Source: a virus. From it: a stretch of 64,000 nt of DNA. The notes beneath the pieces were generated by a model that was given only the letters and a program-made list of their open reading frames with translations, was not told the origin of the DNA and did no database searches. Positions 1-64,000 of the stretch are shown in pieces (position 1 is the stretch's first letter; each line of letters begins with the position of its first letter). The translations under genes and the position numbers were made by a program. The stretch is from IMG/VR virus record IMGVR_UViG_3300035670_000108, positions 1 through 64,000 of that record; one strand, written 5' to 3'.

Positions 1-246
1 TGGGCGGGGCTCGCTGCGGCGGGCCTCTTCCTTTTGGCCGTCCTGGGTATCTACAGCAAGGGGCGCAGTGATGCACGCGCCTCGGCTGACAAGGAGCGCC
101 TGGAAGACCGGGTCGATCAGCAGGCCGAGGTGATCGAGCAGGTTCAGGAAGCTCACCAGGCGCGCCAGGAGGTCGAGCAAAAGGTGGACACCACGCCGCC
201 GGCCAAGAACCGGCAGGATCTGATCGACCGCTGGGGTGAGCCATGA
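1..246 (+). CDS. i-spanin (Rz-like), 5' partial
   Basis: Frame open from base 1 (WAGLAAAGLFLLAVLGIY transmembrane segment) followed by a charged coiled coil; overlaps a lipoprotein gene. Confidence 0.65.
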   Translation, partial: WAGLAAAGLFLLAVLGIYSKGRSDARASADKERLEDRVDQQAEVIEQVQEAHQARQEVEQKVDTTPPAKNRQDLIDRWGEP

Positions 247-776
247 AGAACCTCTTCCTCCCCCTGGTGCTGGTCATCCTTGTAGGCTGCACGCGCGACG
301 TGATCGTCTACGAGACCATCGACACAGGCTGCATCAGCTTCAAGCCGATCCGCCTGACCCAGCAGGACAAAGAGCTGGTCAGGTCGGGCGCCATGAGCGA
401 TTCCCTGGTCAACCAGCTCCTCGCCCACAACGAGACCGGCGCCGAGCGCTGCGGCTGGAAGCCCAACAGCTCTTCCGCTACGATGCAGGGGCCAGAGAAA
501 GACCCGAAAGACCCCCTGGCTTTCCCCATCGTTCTGAGGAATAGCCGCCATGCGCAAGATCCGTTGCAAAATGCAGTGCCACAACAAGTCCGAGCATCCC
601 CATATCCCTGGTATGGTCAGCGTCACGCTGGGCGCCGTCTACTCTGCCGAGCACACCGGTCAGCCCGACGACGAGAACGCCATCTTCGGCAAACTGACCC
701 CGCACGGTCATTTCAACGCCACCATGGTGGCCGAGAGCGCCGAGATCCTGGAAGTGGGCAAGCAGTATTACGTTGA
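243..776 (+). CDS. o-spanin (Rz1-like) lipoprotein; true end may be near 465
   Basis: Signal peptide with lipobox ILVG-C and two further Cys (GCISF, RCGWKP); ATGA overlap with the i-spanin. Confidence 0.6.
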   Translation: MKNLFLPLVLVILVGCTRDVIVYETIDTGCISFKPIRLTQQDKELVRSGAMSDSLVNQLLAHNETGAERCGWKPNSSSATMQGPEKDPKDPLAFPIVLRNSRHAQDPLQNAVPQQVRASPYPWYGQRHAGRRLLCRAHRSARRRERHLRQTDPARSFQRHHGGRERRDPGSGQAVLR

Positions 777-792
777 GATGTTCGAGGCCTAA
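550..792 (+). CDS. hypothetical phage protein
   Basis: GAGGA SD, GC3-rich codons, ends at a terminator. Confidence 0.75.
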   Translation: MRKIRCKMQCHNKSEHPHIPGMVSVTLGAVYSAEHTGQPDDENAIFGKLTPHGHFNATMVAESAEILEVGKQYYVEMFEA

Positions 793-795
793 ACG

Positions 796-825
796 CAAAA
801 AGGGAGCCAACTGGCTCCCTTTTTG
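796..825. terminator. bidirectional intrinsic terminator
   Basis: CAAAAAGGGAGCCA-AC-TGGCTCCCTTTTTG between convergent genes. Confidence 0.85.
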
Positions 826-832
826 TTTCCCG

Positions 833-1018
833 CTATTGGCGCCTGTGGCGCTTCGTCCAGTCATCCCGGCAGTCAGCGCCGCAGAACAACTCCCCCTTGC
901 CGACCGGGTCGTCACAGTTACGGCACTTCCCTACCGGGCTCGGCCCCTTCGGCAGAGCTAGGTAGCCGATTCCCGACTTCTCCATCGCTTCCTGTGCTAC
1001 ATCAGCTGGATCTGGCAT
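833..1018 (-). CDS. small C4 zinc-finger protein, TraR/DksA-like
   Basis: N-terminal DPADVAQ (DxxDxA) and CRNC...CGADC; GGAGA SD. Confidence 0.55.
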   Translation of the reverse strand: MPDPADVAQEAMEKSGIGYLALPKGPSPVGKCRNCDDPVGKGELFCGADCRDDWTKRHRRQ

Positions 1019-1039
1019 TACTTCTCTCCATAAAGGCCA

Positions 1040-3286
1040 TCACAGAGTGATGGCATTGTCGCACAGGGCGTTATCGGTCTGGTGGTGGCTGACGAAGATC
1101 ACCTGCACCCCCAGGGCTTTCATGGCCACCATGGTTGCCAGCGAGCAGTCAGGGTCCATGTCTGCGGTCGGCTCGTCCAGCAGCACGGTGTTCAGGTGGC
1201 AAGGGGCGGCGCCAGACAGCGACACCTGGACTGCTAGCCCGATGATGGCCTCCTGGGCTCCGCTGGCCTCCTCCAGCTGCATCTCCTGCCCTTCCTCGAT
1301 GAAGACGAAGTCTCCGGCGTCGGTACGGGTCAGCGCCTCGATGTCACCACCGGTGCACTGAGCCACGAACTGGCTGGCCTGCTGCAGGAAGCTGGCCCAA
1401 ACCTTGCCCATGTAGCCCTCGGAGTTGTCTTTCAGGTGCTTCTGCAGGTGCTTGATCTTCGCCAGGCGCTTCTCCGCCTTGTCACGGCGATCACTGTTCT
1501 GCTTCAGCTGCTCCAGAGCGTTCATCCAGCGGTTCAACGTGGTGCTGGCGTTGGCCAGGTCGGACTTGGCGGAACCAAGGCGGGTGCGGACGACGGCGAT
1601 AGTCTCGCGCAGTTCAGCCATGGTGGCCCGGTCGGCGCCCAGCTGCTTGGTCACCTTGGCGATCTGAGCTGCCAGCAGCTCAGGGTCTTCCGGCTCCCCT
1701 TTCGCTTTCAGGTTGGACAGGGTGGTTTCAGCCGCAGTCAGGGCGGCCTGGGCGCGGTCGTGTTCCGCCTGGGCTTTCTCCAAGGCGTGGCTGGCGGTGT
1801 GTACCTTCTGGCTCTGGCTGCGCAGGGCGGTGACGATCTCGTCGGTCAGGCCCAGATCGGCCATCTCGCCGTCTACGACGGCCAACTCGTCGAGAGCATC
1901 GTTGTGATCGCCTTCACAGTCTTGAACCACACAGGCCGCCCGCTTCTTCTTCTCCTCAGCCTCGCCGGCCGCTCCCATGGCGTCGGCCACGCGCTTCAGC
2001 TGCTGTTTGGCCCGGGTCAGAGCGTTCTGGCTGTCATTTACCCAGTCCCCTGCCTCAGCCTGTTTGGTGCGGGCAGCGGACAACTCCAGCTCCAGCTGGG
2101 CAGGGTCGTGACCATCGAACGGGCGGTTGCAGGTGGAGCAGACGCCACCTGCAACCGCGTCCTCCAGATCCTTCACCTTCTGCCGGCAAACAGCAGCTGC
2201 TTCGCGTGCACGGCCGGCCTCGTCTTCCGCGCCCTGCAGATCCACCTCACCGACCTCGTTCTTCACCTGGTCAAGGGTGGCCACTGCACTCTGTAAGGCG
2301 GTGTCGGCCGCTTCGAGGTTTCCCTTGGCCAGATCCAGGCGGGTCTTCGTCGTGGTGACGTTGTTGTCCGCAGGGGCTTTGCGCAGTTTCAGGCCCTCGA
2401 ATTGAGCGATCTTCCTGTCAGCTTCCGGGTCGTACCCTTCTTTCGCCTCGGCCAGCTTTGCTTGGGCCGTGACCAGGTCAGCCTGGCGCTCGTCGGCGTT
2501 GTCGTTGGCCTCTTTCAGCCCGCGCTGGGCCGCCTGCAGGCGAACCTTAGCGGTCTCAGCCGCGCCCTTCTGCTCCTGCAGCTCGACGAGGCGATCGTTG
2601 GCTTTCTGGATGGCGGCCAGGCCGGTGGCCTCTACCGCCTGCAGCTCGTTGAGGTCCTGCTCGGCGGTCGCCTGGTTGCCACGGGCCAGGCCAATGACGC
2701 GCTCGGCCTCGGCCACTTCAGCCTGGCACTGCTCGGGCGTGTACTGGTCGTTGCTCAGGGCGGCGATGACACCGCCCTCCTTGTCCGCCATGCGCTTCAG
2801 GCGGGCCTGGACACCGTCCAGCTCCTCGGCGCCCACTAGCCGGCGCATCAGCTGCTGGAGGTTGTTGGCGCTGTAGCGGAGCAAGGAGTGGGCGTTCTTC
2901 TGCTTGGCGAAGTGCAGCTCCTTCCACTGGCGAACGGTCATCCCGATCAGCTCTTCGATCTTGTCGTTCACCGCCGTGGTGCCGCTGGCCAGGGGTGCGC
3001 CCTCGCCTTGCTGGTGCAGGTTGGCGGTGGACTTGGTGCGGGTCACGCGGTAGACACCGGTCATGGTCTTAAAGGCCAGCTCGACGCTGAACTTGCCGTC
3101 GCTGTCGCGGCGAGCAAGGCGGGTGCCTGGCACTTGGGGTGCGCCGCCCAGGCCGAACAGGATGCCGTACAGGATGGTCGACTTGCCCCGGTAGTTGGGG
3201 CCGTAGATGCCGTTCAGGCCGTCGGTGAAGTCTACGTTCAGGCTGGCGTGCTTCTTGAAGTTCTTCAGGGTAAGGGAGAGCAGCAT
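1040..3286 (-). CDS. sbcC: SbcC/Rad50-like ATPase
   Basis: LKNFK, Walker A GPNYRGKS, long coiled coil with CSTC zinc hook, ASGAQ signature, LLDEPT Walker B. Confidence 0.93.
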   Translation of the reverse strand: MLLSLTLKNFKKHASLNVDFTDGLNGIYGPNYRGKSTILYGILFGLGGAPQVPGTRLARRDSDGKFSVELAFKTMTGVYRVTRTKSTANLHQQGEGAPLASGTTAVNDKIEELIGMTVRQWKELHFAKQKNAHSLLRYSANNLQQLMRRLVGAEELDGVQARLKRMADKEGGVIAALSNDQYTPEQCQAEVAEAERVIGLARGNQATAEQDLNELQAVEATGLAAIQKANDRLVELQEQKGAAETAKVRLQAAQRGLKEANDNADERQADLVTAQAKLAEAKEGYDPEADRKIAQFEGLKLRKAPADNNVTTTKTRLDLAKGNLEAADTALQSAVATLDQVKNEVGEVDLQGAEDEAGRAREAAAVCRQKVKDLEDAVAGGVCSTCNRPFDGHDPAQLELELSAARTKQAEAGDWVNDSQNALTRAKQQLKRVADAMGAAGEAEEKKKRAACVVQDCEGDHNDALDELAVVDGEMADLGLTDEIVTALRSQSQKVHTASHALEKAQAEHDRAQAALTAAETTLSNLKAKGEPEDPELLAAQIAKVTKQLGADRATMAELRETIAVVRTRLGSAKSDLANASTTLNRWMNALEQLKQNSDRRDKAEKRLAKIKHLQKHLKDNSEGYMGKVWASFLQQASQFVAQCTGGDIEALTRTDAGDFVFIEEGQEMQLEEASGAQEAIIGLAVQVSLSGAAPCHLNTVLLDEPTADMDPDCSLATMVAMKALGVQVIFVSHHQTDNALCDNAITL

Positions 3287-3289
3287 GAT

Positions 3290-4384
3290 TTACTCCTTCA
3301 TGTCTTTGGCTTCGCGGAACAGAGCCAGCAGGTCGGGGCTGCTGGCCAGCTGGTCTTCCACGATCTCGATCAGGGTTTTCTGCGCCGCGCCGGCGACGAC
3401 GTGGTCGTTGGTCTCGCCGGCGGCGATGAACAGCACTTTGCTGGCGCGGATCGCGTAGAGGTACCCACCCTTGCGCCACAGCTCGCGGATGGCCTTGGCC
3501 AGATCCACCGCCGCCTCGGGAGGCAGAGATCCGGTGATGTCCAGCCACTCGGCTCCTTCGTACTTGTGCAGGCTCTCGGTGCGCCAGTCCTCGATCAGCT
3601 GGGCAGCCTTCACCTGCATACTGGCTTCGCTGGCGTTGACCACCTTCACCCAGTCGTTGCCCTGACTGTCATAGAACCAGGTGTACTTCTCGCCCTGGTC
3701 GCTGAAGCTGGTCGGGTGGGTATTACCCAGAATGATCAGGCGGCCGTCGCACTCGCGGCGCGGACGGTGGTCGTGACCCATGACGATGTAGTCGAACACC
3801 TGCAGCAGGTGGCGGGCCTTGGCATCGGTCAGGTTGAGGTCGTTCTCGCCGGCCTCGAAGGTGAGGTGATAGTTGCAGTGCACCAGCAGGAGCTTGCGTT
3901 TGGCCTCGCTATCGTCAGCCTGGCGGCGGGCCTGCTCCAGAGCCTGCTCGAACTCCTGCTGGCGGGCGTGGTGTGGGACGGTGAACAACATGACGTCTCC
4001 GAACACACGGATGTCGGTCTTCACCTTGCCCGGCTCCGGCGGCAGCACGAAGCGCTCGTCCATGGTCAGCGCGGACAGCGCATGCAAGGAGGAGGTACGC
4101 CCCGCGACGTTGATCACGTCGTGGTTGCCGCCGATCACCAGGTTGCATTTGCTGGCCACCTCGGCACCTGCCAGCAGGACGTGCTCAGGGTTGGAGTCGG
4201 TGTCGAACAGGTCGCCACCACAGATGGTAGCCCCCACCTTGCGGTCGTCAGGGTGCGGCATGGTAGCCGCCTGCAGGCCGTGCAGGCGGATCTGTTCCGC
4301 CAGCAAGGCGCGGCTGGCCGGGGTGGTGTTGGCCTTGAGTTCCTTCCCGATATGCGGGTCGGTGAAGAAGCGGAGCACGGTCAT
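3290..4384 (-). CDS. sbcD: SbcD/Mre11-like metallophosphoesterase nuclease
   Basis: DPHIG, GDLFD, GNHD and GHDH motifs; adjacent to SbcC. Confidence 0.92.
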   Translation of the reverse strand: MTVLRFFTDPHIGKELKANTTPASRALLAEQIRLHGLQAATMPHPDDRKVGATICGGDLFDTDSNPEHVLLAGAEVASKCNLVIGGNHDVINVAGRTSSLHALSALTMDERFVLPPEPGKVKTDIRVFGDVMLFTVPHHARQQEFEQALEQARRQADDSEAKRKLLLVHCNYHLTFEAGENDLNLTDAKARHLLQVFDYIVMGHDHRPRRECDGRLIILGNTHPTSFSDQGEKYTWFYDSQGNDWVKVVNASEASMQVKAAQLIEDWRTESLHKYEGAEWLDITGSLPPEAAVDLAKAIRELWRKGGYLYAIRASKVLFIAAGETNDHVVAGAAQKTLIEIVEDQLASSPDLLALFREAKDMKE

Positions 4385-4393
4385 GGTTCGTCC

Positions 4394-4912
4394 TCAGTAA
4401 AACAGTTCGGTTGGGTTCTTCAGCACCAGGGCCAGGGCCTCGGTGAGATCCTTATCGGTGGCGGGTACGCGGCGCTGGAAGGCAAAGTCCAGGTGCTCAC
4501 CGTTCTTGATGAAGCATGCGCCGACGTGGTCCCCACGCCAGAACTCGACGTAGGGTGTTTCGTATTGGTGGAAGATGATCAGGCCGAAGCCGCCGGAGCG
4601 GACCACCAGGCGCTGGGCAGCTGCCTGGTGGCTCTTGGTCAGCCCGGTGAGCGATCGCCTCGACTCGCCCAGGCTGGTGTGCTCGAAGCTGGTCTTCACC
4701 TCGATCAGCCAGTGCTTGCCCTCCATCAGCGCGATGAAGTCGCCATCCTGCTCGGGCAGGATGGCGCCACCGGCGCCGGTGGATGACGTGTCGTAGAGCC
4801 GGGTGAGGCGCAGGCGGTGCTTCTGCTGCATGGCGGTCAGCAGCGACTGGATGCGCCCCTCGAACTCTTTGCCGTACTGCTGCGGGGTTTTCCCCCGCTT
4901 CCCGGCAGCCAT
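4394..4912 (-). CDS. PD-(D/E)xK nuclease, RecU/Holliday junction resolvase-like
   Basis: ATG at 4912; GKEFE...GDF...IEVK motif. Confidence 0.7.
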   Translation of the reverse strand: MAAGKRGKTPQQYGKEFEGRIQSLLTAMQQKHRLRLTRLYDTSSTGAGGAILPEQDGDFIALMEGKHWLIEVKTSFEHTSLGESRRSLTGLTKSHQAAAQRLVVRSGGFGLIIFHQYETPYVEFWRGDHVGACFIKNGEHLDFAFQRRVPATDKDLTEALALVLKNPTELFY

Positions 4913-6240
4913 CAGCTGTACTTCAGGATCAGCGACTTCGACGGGCGGGTGCAGGCGGTGTAGGCCATGCGCAGCATCTCGTTGAAGTTGCGGTTGACCA
5001 TCAGGTCGTCCAGATCCACAAAGGCCGTCCGGTAGGTAGAGCCCTGGCTGCGGTGGACGGTCAAGGAGTGGCACGGCGCCAGGTTGGCGAACAGCCCCTT
5101 GTACGTCCAGAAGGCACCCCAGCGCTTCCTGTCGGCGCGGGCTTCCTCTCCCAGCTCCTTCAACCGACGGTCCACCACGCGCCGGCCAGCCTCGGTCGGC
5201 AGGTAGGCGGTGACGGTCTCGTCGAAGGTGTTGGTGAAGGTCACGGCGTACACCCCGACCTCGCCGTATACCGGGTGGGCCTGGACGACTACCGAGACCA
5301 CCGTGCCTTCCTCGTCGGTGGTGGCCAGGAAGCTCTCCTCGCCGCTGTCGCGGAACTGGATCACGTCCAGAACCGGCTCCTTGGCCACGATGCGCTCGCC
5401 GATCTCGAACGGAGTGGCGGGGCGCCCGTTGTACATTTCGTCGCGGATCGACTCGTTGTAGTCGTCGACGATCACGTTGCGCCAGGCCAGGGCCTTGAAA
5501 GCGTCTGGGTACTGGTCGTAGATCTCGGAGCTGAAGGCCCGGCGGATCATCTTGCGGAAGTCGGACGAACGCATCACCGACACCCCGCCCTCCTCGTCGC
5601 GGTCGGACTTGAAAGTCGGCCGAGTACCGGCGTCGATGCAATCGCGCAGGTGGGTGGCAAGGCGGAGGATCTGGTTGTCGTGCCGCTCCACCTTGGTCAG
5701 CGAGGCGTTCAGGTGCAGGCGCTCCACCGCCGATTCAGCCTCGCCCACCGGTGGCAACTGGTAGCGCGGGTCACCCATGAAGATGACCTTGGTGCCGGTG
5801 TCTACCGCGAACGAGTGGATGTAGCCCATCAGCATTTCGTTGACCATCGACGACTCGTCAACGATCAGCGCCTGCACGCCTTCCAGCTTGTGGCCACGGT
5901 CGCTCATACCGACCTCGCGCACCTCGCCATCCTTGCCCAGCACCAGGCCCAGCTGCGAGTAGATGGTACCGACCGGGATGTTCGCGGCCGGCGAGATCTT
6001 GCGCTTGAAGGTGTTCAGGTTGCGGGTGGCCTTGTTGGTCGGCGCCGCCAGCGCCAGCTGGATACCCATCGACATCATCTCGCGGCCGGCGAACGCCGCG
6101 CTGGTGGACTTGCCGGTACCGGCCGAGCCATCCAGGCGGAAGAACAGGTTCGGCCCGGTGACGTGGTCGATCATCATCTCGACCACGTTCTGCTGGTCGC
6201 TGTTGAGCTTGATGCTGCGGATGTCTTCGACGTTACTCAT
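4912..6240 (-). CDS. Dda/RecD-like SF1B helicase
   Basis: GSAGTGKS, APTNKA, VDESSM, GDPRYQLPPV, TVHRSQGS, YTACTR. Confidence 0.92.
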   Translation of the reverse strand: MSNVEDIRSIKLNSDQQNVVEMMIDHVTGPNLFFRLDGSAGTGKSTSAAFAGREMMSMGIQLALAAPTNKATRNLNTFKRKISPAANIPVGTIYSQLGLVLGKDGEVREVGMSDRGHKLEGVQALIVDESSMVNEMLMGYIHSFAVDTGTKVIFMGDPRYQLPPVGEAESAVERLHLNASLTKVERHDNQILRLATHLRDCIDAGTRPTFKSDRDEEGGVSVMRSSDFRKMIRRAFSSEIYDQYPDAFKALAWRNVIVDDYNESIRDEMYNGRPATPFEIGERIVAKEPVLDVIQFRDSGEESFLATTDEEGTVVSVVVQAHPVYGEVGVYAVTFTNTFDETVTAYLPTEAGRRVVDRRLKELGEEARADRKRWGAFWTYKGLFANLAPCHSLTVHRSQGSTYRTAFVDLDDLMVNRNFNEMLRMAYTACTRPSKSLILKYS

Positions 6241-6565
6241 GGTTGCCTCCGTCGGCGTTGTAGATGCGGCTCGGCGCCATGTAGCGCCGGCACTCACCAT
6301 CGTGTTCCTGCCAGTGCTCCACCTCGCCGAAGTCCGCCGTCTCGGCGGCTATCGCGTAGTGGATCTGGCAGCCGGCGATCAGCATGTCGCCGATCTCCAC
6401 GTACCAGTTGCTGGAGCGAGCGTTGGTCTTGATCCCCAGTGCTTCGTGGTCGCTCTTCAGCGCCCGCACCGTGCCGTGCACCGCCTTGTACTGCTTCCCG
6501 TCCGGGGCACAGAACCACTGGTCGGTGTTGATCAGCACCTTCTTACCGATCTGGAACAGGCTCAT
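6233..6565 (-). CDS. hypothetical protein
   Basis: Overlapping start/stop in operon; phage codon usage. Confidence 0.75.
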   Translation of the reverse strand: MSLFQIGKKVLINTDQWFCAPDGKQYKAVHGTVRALKSDHEALGIKTNARSSNWYVEIGDMLIAGCQIHYAIAAETADFGEVEHWQEHDGECRRYMAPSRIYNADGGNHE

Positions 6566-7968
6566 TGGTCGCAGTCCTCTGGGTGTTTGTCAGCCCGGCG
6601 GCACTTCACGCGAGGCTCGCGCAAGCTGCCGTCGGGGGTGACTTCGTGGTAGACGATCTCGAACACGCTGTTGACGAAGTAGCTGGGGTCGCGGCCCCGG
6701 TCTTCGTCGCTGAGGCCACTGCCGACGTTCACCGACACGCCATGGTGATCGAAGGTCAGGCCTCCGATCATGCCCTCGTACTTGCTGCCCTTCTCGCCCT
6801 GATAGGTGCCGCGGCAGACCAGGTCGATGGTCTCCTCGGGCTTCACCTTCACCCAGTCGGCGTTCTTGCCGGGGATGTACAGGCTGCCCTTCTTCTTCAG
6901 GATCAGCCCTTCGTGCCCCAGCTCGCGGGCCATCCGGTACAGCACCCAGACGTCGTCCAAGTTGTCCAGCTCGAAGCGGTCGACGGTGTGCAGCTTCGTG
7001 AAGTACGGAATGTTCTCGTCGCCATTGGTCTTCAGGAACACGCGCACCTGGTCAAGGCGGGCCTGCCGCACCTCAATGGGCTCGGTGCCGCCGGCCATTT
7101 GGTCCCAAGGCAGCAGATCGAAGGCGTGATACTCGAGTGTGGCACCCTTGCCGGCCTTGCGGGCCACGCTGCTGGTCTCGTTGAAGTGACCAGGTGCTTT
7201 GCCCTCGCCGTCCCAGGCCCAGGTGCCCGGCTTCAGCCGGCCCTGCTGGATCATGTGCCGGGTCAGCAGCATCAGATCCTCGGCGCGCGGCTCCAGGTTG
7301 GGCATCGGCAGCCCGTTGCGGCTGAAGGTGTCGAAGGTCTGGCCGTCGGTACGGACGACGCAGCGGAAGCCGTCCATCTTGTACTCGGCCCAGATACCGT
7401 TGCTCCAGTCGACCTTGTGCAGAGCCTCCTTCGTCCGCTGCGCGCCCTTATGCTCGAAGATCGGCACCAGCCCCTTGTGGAACTTGTTCACCGTCTTCGG
7501 GCCGCAACCGATGCGCATCTCCTTCACCAGCACGCGGTACAGGAGGCTGGCGCTATCGGCGTCGAGCCGCCGCATCTCGCCAAGGATGGCGTCACGGGCG
7601 TTGTGCCCGGTCAGCCGGCGCTCGGCCAGGTCACGGAGCAGGCCGACCGTGCCGGCGTCCCACGGCCCCATGCGCACTGGTTTACCGGCTACGCCGACCT
7701 GGGTCATGTCATCGGCCGGGATCTCGGTAGGCACCGTCTCCGCGCCCACGCCGAAGGTCACGAACGGCGACTGGGCCAGCAGCAGGACCGCCTTGGTCAA
7801 GGCGGAGATCCCGGTGTCGTGGTTGTCCATCATGGCCTTCAGGCGGGCCTCGGCGTCCTTGCCGCCGCGGATCGCCACCTCGCCGAACATCTGCTCGACG
7901 ACGTTGCTCTGCAGGTAGCCTTCGGTCTCCGCCTCGGCCAGGTAGCTTTCAATCTGGTTCCAGCTCAT
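6562..7968 (-). CDS. ATP-dependent DNA ligase
   Basis: EYKMDGFR adenylation motif, EGLILK, WVKVKP, VGSG; GGAG SD before ATG 7968. Confidence 0.93.
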   Translation of the reverse strand: MSWNQIESYLAEAETEGYLQSNVVEQMFGEVAIRGGKDAEARLKAMMDNHDTGISALTKAVLLLAQSPFVTFGVGAETVPTEIPADDMTQVGVAGKPVRMGPWDAGTVGLLRDLAERRLTGHNARDAILGEMRRLDADSASLLYRVLVKEMRIGCGPKTVNKFHKGLVPIFEHKGAQRTKEALHKVDWSNGIWAEYKMDGFRCVVRTDGQTFDTFSRNGLPMPNLEPRAEDLMLLTRHMIQQGRLKPGTWAWDGEGKAPGHFNETSSVARKAGKGATLEYHAFDLLPWDQMAGGTEPIEVRQARLDQVRVFLKTNGDENIPYFTKLHTVDRFELDNLDDVWVLYRMARELGHEGLILKKKGSLYIPGKNADWVKVKPEETIDLVCRGTYQGEKGSKYEGMIGGLTFDHHGVSVNVGSGLSDEDRGRDPSYFVNSVFEIVYHEVTPDGSLREPRVKCRRADKHPEDCDQ

Positions 7969-8248
7969 GGCTGTCTCCTTGGGACTCTGGGTTGCTGTGG
8001 ATGTGGATGAACACCCCTGGCCCGTACAGCCAGTTGGACGACTTCCCGCATTTCTTGCAGGTGAGGACGTCCAGACGTGGCTCGTCGCGGTGGGCGTGGC
8101 AGGAGGCCCAGCCTCCCACCTCCCACGACCAGGTGTCGCAGTGGGGGCAGCATTCGCTGCCCCCGGCCCGGCGCTCATACTCCTCGCGCTTCTTCAACTG
8201 CTGGCGCTTCTCGCGCCAGCCCCGGTACCACTCGATCAGGCGCTTCAT
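7949..8248 (-). CDS. hypothetical zinc-ribbon protein
   Basis: CPHC and CKKC pairs; fills the gap between polymerase and ligase. Confidence 0.65.
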   Translation of the reverse strand: MKRLIEWYRGWREKRQQLKKREEYERRAGGSECCPHCDTWSWEVGGWASCHAHRDEPRLDVLTCKKCGKSSNWLYGPGVFIHIHSNPESQGDSHELEPD

Positions 8249-11200
8249 GCCGCCTCCTTCACCAGTTTCTCGAACAGGGTGATGATCTTCCGCTCGCTCG
8301 GCCGGTCCTGCAGCTCGGTCTGGTCACACCAGTTCAAGCCGATGGACACCTCGCCCATCATCGGAATGGCGTGGCCCGGCGGGGTCAGGTTCATGATGTC
8401 CTGCATCTTCTCGACGTACTCGAAGCAGTAGTCCATGTGGACCGAAGACATGATTTCGTCGTAGATCGGCAGGTGCATCACTGCTTTGTGCGGGTCGGTG
8501 AAGATCCCCTGCTCCTCGGCCTCGGTCATCACCACCTTCAGGATGTCGGCAGCGCAGCCCTGGATGGTCTGGTTGACTGCCTGGCGCTCGGCGCGGGAGC
8601 GCTTGGCACCGTCCTTGCTGAGGATGTCCTCGCTGACGTGCTTCCAGGTGCCGAAGGCGGTGGTGACGTAGCCACGCTGGCGGGCCAGCTTGATCGTCTC
8701 CTCCTGCCACGGGGCAAGGCGGGTGTACGAACCGAACACCGCTTCCATGATCCGCTCGGCGAATGCCTTGGGAATCCCGATGTTGCCGGCAAGGGTGCCG
8801 GCGGTGCCGAGGTAGCAGATCAGGAAGTTCACGGCCTTGGCCATCTTCCGCACCTTGTTCACCCCGTCCACGATGGCCTGGGCATCGGTTTGGGAGATGT
8901 CGAGCTGGCTGAGCGCCAGCAGGCCCTGCTTCACCACGTCCAGGAACTGGGCGTAGTTCATGCGGCCGAAGCTATCCAGCTCCAGGAACGACAGCTGAGT
9001 CTCGTTCAGCTCGCGCTTGAGCACCTCCATGGCGAACATCACGCCGGTTACCGAGTGCACGTCCTTCACCCGCTGGCGGGTCATGCCGTCCTCGTCGACG
9101 TAGGTGCCGCCGCCGGTGTAGGCCTCGATGAACGCTGGGTCCTTCGCTTCCGAACCGGTGATGCGCAGCTCCTGGCCGGAGAAGTCGATCGACACGATGA
9201 CGTGGCGGTTGTAGCGCGGGATCACGATCCGGCGCGGTTCACCCTTGGTGAAGGCCAGGGCATTCGGGCTGCCGCCGCTGGGGCGACGGGTCACGGTGCC
9301 GTTGTTCTTTACGCCCGGGTGAACCATGCCGGTGTCCGGCCGGCGCCACACTGGGTACGGATTCCACAGGCCCTCGAAGCGGGTCAGCGCGGCCTTCACC
9401 TTCAGGATCAGCTTCAGGCAGTCGCGGCGCCAATCGCCTTCTGGGCAGTCCTCGGCGATGGCCGACTGGAACGCCTTCTCGTTGGTGGCCGGCGAACCCT
9501 GCATGCGCCACTTATGGCGGTCGCTACCGGCCTGCACCTTGGAGCGCTGGCGCACCGGCAGACCCAGCTTCAGGTACAGAAGCTCCTGCATCTGGTTCGG
9601 GCTATCGAAGTTCAGCTCGTCGCCGGTCCAGTCGCTCTTCGCGTGCCGTTGGGCGATGCCCTGGCAGAAGGCGGCGAACTTTTCGTACTCCTCACCCTGG
9701 CGCTTGTTGATCTGGGCCGCCGCGGCGCCGATCAGCGCCATGAAGGTCTCGATCTCCGGCTCGAACTCGGTCTCCGTCTCGTACACCAGGTGGTTCAGGC
9801 GGATCAGCCACTCGGTGAGCTTCTTGCTCGCCGTGGAAGCCATGGCGTTTTCCTCGCCCTCTGGCAGGCCGAGGTGGCGGGCCACCTGCAGGATCTGCGC
9901 CGGCGTGGGGACGAACTCCACCGTGCGCTGCACTTCGACGCGGGGCTTGTAGGTGCAGGCCTCGCGCATCTTGAACAGCTGCACCTGCATCTCGGCCTTG
10001 AGCTTCTCGGAGCCGACGCCCTCCATCTTCTTGCGCAGGGCCATCTCGCGGTACTCGCGGTCGGCCTCCATGAAACGGGCGGCACGCAGGTCAGCTTCCT
10101 CCTGATCCACCTGCAGGCAGTTCTCGGTCAGCATGCGGCGCACTTCGGCCATGCCTTCGTCGATCAGGATGCGGTCGGCGGCTGCCTGGCGCTCCAGCTC
10201 GGCCTGGTCGATGTTGATGCCCTGCTGGTATGAGCGGTTAAGCAGGCGGCCGGGCAGGATGTCGTAGCGGTTGACGAACTCGCTCTGGCGCTCCAAGGCG
10301 CAGGCGAAGGTCTGCACCACCCAGATATGGGCCGAGGTCAGGGCGTCGTCACAGCCGTAGTGCAGCACCTGCTGGCCGCTGACTTCGCGCATGTTGGTCG
10401 CGCCGCTGGAAGCCAGCACTTCGCTGTACTGCACCTGCACATGGCGCAGCAGCTGCAGCGACACCTCCTTCAGGTTACCGCCACCGTTGGCGCCTTCCAT
10501 CAGGTTCTCGTCGTAGTAGCTCGTCCAGGTGATGCTGTCCTGCCAGTCAGAGATGTCCAGCCCCAGGTCACGCTCCAGGATCTGCTGCTCGAACCGGCTG
10601 TTGTGAGCCACCAGGGCTTTGCCCTCCTTGTCGTGCGCATGCACCAGCAGCTCGGTCAGGAAGGACAAGGGGTGGTTGTGGGTGTCGCGGTGATCAACCG
10701 GCACGTAGATGGTGTGCTGGAGGTTCTCGCCGAAGGTGAAGCTGGCGCCGGTCAGGGTCTGGCTGAGGGTGTCGACGTAGTCCTTGCCGCCGGTGACCGC
10801 CTCGCGCAGGTTGGCGAACATGTTCTTGTCGTAGCCCTCGGTGTCGAACCCGATGGCGGGGGATTTGCCGAAGCCCTCCTTGATGCGTGCCAGGCGGGCC
10901 TCGTTGACCCATTCCGCATCCGCCAGGGTCTCGGTGGACAGGAAGCGCTTGAACTCGTCGAACAGCGGGCTGCAGCCCAGCTTGGCGAGGATCTCGCGGA
11001 CCTTCTCGGCCAGCGGCAGGCGTTTGTGGTAGATCGGGCGGATCAGCTTGCTGCCGCGCGACATCCAGCACCAGTTGGGGTGCAGGCAGGCCAGCTTGTA
11101 GCACATGCGTGCCTGATCCCACTGCTGGTGGATCTTGAGCATGACCTTGTCGCCGTAGAGCTGGGCGGTATCCAGGATCTCGGCCGGCTCGTCCATCATG

Positions 11201-11943
11201 ATGCAGCGCTCGATCTCGGCCAGGCCCTCGTCGGCGTACTTCTCCTTCAGGTACAGCCAGGCTTTCGGGCCGAGGCCTTTGACGCCGCCGTATTCGTCCG
11301 TGGCGTCGCCGACCAGGGTCTTGAACAGGGTGACGTGCTTCGGCAGCAGGTCGATGCCCTCAGCCTCCAGCTTCACCGGCTCGTGCGGGTCGAGGAGCTG
11401 CTCGCGGAACATCATGGTGACGTTAGGCAGCAGGGCCAGGGGCACCAGGTCAAGGTCGCGGGTGTGGACGACGACCTGGCCCGGGTAGTTGTGGCAAACC
11501 ATGGCGATCGCATCGTCCGCTTCGACCAGGGGCACCTCGAGTACGGTGCAACCCAGGTACTTCAGCAGCTGCTGGGTTTCGCGCATCAGGATGTCCATCT
11601 GCTCGGTGAGCCGTGGGTCCTGCTTTTCCTTCTCGGCCTTGCGCTTGGCCTTGTATTCCGGGTAGATCGCGGTGCGCAGGTTGTTGCCGCCTTCAATCAC
11701 GGCAACCACGTCGATGGGGGCGGTGCGCTCGAAGATCGGCTGCAGGTAGCGTTCCCAGAACGCCTCGACGCCGTGGGCGGCCCTCTTGATCAAGGAGTGG
11801 CCGTCGCTGGCCAGGACGGCGTTTGGATCTCGCGCGCCGTGGTAGGCGTGCATGATCAGGCCCTTCAGGTCGAGCACTTCCTTCGGGCGGTGGGTGACTT
11901 CCATGCGCCGCGCCACAGACGCGATTGGCAGGATCTGAGTCAT
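8245..11943 (-). CDS. polA: DNA polymerase family A with 5'-3' and 3'-5' exonuclease domains
   Basis: EADD/GDATD (5' nuclease); FDTE, HNSRFE, YGCDD (3'-5' exo); DFSGQELR, KAVNFLICY, IQGCAAD, IYDE (polymerase motifs). Confidence 0.95.
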   Translation of the reverse strand: MTQILPIASVARRMEVTHRPKEVLDLKGLIMHAYHGARDPNAVLASDGHSLIKRAAHGVEAFWERYLQPIFERTAPIDVVAVIEGGNNLRTAIYPEYKAKRKAEKEKQDPRLTEQMDILMRETQQLLKYLGCTVLEVPLVEADDAIAMVCHNYPGQVVVHTRDLDLVPLALLPNVTMMFREQLLDPHEPVKLEAEGIDLLPKHVTLFKTLVGDATDEYGGVKGLGPKAWLYLKEKYADEGLAEIERCIMMDEPAEILDTAQLYGDKVMLKIHQQWDQARMCYKLACLHPNWCWMSRGSKLIRPIYHKRLPLAEKVREILAKLGCSPLFDEFKRFLSTETLADAEWVNEARLARIKEGFGKSPAIGFDTEGYDKNMFANLREAVTGGKDYVDTLSQTLTGASFTFGENLQHTIYVPVDHRDTHNHPLSFLTELLVHAHDKEGKALVAHNSRFEQQILERDLGLDISDWQDSITWTSYYDENLMEGANGGGNLKEVSLQLLRHVQVQYSEVLASSGATNMREVSGQQVLHYGCDDALTSAHIWVVQTFACALERQSEFVNRYDILPGRLLNRSYQQGINIDQAELERQAAADRILIDEGMAEVRRMLTENCLQVDQEEADLRAARFMEADREYREMALRKKMEGVGSEKLKAEMQVQLFKMREACTYKPRVEVQRTVEFVPTPAQILQVARHLGLPEGEENAMASTASKKLTEWLIRLNHLVYETETEFEPEIETFMALIGAAAAQINKRQGEEYEKFAAFCQGIAQRHAKSDWTGDELNFDSPNQMQELLYLKLGLPVRQRSKVQAGSDRHKWRMQGSPATNEKAFQSAIAEDCPEGDWRRDCLKLILKVKAALTRFEGLWNPYPVWRRPDTGMVHPGVKNNGTVTRRPSGGSPNALAFTKGEPRRIVIPRYNRHVIVSIDFSGQELRITGSEAKDPAFIEAYTGGGTYVDEDGMTRQRVKDVHSVTGVMFAMEVLKRELNETQLSFLELDSFGRMNYAQFLDVVKQGLLALSQLDISQTDAQAIVDGVNKVRKMAKAVNFLICYLGTAGTLAGNIGIPKAFAERIMEAVFGSYTRLAPWQEETIKLARQRGYVTTAFGTWKHVSEDILSKDGAKRSRAERQAVNQTIQGCAADILKVVMTEAEEQGIFTDPHKAVMHLPIYDEIMSSVHMDYCFEYVEKMQDIMNLTPPGHAIPMMGEVSIGLNWCDQTELQDRPSERKIITLFEKLVKEAA

Positions 11944-11972
11944 GGTGGGTCTCCAGTTTACTGCAGGCATGA

Positions 11973-11998
11973 GAGAGGGGCGCCGCGGCGCCCCTCTC
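11973..11998 (-). terminator. strong GC hairpin between the acidic protein gene and polA
   Basis: GAGAGGGGCGCC-GC-GGCGCCCCTCTC; no clear U-tract. Confidence 0.45.
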
Positions 11999-12015
11999 CT
12001 TGTTGCTGTCGCTGA

Positions 12016-12939
12016 TTACAGGCCGAAGTTCTCGACCGAACCCTTGTTGACGAAGTCCCACGGGTAGAACGGGAACTTGCCGGATTCGACCTTCTTACCG
12101 CGGCGGCACAGGGTGATGACATCGGAGATGCCTTTCTTCGCCATGCCCAGCTGGACCAGGTAGCCACCCCAGCGACCTTGGGAGGTCGGCGGGATCTGCA
12201 GGGTGATCAGCTTGCCGTTCAGCTCGCCTTTGGTCTCGCTCTCGACGTTGAAGCTGTCGTCGACCATGACCGCCAGCACTTCCTGGTATTTCTTGATGTC
12301 GCCCAGCTCCAGGCCTTCTTCCTTCCACTTCTGGATCGCGGCGAAGACCGGGGACTCCGGATCTTTGTGCGCTTCCTTGTCGTAGGAGTAAGCCACTTCC
12401 ACCTCGTCTTCGACGGGGTTGTTGTTGCGGAAGCAGTATTTGGCTTTGGCGCTGGCCAGCCGTACCAGGAAACCGCTGCTCGGCAGCTCTTGACCTTCGC
12501 TGGTCTCGATCTGCTTGTTGAGGGTGATGTTCAGGAACGAGCTGTAGTCCAGCTCGGTGTCCTCGAAGCCCTGGTCAGCCAGGCCAGCCAGGATTTCCTG
12601 CATGAAGGCACCCTTCACAGCGGAGTTGTTGGTGCTGACCGCAGTGGTGCCGGTCGGGGCAGCAACTTGCTGGTTGCCGGTTGCCGGGGCGGCAGCAGGC
12701 TCTTCCAGCTCTTCTTCCTCTTCCAGCACCGAGGCGCTGGCAGCGGCACGGTCTTCTACCGGGGCTTCGGAGGCTGCGGCAGCGGCAGGCTCCTCGACGA
12801 CGGTTTCAACCTGAGCGTGGGTTTCTACCGCCTGGGTTTCGCCCACGGTTTCTACGGCCTGGGCTTGCGCCTCGGCAGCAGATTCAGCGGCTTGGGTGGC
12901 GGAGTTGTCAGCGACGGCGTTAGCTTGCTTGATAGCCAT
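12016..12939 (-). CDS. acidic replication protein, possibly ssDNA-binding
   Basis: Highly biased codons, Ala/Glu-rich N-terminus, own promoter, sits between helicase and polymerase; function is positional inference. Confidence 0.5.
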   Translation of the reverse strand: MAIKQANAVADNSATQAAESAAEAQAQAVETVGETQAVETHAQVETVVEEPAAAAASEAPVEDRAAASASVLEEEEELEEPAAAPATGNQQVAAPTGTTAVSTNNSAVKGAFMQEILAGLADQGFEDTELDYSSFLNITLNKQIETSEGQELPSSGFLVRLASAKAKYCFRNNNPVEDEVEVAYSYDKEAHKDPESPVFAAIQKWKEEGLELGDIKKYQEVLAVMVDDSFNVESETKGELNGKLITLQIPPTSQGRWGGYLVQLGMAKKGISDVITLCRRGKKVESGKFPFYPWDFVNKGSVENFGL

Positions 12940-13025
12940 TTGGCATTTTTCCTTTTCGTTAGGAGTTTAAGCACTTTTCATTGGGCATTTGCCTTTCGGC
13001 GTCGGCAGTTACCTGCCGCATTGCC

Positions 13026-13053
13026 AGTGTACGCCACTGGCGGCGCATGTCAA
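13026..13053 (-). promoter_or_regulatory. sigma-70 promoter
   Basis: Minus strand TTGACA-N16-TACACT. Confidence 0.7.
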
Positions 13054-14648
13054 GACAGTACCAGGTCAGCAAGGAGGCGGGTCTTGTCGACCACCGCCCT
13101 CTCGATGTCCATCTCTGCCGTGAGCATGTTCTGGATAGCCTTCCGGGACACGGTACGCAGGGCGTCGATCACCCCCACGTCCACGACGTGCTTCTGGCCA
13201 GACCGGAGCACCCGCTCCAGCCCCTGCTTGAAGTCGCCGTACACCCCGGTCGGCTCTACGAAGAGCACGTTGTGGGACTGGTTCTGCAGGTTGAGGCCGG
13301 CGCTGGCCGACCTGGGGTTGGCGATCAGCAGGCGGCAACTGTCGTCGTGCAGGATCTTCTGCCGCTGCTTCTCCTTGGCAGAGCCCTGCACCTCCCCATA
13401 CATGAAGGCCGGGTTGTACTGGGACAGCGCGGCCCCGTAGCGCTCGATGGAGTCGATGCGGTTGAAGAACAGGATCACCTTCTGGCTCTCCAGGTCGGCC
13501 TCTTCCAGCCAATCGAGCACCGCTTCCATGACCGCGTTGCGGAAGCCAACCTGGTCTTCCTCGGACAGGAACAGCTCCGGACAGGAGACCATCTGCAGGG
13601 CGTGCTGGCGCAGCTGCTGCTGGTTCATGGCGAGGATCACCTCGTTGCCCATCTCCAGGAACCGCTCCTTGAGCAACCGGTGGTACAGCAGGTAGTGCTC
13701 GTCGCTGAGCGTCACCTTGACCCGGCGGATGTTTGGCTTGTGCAGATCCAGCACCTGGTCTTTCACCACGCGCCGGCCCTTCTCGTACAGCAGCTTGTGC
13801 ACCTTGTCGTGGTTGCGGTAGCCGATCAGCTGCTTGATCTGCTTGATCACCTTGCCGCCCTTGGCGGTGATGTAGTTCTCCGGCGAGAGCTTCACCGTCT
13901 TGTACTGGCTGTGCTCCCGGTCGAAGTGCTTGAAGCCGACATATCGTCCTGGGTTCACCAACTCGATGATCCCGTAGGCATCGGTCAAGGTGCGCGGGAT
14001 CGGCGTGCCTGTCATCGGCAGGAACACCGTCTCGTTGTTCGGTGGCCGCAGCGGCTCCACCTGGGCGTTATCGCGCCAGGCCTTGATCTGCTTCCACAGC
14101 TTGGTGTCTACGTTGCAGAGCTTCTTGTGCACCTCGTCGGCGCACAGCACTCGGTAGCCACGCTCGTAGAACCAGGCCGGATCTGCAGTGGGGCATTTGG
14201 CCTTGAACAGGTTGGAGAAGCCCTCGTAGGTCATCACCAGCATCTGCGGCCAGCCGTCCTGATCCCAGCCTTCCTCCAGCACGCGGCGCTTTTTCGGTTC
14301 GTAGTTGAACCGATCGACCGTCATGAATTTCTCGATCCCCTCGAACGTCTCGAAGAAATCGTCCATGTATTGGCCAATCAGGTTGCTCAAGGTTAGCACG
14401 ATGGTGCGGTACCCCTCGGTCGCCCAGTAGATGGCCCAGGCCTGGCTGACGACCGTCTTGCCGGTTCCCGGGTCGTCCCAGAGGCCGTACCAGTGGTTTT
14501 TCAAGGAGAGGTGGAGCCCGGTCACCTGGTAGTCGCGCGGCACGCCGCTGAGGCCACCGTTGGCGTCGGGCAGTTTGATTTCGACGTAGTCGCCGAAGGC
14601 CAGGGGTCTCTCGACCCCCGCCAGCTTCAGGTACTCGTTGAGGTTCAC
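13050..14648 (-). CDS. SNF2-family (SF2) helicase
   Basis: DDPGTGKT, ADEVH, MTGTP, AGLNLQ, QGLERVLR. Confidence 0.88.
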   Translation of the reverse strand: MNLNEYLKLAGVERPLAFGDYVEIKLPDANGGLSGVPRDYQVTGLHLSLKNHWYGLWDDPGTGKTVVSQAWAIYWATEGYRTIVLTLSNLIGQYMDDFFETFEGIEKFMTVDRFNYEPKKRRVLEEGWDQDGWPQMLVMTYEGFSNLFKAKCPTADPAWFYERGYRVLCADEVHKKLCNVDTKLWKQIKAWRDNAQVEPLRPPNNETVFLPMTGTPIPRTLTDAYGIIELVNPGRYVGFKHFDREHSQYKTVKLSPENYITAKGGKVIKQIKQLIGYRNHDKVHKLLYEKGRRVVKDQVLDLHKPNIRRVKVTLSDEHYLLYHRLLKERFLEMGNEVILAMNQQQLRQHALQMVSCPELFLSEEDQVGFRNAVMEAVLDWLEEADLESQKVILFFNRIDSIERYGAALSQYNPAFMYGEVQGSAKEKQRQKILHDDSCRLLIANPRSASAGLNLQNQSHNVLFVEPTGVYGDFKQGLERVLRSGQKHVVDVGVIDALRTVSRKAIQNMLTAEMDIERAVVDKTRLLADLVLS

Positions 14649-14656
14649 GGCAGCTC

Positions 14657-17563
14657 CTACAGGTCGATGGTGCCGAGCACCTCGTAGACACGCCGGATGC
14701 TATCGACGTGCACGTTGCGCAGCTTGAGTTGGGCCATGTCCAGTACCATCGCCGGCTCGCCGAAGGCGAAGTCATCCAGCGACTTCCACTCGATGAAGTA
14801 CGGCTCGTGCTCGACCAATTGCTTGAGGTCGGACCAGGCTTCCAGCGGGCTGCGCCGGCCGGTGGTGCGGTACCACTCCAGGTAGCGGCTGTGACAGGTC
14901 TTGCCCCACAGATAGAGCTTGTCGCCAGCGACGCGGAAATCGGTGCGCGGCGAGAGCAACGGCCGGCGGGCGCCAGGCCTGCCGCTCTGCGTCTCCTCGT
15001 ACATGAGCGCGCCGGACTCGGAGATGATGTCGGCCAGCTGGATCATGAACTGGTCGACCTCCGACACCTGGCTGCGGCCCAGGACACCGGACAGGGACAG
15101 GCTAGGATCGTCCTCTTCCACCCGATCAGCTTCAGCGGTGATCTCGGTCAGGGCATTCTTGATTACGGTCAGTTCGTGTACCGAGTCCTGCATGCGCAGC
15201 TGGGTGCAGGTCTCGATCAACCAGGCCAGACCCATGTGCACCACCATCAGGCTGTAGCGCGGGCGGTCGTCGAACTGAGTGCCTACGCAGGCCCCCTGCA
15301 TCTCGACCATCTGCTCCACCTTGCTGATTGGCAGCCGCAGAGCACCCTGCATCAGCCTCTGACCCAGGCGCATCAGGTGTTGGCGTCCGTCCTGGGCCTT
15401 GAAGAAGGCCTCGCGGTTACGGCCAGCCTTGATCATCTTCACCACCAGGGTGCGCTCCAGTAGCGCCGGCATCTTGATCTGCTGCTCGCTGAGGATCAAG
15501 GCGGGGCTGGTCAGCGGGATCTCGATCGACACCGGGCTGCGTTGGCCCTGGACGACGGTACCGCGCGAGGACGATTCGCTGTTCCAGAGGGCCTTGAACA
15601 GCTCTCCCAGCATCAGGTACTGGTGCTCTGGGATCTTGTCGCGGTTGTACTCCTCGCACAGCCGCGGCACGGTAGTGGTGCCGGACAGCAGCTCGACGGC
15701 GTTGAAGGCCGTCTTCATGCCCGTCATGTTAGCCTTCGAGCGCTGGTTGCAGTTGAGGCCGTGCAGGGTCACCAGCAGCTCGGCCAGCTTCGACTTGCCG
15801 GCACCTGAGCCGCCCCACAAGGAGAGCAGCGGGAACTGGCCGTAGGCCTCGCGCAGGTGCTGTTTCAGGTGGCAGGCGGCTATCCAGCCCAGGCTGATGG
15901 CCATGACCGGCTGCTGGTTCGACTTGCACAGGTTGGCCAGGGCCTGGTCCGCCTTGGCGTCACCAATCTCCAGCGGCACCTGCTTGAACAGCGACGGCGG
16001 CAGCGGGATGACCTTGGTCAGGCGGTGGGTGTCGACCATCTGCAGGTTGTTCAGCGACTTGCCCGGCTCGACGAAGGTGATCAGGTCGGTGTCGCGGCGC
16101 CGTTCGATATGGATGCCGGCGGCTGTTACCTGGTGAATTTCAGGCATGTTCTCTTCCTCTAGGAACACCAGCATCTTGATCTTCTGGATCTCGGCGTCTC
16201 CGCCGGTGTAGTAGACCCCGTTGATCCCTTCAAGCGCCCGCAGGAATGAGCTTTTGCTCGCCCATGCCGCCTCGTCCATGATGACGGAGCCTAGCTTCTC
16301 GCCGTAGCGCATGACTCGGCACAGCGTGCCGCGGCGGCGAGTGCCGGTACCGTCTGGCATATCTTCCATGTAGGCGGCCTGAGCTTCCAGGGTGAAGGTG
16401 CTGATCTGTTCGGTTCGGCCCTTCGCCAGTTGGCGCAGGTAGCCGCTGTCGTTCTTCGATATACCGGACTTCTCGGCGATGTCGCTGAGGAACTCGGCGG
16501 TGTTGCTGCCTTTGCAGCTGTTCTCCAGCGGGCAGCCTTCGCAGATCTTCCGGCCAGCGGTGAGCATCGAGCGCATCGCGCCGCAGCCGAACTTGTAGTC
16601 GGGGCTGTTGACGGTGAACTTGTACTTGCCATCCAGCTCCACCATCCGCGCACGCGGTGTCGGGTAGCGGTCGGTGCGCTCGGCGTTGTCCGCCGTCATG
16701 GCGAAGATCCGGTTGCGCTCGAACTCCGGCGCGCCGGCCCGGCTGGCCCACAGGCCAAGGTTCAGCGCCACCTGGTTGAAGGTGGTGCTGCTCTTCAGGC
16801 CTTTGTATCCAGCGATCGCTTCGACACAAGGCGGAGCCTGGTCGGCGATCCGGTCAAGGTGGGCGACGGCGGTGTTACGGGAGCGCTCGGTAAGCTCGCG
16901 CTCCATAGCGCCCACCTTGTCGGTGGCGGTGCTGAACAGCACGTTGAGCTTGATCGAGTGCGGCCCCTTGTACGGGGTGTGCACCAGCTCCTTGCGCGGC
17001 TTCGAGACGAAACGCGCGTAGCTATCGGCGTCCAGCTCGAACAACTCGCGGATGCGGATGGGCACCCGGTAGTTGCCGTCGTAGCGCTTCAGGTTGGCGA
17101 TCCGGAAGGTGTTGTTCCGGCCGCAGGCATAGGGGCTCAAGTCCATGCCCGACACGTACAGCTCTGACGCCATGACCTTGTAGATCAGCGGCAGGTCCTT
17201 GATGGCGGTGTTGCGCGGCATGAAGCCGCGCTGGTCGACCAGGACGTGCAGGCCCTTCTTCCCTGAGCAGAAAATCTGGATCGCCTCTTCCGGCGTCTCG
17301 TAGATCTGGATCAGGTTGTTCACCAGCTGCTGGGCGGACTTGATGGCCTCCTCTACAGCTCCCTCCACGTCGATGTCGAAATACAGCGGGCCGTTATACT
17401 TGTGTCCCCGCTTAGCATCGTCTGCACCAAGGGGTGCATCTACCGCCAGGATGGTTAGCTTTTTTGCCCCTTTCTGCATCGCATCAACAACGACAGTCTC
17501 GCTATCGGTGATCGGATTCCAGGGTCCGTCCTCTTCCGTTTGGAAGAAGCGATACATAGCCAT
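14657..17563 (-). CDS. primase-helicase fusion (AEP-type primase plus P-loop helicase)
   Basis: YFDID and SGKKGLH AEP motifs, Cys cluster, GGSGAGKS Walker A. Confidence 0.8.
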   Translation of the reverse strand: MAMYRFFQTEEDGPWNPITDSETVVVDAMQKGAKKLTILAVDAPLGADDAKRGHKYNGPLYFDIDVEGAVEEAIKSAQQLVNNLIQIYETPEEAIQIFCSGKKGLHVLVDQRGFMPRNTAIKDLPLIYKVMASELYVSGMDLSPYACGRNNTFRIANLKRYDGNYRVPIRIRELFELDADSYARFVSKPRKELVHTPYKGPHSIKLNVLFSTATDKVGAMERELTERSRNTAVAHLDRIADQAPPCVEAIAGYKGLKSSTTFNQVALNLGLWASRAGAPEFERNRIFAMTADNAERTDRYPTPRARMVELDGKYKFTVNSPDYKFGCGAMRSMLTAGRKICEGCPLENSCKGSNTAEFLSDIAEKSGISKNDSGYLRQLAKGRTEQISTFTLEAQAAYMEDMPDGTGTRRRGTLCRVMRYGEKLGSVIMDEAAWASKSSFLRALEGINGVYYTGGDAEIQKIKMLVFLEEENMPEIHQVTAAGIHIERRRDTDLITFVEPGKSLNNLQMVDTHRLTKVIPLPPSLFKQVPLEIGDAKADQALANLCKSNQQPVMAISLGWIAACHLKQHLREAYGQFPLLSLWGGSGAGKSKLAELLVTLHGLNCNQRSKANMTGMKTAFNAVELLSGTTTVPRLCEEYNRDKIPEHQYLMLGELFKALWNSESSSRGTVVQGQRSPVSIEIPLTSPALILSEQQIKMPALLERTLVVKMIKAGRNREAFFKAQDGRQHLMRLGQRLMQGALRLPISKVEQMVEMQGACVGTQFDDRPRYSLMVVHMGLAWLIETCTQLRMQDSVHELTVIKNALTEITAEADRVEEDDPSLSLSGVLGRSQVSEVDQFMIQLADIISESGALMYEETQSGRPGARRPLLSPRTDFRVAGDKLYLWGKTCHSRYLEWYRTTGRRSPLEAWSDLKQLVEHEPYFIEWKSLDDFAFGEPAMVLDMAQLKLRNVHVDSIRRVYEVLGTIDL

Positions 17564-17602
17564 GACTACTCCTATCGGGCCGAATCCACGGCCCGCGGCG
17601 CT

Positions 17603-17815
17603 TTAGTTGAGGTTGGCCTTTGCGGCTTCGATCTTCGCCTTGAGCAGGCTGACGGCACGCCCCGGTACCGGGCGGGCGCGGTCACTCGTCCGGTCTGGCA
17701 TGAGCCAGGCATCGACGGACGAGCGGGAGTATTCAGTGAGGGTGGCCAGTTCCTCTGGGTTGAGCTGGTGTTCCTTTGCCAGGTCCATCAGCTCGGCGCG
17801 GTAATCTTCTTGCAT
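17603..17815 (-). CDS. XRE-like HTH transcriptional regulator
   Basis: LNPEELATLTEYSRSSVDAW helix-turn-helix; GGAG SD before ATG 17815. Confidence 0.7.
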   Translation of the reverse strand: MQEDYRAELMDLAKEHQLNPEELATLTEYSRSSVDAWLMPDRTSDRARPVPGRAVSLLKAKIEAAKANLN

Positions 17816-17843
17816 GATGCCGCTCCGCTTGGTGTTGCCGGCG

Positions 17844-17872
17844 ATCATATTGTACGGAGTACAAAGAAACAA
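17844..17872 (-). promoter_or_regulatory. sigma-70 promoter with palindromic operator in the spacer
   Basis: TTGTTT-N17-TATGAT; spacer contains TGTAC-N3-GTACA (17851-17863). Confidence 0.6.
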
Positions 17873-17892
17873 GGCCCTCGAAAGGGCCTTGT
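17869..17892 (-). terminator. intrinsic terminator after thyA
   Basis: ACAAGGCCC-TCGAAA-GGGCCTTGT followed by TTCTTT on the minus strand. Confidence 0.7.
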
Positions 17893-17911
17893 CGTCACAG
17901 CGTAGCTGAAA

Positions 17912-18943
17912 TCAAACCGCAACAGGAGCAGCGATTTTCCCCCAGGGTTGGTATCCCTTGAGGACCACCTCGTCCACCTCGACGGTGTGCAAGGAGTGGT
18001 CGCGGACGGTTGCCGGGACCCAGAGCTGGCCGTAGGACATCGCTGGGACCTCCAGGCCGGTGGCCATGCCGTTCATCGCATCGAAGCGCAGCAGCTGCTC
18101 CTCGGCTGCGTCCACCTGGTTCTCGTACAGGTGGTAGTCACCGAACTGCATCACCAGGTTGGCTGGCATCATGTCTTCGACTTGGGTGCACAGCAGGTGC
18201 GCCAGCAGGGCGTAGCTGGCGATGTTGAACGGGACGCCCAGCATCCAGTCCGCCGACCGCTGATCGACACGCAGATGCAGGCCGCGGCGGGGCACGTCGT
18301 AGCGATCCAGCACGTCCTTCAGCGAGGCAGCGCTCACCTTGTGCAGATCCGCCAGCACCTCGGCAGGTACCCAGCCTTGGGCGCGCTCCAGGCGCTGCAG
18401 ATCGGTCAGCGGCTCGACGTACACCTGGAACAGCATGTGGCACGGTGCCAGGGCTTGGCGGCCCATGGTGGCGTTCTCCTGCGGTGACAGCTGCGGGAGC
18501 GGTAGCGCCGCCGGGTTCCAGGCCGAGACGATCATCCGGCGGCACATGGGATTGGTGCGCAGGGTGTTGATCATGGCGTAGAGCTGGTCGATGAAACCGT
18601 TCTCCGTCGGCCAATTGCGCCACTGGTAGCCGTAGACCGGCCCCAACTCGCCCTGCTCGTTGGCCCACTCGTCCCAGATGCGGCAGCCGTTCTCCTTCAG
18701 GAAGGCGATGTTGGTCTCGCCGCGGATGAACCACAGCAGCTCGGCGACTACCGACTTCCAGTGCACCGTCTTGCTGACCAGGGTGGGGAAGTAGTTGGCG
18801 AACAGCGGCACGTCCAGCTGGAGGCCGAAGCCCCCAACCGTGCGCACCCCGGTACGATTGCCCCGCCAGTTGCCCGCCTTCGCCAACAGCGTCAGCTCGT
18901 GCAGCACGGTCAGGTATTTTTTCTCCCAGGAGCGGACTTCCAT
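17912..18943 (-). CDS. thyA: thymidylate synthase
   Basis: RTG, ELLWF, IWDEWA, GPVYGYQWR, LAPCH, QRSAD..LGVPFN, GDYHLYENQ; internal insertion. Confidence 0.96.
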   Translation of the reverse strand: MEVRSWEKKYLTVLHELTLLAKAGNWRGNRTGVRTVGGFGLQLDVPLFANYFPTLVSKTVHWKSVVAELLWFIRGETNIAFLKENGCRIWDEWANEQGELGPVYGYQWRNWPTENGFIDQLYAMINTLRTNPMCRRMIVSAWNPAALPLPQLSPQENATMGRQALAPCHMLFQVYVEPLTDLQRLERAQGWVPAEVLADLHKVSAASLKDVLDRYDVPRRGLHLRVDQRSADWMLGVPFNIASYALLAHLLCTQVEDMMPANLVMQFGDYHLYENQVDAAEEQLLRFDAMNGMATGLEVPAMSYGQLWVPATVRDHSLHTVEVDEVVLKGYQPWGKIAAPVAV

Positions 18944-19368
18944 TACTCGAGCACCTCGGGGGTGAAGTTGATGGCGCTGGCTTTCACCAGCGGGTGTTCC
19001 GGCTCGCCACGGCACGACCAGCGGACAAGGAGGGGGTCGACCTCGAAGTCCAGGGTCAGGTCCGGCTTGAGGGGCAGGTAGGCCGCGTAGGCCTCACAGT
19101 CCACGTAGAGCGCGGGGTTGTCGTCGATATGGCCCACCTTGAAGGCCAGCCGGCCGAAGTCGCGGCTGCGGGCCATGCGGTTGGCGAAGAACTGCTGGTT
19201 GCGCCACCAGACCTTCTCGGTCATCGACATGTCGCTGGCGATCTCGCCAGCTTCCTGTGCGGCGATCGCCTCGCTCAACTCCTGAGCGCCTATACGCTGC
19301 GCTCTGATGTCGGCGATGTTGACCACCTTGCCCGCCAGCTCTGGCGGGAGGTTATGGGTCTTTTGCAT
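18943..19368 (-). CDS. hypothetical protein
   Basis: GGAG SD; TAATG coupling to thyA. Confidence 0.7.
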   Translation of the reverse strand: MQKTHNLPPELAGKVVNIADIRAQRIGAQELSEAIAAQEAGEIASDMSMTEKVWWRNQQFFANRMARSRDFGRLAFKVGHIDDNPALYVDCEAYAAYLPLKPDLTLDFEVDPLLVRWSCRGEPEHPLVKASAINFTPEVLE

Positions 19369-19381
19369 GGGGTGTCTCCGG

Positions 19382-20017
19382 TTACTGGGGCTGCGCCTCA
19401 CCGCCGAGAGCTTCACGCTCGGCGTCCAGGTCGCGGTTGAGGGCGGCGGCCTGGTCGAACAGGCCACCCTTGTAGCGCTTGCACAGCTTGCGCACGTTGC
19501 GGTAGATGACGTTGCCTTCCATGACGTTGGCGGCGTGCTCAGCCAGGGCGGTGTAGAAGCGGTCGTCGCCCAGCTCTTCGATCAGGTTGACCACGTCGAC
19601 GTCGGCCTTATCGCTGATCAGGTCGATCAGGATGGGCGCCAGCTCCATAGCCTCGGTGATCTTGCCGAGCAAGGCGTGGATCAGCAGCAGGCGGGCGCGG
19701 TTCTCGTCCGTCAGTTCCTTGCCGGCGGCGATGCGGGAGCCGGCACCGCGTATCAGCGGGTGCAAGGGGTGGTAGTTGGCCGGCGGGTTGATGCGCAGCT
19801 TGTCGCCGTAGGTCATGGCCCGCTTGAAGTGGTCCAGCTCCAGGCTGGCTGGGGTCAGGCGGTGAAGCGCCTCTACCAGGCCTCCCATGACGGCGTCACT
19901 GAGGTTGTAGGTCTCCGGCGGGCTGGTCAGCGCCAGCACGAAGTCGCGGTAAGCCAGCGGGCTCTGGGCGCAGTATTCGGCCAGCTGGTCTTGTTGCTCT
20001 GGGGTTTGCTCGCTCAT
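19382..20017 (-). CDS. MazG-like nucleotide pyrophosphohydrolase
   Basis: EAME...EELGD acidic helices, then N..KL.KRY. Confidence 0.7.
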   Translation of the reverse strand: MSEQTPEQQDQLAEYCAQSPLAYRDFVLALTSPPETYNLSDAVMGGLVEALHRLTPASLELDHFKRAMTYGDKLRINPPANYHPLHPLIRGAGSRIAAGKELTDENRARLLLIHALLGKITEAMELAPILIDLISDKADVDVVNLIEELGDDRFYTALAEHAANVMEGNVIYRNVRKLCKRYKGGLFDQAAALNRDLDAEREALGGEAQPQ

Positions 20018-20457
20018 GTCGTTTCCTTGGTGCGGGGGATGAAGGTCTGGCGCAGGTGCGCCAGCATAAGGCGGGCACGGCTCTCGGCTTCGGTGGTGCC
20101 GTAGTCCTCGAAGTCGTACTCGTAGATGGGGCGGAGGACCCCATTTTCTTCGCCGCAGACGACCCACGAAGTGTCGCTCTTCACCGCGCTGAAGCCGGTG
20201 AAAACGTGCAGATTCATGGCCTCGTCGGCGTGCAGATACGACCAGTCCGGCGGGTTGCCGCCGGTGACCTCCAGCAGGCGGATCTGCATGCTCAGGTTGG
20301 AGCGCTCGGTGGCATCGGCACGGTTGCCGACGGTCACCAGGGTGCGCGCCAGAAATTTGCCCACCCGCTTGAGGTCGGAACTGCCCAGTCGGTCGAGCAG
20401 ATCGGGGTTGCGGATGATCTCTTCGAGCTTGTCTGGGTCCTGGTCGATATGCGTCAT
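20014..20457 (-). CDS. hypothetical protein
   Basis: ATGA-coupled on both sides. Confidence 0.7.
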   Translation of the reverse strand: MTHIDQDPDKLEEIIRNPDLLDRLGSSDLKRVGKFLARTLVTVGNRADATERSNLSMQIRLLEVTGGNPPDWSYLHADEAMNLHVFTGFSAVKSDTSWVVCGEENGVLRPIYEYDFEDYGTTEAESRARLMLAHLRQTFIPRTKETT

Positions 20458-20954
20458 AGCAGGTTCACCGTCCTGATGGCTTCGTTGTACATGTCGGCGC
20501 AGTGGTTGCTGGGTACCGACTGGCGGAACAAGGGGAGGCGTTCCTCCGGCTTGGCCCGGCGCAGCAGCTGCACCAGCTCCTCGCTGCAGTTCAGCAGCCA
20601 GGCTGCCTCGTCGCACCCCAGCAGGCGCTCGTCGGGGTGCCCGGCCTGCAGGAAGCTCGGGTGCATACCCTGCTCGTCGATGCCCAGCAGGGCTCCGCGG
20701 GCCACCAGGTTGACACCGTTCCGATTGATGTGGCGCAGGAACGCCGGCATCTCCCCGGTCGCGCAGCAGCTGTCTCCGGCCGAGACCAGGTCGAAGTGCT
20801 GGATGACCCGCCCCTTGTTGATCTCTGAGTAGATCTGCAGCTCGCCGCCCATGTTGGGCGGTAGCCACTCGCGGACTATCCGCCGCGCCCACTCCGGGAT
20901 CATCTCCTGCAGCTCGTCGGTGGGGATCACCGTCACTGCGATGCGATTTTCCAT
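20454..20954 (-). CDS. hypothetical protein
   Basis: GAGG SD; operon packing. Confidence 0.7.
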   Translation of the reverse strand: MENRIAVTVIPTDELQEMIPEWARRIVREWLPPNMGGELQIYSEINKGRVIQHFDLVSAGDSCCATGEMPAFLRHINRNGVNLVARGALLGIDEQGMHPSFLQAGHPDERLLGCDEAAWLLNCSEELVQLLRRAKPEERLPLFRQSVPSNHCADMYNEAIRTVNLL

Positions 20955-20961
20955 AGCTGCC

Positions 20962-21219
20962 TCACATTTTCGACCGGCCGTGCGGCGCGGTCAGCAGGTC
21001 TACGTTGATAGGGAAGCAGGCCTTACAGTCCACGCACACCCGGCGCTCGTCAGGCGGAGCAGAGTGAAAGGTGACCGTGACGTGCGCCGCCCCGGTCACC
21101 CGGCAGATGCCGGGCTTGCGGTCGTGTATGTTGGCCTGCCGTAGCTGCTCTTCCCAGTAGGCCAGCTGTTGTCGATGGTGGGAGACCATCGACTCAGCCA
21201 GGGAGAGGCTAGCGCTCAC
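20962..21219 (-). CDS. hypothetical protein with Cys/His cluster
   Basis: Operon packing; CVDC motif. Confidence 0.55.
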   Translation of the reverse strand: MSASLSLAESMVSHHRQQLAYWEEQLRQANIHDRKPGICRVTGAAHVTVTFHSAPPDERRVCVDCKACFPINVDLLTAPHGRSKM

Positions 21220-21949
21220 GTTTGAGGCTCAGGTGGAACAACCCGTCGATCAGCTCGCCGAGGCGCCCCTCGCGGTTTTGCCGCAGGGAGCCGCGGACGT
21301 GCTCGAAAAGGTTGTCCTTGCCCAGGTGGTGGTCGTTGATGATCGGGATGTCCTCTGCCCCTTCCGGCAGCCGGGTCTCGGTCGCCTCGTTGACCTGGGC
21401 ATTCTCCGGGGCGTTCTGGCCGTAGATCTGGAACACCACCGAGTCGGCCTGCAGCAGCGGCCAGATGCGTCCTGGACGGGTGACAGCCTGGGCTTCCAGG
21501 GTCTTGGTCAGCAGGATGGCCAGGTCCCCAGGCAGGCCATGGAAGGCCTGCAGCTCGTCCTGCTTGCGCAGATCCGGAACCAGCACCACCACCTTGTAGT
21601 AGCCGTCGGTGATGGCCTGGGCCACCTCGGTCAACAAGGAGTGGCGCCACAGCTTGATCCAGCACCCCTTGTCGAACTGGCGGAAGCCCTCGCCGATGGC
21701 GACCATTGCCTGGCGCACGGACAGGCCGCCCAACTCAGGGCGGGGGCTCTCCTTCTCTTCCTTCGACATGTGGCTGTTCGCCTGCGGCACTAGGCTACGC
21801 ACCATCTCGTAGATCGGCTCGGCGAAGCGGCCAGTCAGGCGGTAGGTGTCTTTGCCGAGCAGCTGGTCGAGCGCCTTGCACACCGAATCCTTACCGCTGA
21901 ACGCCGGGCCATGGGCCGCGACGAACAGCACCTGTGCTTTCAGGGTCAT
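21209..21949 (-). CDS. deoxynucleoside monophosphate kinase
   Basis: GPAFSGKD P-loop, FAEPI, R..MV.IGE.FR, DLR...E, .TE motifs. Confidence 0.8.
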   Translation of the reverse strand: MTLKAQVLFVAAHGPAFSGKDSVCKALDQLLGKDTYRLTGRFAEPIYEMVRSLVPQANSHMSKEEKESPRPELGGLSVRQAMVAIGEGFRQFDKGCWIKLWRHSLLTEVAQAITDGYYKVVVLVPDLRKQDELQAFHGLPGDLAILLTKTLEAQAVTRPGRIWPLLQADSVVFQIYGQNAPENAQVNEATETRLPEGAEDIPIINDHHLGKDNLFEHVRGSLRQNREGRLGELIDGLFHLSLKRER

Positions 21950-22338
21950 ACCGTTACTCCTTTGAGACGGTAGTAGTCGAGCCGGTTGGCCTTCATGGTG
22001 TCCAGCTCGTGGATGGGGAGGTTCTTCAGCTGCGAGCGCGTGAGGAACACGTAGGGCGACAGCATCGTCTTACCTGCCAGGGCTTCCTGGACGTGTGGCG
22101 GCACCGTCATCTTCAGGGTGGTCTGCGGCGGCACCGTGACGGAGGCGTTGACGCTGAAGTCGTGGCGCTTGCGCGCGGCCTTCTGGGTCGGCATCAGGTA
22201 GGCGAAGCCCAGATCCACCGCATCGCCGCGGTAGAGGGTCTTGAACATCGCCTGGCGCGCTTTCAGCCATACCGCATTGGCCTGCTCCACGGTGATGCCC
22301 AGCTCCTCGGCGAGCTGCACGACGGCCTTCTCACTCAT
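21946..22338 (-). CDS. divergent HU/IHF-like DNA-binding protein
   Basis: LAEELGIT...GDAVDLGF...KAARKRHDF...VTVPP HU-fold pattern. Confidence 0.65.
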   Translation of the reverse strand: MSEKAVVQLAEELGITVEQANAVWLKARQAMFKTLYRGDAVDLGFAYLMPTQKAARKRHDFSVNASVTVPPQTTLKMTVPPHVQEALAGKTMLSPYVFLTRSQLKNLPIHELDTMKANRLDYYRLKGVTV

Positions 22339-22678
22339 GCTCGTAGTCCTCGACGGTGGCCATGATGTCCGCCCAGTCCAGGCGGTGCACCGGCTTGTTC
22401 TCATGGAACATGCCAGGGACGGCGACGCCGGCCGTGGCGGTCTTGGTCAGCACGATCTCGCCCACCTGAATCGGGGCGGCGCGGTGGCGGCCGGTGGGGC
22501 GCCCCACGGAGATCACTTTAGCGTAGCGCGTCTCCTTGATGTCGTTGACCTTCAGGATGCGGTTTGCCTCCGGGTCAGGCACATGCACAACTAGGGCTTC
22601 GTTCGGCATCGCGGTGATGGTGGTGTCGTGGTTCTGGCCACGGCCGACTTGGGCGGTACCGGATTGAGCTTGAGACAT
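22331..22678 (-). CDS. groES: GroES-like co-chaperonin
   Basis: AKVISVG.P...IQVGEIV....AG......DIMATVE pattern. Confidence 0.75.
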   Translation of the reverse strand: MSQAQSGTAQVGRGQNHDTTITAMPNEALVVHVPDPEANRILKVNDIKETRYAKVISVGRPTGRHRAAPIQVGEIVLTKTATAGVAVPGMFHENKPVHRLDWADIMATVEDYEHE

Positions 22679-22681
22679 GGG

Positions 22682-23539
22682 TTACTCCTTGGATGAAGCC
22701 AGGCCATCGCCTGGCGAGTGGGCAAATTGCAGGTAGGCGAGGTCTTGCATCACGGGTTCGAGGTGCACTTCGTCGCGGTTGTCGCGGGACCACAAGGGGA
22801 GGCCGAGGACGATGTCGGCCATCTGCCCGCGCTTCTTCAGCTCGGTGGCCAGCCACGGGGTCACCAGGTGGATCTGCTGGGCGGTCATGTCCAGCGAGGA
22901 GCAGTGGTCTTCGGCCTCCTCCTCCTCGTCGATCACCACCAGATCCAGGCCGAGGTCGCGGGAGATGTCCTTCAGGGAGTCGGCGTCCCAGAGCATGGCC
23001 ATCATCTCGCGCACAGCAGGCTCCAGGCCGAGGGGCGTGGTCAGCCCCACCGCCTTGCCGGCCTTGACGCGCTCCTCCCAGCCCTTGCGGAACTTCTCCT
23101 TGGCAATGTTCATCCACTCGGCCCACTCCGGGGTGGTGGCATGCGACCAGGTGATCAGCAGCTCGCCCCAGCCAGCCGGGTCCAGCTTGAGCTTGATCCG
23201 GACCAGGTCGTCGAAGGCGTTGGTCAGCGGCTCGCCGTCGCCGCCGACGATCTCCTGCACCAGCAGCTCCAGGCGCAGATCCTCGAGGGTGCCGTTGACC
23301 TGGGCCATGTGGAAGGAGAAGTCCAGCATGCCGATGCGCTTGCCTGGGCTGAGCCAGCCGGCGTGGCTGGTGAAGCGGCCCCATACCTCGTCGTTCTCCA
23401 GGTGGAAGCGGACGAGGTCGGTGATGTCGCTGATGACGTGGCTGTCGGCCAAGGCATGGCTGGCCTCGACCAGAGCCTTCAGGCCGTAGGGCGTCTGTAC
23501 TGCAGCCGCGCGAGGCGGCCCCTTCTGGGCGGTTTTCAC
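22682..23539 (-). CDS. hypothetical protein
   Basis: 285-aa ORF with phage codon bias, GTGA-coupled. Confidence 0.75.
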   Translation of the reverse strand: MKTAQKGPPRAAAVQTPYGLKALVEASHALADSHVISDITDLVRFHLENDEVWGRFTSHAGWLSPGKRIGMLDFSFHMAQVNGTLEDLRLELLVQEIVGGDGEPLTNAFDDLVRIKLKLDPAGWGELLITWSHATTPEWAEWMNIAKEKFRKGWEERVKAGKAVGLTTPLGLEPAVREMMAMLWDADSLKDISRDLGLDLVVIDEEEEAEDHCSSLDMTAQQIHLVTPWLATELKKRGQMADIVLGLPLWSRDNRDEVHLEPVMQDLAYLQFAHSPGDGLASSKE

Positions 23540-24645
23540 TCGTTCCGTTCCTTCACGCTGCGAGCGTGGCGGGCGCGCTCTTCATCGAGCTGCTGGGTGG
23601 GGATGTACTCGACGTTGTCGAAGCCCCACGGCTTGGTGGTGTTGATCCGGCGCAGGCTGTAATAGACGCCGTACTGGGCCTCCAGATCTGCCGCCTTGTT
23701 CAGCATGTGCATGGCGTCCTGCGGGGTCAGCGCGCGGATGCCGGCCGAGTTCTCGCTCTTCGAGGAGATGTTGTAGCAGTAGGAACTCGGCTTGAGCAGG
23801 CGGTAACCCAGCGGCTTGCCCTGCCCCTGCAGGCGCTTGCTGAGCGGCAAGGAGGAGCCCTGCCGGCCGCGCTCGGCGATGGCGTCGCCTGGCTTCACGA
23901 TGCGCAGGATGTCGCGCACACCGTCGACCGTGCCGGTCTCGGCTTCCAGCGGGTAGCGTTGCTCGTCGCGCACGCTGACGTCGAAGCCCTGCAGGATCTC
24001 GGATACGGCGGCGGCACGCGGCAGCACGCGGATACCTTCCTGGATCTGTGCCCGGGTGGGCATCCGGCGGCGGTTGGTCAAGGTGCGGCGGTCGAGCAGG
24101 TGCTCCAGCGTCAGGAGCCGGCGCAGCAGATCTGGGATCTGCTCCAGCCCGTTCACCCAGGCGCGCAGCTGGCCCATGCTGGAGACGTTGTTGCCGAGCA
24201 GCTTCCACAGGCGGTGGCCTGGGTAGCCCAGCGCCAGGAAGAAGTGACGCTGCTCCAGGCTGTCCAGCCAGCCGCGGGTCACGCGAGCGCTGTCTGCGGC
24301 CTTGGGCATGTGGTTCTTGAAGCGCTCCGCGCTGATGGCAGTCAGCGTCCTCAGCGCGGGATCTTCCAGCACGCTGTCCACGGCCTCCAGCAAAGCCTGC
24401 TGGTCGACCTGCACGTCCACCCCTGCCGGCATGGCGCCGATGGGGTCGGTAGGGGGTTCCAGCAGCTGGTGGGGGCCTTCGCTGTCGTCCTGCTCGGCGC
24501 GCTCTTCTTCGTCGAGATCGTCGTCGTCGTCGTCAGGGGTATCTTCATTGCCACCGAAGGAGAAGGTCTTCACCTTCTTTTCATCTGGCTTGCCCTGGTC
24601 TTCCTGCAAACCAAGGTCTGGGAAGTCGTCAATACCTGAGCCCAT
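23536..24645 (-). CDS. hypothetical protein with acidic N-terminus
   Basis: 369-aa ORF downstream of a promoter. Confidence 0.75.
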   Translation of the reverse strand: MGSGIDDFPDLGLQEDQGKPDEKKVKTFSFGGNEDTPDDDDDDLDEEERAEQDDSEGPHQLLEPPTDPIGAMPAGVDVQVDQQALLEAVDSVLEDPALRTLTAISAERFKNHMPKAADSARVTRGWLDSLEQRHFFLALGYPGHRLWKLLGNNVSSMGQLRAWVNGLEQIPDLLRRLLTLEHLLDRRTLTNRRRMPTRAQIQEGIRVLPRAAAVSEILQGFDVSVRDEQRYPLEAETGTVDGVRDILRIVKPGDAIAERGRQGSSLPLSKRLQGQGKPLGYRLLKPSSYCYNISSKSENSAGIRALTPQDAMHMLNKAADLEAQYGVYYSLRRINTTKPWGFDNVEYIPTQQLDEERARHARSVKERNE

Positions 24646-24681
24646 GTCAATTCACCACGCATAGGTTTAATAGGGAGTCGA

Positions 24682-24710
24682 AGGTTACTCTAGTAGCTAC
24701 TAAGGTGCAA
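24682..24710 (-). promoter_or_regulatory. sigma-70 promoter with palindrome in the spacer
   Basis: TTGCAC-N17-TAACCT; perfect palindrome TAGTAGCTACTA at 24691-24702. Confidence 0.55.
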
Positions 24711-24721
24711 TTCAACCCATG

Positions 24722-24745
24722 AAAAAGCCCGCCGATCGGCGGGCT
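24722..24745 (-). terminator. intrinsic terminator after HU gene
   Basis: AGCCCGCCGATCGGCGGGCT hairpin followed by a T-tract on the minus strand. Confidence 0.8.
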
Positions 24746-24761
24746 CTCACTTACATCTGGA

Positions 24762-25034
24762 TCAGTTCAGGCGGTCAGCGGTGATCTTCGAGGCTTTGAA
24801 GGCCAGGAGGCGCTGGGCCGGGATCTGGATCGGCGAGCCGTTGGAGGGGTTACGACCCTGGCGGGCCGCGCGATCCTTCGGCTTGAAGGTGCCGAACTTG
24901 TGCAGGAGGGTCTCCTGACCCTCGGCGGCGCGGTCCAGTACCAGGTCAGTCAGGGCGTTCAGCACCTTACCAGCAGCGGCCTTGGTGACACCGGCTTCCT
25001 CGGCCAGGTGCGCAACGATCTCTTCTTTGTTCAT
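24762..25034 (-). CDS. HU family DNA-binding protein
   Basis: MNKEEIV...FGTF...RAARQGRNP.NG.PIQIPA....FKAS. Confidence 0.95.
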   Translation of the reverse strand: MNKEEIVAHLAEEAGVTKAAAGKVLNALTDLVLDRAAEGQETLLHKFGTFKPKDRAARQGRNPSNGSPIQIPAQRLLAFKASKITADRLN

Positions 25035-25092
25035 CGACAGTATCCTTGGGGTTAATCAGGTATTCCAACAGGAGCTAGGAATATAGCAGGGT

Positions 25093-25302
25093 TTATGGGT
25101 TTTGTTGCACGTCTTTTTTGGCAAGTGCCCGGTCTTCTCGGCGCAGGATAGACAACGCATTCTCCTGCGCGCGGCGGTCGCCCGAGTTGCCGCTGATGGT
25201 CACCGGAGCGCAGCCCTTCTTGGTCAGCACCAGGTTGCCCTTGCGGGTCCGTCTGCCGACCTTCCAGCCGTGGGCTTCGACGTACTCGGAGACCTTCTGC
25301 AT
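25093..25302 (-). CDS. HicA-like dsRBD-fold protein (alternative TTG start at 25317)
   Basis: GW.V.RRTRKGNLVL.K.G...VTI...SGD.RA pattern; usual catalytic His is Asn. Confidence 0.5.
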   Translation of the reverse strand: MQKVSEYVEAHGWKVGRRTRKGNLVLTKKGCAPVTISGNSGDRRAQENALSILRREDRALAKKDVQQNP

Positions 25303-25313
25303 GGACTTGCCGA

Positions 25314-25967
25314 TCAAGGGGTGGTCTCCACCTTCAGGGTGAAGAACGGCGTGCCGTCTTCGCGGGCGCCAGGCTGCACGATCAGCTCGCAGCCCTTCGG
25401 CAGCTTTTCCCGCAGCTCGCCGAACACCGTGGCCAGGTGCTGGTTGATCACGGCCTGGGCCTTCACCAGCTGGAAGATGGTCACTTCGTCGCCAAGCCTC
25501 AGGCTGCCGCGGATCGCTGCGTCGGCCTCGGCCTTCACCTCGGCGGCGGTAGCCGAATAGACCTCGTCCATGAAGGCGTATTCCTTCTGCAGCTGGTCGC
25601 GGCAGAAGGCGTCGATCATCTCCTTCAGCGCGGTTCCCCACTCGACGTCCGACAGGCCATCCTTGCGGAACCAGAGCATCATCGAGAAGTTCAGCCAGTC
25701 GATCGGGTCACCCTTGGGCAGGTGAGCCAGAAGCTGGCCCAGCAGCTCCAGCACGTTGGTGCGCTCAGGGTCGTTCCAGCCTTTTCGCCCCTTCGCCTGG
25801 GACAGGGCCAGCTTCTGCATCATCCCGCCTGCGGCCTGCAGGACCCCGTCGATGTCAACAGAGCGCTGCAGCGCTTCTTCGCCTTCGTATCCGACCATCT
25901 GCGCCTGGCGGCGCAGCTCGGCCAGACTTTCGGCGAGGTGAGGTAGCACTTTCTTCACAGTCATCAT
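25314..25967 (-). CDS. hypothetical protein
   Basis: GGAG SD; KGR.GW...KGDPID..NF.MMLW motif seen in phage proteins. Confidence 0.75.
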   Translation of the reverse strand: MMTVKKVLPHLAESLAELRRQAQMVGYEGEEALQRSVDIDGVLQAAGGMMQKLALSQAKGRKGWNDPERTNVLELLGQLLAHLPKGDPIDWLNFSMMLWFRKDGLSDVEWGTALKEMIDAFCRDQLQKEYAFMDEVYSATAAEVKAEADAAIRGSLRLGDEVTIFQLVKAQAVINQHLATVFGELREKLPKGCELIVQPGAREDGTPFFTLKVETTP

Positions 25968-25980
25968 CGTCTCCTGGCGG

Positions 25981-26190
25981 TCAGGCGACCGCCTCCAGTT
26001 CAGCTTCCAAAGCCCACAGCGGCACGTTGGCCTTGACGAATGCCTCAGCCATGCCTGGCGGTACCGAGTTGCCCACCATGCGCACCTGGTCGCCGCCGGC
26101 CGTGCGAGAGCCGGGGCAGGTGGTCAGGGCTTCCAGGGACCAGGATCGTATGCCGTCGAGCTTGCTGGTGGTGCTGATGCGGATTGTCAT
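25981..26190 (-). pseudogene. chimeric deletion remnant: GP88-like N-terminus fused to C5 DNA methyltransferase C-terminus
   Basis: TSKLDGIRSWSL.AL.TCPGS joined directly to QVRMVGNSVPP..AEA.V.AN (MTase motif X). Confidence 0.65.
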
Positions 26191-26348
26191 TGTTCTGGCC
26201 CGTACTTGCGCTCACCGCAGGCGCAGCGATAGACGCCCCGGCGGGTGATCGAGATCGAGCGGAGGGTCTGGGTTTTGGTGGTCACGTTCTTCACGAACAC
26301 CCATTTGTGGCGCTTGCCCTTGGTGCAGGGCTGGACTTTAAGGGACAT
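26187..26348 (-). CDS. small basic Cys/His protein (53 aa, not in ORF track)
   Basis: AAGGAG SD; MSLKVQPCTKGKRHKW...YRCACGERKYGPEQ; ATGA coupling. Confidence 0.65.
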   Translation of the reverse strand: MSLKVQPCTKGKRHKWVFVKNVTTKTQTLRSISITRRGVYRCACGERKYGPEQ

Positions 26349-26351
26349 CGG

Positions 26352-26690
26352 TCACTCCTTGGCTTTGTCGATTTCGGTTTGCAGCAGGGTCTGCACGGCT
26401 ATGCGGGTGGTCCCCTCGCGTAGCTCCGGGTTCAGCTGCTGGGCGAACTTCACCAGCAGCTCCTCCACCTCGGTGACGTGGAACAGGCCGACGTTGCGCT
26501 TCAGCATCTTGGCCAGGTCGTAGTCGACCGTCTTGGCGGGGACGGTGCCGATCACCATGGAGATGAACTCCTGGCCCTTCGGCGGCTTGAAGCTCACCTG
26601 CAGGTAGTTGCCGTTGTCGCCGCGGCTGAGCTTGTTGAAGGTGGTCGAATAGGTGCAGTCGCCCAGCGACAGAGTTTGCGGGGTGCTCAT
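26352..26690 (-). CDS. hypothetical protein
   Basis: Operon packing, codon bias. Confidence 0.75.
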   Translation of the reverse strand: MSTPQTLSLGDCTYSTTFNKLSRGDNGNYLQVSFKPPKGQEFISMVIGTVPAKTVDYDLAKMLKRNVGLFHVTEVEELLVKFAQQLNPELREGTTRIAVQTLLQTEIDKAKE

Positions 26691-26692
26691 GA

Positions 26693-26911
26693 CTATGCCC
26701 TCGGGTGGTGGAGGTGGTTGAACAGGCGCCGCCAGAAATAGCTGCGCACGATGCTGATGGCGGTGAACAGGGCCACGATCTGCATGTTGTCGTTGAGACT
26801 GGCGTGCAGACCGTAGAGCGGGAAGATGACCAGCTGGGCAATCACCGAGATGATGTAGCCGGTCAGGGTGTTGAGGAACGTCTCCAGGATCGACTGCCAG
26901 CGGGTCTGCAT
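26693..26911 (-). CDS. small two-TM membrane protein
   Basis: MQTR.QS.LE...N...G...S...R.Y..RR.FN pattern common in phages. Confidence 0.75.
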   Translation of the reverse strand: MQTRWQSILETFLNTLTGYIISVIAQLVIFPLYGLHASLNDNMQIVALFTAISIVRSYFWRRLFNHLHHPRA

Positions 26912-26913
26912 GG

Positions 26914-35936: not shown

Positions 35937-36474
35937 CGGTCATCTCCTTCGGGAAGGTCTCGGGGGTGATGCCGATCAGGCGGCAGGCCATGGTGTAGTG
36001 GCCGTGCTCGGTGCGCCAGCGCTCCAGCTCGTCTTCCTCGGCGGTAATGTCCTGCTGGATGTCGGCGCCCCAGTCTTCCAGCTTGTCGGCCACCAGCACC
36101 AGGCAGGCCTTCATGGCCTCCAGTTCCTGCAGGTTGGCGTACAGCTCCTTCAGCGGGCTTTCGCGTACCGCCTCCAGCTCGGCAAACTCGGCGTCCAGCT
36201 CCTCGCGTACCCATTCAGTCAGACGCTGCTCGACCGCGGTGGACTCGTCATCGTCGCGGTCGATCTTCTCCTTCAGCCAGGCGAGGCGGTCTTCCAGAGG
36301 GACTTCGATGGTGCTGCACTCGCCGCCACAGCGGTTGCAGTAGGCCGCGTCCATGACGCCGGCCAGTTCGTAGGCCTGCAGCGCTGGGTTCCAGGCGGCG
36401 TTGGCGTCATGGGTCACATCAGCACTGCGGCAGGTGCTGCAGATCACCACAGTGCGGGGTTTTGGCGTAGACAT
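35926..36474 (-). CDS. zinc ribbon plus coiled-coil protein
   Basis: CSTC..DANAAW..CNRC; GAGGAGG SD. Confidence 0.75.
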   Translation of the reverse strand: MSTPKPRTVVICSTCRSADVTHDANAAWNPALQAYELAGVMDAAYCNRCGGECSTIEVPLEDRLAWLKEKIDRDDDESTAVEQRLTEWVREELDAEFAELEAVRESPLKELYANLQELEAMKACLVLVADKLEDWGADIQQDITAEEDELERWRTEHGHYTMACRLIGITPETFPKEMTDGA

Positions 36475-36483
36475 AGGGCCTCC

Positions 36484-36876
36484 TCAAAGGCATAGGTGGT
36501 ACTGCTCCGGTTCGTCCGGATGGGCGAATAACTCGAGGTTTTCGTAGGGGTGGCCAGGCCACCACCGGTTGCTCTTGCTCAGGTTGGGGCCGGCGCCGAT
36601 CACCCGCAGGTTCCACGGCACATGCAGGCCGCAGACCAGATCCGAACGGATCGGGACAATGTGATCGACGTGGACGTCCTCCCCCGCTGCCCTGCGGCGC
36701 TTCTGCTCGGCGTACACCTTGGCGAAGCCGGGGTGCTCACGGCACCACCAGGGCCACGCCTTGTACAGCTGCCGGTAGTAGCGGATCGAGCGCTTGTAGT
36801 TCGGGTTGACCTCCGGATCGTCGGGGTCTTGCCGCGCCAGCCAGATCGGTTTGCCGTAGGACAAGGGGGTGGCCAT
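36484..36876 (-). CDS. HNH endonuclease
   Basis: HVDHIVP....VCGLHVPWNL......N..KSN. Confidence 0.88.
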   Translation of the reverse strand: MATPLSYGKPIWLARQDPDDPEVNPNYKRSIRYYRQLYKAWPWWCREHPGFAKVYAEQKRRRAAGEDVHVDHIVPIRSDLVCGLHVPWNLRVIGAGPNLSKSNRWWPGHPYENLELFAHPDEPEQYHLCL

Positions 36877-37265
36877 TACTTGCTGCACTCGGCTATCAGG
36901 TAGTCGAGGAGGCGCAGGCGGGCGGCGCCGTACTTCCCCGCCCAGCGAGGGTCGAACCCGCCCTCTTCCTTGTCGAGGTCAAAGGCTGCCTCTGCTGACA
37001 GCGTCTGGTGGGGGACCGGGTAGCTGGGATTGCCGGAGTATTCCGGCCAGTTCTGCGCCAGGCACTCCACCAGGTCGTAGGCGTCGATGCTGATCCCGAC
37101 CAGCTCGTCGACGTCGGTCAAGGCGAAGAGGGCGCCGCAGATCCCTACACCCTCCAAGACATTTTGCTCGTCCTCCCCTGTGGCCAGGTACTGCTCGGCC
37201 AACTGCTTCAGCTGCTGCAGCCCCGGGACAAACTTGCGCAGGATCTTCTTCCTCGGGCGGTTCAC
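36876..37265 (-). CDS. hypothetical protein
   Basis: GTGA and TAATG coupling. Confidence 0.7.
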   Translation of the reverse strand: MNRPRKKILRKFVPGLQQLKQLAEQYLATGEDEQNVLEGVGICGALFALTDVDELVGISIDAYDLVECLAQNWPEYSGNPSYPVPHQTLSAEAAFDLDKEEGGFDPRWAGKYGAARLRLLDYLIAECSK

Positions 37266-37459
37266 TTCACACCTCCCTGCTGGCGCAGGTTGCGCTGGCG
37301 GCGACGCTCGCGCTTGTCCTTGGCCGCCTGGATCTTCTCGTCGTCAGCCGCGGTGCGAGCACGGCGGGCTTCGGTCTGGTGCTTGGTGCGGATCGGCGGA
37401 ACCCCGTGGCCCGTCGCTATGGCCAGAGCCAGAGCGATGGCTGAGGACAACTTGAACAT
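37262..37459 (-). CDS. small basic protein with hydrophobic N-terminus
   Basis: AGGAGG SD in a hairpin below repeat 37488. Confidence 0.7.
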   Translation of the reverse strand: MFKLSSAIALALAIATGHGVPPIRTKHQTEARRARTAADDEKIQAAKDKRERRRQRNLRQQGGVK

Positions 37460-37531
37460 GATTTGCCTCCTATAATGGCAATGGAACCTGCAAAGTCTTT
37501 GCAGATCAAAGAGAGTAGCCTATTGGCTAGA

Positions 37532-38845
37532 TTACTCTATTTCACCCGGAGAGGTAGCCAGCCAGGCGTCAAACACCTGGCGGAATTGTTTCGCCCGGGC
37601 CAGCAAACCGGGGCGCGGAGTCTCCTCCTTGATCTCCTCCAGCAGCCGTTCAGCCAGCAAGCGGATGGCCAGCTGGGGCAGGTCGATATTCTCGTCGTCC
37701 TCGTCAAGGAAGACGCGGCACAGCGAGCTGAACTCGTCTACCAGGCCCTGGCGGGTGGCCACCGTCCACTTCTCGCTGGTGGTGTAGGGGAAGGCATTGT
37801 CCTTGCCGCATAGCAGCAGCTCGCTGGCCGGCAGCCAGATCTCGCGGATCGCCTGCCAGTCCTCCTGATACACGTGGATGCTGCTGTCCACCTCGCACTC
37901 CCAGTACGGGAACACATGGATCGGGCTGCTGCCGTCGTGATGGCTCAGTACGCAGTACAGACTGGCGTAGCCGTTGGCCTCGACGGTGTAGGCGCCGCGG
38001 CTGATGTTGAACTCGCCGTTCACGCGCAGCTTGTCGGCCAGCTCCTTGGCGTCGTACTTGCACTCGGCGTAGGCGTCCTGGCGGCGCCAGCCGAACTTGC
38101 TTACCTCTACCCGCAGGCCGTCCGGCGCCGGCAGGCCCTGCTTGGCCAGCTCCTGCTTCATCTCGTCGAGCAGGTACTCCAGCTGCTCCTGATACTGCTC
38201 CCATTCGTCGTTGTCGCCGGCGTAGCCGTAGGCCTTGGCCGGCGTGTCAACGGCCTCCTCCCAGATGGGGCGCACGACCCGGTCGCACTGCTCGCAGCGG
38301 CAGTACGGCCCGCTCAAGTGGCTGAACTGCTCGGCAGCCTCGATTGCCTCCTCAGCCGTCTGCTCGCGGATCTCTTCGGTCGCGCCGCACTCCGGGCACT
38401 CTAACGTGCTCCACATTTCCAGCTCGCCGCCCAGGTCATCCGGGTCGTAGCTGAAGCCGCCGCGCTTCACCGCGACGACCTTGCCCTCTTGCATGTAGAA
38501 CTGCTGGGCCAGGCGCTGGCGATCCAGCACGCCGTCCAGTGCCTGCACATCGTAGCCGGAGGCTTTCACCATCTGCCGGGCCCAGAGCGGCGTGCCTCGC
38601 TGTCCGCCATGGTGGTGGTAGAGGCGGCGCAGGCGCGCCTTCATCTCGATCTGCTTGTGCTCACGACTACCGATGATCTGCTTGGCCAGACCCATCAGGG
38701 CGGTGTGCAGCAGAAGGGGCTTGGTGACCAGCGCGAAGTCGGTGAGCTGTTTCAGTTCGCAGTGGTGGAAGTTGAGCAGGGCCGGCAGGTAGTAGTGCTG
38801 GGATTCCGGGTCGAAGGAATACAGCGGAGCGTGGAGTTTGGACAT
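37532..38845 (-). CDS. hypothetical protein with zinc ribbon
   Basis: AGGAGG SD before ATG 38845; CPEC/CEQC. Confidence 0.8.
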   Translation of the reverse strand: MSKLHAPLYSFDPESQHYYLPALLNFHHCELKQLTDFALVTKPLLLHTALMGLAKQIIGSREHKQIEMKARLRRLYHHHGGQRGTPLWARQMVKASGYDVQALDGVLDRQRLAQQFYMQEGKVVAVKRGGFSYDPDDLGGELEMWSTLECPECGATEEIREQTAEEAIEAAEQFSHLSGPYCRCEQCDRVVRPIWEEAVDTPAKAYGYAGDNDEWEQYQEQLEYLLDEMKQELAKQGLPAPDGLRVEVSKFGWRRQDAYAECKYDAKELADKLRVNGEFNISRGAYTVEANGYASLYCVLSHHDGSSPIHVFPYWECEVDSSIHVYQEDWQAIREIWLPASELLLCGKDNAFPYTTSEKWTVATRQGLVDEFSSLCRVFLDEDDENIDLPQLAIRLLAERLLEEIKEETPRPGLLARAKQFRQVFDAWLATSPGEIE

Positions 38846-38889
38846 AGCGGGCCTCCTTGAAGGCGTTTCACTTGCGGGGCAAGGGGTGG

Positions 38890-39198
38890 TCAGTAGCTCA
38901 GTTGGGCGATGTCGCGGACGTTGCCGGCGGTCGGGGTGGAGCCCTTGAGCATGGCGTGAAGGAACGAGTGGGCCTTCGGCGTGAAGCGGATCAAGCCCAG
39001 CTGCAGCTGCATGACGTCGTCCTCGCTCATGAAGGCGCAACCGCGGCAGCGACCGTCGCGGACATACTCCACGAACATGGGGCGGGAGGGGTTCGGTGCG
39101 TTGACATGCGGCAGCGCGCTGACGTAGCCGTCGTAGGCCAGGTGGACGGTGCAGTGGCGCTTGCCGGGCAGGCCGCGCCGTACCAGGGCTTTTTTCAC
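38890..39198 (-). CDS. hypothetical protein
   Basis: AGGAGG SD before GTG. Confidence 0.65.
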   Translation of the reverse strand: MKKALVRRGLPGKRHCTVHLAYDGYVSALPHVNAPNPSRPMFVEYVRDGRCRGCAFMSEDDVMQLQLGLIRFTPKAHSFLHAMLKGSTPTAGNVRDIAQLSY

Positions 39199-39259
39199 GA
39201 GAAGTCCTCCTGCTCGCGGAAGTTGATCATTGCCTATTCCTCTTCTTCATCCGGGCCAG

Positions 39260-39925
39260 CTAGATCGGTGATGCGTAGAGCTTGGTGCCGGGCGGTAGCG
39301 GCTGCGTCAGTTCGACGTGCAGCAGGCTGATTCCGCCGCCAGTCTTTAGCTGAACCTCACCCACCGCCTCCTGCCCCTTCACCGCGGCCAGCTCGGCGCG
39401 CAGGGCGTCGCGTTGTTTCTGCAGGTCAATGGCGTTCTGCCCGTAAGCGTCGCGCGCCGACTTCGCATCGGCCAGCTCGGCGCGCAGCTTGCCGTTGAGC
39501 TGCGCCAGTCCGGCGTTTGCCTGCTCAAGCATTAAGGCGTTGGAGCACCACCTCTCCACCTCTGCCGCCATAGCTGCGGTGATGCGCTGTACGTCGGCTA
39601 GCTCGGCGCGCTCTTCCAGGGTGGGGCGAGCGCCGAACTTGCAAAGTTCTTTGCAGCCTCCCTGGTGGATGATCTCGCCCTGGAACTGCCACTTGGGGAT
39701 GACCAGGACGTTCTTGCCTTCGTGGTAGAAGCCTTCCTGACCAACGATGGCCTGGTACTCGTAGCCCTCACGCTCGCGCACCTGATGGCCGTCGAAGATG
39801 CCCGCCCCGAAGTTGATGATGATGGTGTCCCCGAGCAGGAAGATGTCGGCACGCTGGGCGTAGCCGTAGTCCAGCACCAGCACTCGGGCGCCGGTCTTGA
39901 CGCAGTTTCCGGATTTAACAGGCAT
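39260..39925 (-). CDS. hypothetical, apparently mosaic protein with coiled-coil C-terminal half
   Basis: RAELA repeated three times; degenerate palindrome at the junction of the two halves. Confidence 0.6.
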   Translation of the reverse strand: MPVKSGNCVKTGARVLVLDYGYAQRADIFLLGDTIIINFGAGIFDGHQVREREGYEYQAIVGQEGFYHEGKNVLVIPKWQFQGEIIHQGGCKELCKFGARPTLEERAELADVQRITAAMAAEVERWCSNALMLEQANAGLAQLNGKLRAELADAKSARDAYGQNAIDLQKQRDALRAELAAVKGQEAVGEVQLKTGGGISLLHVELTQPLPPGTKLYASPI

Positions 39926-39927
39926 GG

Positions 39928-40146
39928 CTATTCGTCCACATTGGTGTTGGTAGGCTCCTCCACCAGCACGTAGCCGGTGAGGGTGTACTGGTCGTTCCAG
40001 CTGGCGCCGCAGTCGGAACAGGTGATCTCCTGCCAGGCGATGGCGGATTCTGCCGTGAAAGGACCGCCGCTGATTTCGTTGCTATTGCAGCAGGGGCAGA
40101 GCTGCCCGGCGCAGGCCACATAGGCCTCGTTCGTTGAATGGGCCAT
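39928..40146 (-). CDS. small zinc-ribbon protein
   Basis: CPCC...CSDC. Confidence 0.7.
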   Translation of the reverse strand: MAHSTNEAYVACAGQLCPCCNSNEISGGPFTAESAIAWQEITCSDCGASWNDQYTLTGYVLVEEPTNTNVDE

Positions 40147-40147
40147 C

Positions 40148-40678
40148 TCAGTCTCCCAGCGGCTCGATGTCGATCACCGCCATCCAGTTCATGTCGATGC
40201 CGAACTCGTTGTCTTGGCGCCCCTGTTCAAGGGTGGCCAGCATGCGGTCGGCGAGGGCGTCGAGGTTGACCCGGTCCAGCTTGTCGGCGATGGAGTTGGG
40301 GATGGCCAGCTCGACGTGGAGGGCGTAGCGGGTCTCGGTGGGGTTGTGCAGCGGCTCCATCCGTTCGTCCAGCTCGCCGACGGTGGCCAGGGCCAGGATC
40401 TCGCCGTCCATGCCCTGCAGCTGGTAGATCGTCCCGGTGTGCACGCCGAACTTGTACCCCTCCGGCTGCACGCCGTGCTTAACGGCGCCGACCAGCATCA
40501 GCGTGCCGACACCGGGGATGAAGCGCTGCAGGATGTAGACGGCGCGGGCCATGTCGTGAAAGGCGGTGAAGCCGTAGACCTGCGGATCTGCCAGGTTCCA
40601 GCTGGCACCGCAGTCACGCCATGGGCGTTCGATCTCGAATCCGTCGTGGACGAACTTCAGTAGATTGGCGTTGTGCAT
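40148..40678 (-). CDS. hypothetical protein
   Basis: AGGAGG SD in a hairpin below repeat 40706. Confidence 0.75.
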   Translation of the reverse strand: MHNANLLKFVHDGFEIERPWRDCGASWNLADPQVYGFTAFHDMARAVYILQRFIPGVGTLMLVGAVKHGVQPEGYKFGVHTGTIYQLQGMDGEILALATVGELDERMEPLHNPTETRYALHVELAIPNSIADKLDRVNLDALADRMLATLEQGRQDNEFGIDMNWMAVIDIEPLGD

Positions 40679-40705
40679 ATTGCCTCCTATGCAGGCAATC
40701 GACAG

Positions 40706-41116
40706 CTACAAAGACTTTGCAGCTGAGGCGTACCAGTGGGCTCCACCGTTGAACTGATTCATGGTGGCGTGAATGTGCGCGGTCATCTCCTGCACCAGGC
40801 GACTCCCGTTGGCGAAGGTGATCTGCATGTCGGAGTTGCGCTCGGTCGGCCCCCAGCGGTTCTTCTGGGGGTCGTAGCCGAAGATGCTGGTGAGCTTGAT
40901 GTCGCTCATGGTGCCGCGGATCTCGTTGCCCTTATGGGTCGAGCGATGCAGCAGCTGGAGCACCAGGCGCTCCCCCTTGGCACGGTCGTCGAAGAACAGC
41001 CATAGCTGCTCAACACGCCGGCCGGCACGGATCTCCGGCCGGTAGATATGGCCGATATGGCACTGGCTGAGGTCTAGCGTGCGACTGCCGCCGTCGATGA
41101 TCAGTAGCTGGGCCAT
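40706..41116 (-). CDS. hypothetical protein
   Basis: GAGGAG SD; stop inside the palindrome (..AAKSL*). Confidence 0.75.
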   Translation of the reverse strand: MAQLLIIDGGSRTLDLSQCHIGHIYRPEIRAGRRVEQLWLFFDDRAKGERLVLQLLHRSTHKGNEIRGTMSDIKLTSIFGYDPQKNRWGPTERNSDMQITFANGSRLVQEMTAHIHATMNQFNGGAHWYASAAKSL

Positions 41117-41117
41117 G

Positions 41118-41294
41118 TCAGGGCTCCTCTTGTTCGATCTGGTCGGCGACCCATTGCCAGTATCCCGACTGGATATTTCCTTCGGCGGCTTCCTGCCCCC
41201 ACTCTCCACGGCTATATACCGGGTGCTCTCCCCAACTTGTCGCCGTGCCGTATTTGTCAGCTAGCTGCTCCGGTGTGAGGTCACGGTCGCTCAT
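41118..41294 (-). CDS. small hypothetical protein
   Basis: GGAGG SD; WGEHP.Y.R.EW......GYWQWV motif. Confidence 0.7.
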   Translation of the reverse strand: MSDRDLTPEQLADKYGTATSWGEHPVYSRGEWGQEAAEGNIQSGYWQWVADQIEQEEP

Positions 41295-41295
41295 G

Positions 41296-41901
41296 TCAGG
41301 CCTCCATGAACCAGCGCAGGCCGAAAGCATCCGGCGCCGGCTGGGCATCGCGGTCGAACTTCACGGCCTGCACACCCATGCCAAAGGCCGCGCTCAGCAC
41401 GGCGTAGAGATCCGCGTCGACAAGGGTGGCCATGGCCGTCAACTCGTCTGGCTGCGGAACACGGATCGCCACGCCTGCTTCATCGCCGACCACGTCGACC
41501 ATCAGGCTGTAGCCGTCGTGCAGCTGCAGAACCCCATTGATCTCGCCCTTGAACAGCGACCCGTAGACGCTCTCCGGCAGGTGGTAGGCAGACAGCACCC
41601 AGATCCGCTCGATCTCGGCCACCGGCCGTCCAAAGGCCTGGGCGGCCTTGCGCAGGGCGTCCTCCATCGGGCCGGGGATGATCATTTCCCGGACGTAGTT
41701 GCAATTCAGGTACTCGCGGTGCACCGCCGCGTCTTGATCCGCCACCCACTGGGGGATACGGACGATATTGCTGACGTTGCGGTCGCCGTCGTAGAAGGCC
41801 ACCAGGGTGTGGTTGTTGCCCACCTCCCGGGCGATTTCCATGTAGGCAATGCGCTGCCCTTCGGCGCTGTATTGAGCACCGGTGTTGAATACCTTGATCA
41901 T
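41296..41901 (-). CDS. hypothetical protein
   Basis: AGGAGG SD below repeat 41931. Confidence 0.75.
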   Translation of the reverse strand: MIKVFNTGAQYSAEGQRIAYMEIAREVGNNHTLVAFYDGDRNVSNIVRIPQWVADQDAAVHREYLNCNYVREMIIPGPMEDALRKAAQAFGRPVAEIERIWVLSAYHLPESVYGSLFKGEINGVLQLHDGYSLMVDVVGDEAGVAIRVPQPDELTAMATLVDADLYAVLSAAFGMGVQAVKFDRDAQPAPDAFGLRWFMEA

Positions 41902-41947
41902 GATTTGCCTCCTGTGAGGGCAGTGGGATGCTGCAAAGACTTTGCAG

Positions 41948-42544
41948 CTATTGGACGAGGTCGAGCAGGGTGTAAGTGATCGGCGCCTCAGCGCCTGGCA
42001 TGATCACCGTGAACCCTGCCTTTGTGCGCTCGGCTCCGCTCATGCTGAGCAGATCCACCACGTCTTTGTGATACACGAGCTTCTTCTTGACGTCCTCGGC
42101 CGTGGCGTTGCCTGGCATCAGCCAGGTGACGCTCAGGTTGATGCGCACCATCTGGCTACGCAGGCCTTCTACCTTGGCCTCGTGCTTGCGCAGCGTCGTC
42201 ATGATCAACATGCCCAGTTGCTGGGTCTGGCCCAGCGCCCCAGCTGGCAGATTCTGCAGCGCCTCCTCATACTCGAGTGCGAGCTGATCCTGCACGGTGA
42301 TCCAGGTCATGCCGAGGTTGTCGAACAGCGTCGAACCGCAGCCAGCGTCGTCACCGATAGAGCGCTCCAACGTCACCACCAGGAAGCGGCCGAGCAGCTC
42401 CAGGTGGAAGTGGCCGGCGATGCTGCCGCCTTCGTAGAGGGCCTGCAAAGACTTTGCAAGCTCCGCTTCGTTATTGACGTCCTCGGGCAGCAGAACAGCC
42501 AGGCGGACGGTGTAGCTCTGGTTGAAGGTTGGGGTCAGCATCAC
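41948..42544 (-). CDS. hypothetical protein
   Basis: Stop abuts the repeat; contains an internal repeat copy (LAKSLQ). Confidence 0.7.
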   Translation of the reverse strand: MMLTPTFNQSYTVRLAVLLPEDVNNEAELAKSLQALYEGGSIAGHFHLELLGRFLVVTLERSIGDDAGCGSTLFDNLGMTWITVQDQLALEYEEALQNLPAGALGQTQQLGMLIMTTLRKHEAKVEGLRSQMVRINLSVTWLMPGNATAEDVKKKLVYHKDVVDLLSMSGAERTKAGFTVIMPGAEAPITYTLLDLVQ

Positions 42545-42987
42545 TGCGGCTCTCCTATGACGTGAATGTCGGCCATCACCTTGTGGTTGATGGCCCAGTG
42601 GAATTGATCGGCGATGTACTCCTTGATCCCATTGCGGTCGCGGCCAGTCACCCGGAGCACAGGCCCCAGGAAAGTCGGGGTGACGATCACCTTGTGCTCA
42701 GTCCAGCCGGAATAGCCGCCGTGTTCGTCCATGTGGTGGAAGGCTGTGTCGAACACCAGCATGTGCGGGCAGGCATTGAGGTCGCCGGCCCTCTCGCACA
42801 TGTCGAAGTTGAGGGTGGTGCCGCGGTCGAAGCCGCTGCCGCTGGGCAGGTGCTCCTTCACCAGGCGGTCGATCTCGTCTTCCACCGCATCCAGCATGGC
42901 TTTCTGCAGGGTGTCGCGGCGGGCCAGGTTCTTGCGGCGCTCCAGCAGCGTGGCCAGGGCGATGTATAGCGGGATTAGAGAACGCAT
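42541..42987 (-). CDS. conserved phage hypothetical protein
   Basis: LPSGSGFD...FHHMDEHG.Y.GWT motif. Confidence 0.8.
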   Translation of the reverse strand: MRSLIPLYIALATLLERRKNLARRDTLQKAMLDAVEDEIDRLVKEHLPSGSGFDRGTTLNFDMCERAGDLNACPHMLVFDTAFHHMDEHGGYSGWTEHKVIVTPTFLGPVLRVTGRDRNGIKEYIADQFHWAINHKVMADIHVIGEPQ

Positions 42988-43014
42988 GTTGCCTCCTATC
43001 TAGGCAATTGAAAG

Positions 43015-43320
43015 CTACAAAGTCTTTGCAGCCTTGGCGGTTAGAGCTAGCAGGGCCAGTCGATCTTGCCCTGCCGGTGTGTTGAGGTAGCAGCGGGGCA
43101 GGTGCATGACGCCGTCCCACTGGCGGGGCAGCAGATCCGGCCCCACCGAGGCCACACCCATCGCCCAGAGCAGCAGGTCGGCGCGCTTGTCACGGCGCAG
43201 CTGCTCGTCGAGCTTGGTCAGCACCGCGCAGCGCACCGCGGCGTCATTGGTCAGCAGCTGCTCGGTCGTGTAGCAGAGCACCTGGCTGCCGTCGACAAGG
43301 GTGACCAGGAACTTATTCAT
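43015..43320 (-). CDS. hypothetical protein
   Basis: Stop inside the palindrome (..AAKTL*). Confidence 0.65.
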   Translation of the reverse strand: MNKFLVTLVDGSQVLCYTTEQLLTNDAAVRCAVLTKLDEQLRRDKRADLLLWAMGVASVGPDLLPRQWDGVMHLPRCYLNTPAGQDRLALLALTAKAAKTL

Positions 43321-43798
43321 CGCCGGCAACCATGAAGACGGCCGGGTAGCCGTCCACCGCATCGGCGCCCTCCTGCAGGATGTCGCAGTCGATGGCGTCA
43401 GGGAACGGGCCTGGGGCGGTGCCGATCTTCGAGTACATCCAGCGCCCCTCCAGGTCATAGACCACGGTGTCCACCTCGGGGAAGAACGTGCGGACGTGCT
43501 CCATCGCCTTGGTCACCGCCTCGGGAGCCTCCGGAACCAGCTGGATAGACGGCGCCCCCTGTTGGCTTGGCACCAGCTCCACGGCTAGCCAGCGTTCGAC
43601 CAGATTGCGGCCCCGCATGGTCAGAATGTGCTGGCCGTCGACCAGGGCCAGGAAGCCTTTGTCGCGCCAGAAGAAGTGGCACTCGGCCGAGGCCGGCGAG
43701 CTGGGGTTTACCTCGTTCCACTGATCGGCCGAGTAGTAGTAGTGCAACAGCACGCGCAGCTGCGCCGGGGATACCTGGCGGTTGGGATTGTTAGGCAT
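43313..43798 (-). CDS. hypothetical protein
   Basis: AGGAGG SD below repeat 43828. Confidence 0.75.
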   Translation of the reverse strand: MPNNPNRQVSPAQLRVLLHYYYSADQWNEVNPSSPASAECHFFWRDKGFLALVDGQHILTMRGRNLVERWLAVELVPSQQGAPSIQLVPEAPEAVTKAMEHVRTFFPEVDTVVYDLEGRWMYSKIGTAPGPFPDAIDCDILQEGADAVDGYPAVFMVAGDE

Positions 43799-43844
43799 GA
43801 TTTGCCCTCCTATTCAGGCAATGAAAGCTGCAAAGTCTTTGTAG

Positions 43845-44117
43845 CTAGCGACCGCAACAACTGCAATTTCGCGCGTCGTGGCCGTACATCTCGGTGTGCT
43901 TCGCGCTCAGCTGGCCATCCGAAAGGATCTCGGCGTCGGTATAGCTGCTGGCGTAGCACCAGGTGATCTCTACCTCTTTGCGCACATGGATGGTCGAGGT
44001 GAAGATGACGTGCTTGTTCAGCTCTCCGTCGTTGCCCGTCGGGCGGTCCTCGATGACCACGGTGTGCCAGTGGCGCAGCTGGCGCCCGCCCAGGTGGTTG
44101 TAGACGCGGCGGCTCAT
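43845..44117 (-). CDS. hypothetical protein
   Basis: GGAG SD; stop abuts the repeat. Confidence 0.7.
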   Translation of the reverse strand: MSRRVYNHLGGRQLRHWHTVVIEDRPTGNDGELNKHVIFTSTIHVRKEVEITWCYASSYTDAEILSDGQLSAKHTEMYGHDARNCSCCGR

Positions 44118-44449
44118 GGCGTGACTCCGCGGTTCCACTGGTACCAGTCGACGGTCATGCTGTCCGGATTCTCCAGCTCCAGCATCACCTCCACCTTGAA
44201 CGCCATGCTGACCTTCACCTCTTCGGTGCCGTCCTCGTCCCAGGTCACGGCCATTGCCGAGGCGTAACCATTGACCAGCTCCACCTCCTGATCAGCGAAG
44301 TGGTAGTCGGTGTCGTCGACGGACAAACGGGCCAGCATGACCTGCTGATCCGGCATGTAGTTGTCGCAGAAGCCAATGGTGTCGATCACCAGGTCATCTA
44401 CCACGATGGTGTCAGCCCGGTTAATCAGGTCGAAAAGTTTAGCCAGCAT
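44114..44449 (-). CDS. hypothetical acidic protein
   Basis: AGGAGG SD below repeat 44480. Confidence 0.75.
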   Translation of the reverse strand: MLAKLFDLINRADTIVVDDLVIDTIGFCDNYMPDQQVMLARLSVDDTDYHFADQEVELVNGYASAMAVTWDEDGTEEVKVSMAFKVEVMLELENPDSMTVDWYQWNRGVTP

Positions 44450-44795
44450 GATTTGCCCTCCTATTCAGGCAATCGAAAGCTGCAAAGTCTTTGCAGCTGG
44501 GGTGTAATCGGGGGAATGACTGTCGTGCGAACTTCTGCACTTCCTCGGGCAGGTCGTCCCACTTCACTCGACGGCCCAGGTGCCTGCCCGGCGTCGCCGA
44601 GACGTGCATGCCGAATCCCTGCGGGTGGAAGGGGCGCTCGCTGGCGCCGATAGCCGACCAGGTGCCGTCGCGCTCGCGCTCCTCCTTGGCCCAGCGCGGC
44701 GGGATGATGGTGTAGCGGTCGAAGGTGCGACCGCCGTTGTCGTAGCAGCGCAGCGTCGTGCCGTAGCGCTGCAGGATGCCCATGCCCATGCTCAT
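44439..44795 (-). CDS. conserved phage hypothetical protein
   Basis: YDNGG.TFDRYT...PFHPQGFG.H...HLG.R....DLP..VQ; reads through a repeat. Confidence 0.75.
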   Translation of the reverse strand: MSMGMGILQRYGTTLRCYDNGGRTFDRYTIIPPRWAKEERERDGTWSAIGASERPFHPQGFGMHVSATPGRHLGRRVKWDDLPEEVQKFARQSFPRLHPSCKDFAAFDCLNRRANHAG

Positions 44796-45085
44796 GGCTG
44801 GCTCCCCGCCTCCTGCCGGTTCCACTGGTACCAGTCGACGCTCATGCTGGTCTCCTTCACGTCGTGCAGGCTGGCCTTCATGCTCCCGTTGCGCTCGAAG
44901 GCCGGGAGCATGAAGGTGTACCCGCTGGAGTACCCGCTGCGCCGCTCCAGTTCGGCCATGTAGGGGGCCTGCAAACGCAGGTACAGGTCGAGCAGGCCGA
45001 CCCGTTCCAGGGTGTCGTGGCTGAGGCTGCAGCGGAGCACCGCCGTCAAGGCGAAGTGCTCCTCCTTGGTGAGTTCAATTTGCAT
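44792..45085 (-). CDS. hypothetical protein
   Basis: GAGGAGG SD below repeat 45118. Confidence 0.7.
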   Translation of the reverse strand: MQIELTKEEHFALTAVLRCSLSHDTLERVGLLDLYLRLQAPYMAELERRSGYSSGYTFMLPAFERNGSMKASLHDVKETSMSVDWYQWNRQEAGSQP

Positions 45086-45144
45086 AGCTGTTGCCTCCTC
45101 TATTGGGCAATCGAAAGCTGCAAAGACTTTGCAGCTATTGAATT

Positions 45145-45579
45145 TCACAGGGTGAAAACCGGCTCCGGCCGAGCAAGGGTGGCCGTGCCCTCGACGTCGT
45201 CAGCCGCCGGCCTCACCCACATCTGGGTCTGGTCGTCCCAGATGAAGCCGGGGATCTCCATGCCGTCGGTCAACGGCTGATCCATGGGGTCGTCGTAGAT
45301 GGGCGATTCCGCGTCCCCGCCTTTCCACTCGGGCGGCAGCAGAGGCTCCACGCCCTCCTCCGCCGGGCCGGGGCAGACCGGATAGCCCAGGGCGTCGAGG
45401 CGTGGCGTGATCGAGGAGCCGGCGACCAGGTACTCGCAGCCGGTGCCCTTGTCGACGAACAGGTTGACGGCCGTCGAGGCGGAGGGATGCCGGTCGAAGC
45501 CGGCACCTACCTGCGCCACGAAAATGGCGCCAAGACCGATCATCAGGATCAAATCGCTCAGCTTGAGGGACGTCGTCAT
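45145..45579 (-). CDS. membrane-anchored or secreted protein (DUF6440-like)
   Basis: N-terminal TM; VD..TGCEYL......TPRLD..G motif; acidic tail. Confidence 0.65.
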   Translation of the reverse strand: MTTSLKLSDLILMIGLGAIFVAQVGAGFDRHPSASTAVNLFVDKGTGCEYLVAGSSITPRLDALGYPVCPGPAEEGVEPLLPPEWKGGDAESPIYDDPMDQPLTDGMEIPGFIWDDQTQMWVRPAADDVEGTATLARPEPVFTL

Positions 45580-46600
45580 TCTTCTGTGCTCCTAGTGCTG
45601 CGTGGGTGAGAGAAAATTTTGTCCTGGCTTGCACCGACAAGGGTGGCGAACCACCCGTCCAAGCTATTGATTTCAAAGGCGGTGTAAAAATTTGGTGTAA
45701 AAAGAGGTCACCAGAATGCCAACCGATATAGCTATAGCTCGGTGGGAATTATGCTGATCTCTTCGCCGGTGCAACCTGGCTCCAGATTCTCATTTGAGAA
45801 CTGGCCCCATTAACCTGCCCATTTTCTAGCCCCGATACACTCCTTGGCACTTCACCAGTCGAAACCACCCCATTCACCTGACTTGCACCTACCTGGCCGT
45901 ATACCTACAAACACACCAGAAAGCGGGAAATTTTACACAGCCCGTTGATCCATTAAGGTTTGAACCTGCAAAGTCTTTGCACCTTCCGCCCTGCAAAAAC
46001 TAGGCGTTCACTGGGCCTTTTTTACTGCATAAATCAAACAGTGGTTTTTTCCCGACGAACGGCCCGTTCTCCGTAAATCTTCAGTGAAGATACATAACTG
46101 TGGAGAGTTTTGAGTCTAATCACCAGTTACTACCTCCGCTTGCAAAAAATGGAAGCGCAGTTGCACCGCCTTTTCGGAATGGCCTATACCGCTTGCACCT
46201 CGACCGTGAGCGATTTTGTCCGTGCAAGCCCGTGGAACATTTTGAGGGCCGTCGAACGGGTGTTTTAGCGCCGAAACGGGCGCAATGGTCGATGACTATC
46301 TGGGGGAATAGTGTGAATTTTGCTGCGAGGGAGGTGCAGAAAATTACACCAGTCGAGAGGACGGGGTGGGTGGTCGAGCAGATCGTTAGCTTGCTCTGTA
46401 GTTCCGCCAAAACACCCCCCTATAAAATAAAATAAAACATGAAATTTTTCTCTCTATATAAGGAAAAACGGGGCTTGCGGCTAGCCACAGAAGAAAAGGG
46501 CCGTATAGGAAAGATTGGCCAACAGTGGGTTATGGAACATTCAAAAATCGAGGGTAAAACTCGACGGCCGTCTTACAGTGAGTTCGCCAGCCGTCGAGAC
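45580..46600. other. ~1-kb AT-richer non-coding region; candidate origin or control region
   Basis: No credible ORF; IHF consensus 45660-45672; GGTGTAAAAA twice; A-tracts; one palindrome copy. Confidence 0.5.
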
Positions 46601-46664
46601 CATTGCTCCCGCCACCCTTGTGCCCAGCACAGGGCGGTCGGAACAGGGCGCCGGGGATCCAGGC

Positions 46665-47042
46665 TCACGCCACCCTTGTGCCCTGCACAGGCCGGGCTCG
46701 ATCCGAACGGACGACGTCGCCCAATGCCGAGGCCCAGTTCAACATGGCTTGGCGCCGGCCTTGTGCGAGGACGTCGTCGCGCTCCAGACCAGGGAGGTAC
46801 TGCCCGGCCTTGCTCATGGCGACCGCACGGGCCATGACGATGGGCATTACGCCGCATCCGGCGGGCAGGATGACGAGGCGGGGCGTACCCTGTACGGGGG
46901 TAGCGGCACAGAGGCGCAGGGCGTCTTCCAGGGCCTTCCTGACGGCATAGCGGGGCTGCCCCTCGCTGAGTGCGGCCCCTTTTACGACGTGGTTGCGGTC
47001 GAGCAGCACGACGGCAAGGCGCAGGTGCAGGGTGTTTTGCAT
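46665..47042 (-). CDS. hypothetical protein
   Basis: AGGAGG SD below repeat 47073. Confidence 0.65.
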   Translation of the reverse strand: MQNTLHLRLAVVLLDRNHVVKGAALSEGQPRYAVRKALEDALRLCAATPVQGTPRLVILPAGCGVMPIVMARAVAMSKAGQYLPGLERDDVLAQGRRQAMLNWASALGDVVRSDRARPVQGTRVA

Positions 47043-47090
47043 GGTGTTGCCTCCTATTGCGGGCAGTGCAAGCTGCAAAGACTTTGCAGG

Positions 47091-47414
47091 TCAGGCGCTG
47101 AATTTGGTGATTTTGTGGACTTGGCTGACGGTGTACATGGGCAGGAGCTGGGTGCGGTCGGTATCGAACCGCACCTGGTCAATCGCCAGGAACCCGTGGC
47201 GCTGGTCAGTAGGCTGGACGGTGAACTCGACGTCGAAGCGCTGGCCACGGCGCAGGCCCCACAGGGTGCGGGCGTCGTGCTCAGTCAGCAGCACTTCCAC
47301 GGTGCGAGGGCGAACGGTGCCGCTGCGCACGTTGAGGGAGACCATGAAATATTCGCGCTGGGCAGCTGGCAGCGGGGTGGCTGCCAGGTCGATACGGTCG
47401 GCTTGCAGTTGCAT
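47091..47414 (-). CDS. hypothetical protein
   Basis: AGGAG SD; bracketed by repeats 47073 and 47433. Confidence 0.75.
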   Translation of the reverse strand: MQLQADRIDLAATPLPAAQREYFMVSLNVRSGTVRPRTVEVLLTEHDARTLWGLRRGQRFDVEFTVQPTDQRHGFLAIDQVRFDTDRTQLLPMYTVSQVHKITKFSA

Positions 47415-47454
47415 GGCGTGGCTCCTGTGGACCTGCAAAGACTTTGCAGGTCGG

Positions 47455-47706
47455 TTAGCGGACGGTGCGGACGTAGACGGGCACGGCCCAGCGCGTGGCG
47501 CCGATCTGCTGGAAGACGGTCTGGGTCTGGAGCCACGGGCGGGCGCAGAGCTGGGGGCGCTGGCGGCGGGCGGAATCCGGGCGATCGATCACGCGGGGAA
47601 TGTAGGGGGCGGATTCGACTTGGTGCTCTGCTGCCAGATGGTTGCAACGGTCGGCGCCATGACCACGGCGGCCAATGTGGGCGAACAGGCGATTGAGTGC
47701 GTGCAT
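47455..47706 (-). CDS. hypothetical basic protein
   Basis: AAGGAG SD; bracketed by repeats 47433 and 47732. Confidence 0.6.
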   Translation of the reverse strand: MHALNRLFAHIGRRGHGADRCNHLAAEHQVESAPYIPRVIDRPDSARRQRPQLCARPWLQTQTVFQQIGATRWAVPVYVRTVR

Positions 47707-47860
47707 GGTGAATCTCCTTTGCTGGATTGGGCTGCAAAGACTTTGCAGCTAGGGGGGCTGCAAAGACTTTGCAGCTAGGGGAAGCGCTTTGCCGTGCGGC
47801 CTGAAAAACAAGCGCGCACGGCAAAGCGCCCCACTAGGGGGCGCTTTTCTGGCGTGGGGT

Positions 47861-48613
47861 TTAGGCCGTTGCTTTTGCCAGTTCGGCCGCTTTCGCTTGC
47901 GATTCGCCCCGGCTTTTCGCATTGGGCTTGCCGGCGGCCGTGTTGCCGCGGCCTCTTTTCTCTGCCTTTTCCAGTGCAGCAGCAGTGCGCCGGTCAATTT
48001 CGGCCGCGATACGCTTATTTAATTCGTGCAGGTCTGCCGAACTGAAGGCTGCGAGTTGTTCCATAATGGCGCCGATAGAATCCACGCGCGGCGCGTTTTT
48101 ATCCGATACCGATACGGCAGGGCCTTTGCCAGTGGCGGCCGGTTTAGAGGCGGCCGGTTTAGCAGGGAAAAGGCGCGCATTGACTGCATTAAGCGCCTTT
48201 TGATCGTGGCCTAGCGCGGCCTTTACTTCGCCTTTCGTCGGCTTTTCCAGAATGATGACGTTTGCTTTACAGGCGCCACGATCAAGCGCGATATAGCAGA
48301 CGGCCGGCCGGGACTCTTCTGCAATGGCGCCCCAAATTTGGCGAACATGCGTGGCGATACTGTTAGCAATGCGTGCCCAGCTCTCGGCGTCAATTTGTTC
48401 TTTTTTGGTCAATTGTTCGGCCAACTGGACAAAAACGCTTTCCAGCGTAGTCCCGATGACCGGCACGGGCGAAGCGAAGAGGGCGCGCACCTGGTCGGCT
48501 AGTTTGCCGCGTGCTTTATCGGCTTGCGTGGCGGCCTGCACAATGGCGGCGGCACTGCCGTTTACTTTTTGAACAGCGGCGGCAACGGCTTTATTTTGGC
48601 TGGTGGTTTGCAT
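47861..48613 (-). CDS. first large gene of the sigma-54 transcript; Ala/Lys-rich hypothetical protein
   Basis: GGAG SD; distinctly lower-GC codon usage. Confidence 0.8.
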   Translation of the reverse strand: MQTTSQNKAVAAAVQKVNGSAAAIVQAATQADKARGKLADQVRALFASPVPVIGTTLESVFVQLAEQLTKKEQIDAESWARIANSIATHVRQIWGAIAEESRPAVCYIALDRGACKANVIILEKPTKGEVKAALGHDQKALNAVNARLFPAKPAASKPAATGKGPAVSVSDKNAPRVDSIGAIMEQLAAFSSADLHELNKRIAAEIDRRTAAALEKAEKRGRGNTAAGKPNAKSRGESQAKAAELAKATA

Positions 48614-48629
48614 GGTATGGACTCCGGTA

Positions 48630-48701
48630 TTAGATAAGGCGAAGAGCGCGAGCGATGAAATAGGCGGCCGGTATGCAAAGCGCGACGATTACTAGTTCCA
48701 T
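48630..48701 (-). CDS. 23-aa hydrophobic peptide (not in ORF track)
   Basis: GAAGGG SD; MELVIVALCIPAAYFIARALRLI. Confidence 0.45.
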   Translation of the reverse strand: MELVIVALCIPAAYFIARALRLI

Positions 48702-48800
48702 GCTGCGGCCCTTCTGTTAGGTTTGCCGGTCTGCAAAGTGTTTGCAGCTTCCGGTCTGGCTTGTGACCGGCTCATAAATGCACCCGGCACGCCCTACACA

Positions 48801-48817
48801 TAGCAGAAGGCGTGCCA
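48801..48817 (-). promoter_or_regulatory. sigma-54 (-24/-12) promoter of the early operon
   Basis: Minus strand TGGCACGCCTTCTGCTA versus consensus TGGCACG-N4-TTGCW. Confidence 0.8.
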
Positions 48818-48836
48818 ACTACGAAAATCCCTTATA

Positions 48837-48849
48837 AATCAATGACTTA
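48837..48849 (+). promoter_or_regulatory. IHF binding site
   Basis: AATCAATGACTTA = WATCAANNNNTTR, about -46 to -58 from the predicted start. Confidence 0.8.
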
Positions 48850-48873
48850 GCAGTTGGCACAGTTTTTGAGAAG

Positions 48874-48911
48874 TGACGTAAATGGTCACAAAGTGCTGAC
48901 AATTTGCGTCA
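48874..48911. promoter_or_regulatory. two TGAC-N7-GTCA dyads; candidate enhancer (UAS) sites
   Basis: TGACGTAAATGGTCA (48874-48888) and TGACAATTTGCGTCA (48897-48911). Confidence 0.5.
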
Positions 48912-48985
48912 CATGACCCACCCCCCACTTTTTGTGCCAACTTTCCCTGGTGCGGCCTACTCCCCTCCTCGCGGTTCCCAGAATT

Positions 48986-49014
48986 TTGCCAATCCCAACT
49001 GTACGGAGTACACT
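48986..49014 (+). promoter_or_regulatory. sigma-70 promoter of the rightward arm, overlapped by TGTACGGAGTACA
   Basis: TTGCCA-N17-TACACT. Confidence 0.7.
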
Positions 49015-49074
49015 GCCACAGGCCCCGCCATTGCCCTCATACACAGGCAATGACCCTTCCCCAGGAGATCGACC

Positions 49075-49557
49075 ATGACCGAGACCACCACCCCCGCCCC
49101 AACCCAGATTGGCGTGCAGCTGCGCTACCGCCTCCCCGGCGCCTCCGCCGACATTGACCTGCTGTTCGTCTCGACCGCTGACAAGGCTGAGCATGTCCGT
49201 GCCCTGCTGGCAGGCGAGCTGGAGCAGGAGCCGGTAGTCGATGCCGCGCCCCTGGCCCCCGCCGCCATGGCCCTGATCAATGCCCTCCACCGCATCCAGG
49301 CCCAGCTCGACGAGGACGAGGCCCGCATGGAGGACGGCGGCATCCACAACCCGATCGCCGGTACCAACATCGCCAGCTCGTGCTTCATCGCCGACCTCCG
49401 CGCCCTGGGCAGCTCGCCCAAGCAGGTGGCCCTGCTGCTGGCCTGCAACACCGGCTTCTACAACACCGACAACAACCCGGAGATCTTCTTCAGCCGTCGG
49501 CGCTTCGCCCCGGCGCCGAACTTCTACGACCTGGCACTCGAGGGGGTCAGTGCATGA
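49075..49557 (+). CDS. hypothetical protein
   Basis: AGGAG SD; codon bias. Confidence 0.75.
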   Translation: MTETTTPAPTQIGVQLRYRLPGASADIDLLFVSTADKAEHVRALLAGELEQEPVVDAAPLAPAAMALINALHRIQAQLDEDEARMEDGGIHNPIAGTNIASSCFIADLRALGSSPKQVALLLACNTGFYNTDNNPEIFFSRRRFAPAPNFYDLALEGVSA

Positions 49558-50591
49558 GCACCAACCTATGGCTGCGCAAGGCCCTCCCCTACCGCCTCAC
49601 CAACGACGTACCGCTGTTCATGGCCCGCGGTCTGCTGGGCGAGTCCAGTTGGGAGGTTCACCAGGAGCTGAACAAGGCGCTCAACCAGCGGCCGGCGCGG
49701 GCGCCCGCGAGCAACGAGCTGAGCACCTATGGCTTCGTCGACCCTTTCCCGCCTCGCGCCATCACCCTGGCTGAGGTCAACGAGGAGCCGACCCTGGAAG
49801 AGACCATCGACGCGCCACCCCTTGCCCAGCTGGTGCGCCCCATCAACAACGGCGAGTTCCTGGTGGTCTGCGCCGAGTACCAGTACCGCGACCTGAAGAC
49901 CCAGGTGATCAAGCGCGAGCTGAAGCTCAAGACCGACAAGATCGAGTTCGAGCAGCAGCGCAAGGTGTACAAGAAAGAGCGCGACCAGCTGAAGGACGAG
50001 ATCGTGCAGCAGCTGTTGCCACGGGCCTTTGTGCTGGCGCGGCGCACCCCGGCGATCATCGACACCCAGCGCGGGGTGATCTGGGTCGGCTCTGGCACGG
50101 CCAAGGCGGCGGAGGATCTGCTCAGCACGCTCAGGGAGTGCCTGGGCAGCCTGCCGATCCGCCCGTACCAGGTGAAGATCGCGCCGTCGGCCTCGTTCAC
50201 TGACTGGGTCCGCGAGGGGAAATGCCCGCAGGACTTCCACCTGCTCGACCTGGCGCTGTTCGAGGACACCAGCGAGGACGGTGGCAAGGTCGGAATGATC
50301 CGCCAGGACCTCACCGGCGAGGCGACCCAGATGGTGGTGGCCGAGGGCAAGATCGCCACGAAGATCGCCATCGCCTACCAGGACAAGGTCAGCTTCGTGG
50401 TCAACGACAAGCTGCAGTTCACCTCCATCCGCTTCGAGGATCTGCTGGCGGATCAGGCCGCCCAGGAGGGTGGCGATGATGCCCACGGCCAGCTGGAGGC
50501 GTCGGCGCTGATCACCGGCAGGACGCTGCGGGATATGCTCGAAGAACTGTCGCTGAACCTCGGCGGCGAAGAAATTCCACAGGGGATCTGA
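49554..50591 (+). CDS. rdgC: recombination-associated protein RdgC
   Basis: W.....YRL, YGFV.P, KKERDQLKDEI...LLPRAF, AEDLLS.LR..LGSLP. Confidence 0.93.
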   Translation: MSTNLWLRKALPYRLTNDVPLFMARGLLGESSWEVHQELNKALNQRPARAPASNELSTYGFVDPFPPRAITLAEVNEEPTLEETIDAPPLAQLVRPINNGEFLVVCAEYQYRDLKTQVIKRELKLKTDKIEFEQQRKVYKKERDQLKDEIVQQLLPRAFVLARRTPAIIDTQRGVIWVGSGTAKAAEDLLSTLRECLGSLPIRPYQVKIAPSASFTDWVREGKCPQDFHLLDLALFEDTSEDGGKVGMIRQDLTGEATQMVVAEGKIATKIAIAYQDKVSFVVNDKLQFTSIRFEDLLADQAAQEGGDDAHGQLEASALITGRTLRDMLEELSLNLGGEEIPQGI

Positions 50592-50592
50592 G

Positions 50593-51063
50593 ATGAACGG
50601 ATATGAGCTGACGCTGGGAATCCTGGGGATTATCGTGATCGGCGTGGTGCTGGGGCTGTTCTGGTGGGGCGTGAATCGCTGGGCAGCTGGAGGGGAGGAA
50701 GCGCGCGAGCGTGAGGATCGCCAGGAGGGGGTCAAGCGCGCTGCCCAGGCAGAGATGGCACGCTCGCGTGGGCCGAAGGTGGTGGAGGGCAAGGTCAGGC
50801 GGGAGCTGTCGCCTATGTACAGGGGCGAGGCACCGGGGAGGTCTGGGTTGTCGGTAGGGGAGGGGGTTCCCCTCCGCCCGGAAAGGGGCCAGGTCTACGA
50901 CCCACTGCACCCCTTGAACCCGATCAGCCCGATTTCACCGTTCAACGTGGGCGATCGCGGGTCTGCAGATTGCGCTCCGAAGCACGACGGCGGGGAGGGT
51001 TACGGCAGTAGCTCGCCGTCCTGCAGCGATAGCAGCAGCTCGTCTCCGAGCAGTAGCGACTGA
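50593..51063 (+). CDS. membrane protein with Ser-rich tail
   Basis: N-terminal TM; PLHPLNPISP; poly-Ser C-terminus. Confidence 0.7.
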   Translation: MNGYELTLGILGIIVIGVVLGLFWWGVNRWAAGGEEAREREDRQEGVKRAAQAEMARSRGPKVVEGKVRRELSPMYRGEAPGRSGLSVGEGVPLRPERGQVYDPLHPLNPISPISPFNVGDRGSADCAPKHDGGEGYGSSSPSCSDSSSSSPSSSD

Positions 51064-51242
51064 CCGATAGGGGTCTTTTCAGGCCCCTATTCGCTGTTTT
51101 AGACCGAAATAGGTCATTTTTCATGCAAAAGACAAGCAAAATCGGTGAAATTGCCTCAAAAACAGGGCAAATCGCCTCGTTTTCGTGCGATTTTACTGCG
51201 TTTTGCTCGATATTTTCTTCGCTCACGGAGGGCTTCTGAGCC

Positions 51243-51932
51243 ATGTCAAACCTTAACTTCGAGCAGAAACAAGCGTGCCGGACCAACCCGCTGGCCGCCT
51301 ACCTCGCCAAACGCATCAACTGGATGATCCTGCTGGTCACCGTGCTCAACCTGTGCACGATCGGCCTCGCAGCGCTGGCGGCGGTATACGGGGCCGGTGG
51401 CACCTCGTCTGAAATCGTCCACGCTCTGCACCTGTGGGCCTTCGGCCTGCTGGCGATCAACCTTCTCAGCGGCCTGGTGCTGATGGCCGAGCTGTTCTGG
51501 ATGCGCCAGCATCAGATCTCGCCTGAGAGCTTCTGCAGTCTGGGAGAGCATCAGCCTCCCGCTGAGGCGGTGGAGGAGTCCACAGACGGATCGTTCCTGG
51601 CCAAGGGTATCAACCACGACTGGCGCGAGTTCGTGCAGGGCGCCCGCCGCTTCGCCAGCTACGCCGGCCGCAACCATGGCGCCGGCCGCACAGCGATGGA
51701 GAAGGAATACAACCGCTCGATGGAGATCCAGGCCAAGGCCCTGGCAGACCTGGTCGAAGCCCTCTCCTTGTCCATCGAGGAGAAACAGCAACTGGGCTTC
51801 CACGGCAGCCAGGTGGGGTTCCGCCAGAAGGAGATGACCACCCGCACGCTGCAGCGGGTCACCCGCACCGCCCAGGAGGCTATCCGGGCTCTGCACGGAA
51901 AAGGCCGGCGCAAGCCCCTTGCCAAATCCTAA
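51243..51932 (+). CDS. two-TM membrane protein
   Basis: Two hydrophobic stretches. Confidence 0.7.
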   Translation: MSNLNFEQKQACRTNPLAAYLAKRINWMILLVTVLNLCTIGLAALAAVYGAGGTSSEIVHALHLWAFGLLAINLLSGLVLMAELFWMRQHQISPESFCSLGEHQPPAEAVEESTDGSFLAKGINHDWREFVQGARRFASYAGRNHGAGRTAMEKEYNRSMEIQAKALADLVEALSLSIEEKQQLGFHGSQVGFRQKEMTTRTLQRVTRTAQEAIRALHGKGRRKPLAKS

Positions 51933-51946
51933 TTGCCCGCTATGAT
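51919..51946 (+). promoter_or_regulatory. sigma-70 promoter of the sRNA
   Basis: TTGCCA-N16-TATGAT. Confidence 0.7.
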
Positions 51947-51952
51947 GGCAAC

Positions 51953-52055
51953 TGACCCCGCCAAGGAAGGCGACGATTTGGCGAGATCGAAGGGTCATGG
52001 AGGGAGCGGAGGCGCCAGGATGGCAGAACGGGGTGGCTAAGCCACCCCGTTTTTT
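51953..52055 (+). ncRNA. putative RsmY/RsmZ/CsrB-like small RNA
   Basis: Own promoter and terminator; five GGA motifs, including CGCC-AAGGAA-GGCG and GCC-AGGAT-GGC hairpins. Confidence 0.65.
52027..52055 (+). terminator. intrinsic terminator
   Basis: AACGGGGTGGC-TAA-GCCACCCCGTT-TTTT. Confidence 0.88.
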
Positions 52056-52116
52056 ATGGACAACTGGTTGCCCAATTGCCATGATAAGTGGGCAATTACC
52101 CACATACGAGGCAACC

Positions 52117-52416
52117 ATGTCCGAGAAACGTAAGCCAGACCTCACCCTGGTGATGCAGCCTGCCAACGGTACGAAGGTCCGCTACGAGATCTTCGACGGC
52201 TCGCAATTCATCGACCGCATGCAGAAGGTGCCCTTCTTCCACGCGGAGAACCCCAACGTCCAGCTGTCCCCGGTCGACCTGGAGAATCACCACTTCGTGC
52301 GCGTGCGCGTGGACGGCGTATGGCTGCCGAAGGGTACCCGGGCGATGTTCCCCATGTGGCGGGTGGCCACACTGTCGGCCCAGCACATGCAGTCCATGCT
52401 CGGGGGTGACGCATGA
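52117..52416 (+). CDS. hypothetical protein
   Basis: GAGG SD before ATG 52117. Confidence 0.7.
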   Translation: MSEKRKPDLTLVMQPANGTKVRYEIFDGSQFIDRMQKVPFFHAENPNVQLSPVDLENHHFVRVRVDGVWLPKGTRAMFPMWRVATLSAQHMQSMLGGDA

Positions 52417-52775
52417 AAGCCCTGCTCGCCTGGTTCGTCATCGGCCTGACCTTCAACACCCGTATGGTCTACATGATGATGTCGGAGATCTCCAAGCGCC
52501 GGGCCTTCAACGGCACCAACCCACTTCTGGTCATGTTCGACGGTTTCCTCCTGACCCTGGCCGGCGTGCTACTGTTCGCCCTGCCGGTGGTGGCGATCGT
52601 GTTCTTCCCCGTTACCAGCCTCTGGCTGGTGGTGATGAACCGCCGCGAGTGGCACCAGATTCGCAACCTGACACGCGAAGGGCGGGTTCAATGGGCATCT
52701 GGGACAATCGCGGAGCCTGCCACCGCCGGCCCCGAACCTGAGCCTACCGTGGAGGAACCGCAGCATGGGCAGTAA
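52413..52775 (+). CDS. membrane protein
   Basis: Hydrophobic segments; ATGA coupling. Confidence 0.7.
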   Translation: MKALLAWFVIGLTFNTRMVYMMMSEISKRRAFNGTNPLLVMFDGFLLTLAGVLLFALPVVAIVFFPVTSLWLVVMNRREWHQIRNLTREGRVQWASGTIAEPATAGPEPEPTVEEPQHGQ

Positions 52776-53382
52776 GGGTGGTTTCTCCCTGGAAGAGCGT
52801 CTGCTGCAGAACGCCGTAGACACCGTGGTGAAGAACCGGGACGAGTACGAAGTTCCTGTCCTGATCCACCTGGTGCAGGCGGTGGTAGAGCGCAAGGATC
52901 TGGCCCCAGGCCTGTACCGCATCCTCGCCGCCGCGCTGACCACCGACCAGCTCAAGGAAATGGGGCTGCACGTCGGCGGCATGGCCGGTACCGGCGACGA
53001 CGTCATGAACTACCTGACCATGCCGAAGCTGCACCGCACCTTGTTGCGTGGCATCCAGCAGATGCAGGAAAAGCTCATGCCGGGCGGTTTCCTGATGACC
53101 AGCAAGGACGTCGACCACACCGACGCCACCCGCATGCTCCGCGACTGCACCACCCAGCTGGAGAAGGTCTTGCGCCTGACCAAGTCGGCCCGCGCCAACG
53201 CCGAGGTGCTCCGCCTGAAGGAAGCCCTGGGTGACGGTCTGAAGGCGATCGCCGCCGAGATGGGCAAGGAGCATAGCGCGCGGGCCTACGAGATCATGAC
53301 CGCCGCGATCAACGCCAGCCTGACCAAGACCCAAGTGGCGCTGGACATCGAGATGAAGGACGCCGAGGAGCTGACGGGTTGA
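52765..53382 (+). CDS. probable terminase small subunit
   Basis: Helical protein directly upstream of and coupled to TerL; positional inference. Confidence 0.5.
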   Translation: MGSKGGFSLEERLLQNAVDTVVKNRDEYEVPVLIHLVQAVVERKDLAPGLYRILAAALTTDQLKEMGLHVGGMAGTGDDVMNYLTMPKLHRTLLRGIQQMQEKLMPGGFLMTSKDVDHTDATRMLRDCTTQLEKVLRLTKSARANAEVLRLKEALGDGLKAIAAEMGKEHSARAYEIMTAAINASLTKTQVALDIEMKDAEELTG

Positions 53383-55232
53383 GCAACAACAAGCTCCTCG
53401 AGGATTTCAAGGGTGGCGCCGTCGGCGCCAACCTGATGGCACAGCTGCACTCCTCGGTGTACGGCGCCACCGACTTCAGCCAGCTCTCCACATGGCTGGA
53501 GCAGAACACCCGCCACCCCTTGCGCCCCAAGCAGAACTGGACGTTTGCCGAGCACGAGTACCAGATCGACATCCTCAACTCGACCTGGCACGAGGAGTTC
53601 TACCAGAAGTGCTCCCAGGTAGGCGCCTCCGAGCTGTTCGTGCGCATGAAGCTGGCGATGCTGGGTATCAGCGAGGCCATCACGATCATCTACGTGCTGC
53701 CGACCCGCACCTTCGCCCTGCGCTTCGCCAAGGGCCGGGTTGACCCGGTCATCGAGAGCAGTGACGCGCTCAAGGCCATGCTCAACAAGGACGTCAACTC
53801 GTCCGAGATGAAGCAGTTCGGCCACAGCTTCCTGTACATCACCGGCTCCTTCGGCCAGTCGTCCGCGATCTCGATCCCGGCGCAGGCGCTGTTCTGGGAC
53901 GAGGTCGACTTCTGCGACCAGCAGAACCTGACCACCTTCCGCAGCCGGATGGGCCACTCCAAGGAAGACGACCTCTGGTTCGTCCGCGGCTTCAGCACCC
54001 CCACGGTCTTCGACTACGGCATCAACGCCTACTACAAGAAGGGCTCCCAGGCCTTCTACGGCGTGTGGTGCAACCAATGCCGCGACTTCGTCGAGGTGCA
54101 GTTCATGCGAGACGTGGTCGTGCCGGGCTTCGACCGCGACATGAAGGAGTGGGGCAAGGATTGCCTGGACGACCCGGCCCTGGACATCGACGCCACCTTC
54201 TTCCGCTGCAACTGCTGCCAGCAGCAGATCCCCTGGAAGAACTTCCTGGACCCGGCCAAACGCCGCTGGGTGCATACCTTCCCCGAGCGCAAGATCCGCT
54301 CGCGCCAGATCAGCCCCTTCGACGTGCCGGAGATCAACAACCCGGCGCGGACCCTGCGGCACGTCGCCGACTACGAGGTCACGGCCGACTGGGTGAACTT
54401 CAAGGTAGGCCTGCCCTTCGAGGACGCCAGCTCCAGCTTCCTGGTGGAGACGGCAGAGTGGGGCAAGGGATTCCAGATCTCGCCACCCTTGTCCCACCGG
54501 GAGCTGGATCAGCTGGTGAAGGAGAAGGGCATGCAGGACAACCTGCCGGCCTTCCTGGAGTGGCTCTTCGAGCAGCCTCAGATCGCCAGCTCCTGCACCA
54601 TCGGCATGGACGTGGGCAAGCTCTCCTGGATCACGGTCCAGGCCGTCGGAGGGGTCGCCCGCCACCTGGTCTTCGCCGAACGCGCCCAGGCTGCCAGCGG
54701 TAACCTGCTGTTCCGCTACCTGTATATCTTCCACACCTTCGGCTGCGTGTTAGGGGTGGTCGACGCTGGCCCAGACTTCACGCTGAGTCAGAGCCTGGTC
54801 CGTGCCCTGCCGGGCCGTATCTACGCCTGCTACTACGCTACGGCCAAGGACAACCAGCTGCAGCGTTTGAAACTCGACCAGGAGCAGGGGATTGTCACTG
54901 CATTGCGGACCCGCACCCTGGATATGCTGGTGCGCGCGTTCAATAGCGGTAAGATTGCGCTGGCCAAGCTGGCCGAAGAGGCGGCGATCAAGTCACACCT
55001 GAAGGCCCTGAAGCGTGTCACCGAGATGGAAGACGAGGGCGAAAAGGGCAACATGGAGAAGGCTAAGTGGGTGTCCACCGGTGACGACCACTTCGGCCAC
55101 TCCCTGGTTTACTCGAGTATCGCCGCCGACCTGGTGCACAGCATGGACGGCCTGGAGGCGCTCGACCGCGCCGGTGGGGCCCACAAGCTCGGTGTGCTGC
55201 CGAATGTTGGCAGGTTGAAGATCCACCGCTAG
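53379..55232 (+). CDS. terL: terminase large subunit (GpA-type)
   Basis: KCSQVGASE, YVLPT, FWDEVD, FSTPT, CxxC pairs, GMDVG nuclease, DDHFGH. Confidence 0.92.
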   Translation: MSNNKLLEDFKGGAVGANLMAQLHSSVYGATDFSQLSTWLEQNTRHPLRPKQNWTFAEHEYQIDILNSTWHEEFYQKCSQVGASELFVRMKLAMLGISEAITIIYVLPTRTFALRFAKGRVDPVIESSDALKAMLNKDVNSSEMKQFGHSFLYITGSFGQSSAISIPAQALFWDEVDFCDQQNLTTFRSRMGHSKEDDLWFVRGFSTPTVFDYGINAYYKKGSQAFYGVWCNQCRDFVEVQFMRDVVVPGFDRDMKEWGKDCLDDPALDIDATFFRCNCCQQQIPWKNFLDPAKRRWVHTFPERKIRSRQISPFDVPEINNPARTLRHVADYEVTADWVNFKVGLPFEDASSSFLVETAEWGKGFQISPPLSHRELDQLVKEKGMQDNLPAFLEWLFEQPQIASSCTIGMDVGKLSWITVQAVGGVARHLVFAERAQAASGNLLFRYLYIFHTFGCVLGVVDAGPDFTLSQSLVRALPGRIYACYYATAKDNQLQRLKLDQEQGIVTALRTRTLDMLVRAFNSGKIALAKLAEEAAIKSHLKALKRVTEMEDEGEKGNMEKAKWVSTGDDHFGHSLVYSSIAADLVHSMDGLEALDRAGGAHKLGVLPNVGRLKIHR

Positions 55233-55262
55233 AATCCGCTGCATCCATAGGGAGATGGTCAA

Positions 55263-56741
55263 TTGGCCGCACAGAACGGAAAGAGGGGTAGCTCAGGCGC
55301 CAGCAGCAAGCTGGCACCGCAGCCTATTCTCCCTCGCAAGCTGGCCAACAAGGCTAAATCGGTAGGCGCTGCCAGCGGTACCGACAAAGGCCAGGACATC
55401 TCCAACAACCGCACGGTCTACATCAACCAGTCGGTCAAGGCGCTCCGCGACCAGAACCGGCCGGTGGCCGCCCTCCGGGAGCTGGCCCGGGTAGACGGTA
55501 CGGTTGGCAGCGCGATCTTCAACTTCGTGGAGATCGCCCACACCTCGTTCAAGGTCTGGGCCTTCGACGCTGCCACGCACCAGCCGCTGCCAGAGGCCAC
55601 CATGGTGGCCCGCACCATCCTCTCGCGCTTCGACACCGTCTACGACTACACCCTGGGCTTCGCCGACAAACCGACCATCCGCATGGCGCTGGAGCAGATG
55701 CTCCTGGAAACCGTGCTGGGTAACGGCTTCGGCTGCGAGCTGGTGCTGGACAAGTCGCTGTTGCCTGACCGCCTGCAGGTCAGCAACTACGACAGCCTGA
55801 CCTGGGTCAGCCAGGGCGACGGCCTGCGCTACCCGAAGCAGCAGGGCAACGACGGCGAGGTGGAGCTGAACATCCCCAACTTCTTCGTGGGTGAGCTGCA
55901 CCTGTCGCCGGCCTTCGCCTACGCGACGCCCATGCTGGAGCCGGCGATCAACGACTCGTTCTTCTTCCGCGAGTTCATCGAGGACATGCGCCGCACGGTT
56001 CGCCGCGCCGCCAACCCCCGCCTTGCCGCCAAGCTGATCACCGAGAAGATCATCGAAGCCTGCCCGCTCGACGTGAAGATGAACCCCACCAAGATGCGTG
56101 ACTGGCTCGACGCTCGCCGCGCCGAGGTGGAAGCGGTGCTGTCCGACCTGGAGCCGGAAGATGCCCTGACCTTCTGGGACTCGGTGGAGATCGACGCGAT
56201 CAAGATGGCCGGCGAGAAGCAGGACTTCGTGCCGCTGCTCAACGCCATCAGCGGCCTGCAGGCGACCAACCTGAAGGCCCCGCCCAGTATCCTGGGCCTG
56301 CGCCTGGAGGGCAGCCAGTCGCTGTCCAACACAGAATCCATGGTCTTCCTGAAGGTCGCGGCCTCCATCCGCAAGCCGGTGGAAGACGTCATGAGCCGCG
56401 CCTTGACCCTCGGCGTGCGCCTGTACGGCCAGAACGCCTACGTGGTCTTCGAGTTCGATCCCATCGACCTCCGCCCCGAGAACGAGGTGGAGGCTTTCCG
56501 CGTGATGCGCCAGAGCCGTATACTGGAGCAACTGTCCCTGGGTTTGATCAGCGACGACGAGGCATTCATCCAATTGGGCCTCGAGTATTCCCCGGCTGGC
56601 TATAAACCGTTATCCGGTACTATGTTTTACAAGGCCGATGCCTCCGCCGAGCAGGCGAGCAAGGCATCACCCAACAGCGACCCGCAAGGGAAGGCGCTCC
56701 AGTCTGACCAGCCGAAGAAGGCTGGCGGGGCGAGCCAGTGA
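55263..56741 (+). CDS. portal protein
   Basis: 492 aa, between TerL and protease. Confidence 0.8.
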   Translation: MAAQNGKRGSSGASSKLAPQPILPRKLANKAKSVGAASGTDKGQDISNNRTVYINQSVKALRDQNRPVAALRELARVDGTVGSAIFNFVEIAHTSFKVWAFDAATHQPLPEATMVARTILSRFDTVYDYTLGFADKPTIRMALEQMLLETVLGNGFGCELVLDKSLLPDRLQVSNYDSLTWVSQGDGLRYPKQQGNDGEVELNIPNFFVGELHLSPAFAYATPMLEPAINDSFFFREFIEDMRRTVRRAANPRLAAKLITEKIIEACPLDVKMNPTKMRDWLDARRAEVEAVLSDLEPEDALTFWDSVEIDAIKMAGEKQDFVPLLNAISGLQATNLKAPPSILGLRLEGSQSLSNTESMVFLKVAASIRKPVEDVMSRALTLGVRLYGQNAYVVFEFDPIDLRPENEVEAFRVMRQSRILEQLSLGLISDDEAFIQLGLEYSPAGYKPLSGTMFYKADASAEQASKASPNSDPQGKALQSDQPKKAGGASQ

Positions 56742-56751
56742 AGGAGCACAC

Positions 56752-58308
56752 ATGAGCCGCCAGAGCCATAGCCAAGGGTCTACCCCGCTGTACTGGTACA
56801 GCGCGAACGTCCAGTCGTTCAACGACTGGATGGAGTCGCGCAAGCACATTATGGCGATGAACCCTCTGCAGCTGGCCGCTGAGAAGGCCAAGCTGCTGTC
56901 CGGTAACCAGGTGCAGATCCGCGGCTCTATCGAAGGCGACTACAAGCCGGCCTTCGGCGACGGCAGCCAAGACTACATGATGACCCGCTACAAGAACCTG
57001 GCGCTGATCAACATCAGCGGCACCCTTGTGGCGTCCGACAACTGGTACAACCGCTACTACGGCATGATCTCCTACGCCGAGATCCGCCGCAGCATCCTGA
57101 TGGCCCTGGAAGACAAGGCTGTCACCGGCATCCTGGCGACCATGAACACCCCCGGCGGTAACGCCAGCGGCGCCGACGCGATGGCCACCTTCTTCAAGAA
57201 GACCGACCAGTCCAAGCCGTTCTACGTTTTCGCCGAGACCGAGATGTGCTCGGGCGGCTACTACCTGGGTGCCCCTGCGCGCGAGGTGTACGCCCAGCGC
57301 GCCTCCTTGATCGGCTCCATCGGCGTGATCATGGTGCACATGGACATCCTCAACATGTACGAGGAGATGGGCATCAAGCCCACCGTCTTCCGTGCTGGCG
57401 AGTTCAAGGCCCTGGGTAGCCCGTATGAGCACCTGGACAAGAAGGCGCAGGGCGTCATCCAGTCCACCCTGGGCAACTACTTCGACATGTTCAACGACCA
57501 CGTCGTGGACTGCCGGAGCTACAGCAACGTGGCTGATTTCCGCGCTACTGCGGGCGAAGGCCGCGTGTTTATGGCTGAAGAAGCCAAGGAAGTCGGCCTG
57601 GTTGACCAGGTCGCTGAGATGGAGGAGGCCCTGGACGAGGTGTCCCAGAAGTCCAACCGGATCTCCGGGAAGTCCAGTCAATTCGCCGTTACATCGAACC
57701 TGAAAGGGACCAAGCTCATGTCTTATGCACAGCTCCTGGCGTTGGCCGCCTCTGGCGTCCAGCTGACCGCTGAACAGCAAGCCATCCTCGACGCCGGTGA
57801 TCCGGATGCCCCTGCGGTGGAAGCCGAGGCGGGTGACAACGTGGTCGAAGATCCGACCAAGCCGGCAGTGGAAGCCACCGCCGAGCCGGTCGTTGAAGAA
57901 CCAGCGCCTGCAGCCCCGGCTGTAGTCGCCTCCGCTGACCTGAACAAGGTCATCGAACTGTCTACCGAGCTGGGCCAGGCCAAGGCCACCGTCACCAAGC
58001 TGGAAGGTGACCTGTCCAAGCTCCAGACCGAACTCGATGCCTCCAAGGCGACCATGTCGTCCTTGCAAGCCATCGTGTGCCAGGCCATCTCTCACCGTCA
58101 GGTGGCGCTGGGTTACCAGCCGTCCCCTGCCGAGGATATGACGGCCAGTCAGCAGGTCGAGCTGTTCAACAAGCTCGACGCTGTCTTCAAAGAGCGGATC
58201 AAGGCGGGGCAAGTCTCGAAGCCGACGTCAGCACAGCCTAGCGCTTCTGCTACTCTGTCGCCGACTCCGGTAATGGAAGCTGCCCGCAACCTGACCGGCA
58301 AACTCTGA
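56752..58308 (+). CDS. S49 head maturation protease with scaffold-like C-terminus
   Basis: NTPGG, CSGGYYL, GSIGV, GEFKA, GLVD; coiled-coil tail. Confidence 0.9.
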   Translation: MSRQSHSQGSTPLYWYSANVQSFNDWMESRKHIMAMNPLQLAAEKAKLLSGNQVQIRGSIEGDYKPAFGDGSQDYMMTRYKNLALINISGTLVASDNWYNRYYGMISYAEIRRSILMALEDKAVTGILATMNTPGGNASGADAMATFFKKTDQSKPFYVFAETEMCSGGYYLGAPAREVYAQRASLIGSIGVIMVHMDILNMYEEMGIKPTVFRAGEFKALGSPYEHLDKKAQGVIQSTLGNYFDMFNDHVVDCRSYSNVADFRATAGEGRVFMAEEAKEVGLVDQVAEMEEALDEVSQKSNRISGKSSQFAVTSNLKGTKLMSYAQLLALAASGVQLTAEQQAILDAGDPDAPAVEAEAGDNVVEDPTKPAVEATAEPVVEEPAPAAPAVVASADLNKVIELSTELGQAKATVTKLEGDLSKLQTELDASKATMSSLQAIVCQAISHRQVALGYQPSPAEDMTASQQVELFNKLDAVFKERIKAGQVSKPTSAQPSASATLSPTPVMEAARNLTGKL

Positions 58309-58325
58309 TAGGGAGATAGAGACTC

Positions 58326-58817
58326 ATGCCCGCCTACAAACGTGGTTTGAAAATCGGTTCCGCCTGGAACTACCGTGAAGCTGCCCTCGGCTCCTCTGGC
58401 AACAAGGGTACCTTCACCGACAAGGACAAAGGCAAGCCGCTGAAACTGGCTGCGGACTCCACCTATGATGTCTGCGCCGCCGGTGACGAGATCGAGGAGA
58501 TCTTCGAGGCCCTGGCCGCCCAACAGTCCACCGTGAACAACGGCTACCAGATCGGCACCATCCGCGATGACGGCCAGTTCCTCGGCATCATCGACGACAT
58601 CACCGAGGCCCCGGCCATCGGCAAGTATGTCGTATCCGGTACCCAGGCTGCCCTTGGCACCCTGAACGGCCCGGCCGGTAAGGAAACCACCGGTTATGCC
58701 AAGGTTCGCTGCATTGCCAACGCCAACCGCGCGGCTGCACTGAACAAATGGCGTATCGTGTCGATCCTGTCCGGTAGCGGCGTCGGCGCAGTCGTCCTCT
58801 GTGAGCGTGTGCGCTAA
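58326..58817 (+). CDS. head decoration protein
   Basis: Small beta-rich protein immediately before the capsid gene. Confidence 0.6.
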   Translation: MPAYKRGLKIGSAWNYREAALGSSGNKGTFTDKDKGKPLKLAADSTYDVCAAGDEIEEIFEALAAQQSTVNNGYQIGTIRDDGQFLGIIDDITEAPAIGKYVVSGTQAALGTLNGPAGKETTGYAKVRCIANANRAAALNKWRIVSILSGSGVGAVVLCERVR

Positions 58818-58860
58818 GGCGCACTCCCTCACTCACCGGAAACTCTAGGAGTAGAGAGCA

Positions 58861-60060
58861 ATGGATCTGAACCAAGCCAAAGTAAAAATCCGCGATCAGG
58901 CCGGCGCGCTGATGGAGGTCGATCTCGACCTCATGATGTACGACGCTGCCGCTACCCGCGGCCTGTCCATGAGTCAGCACCTGACCCACCTGTACGGTTC
59001 GCAAACCGACGAGGCCAAGTTCGGCAGCGTGATCTCTCAGATCATGCAGAACAACGGCATTCTGATGGGCTACGACCACGGTACCGGTCTGCGTGCGCCG
59101 ACCATGTCCGAGGTGCTGAACCATGGCGTGTCCATGGGTGCCATCACCAACACCGACGGTAACGATCGTTCCGCCGCCGGCCGCATCCTGTTCCCGGAGA
59201 TCATCCTGCGGACCATCGAGGCGGAGCTGCGCGAGTCGAAGGACGACTACTTCCGCAACTACGAGAACATGGTGGCGATGACCCAGGTCATCAACGGCCC
59301 GCGCTTCGAGCAGCCGTCCATCAACGTCAAGTACCCGGAAGAGTCGGCCAGCAACCGCATCAGCGAACTGGCTGAACCGGACGCGATGGTCAGCATCACC
59401 ACCAGCTCCGTGACCCGTAAGGTGCCGACCAAGTCCATCGGTCTGATGATCTCGGACGAGGCGCTGGCCACCACCACCCTTGACCTGGTGAACATCATCA
59501 TGACGGCTCAGGCCCGTGGTGAGCGTTACCGCATGGTGCAAGAGCAGCTGGGCGCCATCCTGAACGGCGATCCGGACTGGGGCGAAGCTGGCCTGAGCGG
59601 CTACACTGCCCAGTCCCTGGACTCGGCGATCACCACCGCCGGCACCATCACCCACAAGGCCTGGATCAAGTTCCTGCGCAAGGACTTCCGTCGCAAGTCG
59701 CTGAACTACGCGATCACCGACCTGGATACCGCCCTCGCGCTGGAAACCCGTTCGGGCAAACCGACCCGTGACACCGTCTACTTCGGCGAAGGCTCGAACT
59801 TCGCCGTCGACATGACCGTGGACAACCTGAACGCCAAGCAAGTGCCGGTGTTCCTGGTCGACACCGTGGTCAGCGGCGCCAACACCGTGGTCGCCCTGGA
59901 TACCCGCTACGGCATCCGCCGCGTGATCAACGTGAGCGCGAACTACAGCGCGGTCCAGGAGTTCGTCCTGCGTAAGGCCAAGGCCTTCCGTATCGACTAC
60001 GCCGAGATGGCCCATTCGCTGTACCCGACCGCCTTTGAGAAGATGGCACTGACCGTCTAA
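58861..60060 (+). CDS. major capsid protein
   Basis: 399 aa, strong codon bias, followed by a terminator; position. Confidence 0.85.
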   Translation: MDLNQAKVKIRDQAGALMEVDLDLMMYDAAATRGLSMSQHLTHLYGSQTDEAKFGSVISQIMQNNGILMGYDHGTGLRAPTMSEVLNHGVSMGAITNTDGNDRSAAGRILFPEIILRTIEAELRESKDDYFRNYENMVAMTQVINGPRFEQPSINVKYPEESASNRISELAEPDAMVSITTSSVTRKVPTKSIGLMISDEALATTTLDLVNIIMTAQARGERYRMVQEQLGAILNGDPDWGEAGLSGYTAQSLDSAITTAGTITHKAWIKFLRKDFRRKSLNYAITDLDTALALETRSGKPTRDTVYFGEGSNFAVDMTVDNLNAKQVPVFLVDTVVSGANTVVALDTRYGIRRVINVSANYSAVQEFVLRKAKAFRIDYAEMAHSLYPTAFEKMALTV

Positions 60061-60070
60061 CTCACAGGTC

Positions 60071-60099
60071 AACAGGGAGGGCTTCGGCCCTCCTTGTTT
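60071..60099 (+). terminator. intrinsic terminator
   Basis: AACAGGGAGGGC-TTCG-GCCCTCCTTGTTT. Confidence 0.8.
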
Positions 60100-60128
60100 C
60101 TCCAGATCAGGTAAAGAGGAATTGGATC

Positions 60129-60719
60129 ATGGCTAAGACCCAGAACCAGAATCAACAAACCCAGCCGGCTGCTGCCCCGACTCTCGACGAGCTGCGCGAG
60201 GCTTCCCGCCTGGCGGCTGAGAAGGCTGCTGCTTCCAAGCTGGAAGCGGAAAAGCCGGATGCTACCGACGAGGTCAAGGCTCAGGCCAAGACCGACGATG
60301 AAGCTGCTGCTGCTGCCTCGGCTGCGCTGACCGAAGCTGAAGCCGCCGAGGCCGCCGCCAAGGATCAGCAGCAGAACACCGCCCAGGCCAATGCTCAAGC
60401 TCAGCTTGACGAGGCTGCTGCCACCGCTGGCCAGGCCCAGAGCCCGACCGAAGCTGAAGCCGCTGCCCGCGCCCAGGCCGAGGAAGACGCGCAGTTCGTG
60501 CCCATCTTCGTCGACGAGGACGGTGAGAAGATCCCGCGTAAGACCATCCTGCGCCTGGTGAGCACCACTGGTCAGAACCTGCGCTCGCTGGACGGTGCGC
60601 TGATCACCCCCGAGCCGACCTGCGAGCTGAACGGCTTCGACGTTCGCCGCGGTGACTGGTACACCGTGCAGTTCGCCGCCGGCCTGATCAAGGTCGACAG
60701 CACCAAGAAAGCCAAGTAA
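60129..60719 (+). CDS. Ala-rich virion-associated hypothetical protein
   Basis: GAGGA SD; low-complexity N-terminus. Confidence 0.75.
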   Translation: MAKTQNQNQQTQPAAAPTLDELREASRLAAEKAAASKLEAEKPDATDEVKAQAKTDDEAAAAASAALTEAEAAEAAAKDQQQNTAQANAQAQLDEAAATAGQAQSPTEAEAAARAQAEEDAQFVPIFVDEDGEKIPRKTILRLVSTTGQNLRSLDGALITPEPTCELNGFDVRRGDWYTVQFAAGLIKVDSTKKAK

Positions 60720-60729
60720 GGAGCCGTCC

Positions 60730-61227
60730 ATGGCCCAGATCGGTACCAACCCGCAGTTCACCACCACGGAAGCCGTTCGCGGCGCTCTGGGGGTGGACTC
60801 CACCGACATCGGCGATCAGGCGATGCTCGACGCGGATCTGGCTACCGAGTTGGGCCTGGACCTGGCCACCTGGTTGCCGTCCTGGGCTGACAAGCTCAGC
60901 CCGAGCGGCACGCCAACCCCCGAACAATTGACACTGCAGAAGGCCATCCAGACCTACTGCAAATGGTGGTGCGCCGCCGAGTACGCCCGCAAGGTTCTGG
61001 CCTTTGCGCAGCTGTACAGCGACGGTAAAGCCGAGCAGCGGCGCTTCACCAACTTCGACTGGGAAGCCTTGGCGGCCAACTGCCAGGCCAAGGCTGAATA
61101 CTACCGCTCCATGGTCGCGGATCTCGACCCTGACATAGACCCGGCCGCGACCGCTGACGCCTTCACCTTGATCAGCCTCGCCACGCCGACCACTGACCCG
61201 GTCACCAACGAAGGCTTCGACACGTAA
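60730..61227 (+). CDS. probable head-tail adaptor
   Basis: Size and position. Confidence 0.55.
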   Translation: MAQIGTNPQFTTTEAVRGALGVDSTDIGDQAMLDADLATELGLDLATWLPSWADKLSPSGTPTPEQLTLQKAIQTYCKWWCAAEYARKVLAFAQLYSDGKAEQRRFTNFDWEALAANCQAKAEYYRSMVADLDPDIDPAATADAFTLISLATPTTDPVTNEGFDT

Positions 61228-61835
61228 TGGACCTGCGCAAGTCCTATTCCAAGTTCGCTTCGCACGAGCTGCAGAAGTGGAATTGGGCTACCAGCGCATT
61301 CGAGCCTACGGGTGTAAAGGGCTCGCTGCAGGTCTACGATCGCTTTATCAGCGACCGCGACTTCGGGCAGAAGAAGCGGATATTTCTCTGCCCAGGCGAG
61401 TTCGACCTCGACCGCAATCTGGCCGTGCTGCAGATCCCGGGCGTGGAAGGTGTCTGGCTGATCGAAGGCGAGAACGCTGACGCCGACGCCAGCGGGGTGT
61501 ACGGTACGCCGGTGGTGCTGCGCGAGGCGCGGTACACGGTCAAGCTCTACAAGAAGGGAGGCTCCAAGAAGCGCGCCAGCGGTGTCGGTTACACCGACCA
61601 AGCAGACGTGCTCATGGGTACCACCTGGGGGGACTTCAGCCGGTACTCGAGTACCGAATCGCGGGAGCTGCCGGCCGTTGACTACACCATTGGCAGCTGG
61701 TATCTGCCGCGCGGGACCGAGGTGGATCTCGACACCATCATCGAAGACCAGTACGGTCAGCGCTTCATCGTCCGGGAGGTCAGCTCGTTCCTGGATCTGC
61801 TGATGGTACGTGCACAGGAGCGCGAGCAAGCATGA
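61227..61835 (+). CDS. probable head closure protein
   Basis: Beta-rich; position. Confidence 0.5.
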   Translation: MDLRKSYSKFASHELQKWNWATSAFEPTGVKGSLQVYDRFISDRDFGQKKRIFLCPGEFDLDRNLAVLQIPGVEGVWLIEGENADADASGVYGTPVVLREARYTVKLYKKGGSKKRASGVGYTDQADVLMGTTWGDFSRYSSTESRELPAVDYTIGSWYLPRGTEVDLDTIIEDQYGQRFIVREVSSFLDLLMVRAQEREQA

Positions 61836-62311
61836 GCCGCCGCCAGGTCGAGATGGCCTTCAAGAGCACCCTGGACAAGCTGGTCAACGACCTGGCTGCC
61901 GAGCTGTCTGCCGCCGCTCCGAGCGCTAACCCTGTGCGCGCCTTCGACCTGGACGACGCCACCAACGAGCGCCAGTGGCAGGCTGGCACCGAGCACGCCC
62001 TGGCCTACCAGTACACCCTGCTCAGCGAGGCCCCGCGCCACCCCTTGTACGACGTCACGTTCCTGGTCGGAGCCAAGACCACAGACGACGCCGGAAACTA
62101 TGCCATGACCGACCTGATCACTGATCTGGGGGACCTGTTCAAGTCCGGCGACAGCTTCGAGCTGTTCGACTACAGCGAAGTGGAGGAAGGCCAGGACCCG
62201 GGTGAACAGATCGGTGTCCTGGTCATCGGCAGCGTAGATACCGGCCCGCAGATGTTCGAGAAGCAGAGCGGAATCCGGCTGCTGCAGATCGAAGGCAAGG
62301 TCATAGCGTGA
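61832..62311 (+). CDS. probable tail terminator/connector protein
   Basis: Acidic, ~160 aa; position. Confidence 0.45.
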   Translation: MSRRQVEMAFKSTLDKLVNDLAAELSAAAPSANPVRAFDLDDATNERQWQAGTEHALAYQYTLLSEAPRHPLYDVTFLVGAKTTDDAGNYAMTDLITDLGDLFKSGDSFELFDYSEVEEGQDPGEQIGVLVIGSVDTGPQMFEKQSGIRLLQIEGKVIA

Positions 62312-62314
62312 CGT

Positions 62315-63016
62315 ATGGCTACCACCAAGGTCACCACCCGTAAGGTCACCCTCGGCACCGAGGCCATCAAGCGCGCCGCCGCGCGTGACCCGCGGGTGCT
62401 CAAGCAGCTGGAGAACCAGTTCCGGCGTTTCACCGGCCGCGAGATGGCCAACGTGGTCACCGACCACTTCCAGGAAGCTATCGGCCACGCCGCCCGCCTT
62501 GTCGATGATGGTGTGCCCGGGGCCGAGAGTGGAGCAGCACCTACCGTCAGCACGCGCTTCGGAGCGGTGGTCATCAGCTACTGGAGCGCCCTGACCAGCA
62601 GGTACAGGGCCTCGAAGAAACGGAATTTTGCAGGAACCGAGGGCCTCTTTTGGAAGCGCTCGGGAGCCACCGGCAAGTATCTGCTAAAGGTGTCTACCGG
62701 CGTGAAGTCGGCTAGGCTATCGAAGGTCAAGGCTGAGCCTAGCTCCGCCACGGCCCGTGCGCAGGTTCGGGTCAGCTCGACGATCACCACCCCGTTTACG
62801 GGTGACCCAGTGATCGACGGCCTGATGCGAAACAGCTTCGTACAAGGGGAACCAACCTTTGTTCGAGGTTCGGCAGGGAAAAACCTCACGCCCGCTGGTA
62901 TAGTGGCCGTGATGGAGGCAGGCAAGGGTGGGCAACCTCCGCGCCCGCTGATCAGCCAGCTTGCAGCGGCCCTGGGAATCAGGGCGCAGCAGGCGTTAAG
63001 GAAAATCAAGCAATAG
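62315..63016 (+). CDS. probable neck/tail completion protein
   Basis: Basic protein with E.G...QPPRP motif. Confidence 0.5.
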   Translation: MATTKVTTRKVTLGTEAIKRAAARDPRVLKQLENQFRRFTGREMANVVTDHFQEAIGHAARLVDDGVPGAESGAAPTVSTRFGAVVISYWSALTSRYRASKKRNFAGTEGLFWKRSGATGKYLLKVSTGVKSARLSKVKAEPSSATARAQVRVSSTITTPFTGDPVIDGLMRNSFVQGEPTFVRGSAGKNLTPAGIVAVMEAGKGGQPPRPLISQLAAALGIRAQQALRKIKQ

Positions 63017-63029
63017 GGAGTGCTGAGCT

Positions 63030-63845
63030 ATGTCTCTTGGCCAAGCAAAAACCAAGGCGTTCAACCTGGGCACTGCGGAACTCCGCATCATGCCGCTGTC
63101 CGCCTCTGGCAAAGCGATGCCCGCTCACTCGGTAGGTCTCGTCGATACCGTCACTGTCGAGGTAGCCCAGGAAGCCGTCCGTTTGGAAGGTGGTTTCCCG
63201 CGCAAACTCATTGACACTGCAATCGCCAGCCAGACCTCCTCGGTGACCGGCGTACTGCGCGAAGTCAGCCGCCGCAACATGCAGGTGCTGCTGGGTCAGG
63301 GCGTCGCCGCCTCCAACCCGGCGGATGTCGCAACTACCCTGAGCACCGCTGCCCTGGTAGGCGCTACCAGCCTGGTAGTGGATTCTGCTGCCGGCATCGT
63401 GGCTGGCGACACCCTCGTTGTCTACCCGAAAGGCAAGCCGGAAGAGCTGTCGGTGGTGATCGTGGATAGCGTCGCTACCAACACCCTCACCCTGAACGCC
63501 CAGACCCCGACCCTGCACGCCTACGACCCCGCAGTCAACGTGGTCGAGGTGTTCAACGCTCAGCCTATCCCGCTCGGCGCTGTGGACTCGGTGAAATACT
63601 TCGGTGTGCAGGTGCTGCAGCGCAACTACGCCAACGGTCGCCCGCGCGTGTTCGACCTGTGGAAGGCTGCCATCTCCTCGGGTATGTCCTACGAGACCAA
63701 CAACCAGGACTACGGCTCCCAGAACCTCACCATCGAGATCCTGGAACCGACTGCCGACGACTACGCCGTTGGCGGCCCCCTGGCACACCTCGCGGGCATC
63801 ATCCCGAACCACCCGGCTGGCCGGATCTCGTTCGGCGCTCCGTAA
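63030..63845 (+). CDS. major tail tube protein with inserted domain
   Basis: Strong codon bias, beta-rich, followed by a terminator. Confidence 0.7.
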   Translation: MSLGQAKTKAFNLGTAELRIMPLSASGKAMPAHSVGLVDTVTVEVAQEAVRLEGGFPRKLIDTAIASQTSSVTGVLREVSRRNMQVLLGQGVAASNPADVATTLSTAALVGATSLVVDSAAGIVAGDTLVVYPKGKPEELSVVIVDSVATNTLTLNAQTPTLHAYDPAVNVVEVFNAQPIPLGAVDSVKYFGVQVLQRNYANGRPRVFDLWKAAISSGMSYETNNQDYGSQNLTIEILEPTADDYAVGGPLAHLAGIIPNHPAGRISFGAP

Positions 63846-63860
63846 GGGCGGTAGCAACAC

Positions 63861-63890
63861 AGAAGGCCCGATTCGTCGGGCCTTCTTTTT
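63861..63890 (+). terminator. intrinsic terminator
   Basis: AGAAGGCCCGA-TTCG-TCGGGCCTTCTTTTT. Confidence 0.85.
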
Positions 63891-63899
63891 GGAGGCGGC

Positions 63900-64000
63900 A
63901 TGAGCAGTCTGTTCTTCCAGCTCCACCAGATCGACGCAGAGGGGTCGCGGTTCACCGCCATGGAGCGGGAGATGCTGCGCCTGACCCTGGAAGCCAACCC
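63900..64000 (+). CDS. 3'-truncated gene, possibly tail assembly chaperone
   Basis: GGAGG SD and ATG 63900; open to the window edge. Confidence 0.5.
   Translation, partial: MSSLFFQLHQIDAEGSRFTAMEREMLRLTLEAN

Follow-up and report, generated by a model that had tools for sequence, protein, structure and literature searches.

In many bacteria, proteins of the CsrA/RsmA family act as master switches of translation, controlling motility, biofilm formation and secondary metabolism, and in Pseudomonas they direct the choice between acute and chronic lifestyle. Pseudomonas possesses RsmA/RsmE and the small RNAs RsmX/Y/Z. To our knowledge, all the Csr/Rsm decoys so far described are chromosomal and respond to host signalling of the Gac type. 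The question raised by the locus analysed here is whether a phage carries a decoy RNA of its own. The locus lies at 51919-52055 of a 64,000-nucleotide stretch of DNA (hereafter the window) from the complete 89-kb virus record IMGVR_UViG_3300035670_000108 of an uncultured phage, for which an earlier note, made from the letters alone, had proposed an RsmY/CsrB-like sRNA that acts as a sponge of RsmA/CsrA. If true, viruses directly attack the Csr/Rsm regulatory layer, and the RNA would provide a compact natural tool to switch the Rsm regulon; even if the decoy reading fails, a conserved and undescribed phage sRNA gene is left at the early-late junction.

A predicted transcription unit at the early-late junction

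The sRNA unit is flanked by the early arm on one side and the packaging operon on the other. The upstream gene (51243-51932, plus strand) encodes a 229-aa protein without family, in which two N-terminal membrane helices were predicted from the sequence by eye. The downstream boundary is set by the first gene of the late/packaging operon (52117-52416, plus strand), encoding a 99-aa protein (MSEKRKPD...) for which no family was found in Pfam or PHROG. The ORF list includes this gene as a longer frame, 51997-52416, but its true start is the ATG at 52117, because eight homologues start with MSEKR at that point; the extension 51997-52116 masks the sRNA, in agreement with what the earlier note had suspected. 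The phage is of the virulent type, 89 kb in size, and neither CsrA, a Q antiterminator nor a tyrosine integrase was found in its genome. ARAGORN identified no tRNA or tmRNA gene in the window, and the region 51850-52150 gave no match to the Rfam tRNA model.

The promoter of the sRNA, P1 (51919-51946, plus strand), consists of TTGCCA (51919-51924), a 16-nt spacer and TATGAT (51941-51946), with a score of 10/12, and overlaps the final codons and the stop (51930-51932) of the 229-aa gene. P1 is the joint best of the five promoter-like sites detected between 45000 and 60000, for which the mean of shuffled sequences was 2.9. Around its -10 box we identified the dyad TTGCC-N9-GGCAA (51933-51951). 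Dyads of the TTGCC...GGCAA type occur 11 times in the genome, all but one within 37463-52076, and one of the same type, TTGCC-N10-GGCAA (52076-52095), encloses the -10 box of the late promoter P2, which together with the leader of the packaging operon occupies 52057-52116 on the plus strand (TGGACA, 17 nt and CATGAT with TG, 52057-52085; 9/12). We take the dyad to be a probable operator shared by P1 and P2. In one of the relatives described below (L007), the counterpart of the P1 dyad, read by eye, is ATGCC-N10-GGCAT at the same place. P2 was also found in another relative (L004), and the P2 region aligns in all six sequences compared, with TTGCCA and GCAAT invariant. A search for the GacA upstream box, using the motif TGTAAG-N6-CTTACA, gave no site upstream of P1; the nearest, with 3 mismatches, is located downstream at 52129. 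The window has 6 sites with 3 mismatches, where chance alone would give 7.6.

The intrinsic terminator (52025-52055, plus strand) forms in the minimum-energy fold a stem of 13 pairs with the loop TAA, followed by six T; the core of the stem is GGGGTGGC (52030-52037) paired with GCCACCCC (52041-52048), and the T-run occupies 52050-52055. It is absent from the output of a simple terminator scan, we think because the greedy stem extends into the T-run. A near relative differs within the sRNA only by A>T at 52039, in the terminator loop. The self-contained unit claimed from the sequence, in which a promoter precedes an RNA of about 100 nt that ends in a strong terminator, was recovered with every feature at its position.

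From this arrangement we infer an RNA of about 100-105 nt (51952-52055, plus strand), starting about 6-9 nt past the -10 box and ending at the T-run of the terminator. Its 5' domain (51953-51997) is a predicted three-way junction, in which TGACCC (51953-51958) pairs with GGGTCA (51992-51997) as the closing helix, and which in the fold from 51952 includes hairpin H1, CGCC-AAGGAA-GGCG (51959-51972), and a second hairpin, CGATTT-GGCG-AGATCG (51974-51989). The domain is followed by the purine-rich linker TGGAGGGAGCGGAGGC (51998-52013) with three GGA (51999, 52003 and 52008), and then by hairpin H2, GCC-AGGAT-GGC (52014-52024), the most conserved piece of the sRNA; all these elements are read on the plus strand. 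When folded from 51952, the RNA has a free energy of -48.5 kcal/mol (z -4.1; 0 of 200 shuffles as stable) and exactly the junction layout claimed earlier. When folded from 51947, however, a different rod is best (-50.3) and replaces it, and therefore the three-way junction hinges on the 5' start, which is itself deduced from P1. In the latter fold, the unpaired probability is 0.39-0.48 for four of the five GGAs and reaches 1.0 only for the GGA at 52018.

The five GGA motifs, including two in hairpin loops, were located as claimed, at 51965, 51999, 52003, 52008 and 52018, extending over 56 nt from first to last. The GGAs of H1 and H2 are 53 nt apart, and the three others stay in the linker between them. 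The context A(N)GGA is found for four of the five; the two in hairpins sit in loops closed by 4-pair stems. With five GGA, the 83-nt body is matched by no more than 0.75-0.94% of the windows of the genome, and for windows of 58 nt the figure is 0.12-0.20%. Mononucleotide shuffles of the sRNA are expected to carry 3.6 GGA, with p = 0.27 for at least five, and therefore the excess of GGA is due to the G+A-rich composition and not to word order. At least two A(N)GGA-loop hairpins within 85 nt are found in 0.5% of plus-strand windows with stems of at least 4 pairs, and in 1.3% with stems of at least 3. Contigs of three metatranscriptomes bridge the terminator from the upstream gene, but such contigs are blind to ends, strand and level and may derive from DNA; one raw-read run placed 0 reads at the locus and is, like the RNA-library contigs, uninformative on transcription.

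Conservation of the unit among related phages

Four lineages with TerL about 70% identical were compared, i.e. the window, L007, the L004 group (L004/L005/L008) and L009. The order of a promoter with a 16-nt spacer, an RNA of 65-110 nt, a strong terminator and then the late promoter is kept in all four, while the RNA sequences diverge and the terminators, at the equivalent place, are unrelated in sequence. The promoter is TTGACA/TATCCT (10/12) in L004, TTGCAA/GATAAT (9/12) in L009 and TTGCAA/CATACT in L007, the last being 8/12 by eye and below detection by the promoter scan, all with the 16-nt spacer. The promoter of the L004 group has shifted about 50 nt downstream of a relic TTGCAA, and is still directly before the RNA. 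The number of GGA before the terminator is five in the window, six in L007, three in the L004 group and none in L009 (0 in 74 nt).

The RNA of L007 shares the layout of the window RNA, with a three-way junction and GGA in the first loop, and uses other stem sequences. Its 5' hairpins are GGU-AAUGGAUG-ACC and GCC-GAAA-GGC, its linker GAGGGACGGGACGGGC stands at the place of TGGAGGGAGCGGAGGC, and its counterpart of H2 is GCC-AGGAC-GGC, so that the window and L007 share GCC-AGGAY-GGC followed by the terminator. In the L004 group no hairpin passed the GGA-loop rule. RNAalifold on the window and L007 produced a poor automatic alignment with an implausible consensus, and in a MAFFT alignment of the six sequences the late promoter was the one part that aligned well; no covariation statistic is given, because four lineages are too few.

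The search for further relatives was extended in several directions. The 451-nt region had no match among INPHARED phages. Of the two flanking proteins, one led to a single partial locus (L003) and the other to none; an alignment search of viral_contigs with the 99-aa protein and a pattern search for the late leader both returned known loci only. A DNA pattern combining H2 with the foot of the terminator gave three stretches in viral_contigs, two of which are chance matches within coding sequence, and the 49 stretches that it gave in genome_contigs were rejected, all being chance matches. The TerL profile gave 131 pattern matches in genome_contigs, none of them a relative, and therefore neither a prophage nor a named host was obtained. 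More distant phages include L012/L013 (TerL 43%), of which the upstream region is different and not alignable, and Vibrio phages (TerL about 29%), in which the gene order is different, without a comparable slot.

A very distant relative is the cultured Pseudomonas phage Lana, with TerL 32% identical to that of the window and the same gene order. The gap before its packaging genes contains a tRNA and a GGA-rich RNA with 9 GGA in 391 nt. When the window RNA was compared by BLAST with the whole Lana record, its best match was at H2 (18 of 19 nt, E 0.0045); the Lana counterpart, CGCC-AGGAT-GGCG, falls on the central hairpin when aligned with the Rfam consensus of RsmY, and a second Lana hairpin, GGGCC-AAGGAU-GGCCC, resembles H1. 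As a whole, the Lana RNA folds no better than its shuffles (z -0.02), and its best fold is without the local H2 hairpin. Against INPHARED it matched Lana itself and, over 31 nt of the terminator, a Sinorhizobium phage, and nothing else. In PMBT3, the syntenic RNA has 6 GGA in 216 nt and two GGA-loop hairpins. In UAntarctica, the slot has no RNA body and 0 GGA, while the late leader is kept. The same slot carries one to three tRNA genes in Lana, PMBT3 and UAntarctica, and the cultured relatives infect Pseudomonas. Altogether, at least two GGA-loop hairpins were found in four of seven lineages. Conservation of the GGA loops, on which the earlier note had made its proposal depend, is mixed: they are lacking in two of the seven (L009 and UAntarctica), and both GGA hairpins reach as far as Lana.

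Similarity to Csr/Rsm RNAs and other known systems

At the gathering thresholds of Rfam, no match was detected in the whole window. Below threshold, the sRNA gave 17.8 bits with the RsmZ model (PrrB_RsmZ, RF00166) against a gathering score of 44, and the locus is the only match of this model in the genome (E 0.0027 per genome); the RsmY model (RF00195) had no match there at E≤10. The syntenic RNA of Lana gave 22.1 bits with RsmY (E 0.0028 in an all-family scan of 551 nt) against a gathering score of 57, and is the sole RsmY match that the entire record of Lana contains (E 1e-4 per genome). No Csr/Rsm match was detected for L004, L009 and PMBT3, and for L007 only a terminator-level match to CsrC of 12.4 bits. 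In the model alignments, H1 is placed on an AGGAA hairpin of RsmZ, and H2 on the hairpin at the centre of the RsmY consensus. Twelve further viral records (about 431 kb), searched as a control, gave at most 13.1 bits with RsmY and nothing with RsmZ at E≤1. Since covariance models reward a terminator plus AGGA hairpins, the match of the window is not independent of the first observation of these elements. The E-values are also not clean: among 151 gammaproteobacterial genomes, the class of an Arenimonas MAG, which were searched for a true RsmY, 22 carried sub-threshold RsmY matches at E≤0.001, with no true one and none above the cut-off. Because no copy reaches the gathering score, the sRNA is not a member of the RsmY, RsmZ or CsrB families (clan CL00106); what the models show is a weak similarity to RsmZ and RsmY.

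The predicted unit nevertheless agrees with the layout of Csr/Rsm decoys, having its own terminator-ended transcription unit in the size class of about 100-350 nt. RsmX/RsmY/RsmZ of Pseudomonas and CsrB/CsrC of Enterobacteria share with the phage sRNA a length of about 100-120 nt and a 3' intrinsic terminator; they likewise carry several GGAs, some in short loops (AAGGAA, AGGAU) and some single-stranded, and the sub-threshold model matches of the window and of Lana are full-length. Unlike these RNAs, the phage sRNA has only five GGA, is located on a virulent-type phage and not on a chromosome, stays below gathering in all copies, and is not kept in sequence in all relatives. Unlike rsmX/Y/Z, its promoter has no GacA upstream box and carries the phage-wide dyad instead.

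Phage morons and tRNA slots also combine their own promoter and terminator between two operons with variable content and fixed flanks, but here the cargo is not a tRNA, nor does it code for a protein. The pR'-6S RNA-tR' region of lambda shares the promoter, the short terminated RNA and the terminator just before the late genes, and differs from the locus in that here no Q gene was found, a second conserved promoter follows the terminator, and the RNA body is dispensable in relatives. The ncRNAs of phiKZ identified by Grad-seq, such as one of about 100 nt reported from the interval separating two phiKZ genes (PMC8545117), and prophage sRNA sponges are likewise short non-coding RNAs of phage intergenic regions; as far as the available parts of these reports go, they act by base pairing where this is known or have no assigned partner, unlike the protein decoy proposed here. 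RsmA/RsmE and RsmX/Y/Z of Pseudomonas are also mentioned in the accessible part of PMC8545117. The portions available of PMC8545117, 10.1101/2025.07.22.666180, PMC13501541 and PMC10884466 contain no described phage sRNA that binds CsrA/RsmA. In line with the statement of the earlier note that no phage-encoded Rsm decoy had been described, our literature search found none in print, including the parts available of PMC8421299 and PMC7368026; a study of the CsrA interactome (bioRxiv 10.64898/2026.08.12.744399), which in its available part mentions prophage, may bear on prior art.

The decoy reading and its alternatives

With a unit of this anatomy kept in four of four lineages, the locus is probably a real accessory sRNA gene. 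That its product is a decoy of RsmA/CsrA is a tentative proposal, to which we give slightly less than an even chance. The sponge proposed by the earlier note is partly supported, in so far as the unit is phage-borne and non-coding, its two GGA hairpins recur in Lana, and Lana yields an RsmY match; against it are the Rfam gathering thresholds and the situation in L009 and UAntarctica.

A real phage sRNA might instead have another job, either as a base-pairing, perhaps Hfq-dependent, regulator of host mRNA or as a ligand of another phage or host protein, the GGA motifs then being a by-product of the purine-rich composition. We consider this rather unlikely, yet it accounts for the maintenance of the unit in all four lineages while the sequence drifts, down to 0 GGA in L009, and for the count of GGA, which composition explains. 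The six-U terminator, the usual form of an Hfq-binding 3' end, also fits. Against base pairing, the complementarity of the sRNA to the phage genome, searched as antisense matches on either strand, never exceeds 11 nt, and no ribosome-binding-site target stood out as an outlier among 198 translation-initiation regions (best z -2.9); moreover, the pieces conserved in Lana are GGA-loop hairpins and include no single-stranded seed.

Improbable, in our judgement, is the absence of any separate gene, in which case the rightward early operon, from RdgC to the 229-aa gene, would simply end at the hairpin at 52025-52055, the GGA stretch would be its 3' untranslated region, and P1 would be fortuitous or weak. 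The -35 hexamer is indeed within coding sequence, the TTGCAA of three relatives being a Cys-Lys codon pair by eye, the upstream ORF is readable into the RNA in L007 and L009, the L007 promoter is unflagged, and the RNA-library contigs cross the terminator from the upstream gene. A promoter passing the scan is present, however, at the right distance and with a constant 16-nt spacer in three of the four lineages, that of the L004 group has moved and yet adjoins the RNA, and the -10 box of P1 shares its dyad with the late promoter; the slot of Lana, PMBT3 and UAntarctica, with its tRNA genes, holds stable RNAs and not an untranslated tail, and an RNA derived from a 3' end could still be a decoy. 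The position directly upstream of the late/packaging operon recalls the late leader of lambda, in which a strong promoter likewise drives a short RNA that ends at a strong terminator, and would suit a cis-acting control in which P1 transcripts stop until a phage factor permits read-through, as would the bridging of the terminator by contigs. This we regard as still more improbable: of the Q types, PF06530 and PF03589 were not found although their controls worked, and neither was PF06323, the control of which matched nowhere; the upstream gene encodes a membrane-type protein without family; and the late leader itself is retained both in L009, where another RNA body has taken the place, and in UAntarctica, where there is none. 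Furthermore, every lineage has the extended -10 promoter P2 behind the terminator, so read-through is not needed for the late genes. A small protein is scarcely credible. A frame of 35 aa (51933-52040) is open, or of 33 aa from the ATG at 51942, but it lacks a Shine-Dalgarno sequence ahead, its ATG is inside the -10 box and its stop in the terminator loop; as it has no counterpart in L007, L004 and L009 by eye, the small-protein reading was rejected and no conserved ORF was recognized in the sRNA.

Given neither an ORF nor an antisense or ribosome-binding-site target, the conserved hairpins are most simply explained by protein binding. As a protein decoy, the sRNA would bind dimers of the host CsrA-family repressor, RsmA/RsmE in Pseudomonas-like hosts, and the pool of free RsmA/RsmE would fall during infection, as with RsmY and RsmZ, under the control of the phage in place of Gac. 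The placement of the P1 -10 box in the same type of dyad as that of P2 suggests that the sRNA is switched together with the late genes. CsrA was found in the one gammaproteobacterial genome searched and in neither of two betaproteobacterial genomes; betaproteobacteria common in wastewater may lack CsrA.

Extended to the group formed by the window lineage, L007, the L004 group and the cultured phages Lana and PMBT3, the decoy reading becomes the proposal, a little more doubtful than for the window RNA itself, that 80-90-kb virulent siphophages of Pseudomonas-type hosts carry, in a slot for stable RNAs ahead of the packaging genes, a viral mimic of RsmY/RsmZ that titrates RsmA/RsmE and is switched on with the late genes. 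Within this proposal, and no more firmly than the proposal itself, two candidate RsmA-docking hairpins may have been retained while TerL diverged to 32% identity. Because counterparts exist in cultured Lana and PMBT3 with known Pseudomonas hosts, the question is open to the bench at once.

Organization of the predicted small RNA locus

The predicted small-RNA unit (window 51919-52055) is associated with a 184-nt gap (51933-52116) in a window of about 63% GC, which represents bases 1-64000 of a complete virus record (89,047 bp, with direct terminal repeats). The gap is preceded on the plus strand by an RdgC-like gene (49380-50591) and by genes for proteins of 156 aa and 229 aa; the latter (gene at 51243-51932) has no family and carries two N-terminal hydrophobic helices. 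Downstream come three small genes, followed by the large terminase gene TerL (53379-55232) and the genes for portal and S49 head protease. From these flanking genes, the gap was taken as the junction of the rightward early arm and the packaging/late operon. No tyrosine integrase, CsrA or Q-type antiterminator was found in the virus record. A second terminator-like hairpin of 11 pairs (51066-51091) was observed 3' of the 156-aa gene, and a copy of the dyad described below (51151) precedes the 229-aa gene, so the rightward early arm seems to be divided into short units.

The features that the earlier note had listed for this RNA were all located where it had placed them, including the promoter TTGCCA-16-TATGAT (score 10/12), five GGAs inside 56 nt, and a terminator composed of a 13-pair stem and six T after it; a simple terminator scan did not pick up this hairpin. 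The layout that it had drawn was reproduced when the RNA was folded from 51952 (dG -48.5, z -4.1), with a three-way junction closed by TGACCC/GGGTCA, an AAGGAA hexaloop, a GGA-rich linker and GCC-AGGAU-GGC. After folding from 51947, the best structure was a different rod that leaves no GGA but the last one fully exposed. The GGA density of the RNA is in the top 0.1-0.9% of genome windows, while the GGA number is not raised against its own G+A-rich composition (3.6 expected, p 0.27). Both GGA hairpins of the window RNA were also recovered mechanically, by scanning for A(N)GGA within loops of <=8 nt closed by at least 3-4 pairs; a pair of such hairpins inside 85 nt is seen in 0.5-1.3% of the windows of the genome.

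Conservation of the slot among related phages

At the level of about 70% TerL identity, searches recovered four lineages: the window, L007, L004/L005/L008 and L009. A single plan is common to all four: a homologous upstream gene ends, and then come a sigma-70-like promoter (16-nt spacer), an RNA of 65-110 nt, a strong terminator, a second promoter and a 99-aa gene starting MSEKR. The first promoter scored 10/12, 10/12 and 9/12 by scan, and that of L007, not flagged by the scan, 8/12 by eye. The second promoter, TGGACA-17-CATGAT with TG, is conserved and carries its -10 box within a TTGCC...GGCAA dyad. The terminator sequences are unrelated, and the RNA bodies are strongly divergent: the window RNA and that of L007 follow one layout throughout, built from different stems, the RNA of the L004 group is simpler, with 3 GGAs, and the L009 RNA has none. 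No conserved small ORF was found across the four lineages. In L007 (1498-2382) and L009 (3-188), the frame of the upstream gene reads on across the sRNA promoter and enters the RNA by about 25-50 nt, and the basic C-terminal tails of its protein are unrelated between lineages.

Closer relatives are known as proteins (99%, 89% and 80% identical). A near relative in a wastewater RNA library (run X15) showed 16 differences in 51569-51774 and only two in 51775-52142, one in the loop of the terminator and one in the late leader; this abrupt change inside the upstream gene could reflect selection or a recombination boundary. In L012, a more distant relative (TerL 43%), two copies of the 19-nt box CTGAAGG(C/T)AATTTGTAAG stand 140 nt apart (940-1110) and enclose a short, terminator-ended unit.

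Among cultured phages, TerL is closest (about 32%) in three Pseudomonas phages: Lana (MK473373.2), UAntarctica (MZ605292.1) and PMBT3 (MG596799.1). All three have the window's gene order of slot (the gap before the packaging genes), three small genes, TerL, portal and protease. The slots of these phages were chosen for position alone. The Lana slot (L073 2100-2490) contains tRNA-Gln with unannotated GGA-rich RNA on both sides and a terminator at the end. When the window RNA was compared with the whole of Lana by BLAST, the top match was 18/19 nt over GCC-AGGAU-GGC, and Lana GGGCC-AAGGAU-GGCCC, 5' of the tRNA, is close to window CGCC-AAGGAA-GGCG. The PMBT3 slot holds three tRNAs and then about 210 nt of unannotated RNA (L074 2190-2405) with 6 GGAs, two GGA-loop hairpins and a terminator at the end, but without any Rsm model match. 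The main texts of the PMBT3 and Lana genome papers make no mention of small RNAs. In the UAntarctica slot, only tRNAs and a terminator are present. Lana (L073 2480-2628), PMBT3 (L074 2405-2543) and UAntarctica (L075 2750-2881) have in common a well-conserved leader, AAAACCCCGCTAATCTGCG ... GGGCAAGAAGCCCTAGCCG, of about 130 nt between the terminator and the first packaging-module gene; it may be a late promoter or a regulatory RNA.

Judged from sequence, the finding is probably a genuine small-RNA gene, accessory and transcribed on its own, in a slot where related phages place stable RNAs.

A candidate RsmA/CsrA decoy and its alternatives

The E-values for RsmY/RsmZ are not to be taken literally, since among 151 bacterial genomes 22 had RsmY matches below threshold at nominal E<=0.001. 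The finding was the sole RsmZ match in the window genome (17.8 bits, E 0.0027 per genome), and the Lana RNA 3' of the tRNA matched RsmY over its full length (22.1 bits, E 0.0028 against all 4227 families), the only such match in the Lana record (E 1e-4 per genome). A control set of 12 further viral records (431 kb, the L004 and L007 records among them) gave RsmY scores of <=13.1 bits and no RsmZ match at E<=1. Another UAntarctica gap (680 nt, between minus-strand genes) gave a 21-bit sub-threshold RsmY-like match on the opposite strand with a bidirectional terminator (L080 1975-2101; record 79474-79600, plus strand), which looks weak, with only 3 GGAs and a score owed largely to the terminator. 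An unannotated minus-strand ORF seems to begin near position 2451 of this locus. Every copy failed the gathering score, a defining test of RsmY/RsmZ membership; the phage RNA works alike on paper but is not a family member.

CsrA/RsmA proteins recognize the element A(N)GGA. Between the window RNA and Lana nothing is kept except two short hairpins displaying it, and no base-pairing target of the RNA was found within the phage genome; on these two grounds a decoy, docking the host RsmA-type repressor, would be the best single mechanism, which we propose tentatively. For CsrA/RsmA recognition the motif CAAGGAUG is quoted (10.1101/2025.07.22.666180), and GGA recognition by these proteins is described (PMC8545117). 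The RsmA/CsrA sponge of the earlier note stands in part: the GGA hairpins are kept as far as Lana, but the gathering score failed and two related lineages are without the GGA motifs. A small RNA with another partner is the next candidate, and a less likely one. An ordinary operon terminator, its promoter match being fortuitous, appears improbable, and a lambda-like late leader still more so; against this last reading count the missing Q gene and the conserved promoter 3' of the terminator. In the literature covered as full text, no phage-encoded Csr/Rsm decoy was described. Two cultured phage-host pairs now allow the decoy idea to be tested.

The dyad and possible promoter control

The dyad TTGCC-N9/10-GGCAA is present in ten copies within 15 kb (window 37463-52095), at 37463, 40680, 42989, 43802, 44453, 45091, 49031, 51151, 51933 and 52076. 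Six copies directly precede minus-strand start codons with an AGGAG Shine-Dalgarno in the spacer, each after a 21-nt palindrome of the AGCTGCAAAG.CTTTGCAGCT type. One copy encloses the -10 box of the sRNA promoter, and another that of the late promoter; this last copy is retained in L007 and L009. The dyad may serve a single phage regulator as operator, or may form an RNA hairpin. Its loop-exposed GGAs also look like RsmA sites. No Gac box was found at the sRNA promoter. A decoy role would place the RNA under phage control and probably late in timing.
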